Below, in pieces: positions 1 through 64,000 of a DNA stretch of 64,000 nucleotides. The number at the start of each line of letters is the position of its first letter. Position 1 is the stretch's first letter. The position numbers were made by a program, and so were the translations under genes. Source of the DNA: Asterias rubens (Eukaryota); assembly GCF_902459465.1 (NCBI RefSeq), contig NC_047074.1:1426001-1490000 (forward strand), given 5' to 3'. The notes under the pieces were generated by a model. It was not told the DNA's origin and did no database searches. It saw only the letters and a list, made by a program, of their open reading frames with translations.

Positions 1-1081
1 ATCATCGTTATACTGTGCAAGTTTTATGTAACTTTGTGATATTGAACCATTTTTATCTTACCCTGTCCGTTATGTTCCTTTAATCTTAGAGGGTATTGCC
101 TCGTCTAACAGTTTGGGGGTTAAAGTTCACAGAGTCTAGCTTTCATTGAAATAAGCTGCAAATGGTGGTGGGGGAATAGCCACTTGCAATAAATAAAGAG
201 GTGTTCATTTTTTTTTTTTTTTTTAGTAGCGGAGTTATTACTCCAAGACGTTTAATATCGGTATTACATGAGAGAGGTGTGTGCAGTGTAACAGTGCCAT
301 CACTGACTTTCGACCCACCTATAGCTGAAGACAAATCCGACTAAGTCTAGACAATGTTCTGGGTAGGATTTTGGAGGATTTGGTATGCGTGTTACGGCAA
401 ACCTGTTGAGGGAATTTGAGGCCATACCAAGATTGGCAGCTGCGGCCAAGACTGTTGCGTACCAGTTTGTACCTTATGCATTGACACCATCCAGCCATCT
501 TAGAGCTAATCTGATGATGAAAACAATCAAAAAGCACATTATTATTTGTATGCATGGCGCACATGATTTGCCAATGAACAGCCTCCTTTTGACGAGGGCG
601 CCCTACTCAATGACAACATGTGCGTAAGTTCTATTGAGAGAGTTGCGACATTTGTGCTCTATTTGGACCGAAATGGTGTCCAGCAACCAATTGTCCGAAG
701 ATTTCACCAAACTCATCCTAACCTAGTAAGACGAGTTAAGTTCCCTATCTGAAGACGTAGGACGCATTGAACCCATCCTAGGTTAGGACGAGTTATTCGA
801 GATGGGATTTAATCCTAGGGTTTCGTGAAATCGCCCGCTGGTAGCTCAGGAAGAAGTTGTTGTTATTAACATTCTGAAGTAATAGTTGGTTTGAGGGATT
901 TTATAATTAAATGGAACAGTGCGAGACTGTGGTTTGTGATAGTCAGGCCTATTTTTCTTAATTATATATAAACATATTTTTTCATTTCTTTTTGTGTTGG
1001 TTGTAAAATGTTTATGTATTTTAATGTAACTTTCTTTCTGTGTGTAGAGAGCCAAAATGGTCATTTGAACTTCATTGTTAA

Positions 1082-1454
1082 AGGCACTGGACACATTTGG
1101 TAATAATATTGTGAAAGACCAGCCTTCTCACTAGGTGTATCCCAATATATGCAGAAAATAACGAACCTGTGAAAATTTGGGGCTCAATTAGTCATCTTAG
1201 TTGCAAGAAATTAGTTTAGAAATGCCCTTATTGCACAATTGTGTGTGCTTTCAGATGCCTGAAAAATGCTTCAAGCCTGAAGTCTTATGTCAGATTCAAA
1301 TATTTGAGTGAGAAATTACCTCTAACTACGCTACTTCAGAGGGAGCTGTTTCTTGCAATGTTTTATTCTACCGACAGCTCTCGGTTGCTTGTTGCCAAGT
1401 AAGTTCTTATGCTAATAAATATTTTGAGTAAATACACATCAGTGTCCAGTGCCT
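1082..1454. mobile_element. Non-autonomous TTAA-TSD DNA transposon (Kolobok-like MITE, family A)
   Basis: TIRs AGGCACTGGACAC/GTGTCCAGTGCCT flanked by TTAA at 1078-1081 and 1455-1458. The same internal sequence recurs many times in the window. TTAA TSD with purine-purine 5' termini fits Kolobok rather than piggyBac. Confidence 0.8.
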
Positions 1455-2092
1455 TTAAATGCCAAAAACTGTGATAAAACTATGACATAATGTGCAAAAG
1501 TCTGCGACAAAAGGAATATAGTATTGGTCCCACTGCATTTATATTTCCATATTGTATAAACACTTAGCATGTTTGTTTTTTCACACAAAAAAAGGATTTG
1601 TGTGTTAATGTCTTTGAGACAAAGTTACTTTGTAGATTTGTAAACATTGGCACAGTTTCGCTTTGAGTGTTAAAGCACATGTACATATGACATGTTTGGA
1701 TGAATTTTAAATATGTTTTTCCTTTTGGAATATTTCATAGTTGTTAAAGTCTTTTGAGGTATTAGGATTGGGGTTGTAGCGAGGGGGTGTCTAGCTTTTG
1801 GGACGCAGAAGTTTTTTATGTTCAATTTCAAACTCTGGATGCCTGTTGGTTCATTCCTACAGAATAAATGACAAATATTTTGTGCCGCTGTCAAGATCGG
1901 CTGTGTGCACAGCAATAAACTTGGCCTTGTCCGAGGGCTCTTTACTGCAGGCGGTACTTGATGTACCGTTTACCGTGGGGCTGAAGCATGGTTTTTTAAC
2001 CTCGTACAATGAAGAAGCAAAAACCATTCTTTGACCCCGCGGTGTATCAAGTACTGCAGTATCCTGTCCAGTACTGTGATTCATGCTACCTG

Positions 2093-2337
2093 GGCCCAAT
2101 TTCATTGCTCTGCTTACCGCCGAGTTTTGCAATTACGATCACGATTTCCCGCTTACGTGTAAGCGCCGAATTTCTGCGCTAGCCTTGTAAGCGTAGAATG
2201 CCTAGTAACGTTGAGTACGCACGCGCAGAAGCCAAAATCACCTAACCCAAGAAATACGCTTGCCGTAAGCACCGAATGCCCTGCTTCCGTAAGCGCCGAT
2301 TCTGTGTTTACGGTAAGCAGAGCCATGAAATTGGGCC
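2093..2337. mobile_element. PIF/Harbinger-like MITE with CWG TSD
   Basis: TIR GGCCCAATTTCAT/ATGAAATTGGGCC with 3-bp TSD CTG at 2090-2092 and 2338-2340. Related copies lie at 23837-24021 and 55274-55437. Confidence 0.75.
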
Positions 2338-2738
2338 CTGGTGACATTGAAAGCGGGTGCTTGTGTTAAGAACCTTTGGGACAAGACTACAACAGACTTG
2401 GCTAGCCTTACTGAGATTGCCTCTGTGACAGTAACCTGTTAGTCCAAAACTGTTGTAACATGCTTGAGTCGTCAGGGCACCAGTTTCATAAGCCTGTAAG
2501 CACATTAATGTCTTGCTTAGCAGTTAACCTGCCAGTATTACACTTATTGTGCATTAGGTGACTGGTGCCCCACCCAATATTTTGCTTAGCAAAGAAAGTT
2601 GTCAAGCAGTATATTTTGCCTAACAGCTTTATGAAATTGGGCCGAGAGTGCATGAATTGGAACAATGTAAATGGTTAACGGCATACAGCACTTAACGGAT
2701 TTGTGTATAGACCATCATTAAGTAACATAAGATCTTAA

Positions 2739-3059
2739 AGGCACCGGACACAATTGGTCATGTGAATGTGTGAAAATTTTTACTCGATTGGTCATCAAAG
2801 TTGCATGAGAATATTAATGCAAGAAAAGAGACTCTTGTAGCACAAAATGTGTGTGGTTTCAGATGCCTAAAAGGGGCTTATGGCTTGAAGTCTTAATATT
2901 TGAGTAAAAAAATATCTCTTTCTCAAAGACAATGTTACCTCAGAGGGAGCCGTTTCTCACAATGTTTTATACTATCAACAGCTTTCCATTGCTCGTTACC
3001 AAGTGTATGTTTTTATGCTAACGGTTATTTTGAGTAATTACCAATAGTGTCCAGTGCCT
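2739..3059. mobile_element. Kolobok-like MITE family A copy
   Basis: TTAA-AGGCACCGGACAC ... GTGTCCAGTGCCT-TTAT; same body as 1082-1454. Confidence 0.75.
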
Positions 3060-3642
3060 TTATTTATCAAGTCTGATCTGTGTATTTATTAACATTTGAA
3101 AATAAAGAGCTAAATAAATACAATCTGCAGTTTTTGGCTTTCATTATTTGGTCTTTGAGGCAGTTATATTCCCTACCGAACCCCTGGACTTGCTGTCTAT
3201 AAACAACAGTAATTATTAAAATGACACTTCTGTATCTTTTAAATTAGTCATTACATGTACACTAAATACTAAGCTTTTCATTTTGGCCAAAATGAGAAAC
3301 ACTATCGATCATTTTCTGCGATTAAAACTGATTAAAAGTTTAAGGAACGCCTTGCATTTTTATCAAGTTCTCCTTGAAATAGAAAGGATAACACTAAGAA
3401 GCTTTGGTTTGGTTTTTACCGAAGTTTGTAAAGAAAAGCTCTTTATACGATATTTTTAAGACGAAGTGAAGAGGCTATGCATGACGTCACCACCATCTAA
3501 GACCTTTTGGGATCACACACAAAAAACTTTTATAATCTTGAATAAATAAAAAATGATTTGAAATTATTCCAACTATAGGCCTAGTTCCGGGAAAAATTTG
3601 GGTTAAATAATAAATTAATTATGTGAATTGTAACTATCAGAT

Positions 3643-3720
3643 GGCGCCTTAGCTGTGCGACGTAGGCGTTGGATTGGGAGCCACGAGACCCCGGTTCAAC
3701 TCCCGACGTGTTCTGTTTTT
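3643..3720 (+). ncRNA. tRNA-derived Pol III-type module 1 (left arm), not a canonical tRNA
   Basis: GGCGCCT-TAGCT A-box start, B-box GGTTCAACTCC at 3693-3703, T5 run at 3716-3720. The mirror copy 7881-7957(-) begins GCCCGGTTAGCT, resembling tRNA-Lys 5' ends. The cloverleaf is incomplete. Confidence 0.45.
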
Positions 3721-4281
3721 CTTTTTCTTTTGACGCCGCTGTGGATTATTTAAGTAGTATTAAAATCATCTCCAAACACCAGCGGGCACTGTGGCGACAC
3801 GGTGTACTGGATAGTTCCATTGTGCGTGCAATCCAGAGCTGGGACACCGGTTCGAATCCTACCCGTACCAAGAGGGACATGACTTTTACTGTTAGCACCA
3901 GTAATGGATTGGGGTCCGTCATGTCTATCCCCAAATTAGGTGTGGATGATTTACCGTGTGGGAGAGTAAAGGAGGGACCGGGACTGCCAGTCCCTGAAGG
4001 GTTCTAATGGGTGATCACCACGCTGGTTTCGACCAGACTTTGAGTCCCCTGAAAGCCTGGTCGACACTCTGACTAACTCTTTGCACAAATTTGCTTTAAT
4101 TTAAATTAATTTAAACAATTTATTAAATCTTAATGTAGGTACCTCGACAGCTTTTGTTAACAATCAGCTTAGTCCATTTTGGATAAAGTCACAAGGATAA
4201 GCCCTGCAACTTATCCATTTATTATTATTATTTTTTATTAAGTCAAAAGGAGTAAACGTTGCAATTTGGTAAATTTTTGAC
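3678..4281 (+). repeat. Left arm of long inverted repeat
   Basis: Reverse complement of 7320-7923 (coordinates sum to 11601, no indels seen). Only two mismatches noticed (3689, 4238). The ORF track shows mirror-image ORFs 3746..3934(-)/7667..7855(+). Confidence 0.97.
3793..3887 (+). ncRNA. tRNA-derived Pol III-type module 2 (left arm), not a canonical tRNA
   Basis: A-box-like GGTGTACTGG at 3801-3810, perfect B-box GGTTCGAATCC at 3849-3859, CCA at 3868-3870, T4 at 3884-3887. Identical mirror copy at 7714-7808(-). Confidence 0.45.
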
Positions 4282-7200
4282 CTATATAGCCTTTTGATTT
4301 TTTTTAAAGTTCACAAGGCATAATGATTTTTTCGAAAAGTTCACAAGGCTATATAGCCTAATGACTTTGTTGAAAAGTTCACAAGGCTATAGCCTTATGA
4401 TTTTTCGAAAAGTTCTTAAGGCTATATAGCCTTATGATTTTTTGGAAAAGTTCACAAGGCTATATAGCCTAATGATTTTGTTGAAAAGTTCACAAGGCTA
4501 TATAGCCTTATGATTTTTTCGAAAAGTTCACAAGGCTATAGCCTTATAATTTTTTCGAAAAGTTCACAAGGCTATAGCCTTATGATTTTTTCGAAAAGTT
4601 CACAAGGCTTTTTTTTCGAAAACATCACAAGGCTATATAGCCTTGTGAACTTTTCGAAAAATCATAAGGCTATAGCCTTGTGAACTTTTCAAAAAAATCA
4701 TAAGGCTTGTGAACTTTCCCAAAAAATCATGAGGCTATAGCCTTAAGAACTTTTCGAAAAATCATAAGGCTTTTCCTTGTGAACTTTTCGAAAAAATCAT
4801 AAGGCTATAGCCTTGTAAACTTTTCCAAAAAATCATAAGGCTATAGCCTTGTGAACTTTTCAAAAAAATCATAAGGCTTTTCCTTGTGAACTTTTCCAAA
4901 AAATCATAAGGCTATAGCCTTGTGAACTTTTCGAAAAAATCATAAGGCTATAGCCTTGTGAACTTTTCAAAAAAATCATAAGGCTATATATAGCCTTGTG
5001 AACTTTTCCAAAAAATCATAAGGCTATAGCCTTGTGAACTTTTCGAAAAATCATAAGGCTATAGCGAACTTGTGAACTTTTCGAAAAATTATAAGGCTAC
5101 AGCCTTGTGAACTTTTCAACAAAATCATTAGGCTATATAGCCTTGTGAACTTTTCCAAAAAATCATAAGGCTATAGCCTTAAGAACTTTTCGAAAAATCA
5201 TAAGGCTATAGCCTTGTGAACTTTTCAACAAAATCATAAGGCTTGTGAACTTTTCCAAAAAATCATGAGGCTATATAGCCTTGTGAACTTTTCGAAAAAT
5301 TATAAGGCTATAGCCTTGTGAACTTTTCAACAAAATCATTAGGCTATATAGCCTTGTGAACTTTTCCAAAAAATCATAAGGCCTTGTGAAGTTTTCGAAA
5401 AATCATAAGGCCTTGTGAACTTTTCCAAAAAATCATAAGGGTATAGCCTTGTGAACTTTTCCAAAAAATCATAAGGCTATATAGCCTTGTGAACTTTTCG
5501 AAAAATCATAAGGCCTTGTGAACTTTTCCAAAAAATCATAAGGCTATAGCCTTGTGAACTTTTCGAAAAAATCATTAGGCTATATAGCCTTGTGAACTTT
5601 TCGAAAAATCATAAGGCTATAGCCTTGTGAACTTTTCAAAAAAATCATAAGGCTTGTGAACTTTTCCAAAAAATCATAAGGCTATAGCCTTAAGAACTTT
5701 TAAAAAAAATCATAAGGCTTTTCCTTGTGAACTTTTCCAAAAAATCATAAGGCTATAGCCTTGTGAACTTTTCGAAAAAATCATAAGGCTATAGCCTTGT
5801 GAACTTTTCGAAAAATCATAAGGCTATAGCGAACTTGTGAACTTTTCGAAAAATTATAAGGCTACAGCCTTGTGAACTTTTCAACAAAATCATTAGGCTA
5901 TATAGCCTTGTGAACTTTTCCAAAAAATCATAAGGCTATAGCCTTAAGAACTTTTCGAAAAATCATAAGGCTATAGCCTTGTGAACTTTTCAACAAAATC
6001 ATTAGGCTATATAGCCTTGTGAACTTTTCCAAAAAATCATAAGGCTTGTGAACTTTTCCAAAAAATCATGAGGCTATATAGCCTTGTGAACTTTTCGAAA
6101 AATTATAAGGCTATAGCCTTGTGAACTTTTCAACAAAATCATTAGGCTATATAGCCTTGTGAACTTTTCCAAAAAATCATAAGGCCTTGTGAACTTTTCC
6201 AAAAAATCATAAGGCTATATAGCCTTGTGAACTTTTCCAAAAAATCATAAGGCTATAGCCTTGTGAACTTTTCGAAAAATCATAAGGCTATAGCCTTGTG
6301 AACTTTTCCAAAAAATCATAAGGCTTTTCCTTGTGAACTTTTCCAAAAAATCATAAGGCTATAGCCTTGTGAACTTTTCGAAAAAATCATAAGGCTATAG
6401 CCTTGTGAACTTTTCCAAAAAATCATAAGGCTATAGCCTTGTGAACTTTTCGAAAAATCATAAGGCTATAGCGAACTTGTGAACTTTTCGAAAAATTATA
6501 AGGCTACAGCCTTGTGAACTTTTCAACAAAATCATTAGGCTATATAGCCTTGTGAACTTTTCCAAAAAATCATAAGGCTATAGCCTTAAGAACTTTTCGA
6601 AAAATCATAAGGCTATAGCCTTGTGAACTTTTCAACAAAATCATTAGGCTATATAGCCTTGTGAACTTTTCCAAAAAATCATAAGGCTTGAGAACTTTTC
6701 CAAAAAATCATGAGGCTATATAGCCTTGTGAACTTTTCGAAAAATTATAAGGCTATAGCCTTGTGAACTTTTCAACAAAATCATTAGGCTATATAGCCTT
6801 GTGAACTTTTCCAAAAAAACATAAGGCCTTGTGAACTTTTCGAAAAATCATAAGGCTATAGCCTTGTGAACTTTTCGAAAAATCATAAGGCTATATATAG
6901 CCTTGTGAACTTTTCAAAAAAATCATAAGGCTTGTGAACTTTTCCAAAAAATCATAAGGCTATAGCCTTGTGAACTTTTCGAAAAATCATAAGGCTATAG
7001 CCTTGTGAACTTTTCCAAAAAATCATAAGGCTATAGCCTTGTGAACTTTTCGAAAAAATCATAAGGCCTTGTGAACTTTGCAAAAAAATCATAAGGCTAT
7101 AGCCTCGTGAACTTTTCGAAAAAATCATTAGGCTATATAGCCTTGTGAACTTTTTTCCAAAAAATCATAAGGCTGTAGCCTTAAGAACTTTTCGAAAAAA

Positions 7201-7319
7201 TCATAAGGCTATAGCCTTGTGAACTTTTCAACAAAGTCATTAGGCTATATAGCCTTGTGAACTTTTCCAAAAAATCATAAGGCCTTGTGAACTTTAAAAA
7301 AAATCAAAAGGCTATATGC
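4282..7319. repeat. Minisatellite of ~28-38 bp quasi-palindromic units (about 85-90 copies) with internal polarity switch
   Basis: Typical unit GCCTTGTGAACTTTTCGAAAAAATCATAAGGCTATA (36 bp). Orientation flips near 4630. A variant marker GCGAACTTGTG recurs at 5064, 5829 and 6471. Confidence 0.97.
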
Positions 7320-7923
7320 GTCAAAAATTTACCAAATTGCAACGTTTACTCCTTTTGACTTAGTAAAAAATAATAATAATAAATGGATAAGTTGCAGGGC
7401 TTATCCTTGTGACTTTATCCAAAATGGACTAAGCTGATTGTTAACAAAAGCTGTCGAGGTACCTACATTAAGATTTAATAAATTGTTTAAATTAATTTAA
7501 ATTAAAGCAAATTTGTGCAAAGAGTTAGTCAGAGTGTCGACCAGGCTTTCAGGGGACTCAAAGTCTGGTCGAAACCAGCGTGGTGATCACCCATTAGAAC
7601 CCTTCAGGGACTGGCAGTCCCGGTCCCTCCTTTACTCTCCCACACGGTAAATCATCCACACCTAATTTGGGGATAGACATGACGGACCCCAATCCATTAC
7701 TGGTGCTAACAGTAAAAGTCATGTCCCTCTTGGTACGGGTAGGATTCGAACCGGTGTCCCAGCTCTGGATTGCACGCACAATGGAACTATCCAGTACACC
7801 GTGTCGCCACAGTGCCCGCTGGTGTTTGGAGATGATTTTAATACTACTTAAATAATCCACAGCGGCGTCAAAAGAAAAAGAAAAACAGAACACGTCGGGA
7901 GTTGAACCGGGATCTCGTGGCTC
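7320..7923 (-). repeat. Right arm of long inverted repeat
   Basis: Reverse complement of 3678-4281. Confidence 0.97.
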
Positions 7924-8701
7924 TCAGTCAACGTCCACGTCTTTTAGCTAACCGGGCATGTAATACAAGTTGACGCATAATTAAAGAAAAATACAATTTT
8001 GTTGTAACCAAACCAACTATATCCCGCAACTATAGGCCTATAGTTGGAATTCTTTTAAATAACGGAGTATTATAATATAGTTGGAGTTAATACCAATCGT
8101 TTATGGTGTGATTCCAAAACCATCCGATGGTGACGTTGTGCATCACTTCGTCACTTGTCTTCACTTTTATTTTAATGAACTCTATCATGGAGTCTGTAGT
8201 TAAACTCTTAAAATATTCTTTATTAACTTGTTTGACTTAAGTCTCTAAATTAGTTATTCAATAATTTATCACTTTCAACTGTTTTCTGATAACTTTCTGA
8301 ATGGATACAAAGGGACTCAAAACTCCTGAATTCAAAACAAAATCAGTGATTTTAGAGTTATTAATTTATGACTCGGAAAGGGTATAGTTTCTCATTCGTC
8401 TGCTGATTGGAATGTAGTTCAAAACTTTAAATATTCAACTTTTGAGCTGAAACAACTCAACATTAATGACACAGAAAACAAAATTTATTTTTACTCAAAA
8501 TTTATTATTCTAGTAATGATATAAGTAATTATACAGTCAAATATATATTATTTAATATTTATTTTAATGAGATGTAAAACTGAAGAAAAAAACAATTGCA
8601 AAGAAATTTGTGTTAAAAGGTACATTTATATACATTTTGAAAATAACTCTTAAATTTAATAGCAATACAAACTTATGGTTAGAGGCCTACAGCTGCTTTC
8701 A

Positions 8702-8848
8702 ATAGGAGACTTTACAACACTAGGTGGCAGCAGACATACCGGGTAAATTTCCATTGTTTACGTAGTTCTGAACATGCGCATAATTCTGAGAACAATGGAT
8801 TCACCCGGTAAGTCTGCTGCCCTCCATCGTCCCAGAAAGTCTCCCATA
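8702..8848. mobile_element. Small MITE (ctaggtggcagcagac family)
   Basis: Imperfect TIRs ataggagacttt...ggcagcagac / gtctgctgcc...aaagtctcccata. Fragments also near 28560, 52680 and 54800-54890. Confidence 0.6.
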
Positions 8849-9384
8849 GCATTCGCTTTGAGGGAATGTCATGAATGTGGTTACATGTATGTACATGTAT
8901 GTGAACAATTATCAGTTGTTAGTGCCACCAAATTTGAATTTGAGAAGCATTACTGTCAGTAACGCTTCTCAGATTGTGTACTCTTCTCATTAAGAATTAT
9001 TCTTCCTTCGTCGACATAACCGCTGCGGATTTTCCTCGATAGTATCTAAATTTTGAATAATCATATTAAGGGATAAGCCTAGATTTTCCCCCACCAGTAT
9101 CAACCAGGCATGCAACTCGTACCTCACCAAAAAAGAGGAAATTACAAAATGTCAATGATTTTATTTAGTATTTTTCAATTTTGAATGAAAAAACTAAGAC
9201 TAAAAAGAGAGGAAATCAGCTTCCGAGGAAAAATTGCACGCCTGATCAACCAAAAGATGAACAAACCACAAGAGGTAGTTGCCTTGAATTGTTCAGATTT
9301 TGATAAAAGGCCACTGTCTCAAAAGAGGATAGCTTGAATATATCAACCACCGACCCCCTCCGAAACTGGCTAACAATTTCAGCT

Positions 9385-9480
9385 CAAGAATGCAATAGCC
9401 ACGACCAGTCAGACCAGGATTCGAACCCTGAGACCGATGGCTCAGTCAGTAAAGTTCGAGTCCTGAGCACCGCTCGGCCA
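9385..9480 (-). mobile_element. tRNA-derived SINE fragment
   Basis: On the minus strand, GGCCGAGCGG A-box and GGTTCGAATCC B-box without a full cloverleaf. Confidence 0.5.
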
Positions 9481-10434
9481 AAACAGTCCAGAAGCTTTGA
9501 AGTAAAACAATCAACATTTTGTGGCGCTCCGCGCCAATAGCACACATATCCCACACAAAATCATAACAATATCACAGCTTTCCAGTGCTCTCCACCAAGT
9601 AACACTTTATGGTCATTGATTTCCGTGAGTAATTACCAAAAGTACGTCCTGCCTAAGATAAGACATCCAATCACATACTAAATGATACTGTATGTTGTCA
9701 ATCCATATTCTCAAGAAGTGCCTAAATTTGGTGTTGGGAAATCAAATTTGTATAAATCAATTAATAACTTAATTTACGTACATACAATTTCAAAACTCCA
9801 TGAAAATTTCAATTAATCAATAAATCAGTCAATCAATCAATCAACCAATGAAATAAAGAAAGCACACTGTTAATTTAAGTCTGTATATATATTATATAAC
9901 GGTCAATCAAGTTCTCTTGTTCATACAAGTAGCTTGTTAAAATATTATCAACTACTATGGGGCCAATCAGAATAGTAAATAAATACAAATTTATGGTTTA
10001 TTTTTCCGAAGTTGTGGGTGGGTGGGTCAAAAGTAATAACTGAAAATCAAAATTTATTTCAAAAATACATACTTACAAATTAATCAAATGAAAAAGAAGA
10101 AAACAGAATACGTAGCTGGCCAAGCTAGCAGGATTGTCATCATTCCTGACTAAACTAAAAAGTTGTTTGTTTAAGCCAGGAAATTTAGGAAAAGCCGCCG
10201 AGAGCAACTGATTGTGGAGACCTTTGATCCAAAATATCTTGTTCAAATTTGGGGTGGTTGGGTGGGTCAAAATTGTTCAAAAGAAATATCTTAAATTTTG
10301 TTAACATTCACTTTTCTAAATATCCCCAAGAATGGGAGGCCTTCTTTAAAGAGTCACACATGTTTGCAGCAAAAACCTATAGGTTCAGTACAAGTAGAAA
10401 AACTTTATAATAAAAACTCTGTCCAAGCCCAAAC

Positions 10435-11739
10435 CTAAAACACTTGAATTACGACCCCAAGCTTAATTTTCCCGCTCTTCTTGTCCAGGAAAGCTTGGGA
10501 ATGGACCGTCGTTACGTTTGTCGTTAAACTCCAATGCACGTTAGCCGTTGGTCCATCGGGCTTATAGACAAGACCGCCTTTAGTTACCGCATTCATGAAA
10601 GCATCGCCTGCGTCAAAGGCTGTGATGGCTAGGCGAAAAGATTTCCCTATGTCGCCATTCGGGGCCTGAAGCTTATAGGTGACATTAGTCAGCGTGCCCT
10701 TTTCGCAAGTGATGTCGTTGAAGTTATTCTGCTGTAGAAGGAGCAGGTACCAAGGTGAACCACTCTTTGGCCGGTAACCCTGGGTCATAGCGTTAGCCAT
10801 TATCGTACTCGTTGGGTGGACGTAAATCACGTGACAATGCGGAGGCGCGAGGTAGAGTCTCGCCAAGAAACGCTCTGCAGAGAAGATCTCTGACATATTC
10901 CCCGAACTGGCCAAGGCGTGAAATTTATACCCTTCTAAGATGTAGTCCTTAAGTTGCTTCTCGTAGATCTGACCGAACTCTGACTTCTCGATGATGTGAA
11001 TCTGCTCCGAGGTCATCTGCGCGAAGCGCACCGTGGGAAGAAGCCGACGTAGATTGGTCGTCACCCCGCCCTTCTGCATGTCGTGGATCAACCATCTCTC
11101 CATAGCCTTAAAGAGCGAAAACTCATCATTGACAATAAGCTGCGGACTTTCCAAGAGCCGACACATCTGATCGACGGTCAAACCTAACCATGACTCATTC
11201 GTTAAAATCTTCGGTAGATTACTCGCGATGACCTCATAGCAGTGCATCACAAGTTGATCTAGAGAGTATGTTTCCGCAAACGAGAGCCAGTTGAGGGCGC
11301 CCTTCACATTCCCCTGACCAATCTGCTCAGTCATGTACTGCTCACACTGACACCGAAGCCTGTGTATATTATACTTGTCGGCGAGCGTGAAAATCGGCAT
11401 GATGGTTCGTGTGTCCACTGTCACCTCCCCGCAGTACAGATATCGTAGAAACTCCCCAAAGACTGCTACACACTCGGTGCTTTCCTCCAAGATGATTTCT
11501 TGCTGTTGGGAGTCGAGCCACTGCGATCCGGTCAGCATGGTCTGGAAAACATCGCTCGCTGACGCCAGAAAGAACTTGTGGCAGTTGAAGGTGGATCCGT
11601 CGACTCGGATGATGACGTCACTCAGTTCTGGATTGTTGTAGTGAGATGCTATCCCTGTGACAAACTCACTGACTGATCCTAGTTTGGTGGAAAAATTGGC
11701 CTCCATTTTGATGTTTTTTTCAGCAGTGGCAGCCATCAT
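10435..11739 (-). CDS. BTB/POZ-BACK domain protein (BTBD17-like CUL3 adaptor type), 434 aa, intronless CDS
   Basis: ORF has SDVIIRVDGSTFNCHKFFLASASDVF (BTB), FLRYLYCGEV, LADKYNI, and a BACK-like region with LLPTVRF. A splice acceptor (ttatttcag) ends at 11746, just upstream of the ATG. Confidence 0.9.
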   Translation of the reverse strand: MMAATAEKNIKMEANFSTKLGSVSEFVTGIASHYNNPELSDVIIRVDGSTFNCHKFFLASASDVFQTMLTGSQWLDSQQQEIILEESTECVAVFGEFLRYLYCGEVTVDTRTIMPIFTLADKYNIHRLRCQCEQYMTEQIGQGNVKGALNWLSFAETYSLDQLVMHCYEVIASNLPKILTNESWLGLTVDQMCRLLESPQLIVNDEFSLFKAMERWLIHDMQKGGVTTNLRRLLPTVRFAQMTSEQIHIIEKSEFGQIYEKQLKDYILEGYKFHALASSGNMSEIFSAERFLARLYLAPPHCHVIYVHPTSTIMANAMTQGYRPKSGSPWYLLLLQQNNFNDITCEKGTLTNVTYKLQAPNGDIGKSFRLAITAFDAGDAFMNAVTKGGLVYKPDGPTANVHWSLTTNVTTVHSQAFLDKKSGKIKLGVVIQVF

Positions 11740-12229
11740 TTGTTACTGAAATAAATCATAAATTTAGTTACAAAGGAATCACTGGCAATCTGCAGTAAAA
11801 GGGACACCATACCTTGGATCAGGCGAGTTTTAAACTGTTTGTTATGAAATGCATGGTTAGAAAGATGTTTCGACAATATAATAATGATCCACATGCCTCG
11901 AAATTGCACCGTTTTCCTTATACCTCGTGAACTAACACAGCACTCTAATTTATGGAGTCAAATTATTTACTCCACAAAACGGCCGACCGTGTTAGTTTGC
12001 AAAGTAAAACGAAAAACCACAAGATTTTGAGTGAGATTTTACTTCTTGAAGAATATACAAGTATTTATTTCCGGTTCGAAGTTTGCGGGAAGGTTTATAG
12101 ACATGCCAAATAGTGCATCACAATCTCATTACATTCAAACAATAGCACAAAGCCTGTCATAACAAATAATGAGTGCTGAGAGAAGACTAACAGGTGTTGA
12201 GGAGAACTGATAACTGTTGAAATTTTAAA

Positions 12230-12322
12230 TTTGTGGTGGTCGAACAAAGAACAAAATTGACTAGAGCAGGACTTGAACCACCGACCTCCAGGGTAACAGG
12301 CCAGTGCTCTACCAACTGACAT
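12230..12322 (-). mobile_element. tRNA-derived SINE head
   Basis: Minus strand CAGTTGGTAGAGCACTGGCC...GGTTCAAGTCC; related heads near 29350 and 34735. Confidence 0.55.
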
Positions 12323-14883
12323 ACTTCACGAAGGCAATAAAGACAATTGCCTCCATGCCCCCTGGTCATTGCCTTGGTGCCCTTGAAATGCTCCAGTATA
12401 AATTTACAATTTCCTCATAGGGTGCCCTTTACCAAAGAGAAAATGCCTTAGTGCTATTGCCCTTTCAAGAACGAAGCATACAGGCCTGTACCGAGTTATC
12501 TAGCGGTAGCCCTATAGATACCAGTCTACCAATATAAACTTACCAAAGCAAGAACTGATGAAGCTATGATCATGTAGGCTACTCAGCAGCAATTCACTTT
12601 AAGACAATCTCTAAATTTCCAAAATTCTTGTCAATTCAGAAGACATCACAGCATAGTCACAGCCCCCTGTTTCTCTTCAGTTCACATCATCTGTTTTGAC
12701 AAGGGAGAACGGACAGAGTATCAGAGCAAGCCTGTCTAGTGTACGGAGTGTGAACGCAAGAAACCCGAGATGATCACAGTAGGGGGAAATTAGTATGGAC
12801 ATCCTCGCTAAATTGCTTACCCCCCCCCCCCATGACTCAGAAAGAGTAGCCTACTGAGTGTACAGTGCTAACACACACTGTGTAAGGGTAAAAGTACTTA
12901 AATTAATATTCTTAAGGCCGAGTAAAAAAAGAAATGTTTAGCGTCTGGGTTTCTTAAAAAAGGGAAGGGGGAGGTTTTGGGGTTTTTTTTTTTCAAGATG
13001 GCCACCATTCTTTTTAAAATGTCAAATATCCATTGTTTTTTCTACTGCTCAAACACACAATACATAAATGAAACATTTTGGTCAAGACATTCAGATTTTT
13101 TTAGCTGAGATCGTTTAAAATAACCCTTTTCTCATAAAAAATAATAGAAAGAAATCAAACAAACTAAAATATAAAATAAAAATGTGCATCAAAAAAAAAA
13201 AGGAAAAAAGGAGGCGGCCTGTAAAAAAAAGGAAGCGGGCAGGGATGCTAAATATGTTTCTTTTCTTACTTGGCCTTTTCCCCAATGCAAACTTAGCATC
13301 TATTAAATCCACTGATTGTCGATGTTAATTAATAGGATCATTGCTCAACTGTTTTGCCAGATACATTTAATTGACACTCTGACTGCGTTTGGCATTGACA
13401 CCTTTGAACACTTTCCAGCATACAGCGTGCCTGTCGCAGCACATGTTAGCGGATGAATTCTAACCAATGATTAGAGAGGGTTACAAATTTGACATTTTGT
13501 AAACAAATTGTTGGGATGATGGGAAACGGTGGGGGGGATTGAAGTGTTAAAGAGAAGTAAAACATCTTGGTAACACTTAATTTGATCCATATTTCTATAA
13601 TAAATAAGTATCAAGGTCATATCCTGAAATTACATTATTTTTTCCAATATTTCTCATTTCAATTTAGTCTCTCGAACATTTAGAGTGTAGAATATTATTT
13701 ATAAAACAAATTCATTAACTTTTTTCAAGAAAAATTGCTTCCAAAAGTTTTAAAACAATAAGATGTCTCTTGGCGTATGGTGATAAGTTATAATCATGAA
13801 TGAATAGTCTGTAAATGAGTGAACAAGGCTTCTGTAAGATATTGGTTGACACTATATTGATAAATAATTGCTACTTCTAGGTACACAGAGCAGCGCTGTG
13901 CTAGCCAGGCATGTAAGGAATGGCTATTAGACCAGTCATACACATTCCAGTGCAGTCATTTCAGTTCCATGTAGTATTTTATCATCCATTGATGCTACCA
14001 AGAAAAGGAAGTGAGTAAAGCAATTAAGAAAAGCTAAATAGACACAAAATTAATAAAAACAAAAGCAGGCCTTGGATAACTCAAGGGACCAAACAAACAA
14101 AAACATTTTTTATGTATATATTTAAAGGCCACTGAGAAACTAAAATGTTCTAGAACGTTTGTTTAAACTTGTACAATGTAGTTGATTTCCTGTGAAGCTG
14201 TTAACAAAAAGAAAAATAGATAAATTTATAAAAAATTAAAGATCTATCTCAACAAAAACCTTTTCCTTGGTCAAACCATCTTTGCTTGTGATTTTGTTTC
14301 TTTTCTCATTTGTATGAATCGCATAGAGAAATAAACTTTAAAAAAATTTGTTATTGAATTTCCAAGAGTCAATATTATAGACAAGTAAATTAATTGGTTA
14401 CGCAACATGTGTGTCAACTGTTACACAGCTAGAACTGGAGCCTGGTTCAAACTTCTTGCCAATGCGAATGCGACTCCCAATTTTGATGTCACAAATTAAA
14501 ATGAGTTAAAATGTGCTCAAGTCCTGTGAAACGGAGCCATGACGTACATTATGAACCGGGCTTGATTCTCTGTCTGTTGAACTTTGGAGCAGCATGGGTG
14601 TTGCTAAGGGCGTCCTATACTTCAATGCAGGATCGATGACGCGGCAATCCGGCCGTAGCCGTAGCCGTAGCCGTAGCCGCCAATTCGGATACGGCCTACG
14701 TTAGCCTAAATCATGTGACATCTGGGCCAAATTTCATAGACCTGCTTAACGGCCGATTAAAAAAGGGTAGGCCTAGCCCTAGACCCAGTAACTGGGGCGC
14801 TGTATTATTTTTTTCTAAATTGAAGTCAATATCGGTTGTAATTTTGTCATTTGTGATCGTAGTACGACCGATGATGACAAAAT

Positions 14884-15208
14884 TTGCGATAATGTAACCC
14901 TCCTCCAGGCGGTCGAACTCCGGCTTTGCCATCAGGAGGAGGGCATCAATGGCAACTAGGATGGGATACAACTTACAACTTTTAAGTTAGTTGACCCCGA
15001 TAACGTAACCCTCCCGACGGCGAAAATGGAGGCCTCTGGCTTCGCAGTCAGGAGGAGGGCGTCAATGGCAACTAACTTTTTCAAGACGTATTCCATCCTA
15101 GTTCAGTTGCGATAATGTAACCCTCCTCCGATCCTGACGGCAAAGCTGGAGTCCTCACTACACACAAGGCTGACTGCGCCGTCAGGAGGAGGGCGTTAAT
15201 CGCAACTA
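14884..15208. repeat. Three tandem ~75-105 bp hairpin elements with conserved stems and variable loops
   Basis: Each has GATAAYGTAACCCTCC...TCAGGAGGAGGGCRTYAATSGCAACTA. Units at about 14884-14958, 14988-15074 and 15105-15208. Confidence 0.75.
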
Positions 15209-18200
15209 TCTAATACCATAACCATGTATACAAAAGTCAGCTTTTCCTGACTAAAAAATCCACCCTAAAAAGAGTCAGCCCCAAAAAGTCACTTCGTACT
15301 TACCAAAAAATAAATAGTGGCTTCTTGGACACTGGGTTGCATGTGTCATCGAACAGATTTGTGTGTGTTGACATCTGCACAACATGCACTGACTGATTGT
15401 CTCCTGCACTACAGGAAAATCATCAGCTGATCGGCGGTCGGTAACGCAAAATCGGGGTTGTTATTTGTAACACAGTTCAGCAGCCAACGTGTCCAAAAAC
15501 AACTCAGCTAGGTCATGGAAACCATTATCTTACCAAGGTGAGCACTGCCAGTGCCAACACCACATTATTCTATTCACAAACACCTGACACATTCCTCCTG
15601 CCAAAAACTGATGGTCCAATGGTCCAAATGTTTCCCTATGCCATTGACGCAGAGGGCGCTTCATAAGGCAACGTGCTGTGGGCGGAGTGTGTGGTTGGAA
15701 AGTGGGGGGGGGCACCACAATCTAGAGTCTGTAACAAATCTGTTTTTATACTAACCAGTACTTCAAAAACTTTAAATTTATTTCCAAATTTGTCAGACGT
15801 GATAACAGATAAACAACTGAGAATTCTTAATGCAGTTCTAATCACAAATTAAATACCAGGATAGCTTTTGCGAAAGTCAGAAATTAAATGTAGTTTAACA
15901 AAATCAGTTCATACCTTCTTGCACCAAATATTTCTAGAAGATAATATATTTGCCAGCATAATATACCAGTTAATTACAATAAAAGACCATTAACGCCTCA
16001 TAATTTGCCCTAAACATTTTTATTCCAATGAAAATAAATTAACATAAATAGATTAGAAGCTATTAAATTTGCCATGTTTAAAACTACAGGATTGCGTTTT
16101 CCTCTCACAATAACCTACTGTTCTCATTAAAATAATTCTATCAAAATAGTTTTTGGAACATAAAGGGAGTATGACATAAATCAAAACTTGTTTTACCAAG
16201 AAACTTTCACAAAACCAAACAGTGGAATTCTACTGATAGTTCTCAAGTTTCAATAAGAAACAATGTTTTTTTGAACATAAGGCTAGCATTTTCAAGTTTG
16301 TTTCAATCTGTCATTATGCATTCATCAATTCCTTTAAAGACAAGTACTTTTGGTAATTATCATCAAAGAACTGTATCCCCACTGAATGGATCCCAACATG
16401 CATAAAAACATGGTTTCAGCTTGTGTAAGGTTGTCTGCTTTCAGATTGCTGAGACCTCAAGCTTTTCTCAGTTTGTTGCGTCGAAAATTACCCCTTTCAA
16501 TTACCCACTTGTAGAGTTTTTATACCCCCTGAAACTAAACTTCAAAGGGCGGCCTTCTACCAATGTTTTATAATTGAAAAAATCTCCAGTGCTCTTCACC
16601 GTTTTTACAGTAATAAAGTTTGTTTGAGTAATTACCAAAAGTAAATATTGCCGTTAGCAGATGAAAGCACTCAAGATTGAACAAGATATGTCAACAACAT
16701 TTTTTACCACAATGATTTTATTAAACAACAAATTCCTTGAGTGCTCTGCATTTTGACCATCGTTCCTTTTGGTTGGTACACAGTACAACAGCTAATTCTA
16801 GTTCCTCAAAATAACCAACAGCACCACTGTTGCTGTGGTCATTCTGCAAGGTGTCAAACAAACTGTTTTAAGTGCCCCCTTTTCCAGAGGAAATTGCTGT
16901 GCCTCTTCAGGAGCGAAGTTCAAGACCTGACCCCTTCATAATCAATAAATCTTGAAGCAAATCAAACCCAGAAAAATATAGAGGCACCATGGTAGGTAGC
17001 ATTTCTAAATATACAAGTTACAGTAACTCATTTTTACATTAATCTTTTTTTTTTCTTCATGCTTTTTTTAAGACAGTGTTGAAACCTACGACAAACCTAA
17101 AGTTAATTAAACCTTTAAAAAAAAATATGATATTGACAAAATAATGCTGTTTCCAGAAAATGGATTATCTGCACTTTTTTATAACATCTACCTAGAACTC
17201 CTGAGACAAAAATATATTAAACAGTACTGGACTTGGGTACAAATATTTAAAGAGTACTTCAATACTAAAAAAACCCACTGCAATAGACCCATTGCACAAT
17301 GCGCAACGCACTTGCACGCGCATCTCCATTTCGCCATTTTTGGTGTCAAAACATACACATGTTTACACACTTTCGAACAATGTGTGTCTACCATTTCTGC
17401 CTTTTTGGGAGAGTATATTCCTTTTGTGCCCGTTTTGACACACACAATGGCAGACAGGAGATGTGCGCATATGTGCGCTGCATGTTTTGCAAGGGGTCTA
17501 TAGAGCTTGAAACAGTACGGCACAAAAGGCATCGATAGCTTTTGAATGTAAGCCACAACATTCACTTTCAATTTGAAAAAGTACTGGATAACTAACATAA
17601 TATAAACTACTCAATCAATGATTTAGTAAATCAATCATTGAACAAATCAATCAACCAATCAGTCAATCAATTAATTAATCGATCAATCAACCAACCTTTC
17701 ATGCAATCAATTAAGCGACCAATCAATCAATAAAAATCAATCAAATACATCCACAGTTATTAAAACATGAGTAGTTTGTAATCGATTAACTAACCGATCT
17801 ATCAATCAAATCCATAAATCCATTCAAATGAAATCAGTCATCAAAACATGATTCTTTTCAAATCAATTAAATTATTTTTTAACATTTAAAGATAATATAA
17901 AGGAAAACGATTCAAGCACTCAATCAATAGATCAAAATCGGTAGGCAAAACAAATATTGGAAGTTCCAAAAATCTATAAAAAGAAATAACTTACCAATCA
18001 ATAAATAAATCAATCAAACCCAATAACGAAAACAATCTTGAACCTCACCGATAAATCAAGTATTCAAGACTGAAAAGCAGAAACCAAACAACCCAATAAA
18101 CCATGTGGGCTCAATTTCAAAGAGCTGCTCAAGCATAAACTAATGCTCAGCTTAACAATTTAGCAGAAATGAGCAGGATACCAGCCACAAATTGTACATG

Positions 18201-18411
18201 TGACATGGCAGTTAAGCTGGTTTCTGGTAAGCATATTTGTTTATGCTTAGCTACTATGTTTGCTTAAGTAGCTCCACCAAACTTTACCCTGATCAATAAA
18301 TGAAGACTAACTCATACTTAAGAAATCCCAAAACAACCAATAAGATTATGGCAAGGATAATTACCCCTGCTTTGTTTGCGCAGGTGGGAAATTTCCAATA
18401 AGGCTGAGGGG

Positions 18412-19500
18412 TCAGTTCTTCTTGACCGGTAGAGAGACAAATGGTAGAATACCCTGCAGCTGGTAGAAAAAAAACACAACAATGTATTTGAATGAGGGCC
18501 AGTTGGAGGGTTATTCACATACACTGGACACCTTTGGTAATTGTCAAAGACCACTTTTTTCACTTGGCTAATTGGTGTATAGAAGAGGTTTCTGCAAAGT
18601 ATAGGAAGATGATATGCATAAAGTATTACAAACCTGTGAAAATTTGAGCTCAATCGGTCATCGAAGTTGAAAGAGAATAGTGAAGGAAAAATAACCCTTG
18701 TTGCACAATTAATTTGTGTGCTTTCGGGTGCCTAAAAATTGCTTCAGGCCCAAAGTCTTTTAATATTCGAGTGAGAAATGACCGCTTTCTCAAATACTAC
18801 ATTACTTCAGAGGGAGCCATTTCTCACAATGTTTCAGACAATCAAAAGATATCCATTGCTCGTAACCAAGTAAGTTTTTATGCTAACAATTATTGTGAGT
18901 CATTTAATACCAATAGTGTCCACTGCCTTTAAGCTTCTCTAAGCATGTTCAAAATTTAAATTTAATTTGAAGGCAATTTAAACAAATGAAGAAAATGTGT
19001 GTAAGACTCACCCAAACTGTTGGATTGCGCTTCAGGTATTGGTTTCGTAAATGGCAACTGTGGAGATAAAAAATTATATATTCATATTAAATTCTCAATA
19101 AATAACTAAATTCTAGTGACAATGAACATCGCTTGATTCATCAATAATTTATGTCCTTAGGTAAGACACTTTGTTTACATGATTTTATAGAGGTTATAAT
19201 TGCTGGCACATTTTAGTGAACCAATTCAAGGTGTTGTGAGCAAGCATGGCCTGCTAAAAAAAAATAGCGCCGGGCACGGCAAGATTGATTATCCCAGAGA
19301 ACGAGGTAGGCCATGGCCCTTTCTTCCCCTGGTCTTGGCCTTGGTGCCCCTTCATAAGTTTCCCTCAGACTTTAAGATTTTTCAAAAGAAAGAGCTGTTT
19401 GCCAAATGAACATGGCCTTGCCCTCTTAACGATGGAATTCTAGGCCTAACAGCTAACACCTTTGTTTTACCAATTAAATCCGTATTTTCACATCTTCATC

Positions 19501-19535
<35 letters not shown>

Positions 19536-22500
19536 GAGTCGTATATAGCGCCGGTATTCCCCACAAAGAGGCTCATGGCGCTCGCTCAGGATACAAAAAA
19601 AAAAACAGTTCAAAAGAAAGGAACAGAAAAAGTTTGTGGAGAGTCGCTGGTCCTTGTTTAACTGCAAAGAGGTGGGTTCTGAGGACAGTTTTGAAAGAAG
19701 ATGTATCTTATGGACTTACCTAAACATAATATGACCATGGGTACCGAGTCCAGCAAAGATATGCCACCAGCCGTGCAACTGAAGAACTGCTGGAACTGGG
19801 AAATCCGAACGAGCTTGCCTGCAGGGAAAACAAAAAACAAAAAATCAATAAACGAATATTGCAGAATGGTTTATTTAAAAACAATCAGAAATTTGCGGTC
19901 CAACGATCGAATAAAATTTTATGGAAATTACTGTTAGAATTTACTCATTGAAAGAAGAAAGTTGTAACATTAAAAGTTGAAAGGTTTGAGGGTTTTGGCA
20001 GTGAATACATTTAAAGGATTATATTTCTTTCGCAAGTATTGTTTAAAAAATGCTTTTTATTTGAGCATAAGAAAAATAATACATAAAATGTATTTGGCTG
20101 GTTAAAAAAAAAAAAAAAAGGCAGGGGGTTTCTTGAGTTTGAACATGCAGGAAATTGCAGAAATGTTTTGTTTCAATATTATCGTTCTTATTTAAAGAGC
20201 AAAAAAATTATTTCTTAAAACCAAAACGTTGTCTTACAGGAGGGAAAAACAGCTACATGCTTGAGTGAGCGGGGGGAAAAGGACGGGTTATTCCTATATT
20301 TTGGTGACTGAAATAAGCGATTAGCTTTTTTTGAACAAGATGCAAAATAAATTGTAGATAAAATTCATTCTTTATGTCAAAATGCTGCAAAGAAGCGAGT
20401 TCAAAATGTTGGAATTGACAAGCAAACCACAGACCTCTTCTCACTTCAACTTCAGAGTTGTGTTCCTGACAAAAAGGGTAGAGGTCAAGATGTTAAACCT
20501 CTGACATTTATTTATGTTTTATTTGCGGGATGAAATGTCGGGCCTGTAGACCTACGCGTATGTGCATTCTCTCTTATTTCAGACCCAGAACCTCCCAGAT
20601 GTTAAAATTCAGGAGGTAACAAGCATCGGAGAGCTATTGATAGTAAAAAACATTGTGACAAAACGGCTCCCTCTAAAGTAACGTAGGTTTGATTTCACGA
20701 AACGCTAGCATTAATCCCAACTTGAGTTAGGACGAGTAACACGTTCTTACTTAGGATGGGTTCAATGCGTCCTACATACTTTTATAGGGAACTTAACTCG
20801 CACTAAGTCCTAAGAATAATCCTAACTTAGAAAAAGTTTGGTGAAATTGACGACAGTGCCTTTAAATCAAGCACCCTACCTTATTTGACTGCAGAAGGAT
20901 TGGTCTATCACCCACAGGACGAACCCAGCTGTATACAAGACAATCGAGTAAACAAACAGAAAGGCGGAAAAATCCTGCTTGCTGTTGACAAACAGATACA
21001 AAATATGAATAAATATAACAATAATAGTGCCTGTTTATTTGTTTGTTTGTTTGTTTGTTGTTCCTTTGTTTGTTTTATTTCCATTCATACAACAAATGTC
21101 AATTCATACAAGATGATAAAAAGACAAGAGCGAATTACGCCATGATATTGAATATTTATGTATGCATATGGGTGTCATCCGAGAGGACAAGGCCTTTTAT
21201 AGTGGAGCATCCAAGACTGCTGTCAAATTACAAAAAAGGTAGATACGGTTGGGGGTGTTAAAACAGCTCATTTCAGTTGCAAAAAAATCACAATACAACA
21301 ATACTAAATTAAACTAAGAATAAATAAATACATTGTGGGGTGTTGTGGCTGAGCGGATAAGAGCACCAAATTTAAGCTCTGGTGTTTCTGTTCAGCAGAG
21401 TGTCGATTCGAGAGGGTCTGTTTAAGAAAGAATAACTTACTTGATTAAAACACAGTAGAGACCTCTGAATATCAGCCCAAACACTTGAAGAGCATAGGCT
21501 GCCTGGTGGTTGAAAAGTCGGAAAGAACAAAAAATGCGTTAATTTATTTTTGAGAGTGTAAATGTAACTCTATGTGGCTGTTGGGAAAAAACACACAAAA
21601 ATTTCGTTTTTTTTTAGGGCATACAAAATGGAATTCCGGGTTTAAGAAGCCATTATTATTAACACAGCATAAAGAGACTTACCTGATGGAATATAGGATC
21701 TTTAGTTAAGATATAAATGAAGGTGACTGCCACAGCGTAGAGCAATAGTGCTGCTGCTAAAGGATAATTATGACTCTTCGGCTTCGCATTGCTTTCATAG
21801 CTGAAATGGAATGAAGAGAAGAAAAGGTTAGTTTCTACACAGAGCATAATTATTAAGGGAATAAAAGGGTAGCGGCAAGTTCTCACACGGCGTTTAAAGC
21901 CGGCAGGGCCGAATTGCCGTGTGATAAAAGCCGAGCTGAAGGCGAGGGCCTTTAGCGCACGGCAATTCGACCCTGCAAGGTTTTAAACGGACGTTTAAGA
22001 ATGAGTCACTACTCTTTTATTCCCATTCATAAATGCCCTTTTGTTAAAAAACATTAAAAAAATACAATTACAGACACTTTGACAGTTGAAACATTGAGAT
22101 TTGAGATTCAAAAACTTTTGAGAAGAGTCTGTTGCGCGTGGGTTGTGTGTACGCACTTAGAAATATATTACGCACTGTTACTAATAGCTATGAATTGCAT
22201 TCCGCGTGATAATCTTGCGCGCCTGACACGCGGAAGCCAGCCGGTTATAAACACTGGTCATTATCAACAGTTTAAACACCCCCACGTGACGCGCTCTCCA
22301 CCAATAGGAGTAAAGAAACTGTCTGGGGTATTTATGAATCCTGTTTTAACAGTGTTTCTGTAGAGAGTGGGTTTGAGTCCCGGTCATGACACTCAACAAC
22401 AACTGCTGCTCTCCACCCAGGGGTAAATGGGTACCTGTGAGGGCAAAGATGGTTCTTGTGATTGGTTTAGCTTTAGTAGTAGTAACGAAGGGACGTAAAG

Positions 22501-25237
22501 CCATTGGTCCCATGTGTTGTGTAACGCATGTAAAAGAACCCAGTGCACTTATCGAAAAGGTGTTCCTGGCTGTGGCTGCTGTATGCGCCGTAGCCCCAAG
22601 TAAACCCTTAGGTGCTAAATAATTGGGTCTCAGAATTCATCACTACAATAACCTATCTTTCTGAACGTTTGTAAATAATACTCGGCGCCCTGAATACCTT
22701 GTTTGGTAGATACTCGCGCTATATAAGACTTGATAATATTACTATTATTATTAAAATTTGTTGCACACGTTACACTCCCAAGGAAGCTGAGATGGTTTAA
22801 GGAATGAACTAAAAAGCCAAGTGACCAGGGGTAATGATGTTGAGGCACTTTGAGAAGACCTTCGGGTGTGTAAAGCGCGATATGTAAAAACGGATTAACA
22901 TTATTAGTATTACCAGCATGCATACTTACAAAGCGTATAGAAACACACAGGAACCCCAGATCATCGGCAGCTCATCCAACAACTACGGACAGGCAGACAG
23001 GAAAATTGGAACATTACCAAAAGACACATGATTTGACTTTCAATGAACCATTATCTCTTGCCCAACTGCCCTGTGCCACAAAACACCACAGGAGACTGTG
23101 AAAAGTGTCCACAGGCAGGAATGGAATTAAACACAGACCACGGAGGCCATGGCCTTCCTTGCATTTGGTCTTGGCCTTGCACGCCCCTTTAAAGATTAAA
23201 TTCTAGGCGTACACAAGCCAGATGGGGTGTCAAGGCCTGTATGCTTTGTTTTTGAAAGGCCAAGGGCACCAAGGCATTTCCTCCTAAGTAAAGGGCACCC
23301 TATGAGGAAATTGTAACTTTCTACGGGAGAACTTCAAACTTTTTAAGGGAACCAAGGCAATGAACAGGGGGCATATAAAGCAATCCTCTTTGATTCTTCC
23401 GTGAAGTATCAGGCCTGACATTACAAGCTGTACACATAGAACAGATCAATTTTGTAGTTTATGCAAGTCTGGTACCTACCTGCATTTCATATAAAAGCGT
23501 CATGTGGAAGCACCAGGACCCAAGACCAACAGCTGTAGTCAATAGTAACAATAAATCAATGTGGCTTTAGTCGGTAATACCGTGTATTATTTATATTTAA
23601 CAATTAGGGAGGAAAACAATTTCAAAACTTAATAAATAGTCTTACATGAACACGTAGCTCCAAGAGACATAACAAGGGCTCAATTTCAAAAAGATTTACT
23701 TTAACTGTGAAGCAATCGTTATTGCTAAACAGATCACCATAGTGATACTAACAACTCATTTTAAAATAAACCTTAGTTAGCGCTCTGTGAAAATCAAGCA
23801 ATGGAACCGGTATCAGATTAAAATGAATGCCACCAGGACCCAATCATAAAGCCTGTAAGCACAAATTTACATTTATTGCTTATTGCTTGTTACTGGTATT
23901 CAGCTGTTGTTTACTTATCCTGAAAATCATGTGGAAATTTGGTTGGTAATCCTGTTTTTATCAAGGAAGAAATTTCATGCTAAGCAAATTTTTGTGCTTA
24001 CATATTTTTTGAAATTGGGCCCAGTACTTACGCTAGTTCTTCTACAATTTATATGTGCACTACAATACTTTTTCAGCCCTTGAGATATTTGGTGTCTTTG
24101 TAAGTAACAAGAAGTGTACCCATGGTTTACTCCCAGAACTATGAGGTTCGCTCCGCTATTCGTGGAGCTATAGCCGAACCATAGTTCTTGGAGTACATGA
24201 ATGTGGCTAAGCACAGAAATATATACTTACAAAGGAAGGCGAGGCAAGACCAGTAGAAACGACGCTCAACTTTACACATCGAGATATAATACAAAGACAG
24301 CAGTGGTGGGATAATCATGGAGATATTGCTGATTGTGTTCCCTGCCGTGGTACAAAACAAATGACTGTGAACAGTGTGATTGTAAATGATGATTGAAGTA
24401 AATTCCTATTTATTAAAGTTGAAATCCTCACAATATAAGAATCACATGACAATGTACATTTACACTACTACTACTTACCAACTTACTCCTGCCTGGATAT
24501 GAAATTGTTACGACTCTATCTAATCGTCTTCACTTGAGACAATAAAAAAACAACGGGGCCAAAACTTTCCTTCGGATAATCTTACAACTACCTAGGATAA
24601 AATTTTTCCTTTCCTTCCATTCCATATCCTGCAGCCATTTCTTGTTTGCAGATGCAATTGCAGTCATAATTTTTACAATAAAATAAGGAAAAATTATCTC
24701 ATTTCATTTCAGTTTTTCACTCAGTAAACATGGTGGTAAAAAAAAAAAAATTGATAACGAATGAAAAAGTGGTGGCAGGCAGGGTACGGACACCCAGTTT
24801 GCGGTGTCTACTCCATCCTCTTTTCCTTGCTCTATGGCCTATGCTCCATAGTATCATGGAGGAATAAATTTATTCCTCCATGATAGTATAGAGTCTTTTA
24901 TTGACCATGCCGTTGTAACCATATGTTATGATGTATTTGTTTACACGGGTTAAGTTATAACACAAGAAAGAAGCGTGTACTCTGCACACAACGTGTGTGC
25001 GTGTGTGTGTGAATGGAACTTGTTTATAATTCTAATTGACAAAAACACAATAATGTTCGGCGATGCTAACTACTGACAGTAACCATCAATTTAACAACCA
25101 AACCCCTCAAATGAAAGCTCAAAATGTTACTTACAGAACTCAGCAATATATGGAGTCACAACGTAGTTTTCTTCGCACCAATCAAGGGTTGAAGTAGGCT
25201 CTCCCCACACTCCATCGAGGTCTACGAGCGGCGCCAT
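18412..25237 (-). CDS. ACER3: Alkaline ceramidase 3-like, copy A (10 coding exons, 264 aa)
   Basis: Exons 25135-25237, 24231-24341, 23480-23532, 22930-22982, 21683-21800, 21441-21502, 20880-20981, 19720-19818, 19012-19057, 18412-18459. All GT-AG, phase-consistent, total 795 nt. Motifs [38 protein letters not shown]. Confidence 0.95.
18521..18928. mobile_element. Kolobok-like MITE family A copy
   Basis: ACACTGGACAC ... GTGTCCACTGCCT-TTAA; same body as other copies. Lies in the last intron of ACER3 copy A. Confidence 0.7.
22370..22625 (+). mobile_element. tRNA-derived SINE (5'-truncated)
   Basis: GGGTTTGAGTCCCGGTCATGACAC and GAACCCAGTGCACTTATCG motifs shared with 35970-36230 and 59310-59600. 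Confidence 0.6.
23837..24021. mobile_element. PIF/Harbinger-like MITE with CAG TSD
   Basis: CAG-GACCCAATCAT ... GAAATTGGGCC-CAG. Confidence 0.7.
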
Positions 25238-26495
25238 TTTGTTTAAAGTTTGCCTGGTAAGATTTCACTAGCGACGTTTCCACGTGTAAATGGTATGGGT
25301 ACCAGTTGAAAGGATGCAACAAGCAGCAGGGTGCGGGGCTAAAGTTGGCTGGGTGTGGCAGGGGGGGGGGGTGAACTACCTTTGGATGTTGTGTTGTACC
25401 TAAAACTAATGAAAACCCCTTCAAAGCTTTCTGAAATTGAAGTTTTGAAATAATACTTCTTTTTTGTCTGTATGCCTAAAGTTTGAAATAATTTTGTTTG
25501 AATATATCTTTGAGATATTGCCAACTTTTTATTTAAGAATTTTAAATGCACCACTTTTTCGTGAGAACCATTCAAAATTGTATTAAATTGTTCACTGTTT
25601 TTAGAAGTAGAATACAAGTTTAATTTTTATCTTTGCCCAAAATATAAGATAAATTGTGATATAAAACTAAAAATGGGGGAAAAAACTTGCACTATAAATA
25701 CAACTACAAATTACAAACATTTCATAAATAAGAAGTTTATAGTCATCCGTTTCTTTATTATCTGAATGTAGCAATTTCACAACCAAGATATACAAATTAC
25801 TACAAAATCTATCATGATATAATATTCTTCTTACAAAATAGTACCTTTTTTAAGTCACAAAAACAAATTTCAGTACATGATTTCTCCTGACTATCCAAAA
25901 TAGAATTAAAGAAAGGGTATACTTTTGGTAATTTTCAAAGACCAGTTTCCTCACTTGGTGTTTCTCAACATATGCATAAAATAACAAACATGTAAAAGTT
26001 GGGGTTCAATTGATCTTCAAAGTTGAAAAAAAAAACAAATGAAAACAAAAACACCCTTATTGCGTAGAACTGTTTGCTTTTAGATGCCTGAGAATCTCAG
26101 ATTCAAATCTTGGGGTTTAAATTACCTCTTTCTCTCCAAAACTACATTATTTAAAAAGAGATCATTTTTGATTGTTTTATAGTATCAACAACTTTCAAGT
26201 GAGCACTCTTTATGCTTACCAAGTTTAACGGTCATTAACTACCAAAAGTATACCCTGCCAAAATATTTTTCACTTTGTTTTTCGTACTAAGACTTGAGTT
26301 GCATACAAACGTATAAATAACAAACTATAAGATTTGAAGACTATTATCCAAATAAAAACAGAGAATGTTTGCATGATTTTGGCATCTTGTATCACTGACA
26401 ACAAATATATAAAACAATTATTACAGATATTGCATATTGATTATGTAATCAATATTAGTACTGAAGACAAAAAATGTATTTATCATTCAAACCCA

Positions 26496-26850
26496 CAATG
26501 AATGATCAGACAGTAGGAGGGTTGACTGTGTACTGTGTGTATGCAATCAGCATATATTGCAAGCTGACATAGTTTATCTATTATTCAAAACCACAATGAA
26601 TGATCAGACAGTAGGAGGGTTGTTGACTGTGTGCTGTATGTATTTACCAGCAAACATTGTATTGCAGGCGTACGTAGTTTATTTATTATTCAATCCACAA
26701 TGAATGATCAGACAGTAGGAGGGTTGACTGTGTGCTGTGTGTATGCACCAGCAAACATTATATTGCAGGCGTACGTAGTTTATTTATTATTCAATCCACA
26801 ATGAATGATCAGACAGTAGGAGGGTTGACTGTGTACTGTACAACTGCATT
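26496..26850. repeat. Tandem repeat, ~100-bp unit, about 4 copies
   Basis: ACAATGAATGATCAGACAGTAGGAGGGTTG recurs at about 26496, 26593, 26697 and 26799. Confidence 0.85.
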
Positions 26851-27600
26851 CACTACTTATCGCATCACAGTACCTTATCATTCAAAATCATATTGAACGA
26901 CCAGAGAGCAGGAGGAAATATTTCAACCAATCCCAGCTAAGTCTAGAGTTCAAATTTGCAAAAACCTATAAAACACATTTCATAAAGTGCATACTCTCCA
27001 CAAAATTTATGAACAAAAATGTTAAATGCTGCAACTAAAATCCCACCAATGCATTGAATGATCAGGCAGCAATAGGAGACTTAAACAAAAATCCCAATTT
27101 AGTCTGAAATTTGCAAGAACCTACAAAAACATATTTCATAAAGTGCATAATCTCTACAATATATAAAACAAATCTTAAACTTAAACCTCATTAAATGAAT
27201 GCACAGCACACAAAAGTCATAAACAAAAAATCTACACTGACTTCTTCCGGTTCTCAGGACTCCCCAAAAAATTTACCTTGGCACTAGTCATGACTGATGG
27301 TTAGTTAGTTAGTTACCGGGAACCAGTGAAAACAAAAAAATGGCACAATTGATTAAAAATGTAAATCTTTTTTTTTTTTTACAAAGGCACGCAGAGATTC
27401 ACAGTTATATTGAAAGTATTTCAGAAAACTACATCCACCTTTTAGAAAAAAACTACCAAGAAAGAAGTTGAGACGAAAAGGTTCTACAAATCACCAAGGT
27501 ATCTTTTGTATACCCTATTCTACTGAAATGGAATAGTCTACACGACTCATATAATGCACACTTTGGACCACTACCATTATGGAATAGAGGGGAGAATGTC

Positions 27601-30600
27601 TTAGTCAACATGACCGTTTTGCTTGACAGTTACAAGTGGTAGACATCCAATATTCTGAAGAAAAAGAAATACATAAATAAATAAATAGAAATCAGAATCT
27701 TTTTAAAATAACTTTTTTTAAAGTTTTTCCCAAGAGAATAATTATTTTTAATCTTTTGGTGAACCCCGGGGACATAAAAATGCACACATTGAAAGTAGTT
27801 TTGATTGGCTGCCCCTAGCTAGATGCATTGGTGTCAGTGCTGGGGAAGTTTGCGTTTGATTCGCTCGTTTCTCGTGCTCACCAGTAATCGAATGCACCCA
27901 GTGTTTATTGCTAGCCCTGCCTCACAAGTATGAAAAAGCAGTTCAATCGCACAGTTGGAAATGATTTAGCCACCAATTGCGAACACCTCTTCAAATGAAT
28001 TTCTACTTACCCAAATCTCAGTGTGCTGTTTCAGAAATCTGCAGCGGGCATGAAAACTGAAAAGAGTAAGATAAAGAAAGAATGTGATAGAACCTTCTTT
28101 TTCTTGGGGGGGAGGGACAAAGCAGTAACGATAAAGTGTCTCGCAAACTCTGTCGATCTGAAATGCCAGCAGACCGATTTCACAAACGACTGTAAAAGTC
28201 CACTAGTTCAAGATTGCTTGTGTTAGTGGGAACAACTTAGGCAATGAAGCAGTTGCCAAGAAGTTTTGTGAAATCGGCAACAGAACTTGAGGTCAGTGCC
28301 ATTGACTGCTCGACCACGGCAAAACAAAAACTTATCGTTACTTTCTAAAGTGTACAGTAATGGCAGCACTAGCAAAGTAAAGTAATATTAGGCCGTATCC
28401 GAACTGGCAGCTACAGCTAAGGCTACGACTGTTGCTAAGGGTGTTGCTAAGGACATCCTATACTTCAACGCATGATGACGCAGAAATCTAGCCACAGCCA
28501 CATGTAGCTGCTAATTCCGGCTTGGCCTTACTTTTTCGTAGTTCTGAGCATGTGCACATTGTGACCAAGTCTGCTGCCACCTAGCGTCTTAAAAGTCCCC
28601 CATTGGAAATCCTTATGCAGTAGGCGGATGATTAAACCTGGCCTACCTAAACATGATTTGGCAGTGCGTTCCAAGTGCCGCCAAGATGTGCCAGTAGGCA
28701 TGAAGCTGCAAAAACACATCAAGTGGGGTCGGAATGAAAGATCTCATGTACCTTTTCAGAAAAACAAAACAATTAAAAAAAAAGTAGGATTTGAAACTTT
28801 GCATTGTGGTAATACGCTATAGTAAGGTTTGCTGTAACACCATGTAATGATAATCTCTAATGAGTTTGGGTGGTTTTAACAATAATAAGCGTAGGTTTCA
28901 ACTCGACTTTTCTATAGGTATGCCCTGATCGTCCTCGGGAGACGGCTGTGTGACCTATTAAATTAACCGGAACTACTACTTTTGCTTTGATGGATCTTGG
29001 GGACTTCTCGTTTTTAACTACCGCGGAGAAATCAAGTTCTTTATTGAGAAATAAACTTACTTTAGTTGGTCACAGAAAGCGTTGTCGATATTCCACAGAA
29101 GAAAAGCCAACAAATAGAGGAAGATGGATAACAGTAGAAGTCTCGGAGAGAATTCTTGCTCACTGAAACAACAAATTGTTTTTGTTTGAATGCACTGGAC
29201 ACTTTTGCTAATGACTCAAAACAAATATTAGCATAAAATCTTACTTAGTCACCTGCATGGAGAGCTTTTGATACTATGAAGTAACGTAATTTTTGACTGG
29301 CACTCCAAAACAAAGAAATTGGCTAATAGGTAGACCGCCAACAAGGACAGCTCAGTTGGTAGAGGCCTTTACCATGGCCTCTGCCATTGCTTTGGTATAA
29401 TTCCAGTCCTGATAATTAGTGTTGTGTTAAACTGAACATTTCTGGGGAAAGACTCCCTCTGAAGATTTTTGACGCACCTGTAATAGAAGCAGTAGGTCCC
29501 TCTGCATACCGTCATTAAAACGAGGCCGCCATAAGCAGCCTGGCAAAAAAAAGTACAAAGAAATAATACGGATCGTTAAAGACATGAAAGGGAGAGCGAG
29601 ATGCACCATAGAAGATTCTTTCAGAGTCAAGATGTATGTTTCTGGAATATATTGTCAACAGTTGTGCTATGACTGTGACGGTGCACTTACACATCCATTG
29701 AGATACACCAAGTGAGAAGACGGGTCTTTGACAACTACCAATATTGTCCAGTGTCTTTAACAATTTTTTGCTTAGCAGAAATGTTCAGGATACCAGTCAC
29801 ATATTTTACATGTGAAATGGCATTTTGGCCGGTAACCTTAACCTGGTAAGCATTGGGCGCGAATCCCAATGTTATGGGCACTGGTGTGCATTTCAATCTA
29901 CTTATAGATATAGATTATTATTGTCTCTTTTTCTTGAAAGAAATTGAAAGCTGTTGACGTACCTGGTGTATAACTGGATCCTTAGTTAATGTGTAGATGC
30001 CGGTAACAGACACTGCATAAAGCAGTAGAATTACCATCAGCTTATAGTTGGGACTGTTGGGTTTGGAGTCAGTCTCAAAGCTGTAGAAGGTCAATAAAAG
30101 TTTAGAAAAACCTAGGAATGTCCTGCTAGAAGTTCTAGCCAGGAATCGACCAAATCACACACACATAAAATCCATTTTATGATTGCTTCTAAATGAGTTA
30201 GAGCCCTGGAAGCTCAGTGTTGATAGTACAAAAACATTGTGATTAATGGCAGTTTTTGAATAAGAGGTAATTTCTCACTCAAATATATAAAAGCACACAA
30301 ATTTGTGCGACAAGGGTGTTTTTTTCTTTCATAATTCTCTTTCAACTTCGATGACCAATTGAGTAAAAATGTTCACAATTTTTTTTTTTACCAAAGGTGT
30401 CGGAGTCTTTAAACAAGGTTTTGAACAAAAGTGTCAACTTACAAGCTGTACAGCAAGATGCACGTTCCCCAGATCATTGGTAGTTCATCAAATAGCTGAA
30501 ATTAACAAAAACAAATTCCTTAATGATCGAGCTTTATGCTTTGGGTATACAAATTTGGTTTTGTATCCCTGGTTGAATAGCTCTTAGAGGCCCAATAGTA

Positions 30601-32662
30601 ATACTTAGACTGTCTGGTAACCACGCTTTAACCATAGTTGGCTTCTCTGCATCCAGATGTATGATTAGGGTTCTTGAGGGGACAGACGGGGGTTTTCAAC
30701 TACTTGCTTGAAATGGTATGCTCTTGAGGGAAATATGAAAAAGCAATACTACAAGTCAAATTATAAACTTTGACTGTTTTACAAAATTAAGCTAATGAAA
30801 TCATTGTTGTTTACCTTAAAAAAAAAAAAATTCCCTTCTGGACCTGGAATTATACACGGAGGCCTGGAATTGAACTGAGGCCATGAAGGAGCACCAAGGC
30901 TTAGACCAGGGCAACAGAGGCAATGGCCTTGGTGCCCCTTCAAAACTTCCCCTTGAAGAATGATGTATGCTTACATTCAGAAAATGCTAATTTGTGTATT
31001 TACCTGAGACTCGTACAGCAGGGTCATATGGAAAAACCATGAGCCAAGGCCAACAGCTGCAGAAAAAAAAAGTTTACGCTTCGAAAAATAACAAAAACTC
31101 AAGTTTCATTAGTTTTGGGAAGAGTAAAATTAGGTGGAGTTTGCAGTTAGCACAATGTGTAAATCTCTTTTGAGTAGTGGTGGTTCTGAGAACGAGCCGG
31201 TTGAAGAATTGCTGCAAAGTTTTGGCCGATAGGAGGGCAAAGATTTTTGCTCAATGTGCGTCTTCGACCTATTGTTTAAAACATAATTTTTACTGCAAAA
31301 GGAGTTTCAAATCCATGAAAATTGTTGTTGAATCAATGAATATTATTAAGGGCACAAAGATCGTCCAAAAGCTCAATTCTGCAAACTTTACTTCAGTGAT
31401 TTCTTCTAAATATTTTTTTTTTGGTGACGCTTAGAAAATTGTGAACGAATTTGCGGCCGACCTGAAATTTTTGTTGACTCGCCCAGGCAGGCAAATGAAA
31501 AAAAAAGTAAAGGGAAACCCCTGCCTACATGAACTGTTTAAATCCAATCCATTTGCAACTTACTCATGAAGCCAACGCACAGCATGTAGAATCTTCGCTC
31601 CACCTCCACATTACCATACAAAAACGAGATCATAGTAAAAATAGGTAAGACAAATATAATACCACTGCTCAGCGTGTTCCCTGTCAATAGAAACAAAGAC
31701 CAAAATAATCTTAAGGTAATTTTCATAATCTCTAATTGAGAAGATTAGGAACGCCCTGACCAAGCAGGAAAAACAACAGTCCCGAGTAGCAAATTGCATT
31801 TTTTGACAATGTTTTTTTAATTTCCCTCAACAAAAAGGAAATGCAAGCATCATGATTCATGAATGTATATTGAGTGTGTTGGGAAAGTTTTGGCTGTGTA
31901 GTACAAAAGAAACGGTCGTAAAAGTTTCACCTATCAACACCGATTTTTAAAACGTAAAGCGTTAAGGTGCGTTAAGGAGGCCCAAAATATAAGATCCCTC
32001 TTAAGGCTCACGGGGGAGCCTTATAAATATTATAGTTTCTAGTTTAGGCCTATACACGGCCGGGCCTAGCTCTAGCCCAGGTTGGACTCCTCCGTTGCAG
32101 GCACAGTGGCACTGACTGACGTCCTACCAGGGCTAGGCCCAGCTCAAGCTAGTTTAGTAGTAGTAGTAAGTACTAGGCCTACAGTACTAGTACTACTACT
32201 ACTACTAGTTGTAGTACTACTCTAGTACTAGTAGTAGTACTACTCTATAGTTAAAAAAGTTAAAACATATACAGTATAGTATCATTGGACCAATTGGTCT
32301 TATACTAACATGGTACTGATTCAGTGAGTGTACACCCATAGCAAAATGCAGTCATGACTCGACTCTGTTAACTCAAATCCAAAAGTAAATAAATTAAGGC
32401 CGGGTCGTCATGTGTTTGGGATTTGTGTGCGCGCGGGCAGATGTGATTTTCGACGACTGCTATTTTCCGTCGTCTGCTAAAAACACTTGCTCTAGCACGC
32501 AATCGAGGGAAGACTGCATGTTGTACTATTATCATAGTAAGATTAATAAAACAACTTACATAGTTCTGCAATATACGGGGATTCAATGTAGTTTTCTTCA
32601 CACCAATCCAGTGTTGAAGTCGGCTCCCCCCACACACCTTCAACTCCCTTGGCAGGCGCCAT
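27601..32662 (-). CDS. ACER3: Alkaline ceramidase 3-like, copy B (10 coding exons, 270 aa)
   Basis: Exons 32560-32662, 31564-31680, 31004-31056, 30443-30495, 29963-30080, 29478-29539, 29061-29162, 28647-28751, 28011-28056, 27601-27654. All GT-AG, phase-consistent, total 813 nt. Motifs [42 protein letters not shown]. Confidence 0.95.
28391..28527. mobile_element. Harbinger-like MITE with TTA TSD
   Basis: TTA-GGCCGTATCCGAA ... GGCC-TTA. Related pieces at about 14590-14700, 34470-34580 and 38590-38735. Confidence 0.65.
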
Positions 32663-33007
32663 TTTTCATTACTGACTGGTTTCTAGAAAATAGTCAGGTG
32701 TCCTTATCATTCACTGTTTTCAGTATGGGGAATAACGTCTGGGTAGAAGAGGAGTTTAACAAAATCAACAGAGGGCGCTCTACCAAAGATGCGGCCTTAT
32801 ACAAAAACAATAATTATTTTCAGCACTAAAACTTTTTCAGTTTTCTATTTATTAGTTTAGCAGTTTGTGTGTTCACAAATTTCTTAACATATGCAAACAA
32901 TTTAAAGACGCGCCGAATCTGTATTCAATTAAATTTAGGGCGTGCTCGCCGTTGGGTTCCCAGACGCTTATTAGTGAAGGATCGAACACGTGTTTGGGAA
33001 GTCGGCC

Positions 33008-33077
33008 TTTGAAAAAAATAACGGTTGAGTGCATTACGCATATGTTTTGAAATCCCGCGCTCACTTATAGCTTTGAA
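33008..33077 (+). promoter_or_regulatory. Putative G2/M cell-cycle promoter elements upstream of CDC20 (CHR x3, MYB site)
   Basis: TTTGAA at 33008-13, 33046-51 and 33072-77; TAACGG at 33019-24. CHR and MYB control of CDC20 is established in other animals; function here is inferred. Confidence 0.5.
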
Positions 33078-33432
33078 TCTGACAAGGCTGGTTGGTCTGA
33101 AATCTCTCTTATTTTTTTCTTTTGTTACAGCTGATCGAAGGAATTCCTTGGCATTCTAAAAGCATAACTTCAATTGTCGTTAGTTTGGGAAACATCGATT
33201 TTCTCTTGCTCTCAAACTCTTTGAAATTACAATGCCGGCAGACCAGCCTGATTTTTCACACTCATTTTTGTATGAATGAAATTCGGTGATTTCAAGGCAG
33301 AACTGCATGCTCTTTCACTCTTTTCTTTCAGTGAAGAACCACAACTGTCAGACAGCGTACTTCTCAGGTTCAATTTTGAACAGCACATCAGTTCTTTTCG
33401 AGAGATTTAAATCCTGATTATTTCAGCTAAAA

Positions 33433-36400
33433 ATGGCACATCTACAGTTTGAAGCTAGCATCAGTGAGTTAGTACGACTAGATGGCCCTCTGCACCGAGC
33501 TCCAAAGCCAAGATGGCAACGAAAGGCAATGGAAAGAAAGGGTATGTTTCAGATTTTTTTTCTGAAGAAGGGAAAAAAAAAACATTGAGAAAAGTTTCCA
33601 TATCTTGCCACCTCTTTTGGATAACTTTCCAGTGGCGCCACCACCTTTTCACTCATTTTTACAAAAAGGGATATCTCATTGAGGTAAATTAGATACTATA
33701 TTATTTCATATCGAATGAAAAAGTGGTGGCGCCATACGGAAACTTTCCCCCTCTTTTTTCATTGGTCATAAAACCAAAATAGTATTTTGTTTTTCTCAAA
33801 AGATGTAATTATTTGTGTGAAAATTAGTGAATAAGTAGTGGCAGGATTAGGAGAGTTTTCCTTTCCTTTCAACATTGGAAACGGTTTTCCTGACACAAAA
33901 ACATACGAGTTGTAAAATTTATTGATGATAGGTCTACTGTTTGTTGAACTTCTAAAATGACACTTTTATAACTTTTTGATAATTATTGTGGTGCTTTTAA
34001 ACTTGTGTGAGCAATTTAATTTCTTCTTTTTGGAGAGTTATAAAGTTTCTTGCATCTTATACTGAATCATGTTGAAATTATATTTGAGAGCTAGCGAAAA
34101 TCGATGTTTCCCAAACTAACGACAATTGACGTTATGCTTTTAGAATTTCATATCTTTATTTTAGATTCCTTGGACTCCTTCAGCAAGTCACAAATGTCTC
34201 CCCAAGGTCTCTGCCAACCCAAGACACCAACCTTCGGTGGGAGTTTTCGGACTCCTTTAGGGGATGCCTCATTCAGAGGAAGCAAGACTCCTGGCAAAAC
34301 TCCCAGTAAGACCCCAGGCAAAACCCCAGGAAAGAAGCGTGTCAAGTCTCCAAGCAAGGCATCGGGTACTTCCAGTGTCCCTACTCAACCCCCAGCCAAC
34401 CAGGGCGACAGGTAAAGTGACTGTATCAAGTGCTGGGAAGCATGGTGCGGGGAAGTGTCCGAATCAGCAACTTCGGCTACGGCTTTGGCTAGATTGCGCG
34501 TGTCTACCTATTCTTCAACACTGGCAGAAGTGCTGATCTAGCCAAAGCTGTAGCCGAAGTTGCCATTTCGGACACGGCCTAGGCTTGCTAATCTTGCAGT
34601 GCTGTAGTTGAGTCCACACCAGCCGAGTCCGAGACATAGTCCGAGTCCCTGTTTTCCAAGACCGAAGACTCGTCTTTGAGTCCGAGAGTCCAATTCTGTC
34701 CAAGTCCAGTCTTGAGTCCCATCAACAGGGCATGATAACTCAATTGGTAGAGCACTGGTACGTTAATTTGTTTTGCTCAACCCCAACAGATAAAAATGTA
34801 CGTAAACTTTGCACTTTGAGCTTAGGTTCATCCCAAACCGTGCCCTTATGGACATGAACTTCAGCCACTTTAAGATCAACAACCGAGAAGACGTAGACGA
34901 AGGAGAGGATAAGAAGGAGAATGGTTACAACAGCGCCCTCTCTGAGATGTTAAATGGCAAGCAGACTGAGAACGCAGATATCCTCACCCTTAAAGAGGGG
35001 CCTCCAAAACCACAAGAAGGTACTTAAAAAAAACAAAAAAACTGCTTTCAGCCTAATTCTCTTTCAGCCAACTTGAATCCTTGATTCTGATTTGTTGGCC
35101 AGAAGGACCGACATTCTGTTGTGGAGCACCCGAGACAGCGGTCAGATAAATCGATTTACTTAAAAATAGGGTTAAAAATGTAGTAAAGTGAGCACATTGA
35201 ACATGTAAAAAAGAAAAGAAATAAAGGATAATAAATATTATGTGTTTATGTTTCTCTTTTAACTGTTTCATGTAGGATACTACAACAACCTTAAAGTGCT
35301 GTACAGTAGCTCCAAGAGTGCGGTCAAATCAAAGCCTGGTCGCTTCATCAGAAAGGCAGCAGACCGTGTCTTAGATGCTCCAGAGCTCCGAGATGACTTC
35401 TGTAAGTATTGGGGTGTTCTGGGAACCACAGCTTCTAGTGTGGGTTAAATTTCATACAGCAGCAGAGTATTGGTGTACTGGTTTAGTTGGTAAACACTAT
35501 TGGTAATTACTCAAAATAAGTGTTAGCATAAAAAAAAACAATGGAGAGTTGTTGATAGTATAAAACATTGTGAGAAATGGCTCCATCTGAAATAAAGTCT
35601 CGCGTCAAGCATCATGTCTAACAAATCCATCATGTTAAAATCGAATCTTGAGATAGCTACATTGTAACTGGTTATTTTGTTTTGGTCAATTTTGTTTTTC
35701 AAGACTTGACCCTCCTGGACTGGGGCTCGAGAAATTTTGTAGCTGTTGCGCTTCATGATGAGGTATATCTATGGAATGCGGTGAGCGGTACGATTGAGCA
35801 TCTCATGAAGCTAGAGGGCGCTGATGATTACGTTTCTGGCGTGTCTTGGATTAGGGAAGGCAACGTATTGGCTGTAGGAAACGCTCAGGGGCAAGTTCAG
35901 GTACGTTAACCCAACTCGTAAATTCAATTTTATCTTCAGCTCATTTACAAATAAGTTTACTACACACATTGGTGTGTCATGGCCGAGTAGTCAAGTGCAC
36001 TTGACTCAAGCTCTGGTGTTTTGGGTCCCGGTCCTGACAAATGTCCTTAAGCAAGACACTGAACCATTATTGTGTGTCTTTCTTATGGGACATAAAGCCC
36101 CATGTTGTGTGTGTGTGTGATGCATGTTACAGAACCCAGTCACACTTATCGCTAATAGAAGGGGTTTGCTGCGGCGTTTCTGGCAGTGGCTGCTGAATGC
36201 GCCACAGCACCATGTAAACCCTTTTAAGATGCTACATTAACGGGTCTAATATTACAAAAATATCACACACAAAAAAAACTGTCTACAAAAATAATAACAA
36301 GTGCTTTGAGAGGGCCACAGATAAGCGCCATTTCAAAACTATTTATGATTATGAATTTTTTGTATGTTTTCATAAAAAACAAAGAATATTTTTACACAAA

Positions 36401-38511
36401 GTTCAAGAGCAAAATTTTAAACATGGATCTGAGGGTTTTGGATAATAATAATGATACAGACATTTGTAATGCGCAGTAACTCTACTGCGCATTACAAGAA
36501 ATACAAACAATTGGTGCTAAACAATGAATGGCTTTATGGATCCCAAGAACCAATTTGTACTGTGACTTCGGAACAACAAGTTTTGATTGTGTTTACTTTC
36601 CTCAGCTGTGGGATGTGGAGAAGACCAAGTGCCTGCGTGTCATGGGCGGTCATGCAGCACGTATTGCGGCACTGTCATGGAGCTCATTTATCTTAACGAG
36701 GTAAAGTCTTATCTACTCACAATCTTCGCTCTACAAACCAACTTCTTTTAACTGTCCCCAAAACAACCACTTTCAATGGCCGTCATGCTTTTTCTGTATC
36801 TGCACCCACTCTCTTGAACTCTCTTCCTTTACATATCCGAGCTACAAAATTTCTGGACATTTTCAAAACATTGCGAACATTTGTGCTGAATTCTTGTAAA
36901 CTTCTGGGTTTTTTTTTTCTCAGTGGTTCCCGATCCGGTATGATACACAACCATGACGTCCGCGTCGAAAACCACCACGTAGCAACCCTTGAGAGTCACA
37001 CACAAGAAGTGTGTGGCCTCAAATGGAGCCCTGATGGCAAATACCTTGCCAGTGGGGGGAACGACAACATGGTCAATGTATGGGATGCCTCGGCTGGAAC
37101 AGGAACAGCCCCCGTGTATTCATTCACACAACATCGGTCTGCAGTGAAGGTAAATGCAATGTTTAAACAGTAAAAGGAACATTACAGAATTGGATAGAAA
37201 AAAAACATTGTCTAAAATGACACACCTGACTTAGTCCACTTCTGGTGGGCGCTGTTGGTGAGTTGGCCGCGCTGTGCGTGAAAGGAAAACGAGAAACGTC
37301 TTGCACCAAGACTAGCCTGGTTCACATAAAGTACAGATATTGGTCTTTGACGATTACTAATGTTGTCGCGTGTGATTAAAAGACAACTTTTTTGTATTAA
37401 GTGGTTTGCTGAAGCAGGTCTCAGGTTGTGAATTGTGTTGTATACCTCTGTGTTGTTTTTGATGATTTGTTTATGTCGATCAACTCTAGGCATTGGCTTG
37501 GTGTCCATGGCAACCAAACATTCTCGCAAGTGGCGGAGGAACAGCCGATCGTCAGATCCGCTTCTGGAACAGTCTAACTGGACTCTGTCTCAATAGCCTG
37601 GATACTGGATCACAGGTAATGGGGTGAGGGCTGGAGGGAAGTGGATTGAGGGGAAGGGATATGGCCCAACCCTCCAGGCTTGGGTTTTACAAAGAGTTAA
37701 GACTAGTCTTATCTCAAGTTACGAGGAGTTACTCATCCTAACTTAGGACTAGCCTTTTTTCTACTATAGTCGCTTTAACCCCAGGCTGCCCCGACAAATG
37801 GCATAAAATTGTTGTTAAACTTGTTGCGCAATGTCATTGTTAAAAAATGGCTGGTGTTCAAAGGGAAGGGTTAGCTATTTTCTCGATACCTTGGTCCTTA
37901 CCCCATGTTTATAGCTGAGGAAGTTATAATCAAAACCATTTTTTTTGTATAGGTGAGCTCTATTCTGTGGTCTGCGGAGCACAAGGAGGTAGTGTCAAGT
38001 CATGGCTACGCTCACAACCAACTGAGCATCTGGAAGTATCCCATGATGCAACACATTGCCGACCTACGAGGTAATAGAACTAAAGGGATGCTCCCGAACG
38101 GGGCAGATTCAAGTGTTCCATGTTAACCTAAAAAGATTCTTGGAACAAGCCAAAATTCCCCATTAACCTGTGAAATATGCTTGCCGTAAGCGCAGAGTTC
38201 CTTGCTTACGGTAAGCAGAGTTTAAAAATTGATCATGTTCTCTTCTCACTCACAAAACTGTCCCTTTGGTAAATTAATGTGCTTTATAAGTCTTACTTAT
38301 TCCTTTACATTTTGTCCCTTTAAAAGGTCATACCAACAGGGTACTGACCATGTGCATGTCACCTGATCAAACCATGGTTATGTCAGCTGCTGCCGACGAG
38401 ACGTTACGATTGTGGCATTGCTTCACCAGCGAGGGCAGCAACAAATCAAAGTCCACCAAAAGCGGTAAGAAGACCATAAGCCACGCACTATCAGTCGGTC
38501 AGATCAGGTAG
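33433..38511 (+). CDS. CDC20: APC/C activator CDC20 (10 coding exons, 540 aa)
   Basis: Exons 33433-33541, 34165-34411, 34826-35019, 35276-35401, 35704-35900, 36606-36700, 36924-37149, 37490-37615, 37953-38070, 38327-38511; total 1623 nt. N-terminal RWQRKA, C-box [25 protein letters not shown]40 repeats and C-terminal IR tail. Confidence 0.96.
35970..36230 (+). mobile_element. tRNA-derived SINE in CDC20 intron 5
   Basis: TGGCCGAGTAGTCAAGTGCAC head and a body shared with 22370-22625 and 59310-59600. Confidence 0.65.
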
Positions 38512-39568
38512 ATTTAAGATGATACTTATGCGATTGTTGTAAATATTCGTGAGTAAGTTTATGTTAATTTGTTTTGATAATATAAATAAATCATAGTCCG
38601 TGTCCGGATTAGCGGCTAGTTAGTGCTATGGCTAGAGTTCCGAGTCATCATGCGTTGGAAGTATGGGATGTCATTAGCAACACACTTAGCAACAGTCGTA
38701 GCCAATACTGTTGCCGCCAATTCGATACGGCCCAATATAATAGCTCAACGGCCCAACAGCTCTCCCATATGCTAATCTAATAATGTTTATATGCACAAAT
38801 TGGTGCACTAACTCATTTGCATGGGTTAACAAGTGAATATTTATTACCAAATTTGCATAGTTGGACTCTGAGCATTATTTGAAATTATTATACTAAGAGG
38901 TGTAAAACTGTTTATATTTTTGTAATGTAGTTATTTGTAATGTGTTTCATGTGTATATTTCAAGGTTTAGAAACAGATTAAACTGTATTTGAGGTAAGGT
39001 AAATCATAAAGAAAATACTGCATTTCTGTTTGTTTTCTAGGCTTTTCACGTATCAAAGTATTTGAATATTTTCCTAGAACGATTTGTATTTGAGGAACTG
39101 CAGCAATTTAGAAGAAATGGAAGCGGGAAGTTGTGTCGCTATATAAATTAGAATTTGAACATGTCTAATCATAGAACGAAACTGAAGTGCTTTACTTTTA
39201 AACACATTTTGTTGTAAAAAATAAGATATTCATTTTGTTTTAAAGTGTATGTGAAATTGTGGAATTGTTATTGGCATTGTACTTACGTAAGGTTGTAAAT
39301 TATGTTAAGAAGATAGTATTATTTATTGTCATTTATTAAAGTACTGCAAAGCGGTTGTTCAGTATAGAGTTTAAATTTAAAACCAAAGTCAAACAAACAA
39401 CTTGTAGATGTACATAATATTATAATTAGACTATTTATTTGAAGTACAAAGTAATAAGAGAATTTGATTGCTTTATATATATATAGAAGAGTTTGCGGTA
39501 ACACCATGTAATAACAAGCTCTAAATGAGTTGGGGTGGTTCTGAAAAGAACCGTTGGATTAACTCGAC

Positions 39569-40393
39569 GTTTCGATCAGTATGCTCTGATCGTCTTCTGG
39601 ATTGCTTTAGTTAATATTGTTGTGTTTCGATCAGTATGCTCTGATCGTCTTCTGGATTGCTTTAGTTAATATTGTGGTGTTTCGATCAGTATGCTCTGAT
39701 CGTCTTCTGGATTGCTTTAGTTAATATTGTTGTGTTTCGATCAGTATGCTCTGATCGTCTTCTGGATTGCTTTAGTTAATATTGTGGTGTTTCGATCAGT
39801 ATGCTCTGATCGTCTTCTGGATTGCTTTAGTTAATATTGTGGTGTTTCGATCAGTATGCTCTGATCGTCTTCTGGATTGCTTTAGTTAATATTGTTGTGT
39901 TTCGATCAGTATGCTCTGATCGTCTTCTGGATTGCTTTAGTTAATATTGTTGTGTTTCGATCAGTATGCTCTGATCGTCTTCTGGATTGCTTTAGTTAAT
40001 ATTGTGGTGTTTCGATCAGTATGCTCTGATCGTCTTCTGGATTGCTTTAGTTAATATTGTGGTGTTTCGATCAGTATGCTCTGATCGTCTTCTGGATTGC
40101 TTTAGTTAATATTGTGGTGTTTCGATCAGTATGCTCTGATCGTCTTCTGGATTGCTTTAGTTAATATTGTTGTGTTTCGATCAGTATGCTCTGATCGTCT
40201 TCTGGATTGCTTTAGTTAATATTGTTGTGTTTCGATCAGTATGCTCTGATCGTCTTCTGGATTGCTTTAGTTAATATTGTTGTGTTTCGATCAGTATGCT
40301 CTGATCGTCTTCTGGATTGCTTTAGTTAATATTGTGGTGTTTCGATCAGTATGCTCTGATCGTCTTCTGGATTGCTTTAGTTAATATTGTTAT
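39569..40393 (-). repeat. 55-bp tandem array (~15 copies) derived from a hammerhead-ribozyme-like repeat
   Basis: Unit GTTTCGATCAGTATGCTCTGATCGTCTTCTGGATTGCTTTAGTTAATATTGT(T/G)GT. The minus strand reads CAGAAGA-C-GATCAG-AGCATA-CTGATC-GAAAC. Confidence 0.95.
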
Positions 40394-41370
40394 GTTTTGT
40401 GGGTTTTTTTTTAAAGCAAAGGTGGAAATACAAGTATGAAAGGAAATCCATAATTTGTGATTTTCTTTTCTTTTCTTTTGTGTGTCCTCTTTGTTTTTTC
40501 ACACCAAAAAATGTATAAATTAAAGTCAGTTAGTAGAGACAACCTGCCAAGGAAAAAGACATATATAAACATCTTGACAAAAACTAACTCCGTTTTCCTT
40601 TTATTTTTTAATAGGTTAAGTTTGAGCTTGCCCTTCTTGTATTACATAACTAAACCAAAGTGTACAAAACCTAGTAAACATGCTCGGGTTTGCAAGAAGG
40701 TATCAGAGGCAATTGCCCCCCTGGCCATTGACTTGGTGCTTCTTAAAATGTCCTGCAGTACAAATTGACATTGCCCTCTTTGAGGTGGCCTTTACAAAGG
40801 AAAAACTGCCTTGCCCTAACATCAGCAAAGTCCTAGAAATAATTAACTGGTACACCGAATGATCAGTAATTTCAAAGTCATCTTGAACGGGGAGCATGTG
40901 GTGCTGTATTTTTTTCATGGATGAGATTTGAAAATTCCTGAAAATAGCTTAAGGGCTCAGTGCATCAACAGAAATACAAATTTACACGTTCGGACTCCAT
41001 GTAAAATATTCCCTTTCTTCTGCTTTATTTGAAATGACCATTTTGAGATGAAATCCCGAAAAAATCCCGCGCCACTTCTTTTCTGCGAAGATTTTCTTCT
41101 CAAATTGAGAACTACAACATTTTTATATGATTTTCCTTATCTTATGCGTTGTAAAACGAAAATCAGATTTACAAGTCGCCCAATGTCTGAACCGATTTTT
41201 TAGACATTTTTTGTTTACCACTTGATGTCGTCTGCATCTGTCACTGAAGGAACTAAACGAGTGGAACAGATCAACTGGTACCCTGTGCACAATCGGTCGA
41301 GCGGCTTTACAATTTACTGTACATACATGACTTGTTGCTGTGGTAACCAACAAACATCGGAGGGGGATCT

Positions 41371-46844
<5,474 letters not shown>

Positions 46845-47952
46845 CTTGGTTTGGAGCAAAGATCGTATAGACCTTTCTTTTGCAACGTCACAGCCCGAGT
46901 TTTTGCCAACCCAGATTGGAAAACTATGGAAAGCCGTAAGTGCAAATTAAGAAAAGATCGCTATTTTTTGTAACAATGTAACCAAATTTGTTGATTTTGT
47001 TAAAAACAAAACAAATAATTATGAGAGCTATTTTATTTAATTGAAAGTTTGCAGAGAATGCTGAATTTGGTTAAAACATCTCTTTTTAAGATTTAGTGTT
47101 TTACTAACATTCGGCCGACCATGCCAACCAAGGCGGTTTGTTTATCAACAAAAGAAAGGTCTATAGCGCCGCGTAGCGGCTTGGAGTTTACAGCGCGTTT
47201 GGTTGTTTGCGGTTCTCATCTCCAGGTATGACACAATAATAGCAAACGCTGAGCAGCAGCCGTTGCATCGTTGCCGTGCAGCCCGTGTTTTTGCGGCCAA
47301 CCAACTGAAAACTATGGAAAGCTATTTATGCAAAACAGAATTTAAAAAAGCCCCAGTTTGTAACAATGATTGGCAAATATTCAATAAGAGTGTTAAATTT
47401 GTTTAAACAAAGCAACCAATCATGGACGCATTAATGAAACTTTGCAGAATGAATAGCGTGGTTTAATATCAACTCGAAGCGGAATAACATCTGTTGCCTT
47501 CTAATTTAAAACTTCTCTCTACAATCGATAGAATTAAAAAGACAATCGCTAATTGAAAAAGGCACAGCTGTGACCAATCGCCAATAAATATAATGAACAG
47601 GTTGCAAAAACAAACATTTCAAAAGATCTTAAAAACAATCAACTACGCAAAACGGTGTTTGGAAATGGGTTTAAATTCTTCACGTGGCGTCCCGTCGAGG
47701 CGAAGATTGTTGGACATTATACGCATCAGACCGTAACTGAACATTCAAGTTGCTTCGTCTCAACACTTCTTCTGATTTAGTGCGGATGAGTGAAGATACA
47801 AGGCGAAATCCTCTTTCTTTTTTGATACAAAATATAGTGTGTACCGCCGGTGTCTACAGCTTTACGTTCCATCCTGATCACGACAACCCCCCCCCCCCCT
47901 GTCTATATAAAAACAACGGGGAGCTGAAATTGTTTCGCAAAATTTCAATAAT

Positions 47953-49317
47953 ATGAAACTGCACTGTCGTAAGGTTGCCACCAATGGGTTGTTTGTGTTA
48001 ATCGGAGTGCTCGTCGTTGCAACAAGTGGATATCGTGGAGGTCGAGCTAATGGGTTCCCAATAGGTAAGTTAAGAAAAAAAATTATTAGCGTCCCGCCTT
48101 TTTTTTTAAAGGGCGCCCAATCGGCCTGGCTTTTTCGAAAGTAGACGGACTCAAAAGAAGATCTAAAAAAGTGCAAAATGAAGGTTGCCAATCCCGCCCC
48201 GTGTGCTGCCAGGCCGCGCGTGCACATAGATAGGCCCTACACAAAGGCCTATTTCCTTGTTGCACCATCCTTTTATATCAGTATTACAGATGACGTTATG
48301 ATGACGTCATTTCAATACCTCTGAGCATAGAGAGGAAAAGCAATGCTTTTAGTGATGCTCGTGATAATAATGACAACTAAATGGTTATGCATTGTTGTTA
48401 TTGACAGGTCCTCGAGCCCCTGATGCAGACTCGGGCGTTTCCATAGACTGGCAGGGTCGTAACCATGCTGGGAACCTTGACGGAGATGCTGATGGCACAG
48501 CTAAGTATTCGCACCTGGGGACAAACCCTAAACCGGCCGTCGTAGACGGGTGAGTGGTTAAGGGTCTTCAAAATGTAAAATTTCATGCGAAAAGATTGGC
48601 CTGAGGGATTGTGCCGCATAAACTCACATGAGCATCTGCACGGAGTGTGTCATTGGTCTTGGGTTCAAATCCCAATAAGGACCATTTTGATTTGTCTCTC
48701 ATCCCAAATTTGATGAGAAAAGATTATCATGTTAAGTTTGCAATCTCTTATTTTATAGGAGTGAAAATTTCACTATCTTGTCGCTCTTTTGAGAGTGAAA
48801 GGCAATCTATGTCACTTTTTTGAATGAAAATGTTAACGAACTTCATTCTAACTCGAGTTGAAAGTGCCGTCTTTCACTTTAAAAAGATTTGTCCTCCAAG
48901 GGTCTTTGCAAGAGAGATATGGCGGACAAAACTGGTTTTTCACTCATTTACACTAAGAGAGTACATTAAAGCGAGTACACTTATAATATAATAGAATCAA
49001 CAATGGTGCTTAAAATGTAAAAATTTGTTAGTTTCCCTTTTTTAATCGTTCAAATAGCATCAGGTAAAAAAGTACCAAGGACACAAACACAATCGTTTAT
49101 ACTGTTTATTCAACCTCTCTTTTGTTTTCAATTTTATTGCAGTCCGTTGTTTGTTGAAACCAAAGCCAACCTGGACTCGGTAGTCTTTCCCAAACCTGGC
49201 GACCCAAGCATCGCCGGTCAACGTCGCCGGCTCCGGGAAGACAAAACGTCAACACACCGATTAATTTCCAATCATGATATTATAGGAAGCGAAACAGAGT
49301 CCGTTGACTGCCGATGA
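47953..49317 (+). CDS. Orphan secreted-type protein, 3 exons, 142 aa
   Basis: Exons 47953-48064, 48408-48549 and 49143-49317 with strong sites (G|gtaagt, ttgacag|, GG|gtgagt, ttattgcag|). Phases 1 and 2 match and the total of 429 nt is open to TGA. The N-terminus is basic then hydrophobic (LFVLIGVLVVA), like a signal peptide. Confidence 0.72.
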
Positions 49318-51478
49318 CAAAGTTGGAGCGCCGCACAAGAGGAGACGGGCTAGTGATGGAGTAGGGATGTCAGACACTTCGTTCCTTTACCACTTTGTAC
49401 CCTGGACCACTTTGTTCGCTGGACACTTCAGTCTACCTGCAGTACACTAATCCCCATTGTTATTTATCTGCGGGGATATGCGGCGTTTTTTCATGCGTGG
49501 CCTCCATGTGAATATTAATTAGTCAAAAGGGCTTCTGGAGTTCGGTCATTATTCAGCCTTTTCTGAAAAGTCTCAACCAAAATAATGTACCAGTAAATTG
49601 AAACGAAGAGCATATCTGTCGTTGTGTATAAAAACAATCGGTGAAACTCAATTAGTTTTAAATAGAGAAATTTGCACGTAAAAAATTGCTTCAAAAACAG
49701 AGAAAACAAGTCACAAAACACGGAAAATGTTCATGTTATGAATGTCGGCAGCAGTCCCCAATTAGTATGTATGGATAGATTATTTCATATTCTACCTGGA
49801 AATGTTAAAAGCGAGACCGGATCGTTCCTAGTCCAGTCAGGATACAGCAATTTCCACCCGTTAATCCAAATCTCACATTACGAAAAAGTCAACTATTAGA
49901 CAGAATGGTTTTCTTGCACGGGCTGACGATGACATCATCGACTGATAGGGCAGCATGCTGTTTTTCGTAGGCATGGTACCTTGACCACCAAGCCTAAGTT
50001 AGTCAATAACAAAAGCGCCCGTCTATACCATGGGCTGAATGAATCGTCACGCGTTTTGCCAACCCAGATTGGAAAACTATGGAAAGCCGTAAGTGCAAAT
50101 CAAGAAAAGATCGCTATTTTTGGTAACAATGTAACCAAATTTGTTGGTTTTGTTAAAATATAATAGAAAACCTGACTTCCCAAACAATGCATCGTAGCCT
50201 CCCCCATACCCATGTATCGATCACTGTATCAATGACCCATCCACAACGTATTATGCAAAACTACCGCTAAACTGCAGTTCATCCTAAATAACATTTAAAC
50301 ACCAAACAATTACATGATGGTCCAACGTGTGTAATGCACAAATTAATGTTTTAATTCGGCCTCTGGCCGCAAAAACCTTTTATTGTGAATAAACCATTAA
50401 AATGATCGGAATTGGCAGCCAGTGTAAACTTGTTTTTACAAAATTAAACTTTTATTAACTAGGGTTGCAAATATTTTACATCAAATCAAACTTGTTTTTT
50501 TTATAGTAAGGGATTTATTTGGTGATGACGTACTCATAAAGTGATTAACATTTTGAGTTGTTTAGCCGGGACTCAACATATCGTGCCTTTTCAAAAATAC
50601 AAGCCTCGTGAATGCCTGTTTGATGCCTGTTGAATGCCTCTGGAATGTTGAGGTTTAAAGTCGCCGATTTGGTTGACTATATTGTCTAAACATGTAGCTG
50701 GCGATTATCACGTGAGCAGGATGGTCGGCTGGCACTACCAACGTGCGTGGTACAATGATCTTGTCTGTGCAGCCTGTCCGCTTCCAGGACGATGGTACTC
50801 ACTAGTTGAAAATGTACCATTCTGGGAGAGCACGGCCGGTCCGCGTCCAAGCCGCTGATATTCATGACCTGAAAATACAACTTGTTTATTCGTGAGACTT
50901 ATTGTTATACCAACAATAGCGCCCGGCATGGATAGCTCATTGACTTCGCCGCGCTTCAACGCACATGGCCGTTCTTCCGCGGACTGTCCGAGGTCCTTAG
51001 CAACGGCGGTATTTGCTGTCCAGTCCGCAGACTGTCAGCGGAGGAACGCCCGGGACGTTTTGACAAGGCGCCTAAAGAGCCTTCTTGGACAAGGCTTGTA
51101 CTCTGTTGATCTTTAAAAGCGTATTACAGCCAGGTCCAGAACCACCATTATAGCTCGGTGAGTGCATGGACATAATCTTTTGTTTGTTTTGTGTTACAAT
51201 GCATAACGGTGCTTATCGTACTATTGTACTAAAAGCTAATAATATTGTTATCTGTATCCCTGGTGTAAATTGTTACGTCTAGTAATATGGACCTAGTCTA
51301 CCGTCCTTTGGTTGTTGGAAACGTCCGATTAGTTTCTCTGCTCTGTTTACTAAAACAAACACATTCCTCCATGTTTTGAAAGCTGTTGTCGTCAACCCCG
51401 TTCTAGTAAAAGTTTAGTTTTTACCCAAAACTCAACAGTTTCCGTTGTGGTGCATAACCTGATAGACCGGTACAAAGC

Positions 51479-54400
51479 ATGACAACGGAGGAGGCGCCCG
51501 TGGGGTCCGTCGAAGCGGAAGGACGGCCTGACTGTTGGGAGAGGTTTGACGCCTACCGGAAAGAAGTCTACGCCCAGCCCGATGGCGGTCAAGGACTCGT
51601 AAAACTTTACGACAACTTCTCTGAAAATTATAATAAGGCAGGTGTTCATAATGAGGGTACATGATGGAATGTTTGTATTAATGTAAAAAACCAATCATAA
51701 TGGCGTTTTCAGGGATATAGGCCGGTCGGTGTCAAGTGTCCGGCGGAGATGCTGTCCCCCATAATGGACAAAATTAATGTGGGCTGTTTCAAAAGAGGGC
51801 GCTATTATCAGAAGTAGTTTGTACACAGGTTTTTACCCAACCCAAATCCTCCTTATAGAGCTAACACAATTCTAGACTGGTTCCCTGTCTTTATCTGCAA
51901 GGATAAGGACAGGTGTTGGCTTTATCACCTACACATACGTCGTATTTAACTGCGAATCTCCAGAACCATGCATGAAAGCCATGTGAAAACGGTGCGGGGT
52001 TAAAGATGATTCATGGACGTTGCTCAACGGTAGATCTCTGGCGCAGTTAACGGTCATCGAAGTGTGACGTCAGAACCTCCCCATTGAAAAGCACTACGAC
52101 AGTGGCAATTTGATCCACAAACGAAAACGAATTGCGTTCAGGCTACCAAAATCCGTTCACCTTTTCCTCTTTTGTTTCTACTTTTTGTCCTCGTTTTCTT
52201 TTTGTATCGCAGGACTCCGTGGCTATGGGGTACTTGGGACCTGCTAACCTGGCCGCTGTGGCATCGGAGTACGTCACCGATAAGGGAGCCAGGATTCTGG
52301 ATGCGGCTTCCGGTGCAGGAATGGTTGGAGAAGAGGTGATAATTTATTATAGACTGGTCCCATGTCTTTATGCGCTAGGATAAAGACAGGTACTTGCTTT
52401 TCAGAACCAGCGATTTCATTGGGTAAAATGATTTCATTGGCTAAACGTGCAGTGATGTCAGCATTCTGTATCTGTATTTTGATTGGTCCGAAGTGACATT
52501 TTGGCAGCTGCACTTGCGGTCGTCTGCATAATTTTGTGAATCTAGGAGAAAGGTGAAGATGGAAGGGGATTGACCTACAGAGGTCACTCTCTGGCGTTAT
52601 TCACGAGCCTCGAAGTGTGACGTCAGATGTTTAGGCTAGTGAAAAATAACACGAAACACTAAACACATGTTGAAGACTTTTGGACGCTAGGTGGCAGTAG
52701 ACATACTCAGCAATTTTGTAAGGTATCTTCATTATATAATTATGCGGCTCAGGACAAGCTCGACATCTGAAACCAAGGTACTCCTGAGTCGTTCCAAACG
52801 ACTGCAACATTCGATCTTTCGACTCCAGACCAGCATGTCCAGTTGCTCCTTACTGTTTCAGACGTCGAACTTTTCATTTTAAATGTTCATTTTAGTTAGG
52901 CGCCTGTAGCTGTGTCTGGATCGGATTAAGCTATAGTAAACGAAAAGAGTGTGTTTTTGTGTCTCACTTTTGTTCGTCATTTTTTGTTTAAAAAAAAATA
53001 ATAGTGTGGACTAGGAAATAATCGGCAGTTTGTAATACATGAGTTTTTCTTCACTATCATCGAATGAACACTCACGTCTTCCATTTTATGTAAATTAGCT
53101 AAAGGGGCGTGGCTTTACCTGTGTGGACGCCTTGGACCCATCCCAGGATTCACTTGACTATAGCAAACGTCATCATTCCTACACCGAGCATATGCGATAC
53201 ATTGGATGAGCACCAGACTAAAATCAAAGATGGTCAGTAACAAATTTATGGTGCATAACAAAAAATCTGTTGTGCAAACGAAATAAAAAAATCTGAGAAG
53301 AATTGTCTGTGAGTCCAAAGTAAGAATGGCAGTGATGGAGACTAGACAAAATCATGGTTTGAATAATCAAGAAGCCACTAAAACAAACGAATTAAAGTAT
53401 AAAAATTGAAAATAGCACAATCATTTATCGTTTGTCTCCCCTTTAAACACCTTTTTGGTGTCCCGTACAAATATTGTTGCCTGCCTGAATTTTGATGCAC
53501 ACATTGTGTTACCGCAAACCTACAATTAAAGTCTGTTTGATTTTATAGATCAATATGAGGCCGTTGTGATGTGTGGCGCGTTTGGTGTTCCTGGTCACGT
53601 GACTGACATTTGCTTCCCCGAGATCATCCGCATCATAAAACCAGGTAAACGAACATTATTTCAAAATCAACCCCCAATCATGAAAGATGGCGCCATTCTA
53701 AAAAGAAGGACCATTTTTGAAGGGAGGCTTCGTGACGCAAAAGTCAAAGCTCAAGTTTTTGCCAAGCCCAGGTTGAAAACTCAACATGCAAAGCAAAAAA
53801 CAGATGGTCACAGTTTTTGACAATCTCACACAACTATTCAAAACAATAGTGTTTGTCAATTTTTACGTCACGAGACACTTCAATACACCATAGTCATTGC
53901 CCACCCGAACATCGAGAGCACTAGTCCATTGCCTACCCGAACATCGAGAACACTTGTCATTGCCAAGCCTACCCGAACATCGAGAGCACTAGTCATTGCC
54001 TACCCGAACATTGAGAGCACTAGTCATTGCCTACCCGAACATTGAGAGCACTAGTCATTGCCTACCCGAACATTGAGAGCACTAGTCATTGCCTACCCGA
54101 ACAATGAGAGCACTAGTCATTGCCTACCCGAACATTGAGAGCACTAGTCATTGCCTACCCGAACATCGAGAGCACTAGTCATTGCCTACCCGAACATTGA
54201 GAGCACTAGTCATTGCCTACCCGAACATCGAGAGCACTAGTCATTGCCTACCCGAACATTGAGAGCACTAGTCATTGCCTACCCGAACATTGAGAGCACT
54301 AGTCATTGCCTACCCGAACATTGAGAGCACTAGTCATTGCCTACCCGAACATTGAGAGCACTAGTCATTGCCTACCCGAACATCGAGAGCACTAGTCATT

Positions 54401-54745
54401 GCCTACCCGAACATCGAGAGCACCGAGATAGAGTATTTCATAATGAACAATAAATTTCACGTAACTTTGACCCTTTTTTTCTCAATTATCGTAAACAACA
54501 ATCGATGTTCACCTGCCTCCTCTCCTCTCCTAAAACTCACAGATGGCTATTTCTTATTCACTGTCGGTGAACACGTCTTGGAAAAATGGAGTGACAAGCT
54601 GGACGCCGCCATTGACGCACTGAAACAAAGTGGCTCCTGGGAGTTTATAGAATCCCGCAGGGTGGTGTACTTTACGGCATACAACGAAAGGGCAAAAGTT
54701 GTAGTTCTGAGAATCAACAAAAAGTACACTTTCAACTTTGCTTGA
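51479..54745 (+). pseudogene. METTL27/WBSCR27-family class I SAM methyltransferase with one frameshift (pseudogene, null allele or assembly indel)
   Basis: Exons 51479-51637 (GC donor), 52213-52335, 53099-53232, 53549-53644 and 54543-54745. Motif I ILDAASGAGMVGEEL, VDALDPS, YEAVVMCG and IIRIIKP. The total is 715 nt, and exon 3 hits TGA at 53207-09 unless shifted near 53192. Confidence 0.75.
53890..54423. repeat. 31-bp minisatellite, ~17 copies
   Basis: Unit GAGAGCACTAGTCATTGCCTACCCGAACAT(T/C), in the last intron of the methyltransferase gene. Confidence 0.95.
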
Positions 54746-55668
54746 ATTTCAAATTAATCAAAGTTTTACCTAAAGACAATGCCTGTGGTCAGAATGGAAG
54801 ACTTTGGAACGCTAGGTGGCAGCAGACTTACTAGCTGAGTGCAAGAACAATGTAATTCTGCTGCCACCGAGCGTCCAAAACCTTCCCAATAAGTTTTTGC
54901 CACTCAAACCCTAAAATGTATCATTTTTTTTTCAACGATGAAATAATGTCTAAGGAAAGTAAGTAGAACGTGGCTCTACCAGAGAGCAGAAGAGACTTAT
55001 AGATACAGGGAGAAACAATGTCCAATAAAAAAGTCTTACATAGATTGTCTACTAAATATTACATGTTCAATGCTTCTTTATTGACTTTTAGAAATACCTA
55101 TTATCTTTAACAATATAATACACACAATGTACATGAGAACCTGAATTTTAATCACAGAATGAGAAGAAAAACGTAATCATTGTGAGGGGAATGAAGCATT
55201 TTTAGTGGATGCAATTTTATATTGGCTCAGCCCTCAACTTCATGTTGAAGCAAGGATTGTAACCAACAGGCTAGGCCCAAATTCATAAAGCATGTATTAA
55301 GTAAGCACAGAAAACCTTTGCTTAGCAAAAATAGGCTACCAGCCATTAACCCATAATACAATTGCTGTGACTGGTACCCCACTCATTTCTTGCTTAGCAA
55401 AGGAATTTGCTACTTAACAGCTTTATGAAATTGGGCCCTGCTCTCACCAATATGAAAATAATGTTTCTGTCAAAATGAGATCCTGTGTGGGGTGCAGTTA
55501 AGTTTGGATTGTGAACTAAAAATGATTCATAAACGTCATTTGCAAGAGGCAGAAGCCCTCTGTGAATGGACCTTCCAAACCTCATACCTCAGTTTAGTAC
55601 CGAGAAAAAAACATGGTTTCCTCTGTGGTTTACGAAAAACTTTACAGCATTCCAAATTGAAAAGTTAA

Positions 55669-56029
55669 AGATGCTATGTCAGATTTTTGGCCCCAAACAT
55701 TAAAAAATATTTTTTTTTGAGTGAATGGTATTTCAAAGAGTATCACCCGCTCTAATGAAAAAAAGTTTAACTTTTTACTTTTAATGGTCAGGAACCATGA
55801 CAAAACATTAAAACGTTTCTTTTAAAACACATAAGAATTGGTCACGTGATATATTGTCGGGATCCCGACAGAAACTAATTTTGAGCACTTTACTTCACTG
55901 CTACTAATAATTGGCGGACTTTTTCTTTCAAATGAAAGCTTGTAACTTTCTCGACCCCCATCAAAATACCTATTGAATTTTAAATAAAAAAATTTGGGTC
56001 AAATCGGCAAAAAATCTGACATAGCATCT
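55669..56029. mobile_element. Kolobok-like MITE family B
   Basis: Perfect 20-bp TIR AGATGCTATGTCAGATTTTT/AAAAATCTGACATAGCATCT with TTAA at 55665-68 and 56030-33. Confidence 0.85.
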
Positions 56030-57044
56030 TTAAATATAAAGAAATGTACTATCTAGTTGTGTATAATACCAATGGCTGTTTTGATGATCGAATGACCTTG
56101 CAAGGGTTTGAACCTTGGCCCCTTGCATTATCTCATCAACCAATGGAAATACAAAACGTGTTTTACACGCAACCATAACTCTCAGCCAATGGGTCTTTCA
56201 TTGACCTCATCATTGAGGGCGCTGTTTGAGCATATGAACGGGAAAATCGCACACTTTCGGGTCTCACTTTTAAAGTTCGACTATGCATGAAACTCATTAG
56301 GCCTAGAACACCTTTTCACTCATTTTGTGACATTAACTGCTCAATGGGAACCAGTTATTTACAAATAAGAGGTAAAGCCGACACCTGTTGCATGCACCCA
56401 TGAAGGGGGGGGGGTGGTGGCTTGGCACGAATTGATCAATTTGTAACTAGAATATAGTCAGCGCAAATGACACGAGTCTGGACTAGTATTATTTTCTTCA
56501 ATTTTAGGCTTTTTCCCAAACCTTCGCCCAATTATTGTTGTGAGGGAGGGGGCAGCAAGGACGCGCCACTCAAAACCCCTGCCCCATCCCCCATCCCCCA
56601 TCGCGTCCTAAAATCAGATAAGAAAAACACAAATGAATGAGTTGATACTAGCACCCCATCCAATTATGACCTTTCCTCTGCTTGCCCCCACCCCCTAAAA
56701 AAAGAGAAAAGTTACTGGTCACACCACTATTTACGTTTTAGATCTAAAGGACAACCTAAACACCTAAACACAACCCACATGTTAGCCTTGTTCTACCTTT
56801 ATATGTAAAACAGTGACATACTAGTCATACAAGAGGCTTTGACACAGGCTAGTAAATATTCATAGCAACAATTATTATAAAGTTATTCCCTGAGAAGATC
56901 ATGGAGATCGTTTTCAATGTCAATCAATCGCCAAATATAACTTTTTATGACATAATATCTGGCCCTACATGTACATTAACACTGATATCCTAGAAATGGT
57001 ATTACACAAGTATTGACTAGGAGCATAATATTAACTGAATTTAA

Positions 57045-57370
57045 AGGCAGTGGACACTTTTGGTTATTACTCAAGTAATTGTTAGCATAAAAACCTTACT
57101 TGGTAACAAGTAATGGAGAGCTGTTGATAGTATAAAACATTGTGAGAAACAGCTCCATCTGAAGTAACGTAGTTTTCGAGAAAGAAGTAATTTTCGATGA
57201 ATTTGATTTCGAGACCTCAGAATTAGATTGAGGTCCCGAAATCAAGCATCTGAAAGCACACAACTGCGTGTGACAAGGGTGTTTTTTTCATCCATTATTA
57301 TCTCGCAACTTAGATGACAAATTGAGTTCCAATTTTCACAGGTGACAATTAACAATAGTGTCCAGTGTAT
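57045..57370. mobile_element. Kolobok-like MITE family A copy
   Basis: TTAA at 57041-44 and 57371-74 with family A termini. Confidence 0.75.
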
Positions 57371-58018
57371 TTAAGACTGTGCACTAGACTCCCTTGCATA
57401 ACACGTAATGCTGCTGGTACACTGGTATTCTAATAGTATTGTGTGTTTGGTACATCACCTTAACTCTGGGTGGGATAATAAATTGATGAAAACAAAATAA
57501 ACGTGAATGAAATAACGGGAAGAAAAGCATAATACTACAATGTAGCTGTTTCAATTTAAATCAATACAACACTTCGTAATACTGTACTGGCACTGGCAAA
57601 GAATTACTTAATTTTGAAATTTTCTGGGAAAAAAACAAGTGTCTGACTTTACATGCAGTTTATTTGTACAAAAACTATGGCAGGCTCAAGTTTTTTGCTT
57701 TTGCATGAAAAATGTCACAGTTTATTGTTGACAAATTCCTCTGTTGTTAAACCAATACTATCTGGTTATGATTACCCCTACACCAATGCACATTGAGCAC
57801 TTTACACTCGGTACTTTCCCATCTTCAGTGAAAACAAAACCACCAATGGCAAATCACTCGGGTGGGATTCAAACCCACCACCTTTGCTAGAGCAGATTAT
57901 GTCTTACCACTAGACCACCGAGCAAGCCTAGAGGCAGTTTGAACCATCCAAGCAATTTCCCTGTGGATTCCCCCCCCCCCACATGGACATGGGAAACTAC
58001 TGAGTAAACAGTGCTTAA

Positions 58019-58379
58019 AGGTACTGGACACTATTGGTAATTACTCAGAATAAATGTTAGCATAAAAACTTACTTGGTCACAAGACTAGTAATGGAGAGC
58101 TGTTGATAGTATAAAACATTGTGAGAAACGACTCCCTCTGAAGTAACGTAGTTTTTGAGAAAGAAGTAATTTCTCAGTAAAATATTTGAATTGGTTTCGA
58201 GACCTTACGCGTGAGGTCTCGAAATCAAGCATGAAAGTAAACAATTTCGAGTGACAAGGGTGTTTTTTTCTTCCATTATTATCTCGCAACTTGTTTGTTA
58301 TTTTGTGCATATGTTGAGATACACCGAGTGAGAAGACTGGCCTTTGACAATTACCAAAGGTGTCCACTGTCCAGTGTCT
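58019..58379. mobile_element. Kolobok-like MITE family A copy
   Basis: TTAA at 58015-18 and 58380-83 with family A termini. Confidence 0.75.
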
Positions 58380-59309
58380 TTAATACACACCTGTGTAAGA
58401 AACAAAAGTATACTCTTTATCCACAATCCTCTTAATAATATTCTTATTTATTTTCCTTATACTTTTTTAACATATATCTTAATCAAGTTTTGGTCGAATA
58501 AATAGCACTTCCGAGGGCGGTTCGTAGCGCCAGAAAGGCTGTTTCAAGCTTATAAATATACCCAATTTGTAATTGGAGACACTAGAGTACGTAGTTCCTT
58601 CGAGCTTAAAACTTAGCGTATCAATGACAGCATTTGGGATTAAATCCTGTGAAAGTCACTTTTTGAAATCTGTTTAGCTTGCGGGATTCCTTTCTCAAGT
58701 TTCCAAACTGAATTTATGAATGCGAGAGGATGAAAAAAACTAAAGGAGCTGGGAAAAAGAAAAACAAAAAGAGAAATGTGTCTTTTTTTATAAAGGGAAC
58801 TACATGTAATACCTTTGGTTTTTGGAATTTTGTAGATTGTTTTAATCCTATGGTGACTTATGCAATAAAGTAACATTGGAACAATTCTTTTCAAAAGGTG
58901 GTAGTATTTTTACAAAGGTACATGTGCTCTGCACAATAAAAATAATTCAGTTTAAAAGCAAATCTCAAAAAAGGATGACCGAAAACAACCCAGAGAATAT
59001 GTGAAAATTAGACCTTGCTTTTTAAAAACAGAAATACAATTTTACAATTTTTTTTTTAGATACAAAATCTTAATGGACATGCAGTATGTTTAAAATATTC
59101 AAGTTCCAACCATCATCTACATGTACATAAATACCTTATTTGGTCACGAACTACATGTTGTGAAGTTATTTAAGGTTAACACTGTAACAATGTACCTCTA
59201 TTCTCAATTATAAAATCAACCAAATGGGTTGAATGTTTTGGAAGTTGATTGGGTAAACAATTTCGTAATTAAGTTTATCTGTGCATCCATGAACTTATAT
59301 CAACAGACC

Positions 59310-59600
59310 GCATATTAAGAGCAATGAACTCAAGATCTGGTTTTCCTGATCAGCAGATTATGGGTTCAAGTCCCGGTCATGACACCTGTGTCCTTAAAAA
59401 GCAAGACACTTACATGTAACCATGATGCTTCGTACTTTGGATGGGACATAAAGCCGTTGGTCCCGTCTGTTGTGTAACACACGTAAAAGAACCCAGTGCA
59501 CTTATCAAAAAGAGAAGGGTTCGCCCAAGTGTTCCTGGTTTGATTGGCTGCATATTGCACCACAGCACCTTGTAAACCATTTCATGGTGCTAAGTATTTG
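59310..59600 (+). mobile_element. tRNA-derived SINE
   Basis: GGGTTCAAGTCCCGGTCATGACAC, GGGACATAAAGCCGTTGGTCCC and GAACCCAGTGCACTTATC, shared with other copies. Confidence 0.65.
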
Positions 59601-60485
59601 AAAGGAATCATGTACGTAGGTCTCATAATTCAACATGTAGTCCCACAAACGTAGTCCTAGATACATGTACAATAGCCAAGGCATACTGTATGCTACAAAT
59701 GTAAGAAAGTCTTGACAATTCAGGCTTTGTTTTTTGTACAAATCTTGAGAGTAAAGTACCCTATTTACAAAGATGGGATAGAAACAACATTCTTCATTGT
59801 AAATCTTACTCTTGAGTCATATCTTGCATGATAAAAAAAATGGAATTGAACTTTCTTGTATGAACAAGACAACTTTTTCAAAACTAGAAAATTCATAACA
59901 ACTTTAGCAACTATTATCTGTGACATAATTCTATACAAGAATTTTAAGTATTAAAACCAGTTGCTTGCTAATACGATAAAACATACTAAAGTGTCAAAAG
60001 AGTCGAGTGATTTTTGTATTCTATACTGAAGTGAACTTAAACAAAGAATGCCCTCAGATTCTTATACATACTGTAGAGTGAAGTATTAAATAATACATGT
60101 AAGTGAGATTAAATATAACAAATATATTCATATAAACAAGTAAATACACATGCATTAAAACAAAAAAATATCTTAGATAGATTTTCTTGAAGTCCAAGTA
60201 CATGAACTGTACAGACATCTACAGACAGTGAAATGCTCTCCTGATAAAGTTGCCATTTTGATAAAGTTTGATGAAGTAGCGTTGTTTTCCTTTTTTTTCA
60301 CAAAAAAAGAAAGAAAAAACTAACCAAAAAAACCCAACATTTTTAAATACATGTATGCCACTTTTTGAGACATATAATTGAAACTTAAAAGTCCAAATAA
60401 ATATATTTTATTCTCTCCTTTTCCTCATATAAAATAAAGTGATGGCAGAAGACTATGTTTCAAAATTAATTTTTCGCTCGCTTTA

Positions 60486-60846
60486 AGGAACGTTACAGAA
60501 TTGGTAAGAACAAAAAATGGTGAAGATCACATATGTGAAGATCACATATTTACATAAAACTTACACCGTCTAATGATGATGATAGTAGAAAACAAATGTC
60601 ATATTTGATGAGAAACAAATAATCTAACTTCGCGTTAGGAGTTTATCGCTCAGTGAACGTTTTTTATTTTGGCATCGATGCAATGCAAAATTTGTAATCG
60701 GTTTTTCACTATTCTCTCGTGACCCAGATGGCCGATCGATCTCAAACTTCTACAGGTTTGTCAGTTTATGTATATGTTGGATTACATAAAGTGCTTACAC
60801 TGCCAGCAACTGTTTTGTTAGCAAAAACCAATTCTGTAATGTTCCT
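60486..60846. mobile_element. Kolobok-like MITE family C
   Basis: TTAA-GGAACGTTACAGAATTGGT ... ACCAATTCTGTAATGTTCCT-TTAA; a terminal fragment also lies near 37173. Confidence 0.75.
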
Positions 60847-61074
60847 TTAAAAGGCAGTAATCTTGAACACAAGTTTACATAAAACATAAATTAAATCTAT
60901 GTGAAGTGCATGATTGGTCATGATTTGAAGAAGAAAAAAATGGACAAGTTTCAAAGTGGAAGGTCACAGGTAATAAAGTTCATACCAGTACTCTTTCCTC
61001 AAAGGTATCTCCTTCTGAGATACTTTAAAAAAAAAGTCAACAATATCCACAACATCTGACATCATCATTGCCAG

Positions 61075-61420
61075 GCCTTGAACTGCAACGTTGAGAGGGC
61101 AAGGCCATTTTAATTTTGTAAAGGGCACTTCCATTGGAAAAAAACTTACAAGTTTATGGGAAACTGTTGAAGGGGCACCAATGACAAAACCAGGGCAACA
61201 GAGGCCATGCCCTCTGTGGCCACCGTCTATTTTTTTTTATGGCCGAGATGAAAATAAGCATCAAGGCGCAGGCCTGGAATTTCATCTTTGAGAGGGCAAG
61301 GCAATTTTCATTTTGCAAAGGGCACTTCTTTTGGAAAAATTTTAAAGTTTATGGGAAACTTTTGAAGGGGCACCGAGGCAGGGCAAAGGAGGCCATGGCC
61401 TGCCTGTCATTTCAGGCCTG
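61075..61420. mobile_element. Two adjacent copies of the caggcctg/gggcacc repeat family
   Basis: GAGAGGGCAAGGC...AAGGGCACTTC...GAAGGGGCACC repeated. Related copies near 12330-12490, 23230-23420, 40700-40830 and 42790-42900. Confidence 0.6.
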
Positions 61421-61586
61421 TAATATCTGAGATTTATGACCTTCCAGGTTCGGAGTATGTTTTTATCGAACACAGTACCTCAGGGGGGAAGTAAATTAAT
61501 TGGAAAGGGATTCCTCTGACCTGGAAGCAAGCGTTTCGTAACTGGATAGGAGCAGGGGAGAGGTGGACTGTTTGCCATGGTGCGCT

Positions 61587-61685
61587 GTGGTTCGCCGTGG
61601 TGCGCTGTTGTGTGCGTGGTTCGCCGTGGTGCGCTGTTGTGTGCGTGGTTCGCCGTGGTGCGCTGTTGTGTGCGTGGTTCGCTGT
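61587..61685. repeat. 29-bp GC-rich tandem repeat, ~3.3 copies
   Basis: Unit GTGGTTCGCCGTGGTGCGCTGTTGTGTGC. Confidence 0.85.
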
Positions 61686-62122
61686 GTGGATTTCTCTGCT
61701 TCAAGGCCCAGCAAATAGTCATGCTGGGAGGAAGCTGTTGATCCCTTGCAATGTATCTCCGTGATGACGGGGGTCCCACGACAATCAGACGCTAAGGGCG
61801 CCCTCTTACATCCTAGCATCTGCCATCAAAAACCACACTCCTGCGCTTCCACAAAAAGCCAACAATGCTCGGAAAAGATCACTTTTGGACACTTGGTGGC
61901 AGGAGAAAGGTTAGGGGGATTGTCGAACAGTAAGAACGCCCTCTATCATCCATCCAAGGGTTCACCAGGGTAAACCATGGTTACTTCGGCGCTCCTGCGA
62001 TTCCACAAGCGGCCAACAATGCTCGGAGAATATCCCTTGCGAAAGCAAAAGCTCTTTTAGACACTTGGTGGCTGGAGGAGGCTTAGGGGGGATTATTGTT
62101 GAACAGTAAAGAGCGCCCTCTA

Positions 62123-62308
62123 TCATCCATCCAAGGGTTCGCCGAGGTAAACCATGGTTACTTCCGTGTTTCCGTACACAGCCGATATTGCCGGGAAAAG
62201 CTGCTCGTCCGGAAGACCACGGAAGGCCACCCCTAGGTATTCATATCCCCGCTCAAAGGCCAAATAGTTGTCCTCCATGTCTAGAATAACCCGTATTTTA
62301 TCACCGAC
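62123..62308 (-). CDS. FBXO45: F-box/SPRY protein FBXO45, final coding exon (upstream exons outside window)
   Basis: After a strong acceptor (ttttttcgtcctcag) it reads [61 protein letters not shown], matching the characteristic FBXO45/Fsn C-terminus. Confidence 0.93.
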
Positions 62309-63469
62309 CTGAGGACGAAAAAAATAAATAAAATAAAATAAAAACTGGAATGTTTTTAATTTTTTTAAACCCTGATTTGTAAATACGTATTTGATGTGGT
62401 TCTACCCACTCACTGTGACTAAGTGCTTTCCCGAGTGCTGTGTAAAAAATCCTCAGGCATAGGCCTATCTTAAAGTCAAACTTTTGAACAGGCACCCGGG
62501 CCAAAACCAAGAGTAGGGGCAAGGGAGGCCCCTGGTGTAATTTCAGGCCTGTATTATTCTGCTGGGAATCAACATCACAGGCTTTGCCATTCTATAGCTG
62601 TCCTACAATGTATCATACCACTGACAGTTCGACTCCCATATTTTAGCAGTGGGTACTGCAACAATTTTGTTTACACAAAGCAGTGTATGGCTTTTAAAAC
62701 CAAATTCTCCATCCCAGTCCCGATATAAATTTTAAACATGTAAATAGCTAAAAATTGGTTGAACAAAACACTGAAAAAAAGGGGAAGTTTCAATTGACCG
62801 ATTAAGATGTGAGTGAATGTCGCTCTCGGACTCTTAAGAAATGAAAGGCATCAATGCAATTGTGCTGCTGGAATTGAGATTATAAATTAGAAGAAGAAGA
62901 AAACCAACAGCCTGCAGTTAAATTCATCTGATCTTTTAAAATAAAATAAATTTATCACAAGAAAAAAAAAACATCTCCCTGTTTTTCCCATTTCACGCCT
63001 CTGGGGCAAACGCAAAACAGTTTTATTATGCCTTCAATTTTTAATATGGTAATTTCTTATAACACGCTTATGGTCGGGGTCAGACTGCCTGTCTGGAGCC
63101 AGTAGGCTGGTCCCTCAGGCAAAGTGGAAAGTGAATGAAAGAGGGTTGGCACGACTCAGCCTCACAAGCATGTGCTAAAAATGCTTCATTAATTACTGGT
63201 GTGTGCCAAATCGAACAAACGCCTGAGAGTTAAAGTATAATTGGGTCCCCTGTCTACAAGTTAAATAAGAAAAGGCACCTCAGATGGGTCATCGCACATT
63301 AAAAACTCCGTGGAAAGTCAAAAGAAGTAAACATGACCCCAAATATTTGAATACTGGAAACAATATTCAGATGTATCAGAAATATGTTTTGCTCTGGTAC
63401 ACACAGCCACATAGGTACACTGTAGTGTACTATGAGGTTTGTTCTTCCTCCATGGTTATAGGCACTGGG

Positions 63470-63710
63470 GTCGCCTAGGAGATATACTCGTCCTAAGTTG
63501 GGACGAGTAACTGGTCCTAACTCGAAATAAGACTACATGTAAGTCCTAACTCCTTGTGAAATCCACCCCTGGGGTGGGGTGGATCTCACAAGGAGTTAAG
63601 ACTAGTCTTACATCTTGACTTAGGATGAGTTACTCGTCCTGACTTGGGACTACCCATGCAATTTGTATCTCCTAGGCTAGTCCTAACTCTTTGTGAAATC
63701 GACCCCTGGA
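63470..63710. mobile_element. Two adjacent copies of the GGACGAGTAACT/ACTAGTCTT repeat family
   Basis: The same internally repetitive element occurs at about 700-830, 20720-20850 and 37690-37760; ends gtgaaatc(c/g)accc. Confidence 0.6.
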
Positions 63711-64000
63711 CACTTTTGGTGTCAAAGACCAGTATCCTCACTTGGTACATGTATCCCACACATACATGTACTGCTGGGGCTGAAACAGGGTTTATAATAT
63801 ATATACACCCTTTCTAGCTTTTACAGCACAAAATAAGCTTTTAAAGCACAACAAAATTATGTTGACCAGAACATAAGATCAGCCAAAACAGCATGTCACA
63901 AGTACCATTTGTGGCTGGTTTCCTGCTCAACTCTGCTAAGCAGGAAGTTCTTAAGCAATATTTTCTTCTTAAGCAGCTCCAAAAAATTGGGACCATGATG

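What the first reader, a model, noticed from the sequence alone, without database searches (positions are those of the whole stretch)
3460..8152. ~4.5-kb palindrome: near-identical arms with Pol III-type modules enclosing a hairpin minisatellite
Seen: 604-bp arms (3678-4281 and 7320-7923) differ at only two positions I could find and contain no credible ORF. Each arm carries two tRNA-like A/B-box modules pointing inward, then a structured GC-rich segment (about 3890-4075). About 3 kb of self-complementary repeats lie between the arms. No TSD or transposase was seen. Known: foldback elements (Drosophila FB, sea-urchin TU) have long inverted arms containing tandem repeats, but usually with the tandem domain outermost; here unique sequence is outside and the array inside. 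Inference: either an undescribed foldback-type mobile element carrying its own Pol III promoters, or a pair of convergent small-RNA genes kept identical by arm-to-arm conversion, able to form a giant hairpin, cruciform or dsRNA.
Basis: partly seen in the sequence, partly recalled or inferred. Interest (0 to 1): 0.85.

Follow-up and report, generated by a model that had tools for sequence, protein, structure and literature searches.

The report
Old SINE-and-minisatellite palindrome in a starfish
A 4.7-kb inverted duplication in a sea-star genome, made of a SINE-like repeat and its hairpin-forming minisatellite, is real and older than the species. Copying between the two arms keeps them alike, and their 430-nt core changes more slowly than the neighbouring protein-coding gene.

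Summary
Arms 3672-4405 and 7196-7929 differ at 9 of 734 positions, and at only 2 within 3678-4281. About 84 copies of a 36-bp quasi-palindromic minisatellite lie between them.

The genome is an Asterias-type sea star. The arms are copies of a low-copy, modular, tRNA-related SINE-like family, and unpaired copies of it occur in marine metagenome contigs.

This palindrome is not a transposed foldback element:
- It has no TSD.
- It includes about 210 bp of locus-specific flank on each side (3460-3671 and 7930-8152), now about 24% diverged.
- Its right arm and array sit at the orthologous site in A. amurensis.

The array flips orientation once, inside a 24-bp perfect palindrome (4625-4648) that is the core of one monomer. 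This fits a hairpin-mediated fold-back. Later block duplications made the array lopsided.

Outer arms group by orthology, and inner tails group by species, so arm-to-arm conversion has acted. The core (3672-4100) shows 3 mismatches in 429 nt between species. It is the slowest stretch in about 12 kb of aligned orthologous sequence, slower than the BTB coding exon, which suggests constraint. Its function is untested.

Earlier notes of this scan (unchecked) describe similar SINE-head and palindromic-satellite structures elsewhere in this genome.

The parts
3460..3671 (+). Outer, diverged part of the left arm: locus-specific flank plus the 5' (A-box) half of tRNA-like module 1, which starts at about 3643
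   Evidence: It aligns to the reverse complement of 7930-8152 with 153 matches, 39 mismatches and 51 gap columns (JC 0.24). The local score is 62, against a maximum of 26 in shuffles. No similarity remains beyond 3455 / 8160.
3672..4405 (+). High-identity left arm (the conversion tract)
   Evidence: 734 nt, 99% complementary to 7196-7929, with 9 mismatches.
3643..3735 (+). tRNA-like module 1, with a B-box-like motif at 3693-3703 and T-runs at 3716-3733
   Evidence: Read from the sequence; B-box scan. Present in family copies L001, L003, L004 and L008, and absent from L002. ARAGORN and Rfam do not call it.
3760..3887 (+). tRNA-like module 2, the head of the SINE-like unit, with a perfect B box at 3849-3859 and TTTT at 3884-3887
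   Evidence: The solitary copy L002 begins matching at 3760. ARAGORN at 80% threshold calls 3796-3870. B-box scan.
3888..4127 (+). GC-rich body, the conserved central domain of the repeat family
   Evidence: Shared by L001, L002, L003, L007 and L008 at 85-95%; L004 lacks it. About 85 nt are nearly invariant among copies, and a UUCG-type hairpin carries one compensatory change. RNA fold z = -2.4.
4128..4281 (+). AT-rich tail with a hairpin motif (about 4176-4222) that resembles the minisatellite monomer
   Evidence: The tail motif aligns to the monomer with score 27, above all 500 shuffles (max 25). The motif is duplicated again at the A. amurensis junction. DNA hairpin fold.
4282..4636 (+). 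Minisatellite, arm-proximal orientation (GTTCACAAGG type), 8 monomers
   Evidence: Marker counts; TRF.
4625..4648 (.). Axis of the palindrome: a 24-bp perfect palindrome that is the extended core of one monomer
   Evidence: It is the longest perfect palindrome in the switch zone, centred at 4636/4637. The 49-nt DNA hairpin folds at -18.9 kcal/mol, z = -10.
4637..7319 (-). Minisatellite in the opposite orientation (at least 58 monomers), enlarged by recent block duplications
   Evidence: Marker counts. 5723-6022 matches 6365-6664 at 99%, and 5207-5411 matches 6652-6856 at 98%.
7196..7929 (-). High-identity right arm, the mirror image of 3672-4405 with the same modules
   Evidence: It is orthologous to L005 14448-15080 in A. 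amurensis.
7930..8152 (-). Outer, diverged part of the right arm
   Evidence: 7.6% mismatch to its A. amurensis orthologue, against about 20% to the left outer arm.

Best explanation
This is an old, locus-specific inverted duplication, not a transposed unit.

Proposed history:
1. A copy of a modular, tRNA-related SINE-like repeat lay next to a 36-bp minisatellite. The repeat has two tRNA-like modules, a conserved GC-rich body and an AT-rich tail.
2. The minisatellite monomer carries a 14-16-bp perfect palindrome and appears to derive from a hairpin motif in that tail.
3. A fold-back occurred at the hairpin of one monomer, by strand switch or a hairpin-capped break. It copied the array, the SINE copy and about 210 bp of ordinary flank in inverted orientation.
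4. This happened well before the split of the window's species from Asterias amurensis.
5. Since then, arm-to-arm gene conversion has kept the inner 734 nt nearly identical. The outer flank escaped conversion and diverged.
6. The array has changed length freely: about 3 kb here and at least 6.1 kb in A. amurensis, with recent 640-800-bp block duplications on one side only.
7. The 430-nt core of each arm (3' half of module 1, module 2 and body) evolves several-fold more slowly than its surroundings, so it is probably under selective constraint.

Shown: the structure, the age relative to speciation, the concerted evolution and the slow core. Inferred: the fold-back mechanism, the origin of the monomer from the tail, and constraint as the cause of the slow core.
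For: Structure.

Axis: it lies exactly in a monomer core, a 24-bp perfect palindrome that forms a strong DNA hairpin.

Locus-specific outer arms: they are similar to each other (score 62 vs max 26 in shuffles) but not to the flanks of family copies L003 and L004. Similarity ends at 3455 / 8160.

No TSD.

Orthology: the BTB gene, right flank, right arm and array are collinear in A. amurensis L005.

Age: JC distance for left outer vs right outer arm is 0.24, against 0.08 for right outer vs its A. amurensis orthologue.

Conversion: the tail 4101-4281 differs at 1 site between arms but at 8 of 181 sites (4.4%) between species.

Slow core: 3 of 429 mismatches between species. The median 429-nt window has 16. 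Only the arm core (minimum 2) and part of the BTB coding exon (minimum 4) reach 4 or fewer, across about 12 kb of aligned columns from 11 blocks that span about 13 kb of the window. The CDS differs by 1.9% and its third positions by 3.9%.

Array dynamics.

SINE-family nature of the arm: copies in unrelated contexts are L002 (starts at 3760), L007 (starts at 3855), and L003 and L008 (full head).

Monomer-tail similarity.
Against: - The age of the palindrome therefore rests on the distance of the outer arms, not on direct observation.
- Only one genome per species was compared, and one 64-kb window of the host genome. Genome-wide copy number and possible shared termini could not be checked.
- L004 shows the same satellite on both sides of a head in inverted orientation. 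Unchecked scan notes report similar structures elsewhere in this genome. The combination therefore recurs, which could also mean mobility.
- The slow core could reflect ectopic conversion from conserved family copies, or a local mutational cold spot, rather than selection.
- The monomer-from-tail similarity is short (about 28 nt).
Confidence: 0.62

Rival explanations
1. It is a non-autonomous foldback-type DNA transposon (like FB, Tetris, Galileo or TU). Its long inverted terminal repeats hold a unique outer domain and an inner tandem array, and it inserted here as one unit.
For: The overall layout matches Tetris, which has a flanking domain outermost and tandem repeats inside (PMC4079207). 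The association of head and this satellite recurs in L004, with inverted satellite on both sides. Unchecked scan notes describe similar palindromes elsewhere in the genome.
Against: - No TSD at any plausible boundary.
- The outer 200 bp are 24% diverged from each other, and were not found next to the family copies compared (L003, L004).
- There is no second copy in the window or in 42 kb of related loci.
- The structure is fixed at the orthologous site in a species said to have split about 28 My ago (PMC11090083).
- No transposase is nearby.
Confidence: 0.13
2. It is a functional locus retained by the host. One version is a pair of convergent Pol III (SINE-derived) RNA genes or TFIIIC-binding boundary elements bracketing a satellite. 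The other is a hairpin-RNA source whose inverted SINE arms yield small RNAs against the SINE family, in the manner of maize Mu killer. This reading is compatible with the structural history above; it adds a function.
For: - The arm core is the most conserved stretch in about 12 kb of aligned orthologous sequence. It is slower than the adjacent coding exon, while the tail in the same conversion tract diverges at a neutral-like 4.4%.
- Perfect or near-perfect B boxes and T-runs lie inside the conserved part.
- A small hairpin in the body keeps pairing through a double change among family copies.
Against: - There are no expression, small-RNA or ChIP data.
- The A-box half of module 1 is not conserved between arms or between species.
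- There is no Rfam match.
- Fold z is only -2.4.
- The conservation rests on a single pair of species.
- A TTTT at 3884-3887 would stop Pol III before the conserved body.
Confidence: 0.22
3. It is an assembly artefact: a fold-back chimera in long reads or in the assembler.
For: Near-identical inverted arms around a repeat array are a typical shape for such artefacts.
Against: - The two sides are not mirror images. The outer 210 bp differ by about 20% plus indels.
- The arrays on the two sides of the axis differ 8-fold in length.
- The arms carry private differences.
- An independent HiFi assembly of A. amurensis has the same right arm joined to the same satellite (PMC11090083).
Confidence: 0.03

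Closest known systems
Foldback transposons with modular TIRs (Drosophila FB; Tetris of D. virilis, PMC4079207; Galileo; sea-urchin TU)
   Same: Long inverted arms with a unique outer domain and an inner tandem-repeat domain, no coding capacity, and a link between the element and satellite-like arrays.
   Different: No TSD, and no shared termini at other loci were seen. The arms are a SINE-like retroposon copy plus ordinary flank. The whole interior is a single array that flips once, with no distinct middle domain. The locus is orthologous between species rather than polymorphic.
Large sex-chromosome palindromes of primates and mice kept by arm-to-arm gene conversion (PMC8327919, PMC8981503, PMC3723533; abstracts seen)
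   Same: Arms about 99% identical through conversion, conserved across species, with an unstable interior. PMC8327919 likewise argues that selection preserves palindrome arms.
   Different: The scale is 10-1000 times smaller: 0.7-kb converted arms. There are no protein-coding genes in the arms, the spacer is a minisatellite that is itself inverted, and the chromosome type is unknown.
SINE- or other TE-derived tandem repeats (review PMC9659126: Xenopus satellite 1, Hydromantes Hy/Pol III, the mouse B1-derived VNTR)
   Same: A tandem array associated with a tRNA-related SINE-like element. The monomer resembles a motif of the element's tail.
   Different: The repeated unit here is not the tRNA-related head. 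It is a 36-bp hairpin unit next to the tail, and the array is folded into a palindrome.
Hairpin-primed fold-back inverted duplication at DNA breaks (yeast; PMC11724301, abstract seen)
   Same: The inversion junction lies exactly at a short pre-existing inverted repeat, here the monomer core.
   Different: That work reports very short templated inverted duplications (mostly about 5-34 bp). Here the event is fixed in the germ line, kilobase-sized and tens of millions of years old. The mechanism is inferred, not observed.

Membership tests
Foldback (FB-like) DNA transposon | Long terminal inverted repeats that contain tandem repeats | tested here: met
   Inverted arms with inverted arrays. This is a structural resemblance only.
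Foldback (FB-like) DNA transposon | Target-site duplication flanking the termini (8-10 bp in Tetris, 7 bp in Galileo) | tested here: not met
   A systematic scan of boundaries 3400-3680 / 7925-8230 found only an internal palindromic motif and a 5-nt AT-rich match.
Foldback (FB-like) DNA transposon | Several copies at different loci that share the same termini | tested here: inconclusive
   The outer arms are not similar to the flanks of L003 and L004, and there is no other copy in the window. The whole genome could not be searched.
Foldback (FB-like) DNA transposon | An autonomous partner or transposase | not testable with these tools
   None is in the window near the element.
tRNA-derived SINE (the arm's 3643-4127 unit) | A tRNA-related head with internal Pol III A and B boxes | tested here: inconclusive
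   B boxes are good. A boxes match about 6 of 9 specified positions by eye. ARAGORN at default and Rfam tRNA find nothing; ARAGORN calls the modules only at 80% threshold.
tRNA-derived SINE (the arm's 3643-4127 unit) | Dispersed copies in unrelated flanks, including 5'-truncated ones | tested here: met
   L002 starts at 3760, L007 at 3855, and L003 and L008 carry the full head. Flanks are unrelated.
tRNA-derived SINE (the arm's 3643-4127 unit) | TSDs around individual copies and a LINE-related 3' tail | not tested
   All metagenome contigs end inside the element. No partner LINE was available.
Genomic palindrome maintained by arm-to-arm gene conversion | Arms much more alike than the age of the duplication allows | tested here: met
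   Inner arms differ by 1.2% over 734 nt, and at 2 of 604 sites within 3678-4281. Outer arms are at JC 0.24.
Genomic palindrome maintained by arm-to-arm gene conversion | Paralogous arms within a species closer than orthologous arms between species (concerted evolution) | tested here: met
   The tail shows 1 difference between arms against 8 of 181 to A. amurensis. The outer arms show the opposite grouping. Only one A. amurensis arm was available.
Genomic palindrome maintained by arm-to-arm gene conversion | Both arms present in the sister species | not testable with these tools
   L005 ends inside the array, and no gene beyond it could be used to fetch more sequence.
Hairpin-RNA / Mu killer-like silencing locus | Read-through transcription and small RNAs from the arms | not testable with these tools
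   No expression data were available.

The most novel reading that the evidence does not exclude
The palindrome is a host-retained functional element. Its inverted SINE-derived cores are under purifying selection for one of two reasons. They may give rise to hairpin or convergent transcripts that are processed into small RNAs against this SINE family. Or their paired B-box (TFIIIC) modules may act as boundaries around a hairpin satellite. Either would be a conserved, TE-derived regulatory palindrome in an echinoderm.
Probability: 0.2. Interest if true: 0.75.

Novelty: new variant of a known kind. Interest (0 to 1): 0.5.

Why it matters
Small palindromes with hairpin-forming centres are expected to be unstable and short-lived. 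This one has persisted across a split dated at about 28 My (the estimate of PMC11090083), with three features that can be read directly from two genomes:
- The inversion junction lies in a monomer hairpin, which points to the mechanism.
- One locus shows both gene conversion (inner arms) and escape from it (outer arms).
- A TE-derived core evolves more slowly than a neighbouring coding exon.

If the constraint holds in more species, it marks an exapted SINE pair. It would also be a compact natural system for studying palindrome maintenance outside mammalian sex chromosomes.

Tried and rejected
- tRNA or known-RNA identity of the arms: ARAGORN and Rfam (gathering threshold, and E<=10) found nothing.
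- Protein-coding reading of the 112-codon frame: no Pfam match. Its only relatives are spurious ORFs on repeat copies or on tRNA-like arrays.
- TSD search: negative.
- Extension of homology beyond 3455 / 8160: none.
- Other copies in the window: none.
- JGI metagenome pattern scans for the head and for the monomer: both empty.
- Patiria miniata orthologous interval: no arm or array. This only shows that the structure is not alignable or not present at that depth.
- Relation of the 56-bp tail repeats of L001 and L008 to the 36-bp monomer: not significant, so the idea was dropped.
- Shared upstream motif in L003 (TTCCAACTATA): not significant.
- Literature search for the body sequence: no paper contains it.
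- The A. amurensis left arm could not be fetched, because no gene lies in window 1-3400.
- The 85%-identical BTB contig of a third species has no DNA on file.


Full report
**What is there**

The inverted-repeat search finds arms 3672-4405 and 7196-7929, 734 nt at 99% complementarity, 2790 nt apart. A base-by-base comparison gives 9 mismatches. Three lie at the outer edge (3674, 3677, 3689), one at 4238, and five in the first array monomers.

TRF finds a 36-bp unit in about 84 copies. The core AAGGCTATAGCCTT occurs 40 times in the window, all within the array, against none expected.

Each arm has two B-box-like motifs pointing inward, followed by T-runs. The modules are only loosely tRNA-like. 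ARAGORN at default settings finds nothing, and Rfam finds no tRNA match in the left arm and its junction (3400-4400) even at E<=10. ARAGORN reports them only at 80% of its thresholds.

**Corrections to the anatomy**

First, the array is not one symmetric block. Orientation-specific markers show 8 monomers of one orientation at 4309-4598 and 58 of the other from 4641 to 7283. The single switch lies in a 24-bp perfect palindrome, 4625-4648, centred at 4636/4637. This palindrome is the extended core of one monomer. As single-stranded DNA, the 49-nt segment around it folds at -18.9 kcal/mol with z = -10.

Second, the long side of the array contains recent block duplications. 5723-6022 matches 6365-6664 at 99%, and 5207-5411 matches 6652-6856 at 98%. 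These explain the lopsidedness.

Third, homology between the two sides continues outward from 3672 / 7929 to about 3460 / 8152, but at low identity: 153 matches, 39 mismatches and 51 gap columns, JC distance 0.24. It then stops; the score beyond the boundary is no better than shuffles.

**Whose genome, and what the arm is**

The single-exon BTB/BACK gene at 10435-11739 (minus strand) is 98% identical to BTBD17-like of Asterias amurensis. Its next-best matches are in other echinoderms. The window therefore comes from an Asterias-type sea star. I infer A. rubens, which has not been shown.

The 112-codon open frame in the arm has no Pfam match. I used it as a probe, and it retrieved spurious ORFs on short marine-metagenome contigs. 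Their DNA shows that the arm is a copy of a modular repeat family:
- L001 carries both modules and the body at 95%.
- L003 (89%) and L008 (85%) carry both modules and the body in unrelated flanks.
- L002 (94%) starts at 3760 and lacks module 1.
- L007 (92%) starts at 3855.
- L004 (85%) has both modules but no body. It is followed directly by a clearly related satellite (score 64 vs a maximum of 27 in shuffles) and preceded by a monomer of the opposite orientation.

Among copies, about 85 nt of the body are nearly invariant. A small UUCG-type hairpin keeps its pairing through one double change.

The arm is therefore a SINE-like retroposon copy: two tRNA-related modules, a conserved body and a tail. 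The family is low-copy in what I could see, with no second copy in the 64-kb window or in the two related loci.

**Not a transposed foldback element**

- The outer 200 bp of the two arms resemble each other (score 62 vs max 26) but not the sequence upstream of L003 or L004. L008 has an unrelated 62-bp satellite there, by eye. The inverted duplication therefore included ordinary local flank.
- A systematic scan found no target-site duplication.
- The structure sits at the orthologous site in A. amurensis. Locus L005 is collinear with the window from the ceramidase gene through the BTB gene and the right flank. It contains the right arm at L005 14448-15080, followed by the same satellite in the same orientation for at least 6.1 kb, up to the end of the fetched locus.
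- The Patiria miniata interval between the BTB gene and TM9SF holds nothing alignable.

**Age and gene conversion**

For the outer arms, the window's right copy is close to the A. amurensis copy (JC 0.08). Both are far from the window's left copy (0.24-0.25). The duplication is therefore about three times older than the species split, which PMC11090083 puts at about 28 My for A. amurensis and A. rubens.

For the inner AT-rich tail (4101-4281 / 7320-7500), the grouping is reversed. There is one difference between the two arms of the window, but 8 of 181 sites (4.4%) differ from A. amurensis. This reversal is the signature of arm-to-arm conversion after speciation.

It also rules out an assembly fold-back. 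The two sides are not mirror images, and an independent HiFi assembly has the same arm-array junction.

**The slow core**

Between the two species, mismatch rates are:

| Segment | Mismatch rate |
|---|---|
| Right flank, three bins 8153-8999 | 7-13% |
| Outer arm | 7.6% |
| Tail | 4.4% |
| Core 7501-7929 | 0.7% (3 of 429) |
| BTB coding sequence | 1.9% |
| BTB third codon positions | 3.9% |

. One of the three core mismatches is private to the window's right arm.

I aligned 11 orthologous blocks, about 12 kb of aligned columns spanning about 13 kb of the window. The median 429-nt window has 16 mismatches. Windows with 4 or fewer occur in only two places: the arm core (minimum 2) and part of the BTB exon (minimum 4).

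The tail lies in the same conversion tract and evolves at a neutral-like rate. Conversion alone therefore does not explain the slow core. Unbiased conversion does not change the neutral substitution rate; this is established theory and my own knowledge.

The most direct reading is purifying selection on the core. The alternatives are ectopic conversion from conserved family copies or a local mutational cold spot. The A-box half of module 1 is not conserved, so module 1 as a complete Pol III unit is not what is being preserved.

If the core is constrained, the coincidence between the edge of the slow core and the edge of the conversion tract is expected. Unconstrained sequence at the margin of a tract drifts out of homology until the tract edge meets sequence that cannot drift.

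**How it most likely arose and behaves**

Inferred steps:
1. The tail contains a motif (about 4176-4203) that aligns to the monomer better than any of 500 shuffles. This motif is duplicated again at the A. amurensis junction. The minisatellite was therefore probably seeded from the tail.
2. Each monomer can form a small hairpin, and adjacent monomers form longer ones.
3. A fold-back at one such hairpin, of the kind documented at DNA breaks in yeast (PMC11724301, abstract seen), would place the inversion junction exactly in a monomer core. That is what is observed.
4. It would copy everything outward to 3460 / 8152.
5. Unequal exchange then changed array lengths independently on the two sides and in the two species.

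**Recurrence**

L004 shows head and satellite combined in another inverted configuration. Earlier notes of this scan describe, elsewhere in this genome, a palindromic satellite enclosed by inverted tRNA-like modules, a palindromic minisatellite wrapped in tRNA-SINE arms, and a SINE head fused to a palindromic satellite. I could not read those sequences, so they remain leads. They fit either recurrent fold-back at a hairpin satellite or some mobility of the combination.

**Verdict**

The foldback-transposon reading is not supported for this locus. Arm-to-arm conversion is supported, and an RNA or other function is open but hinted at by the conserved core. It is a new variant of known kinds: a TE-derived satellite, a fold-back inverted duplication and a conversion-maintained palindrome. 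Interest is moderate.

Noticed in passing
window 39511-39557 (-): A histone 3' stem-loop at the Rfam gathering score (34.4 bits). It lies next to the region that an earlier scan note calls a 55-bp satellite (39563-40393).
   Followed up: no
window 52751-52840 (-): A tRNA-Cys(GCA) gene called by ARAGORN. At 90 nt it is longer than a standard tRNA, so it may contain an intron or be a SINE head.
   Followed up: no
window 1078-1458, 2846-3062, 18612-18932, 30279-30382, 41540-41862, 45000-45391, 57036-57343, 58010-58371: An abundant repeat of about 300-390 bp, unrelated to the palindrome arms, occurs in many copies in the window. It also occurs several times in A. amurensis L005, including insertions that differ between the two species (L005 690-980, 4548-4927, 7737-8164).
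   Followed up: partly
L008 1-395: A family copy in a Mediterranean metagenome contig is preceded by about 6 tandem copies of an unrelated G-rich 62-bp unit. This is another repeat array abutting this SINE-like family.
   Followed up: no
L001 642-756 and L008 about 1000-1068: Two family copies share a different tail built from about 56-bp repeats (motif GCTGGACTTACCCCTTGTGATTTT). The family therefore has at least two tail types.
   Followed up: partly
window 8022-8041 and 3571-3586: The right outer arm holds a 20-bp perfect palindrome (CAACTATAGGCCTATAGTTG). The left outer arm has a shortened version. This mimicked a TSD in the automated scan.
   Followed up: yes
L005 15081-15214: A. amurensis has about 130 extra bases at the arm-array junction. 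They include a second copy of the tail motif TTTTGGATAAA(A/G)TCACA.
   Followed up: partly
L006 (Patiria miniata): The gene order ceramidase - BTBD17-like - TM9SF (EMP70) is conserved on the ceramidase and BTB side. TM9SF is the likely neighbour beyond the palindrome in Asterias, and could serve as an anchor for fetching the missing A. amurensis left arm.
   Followed up: no
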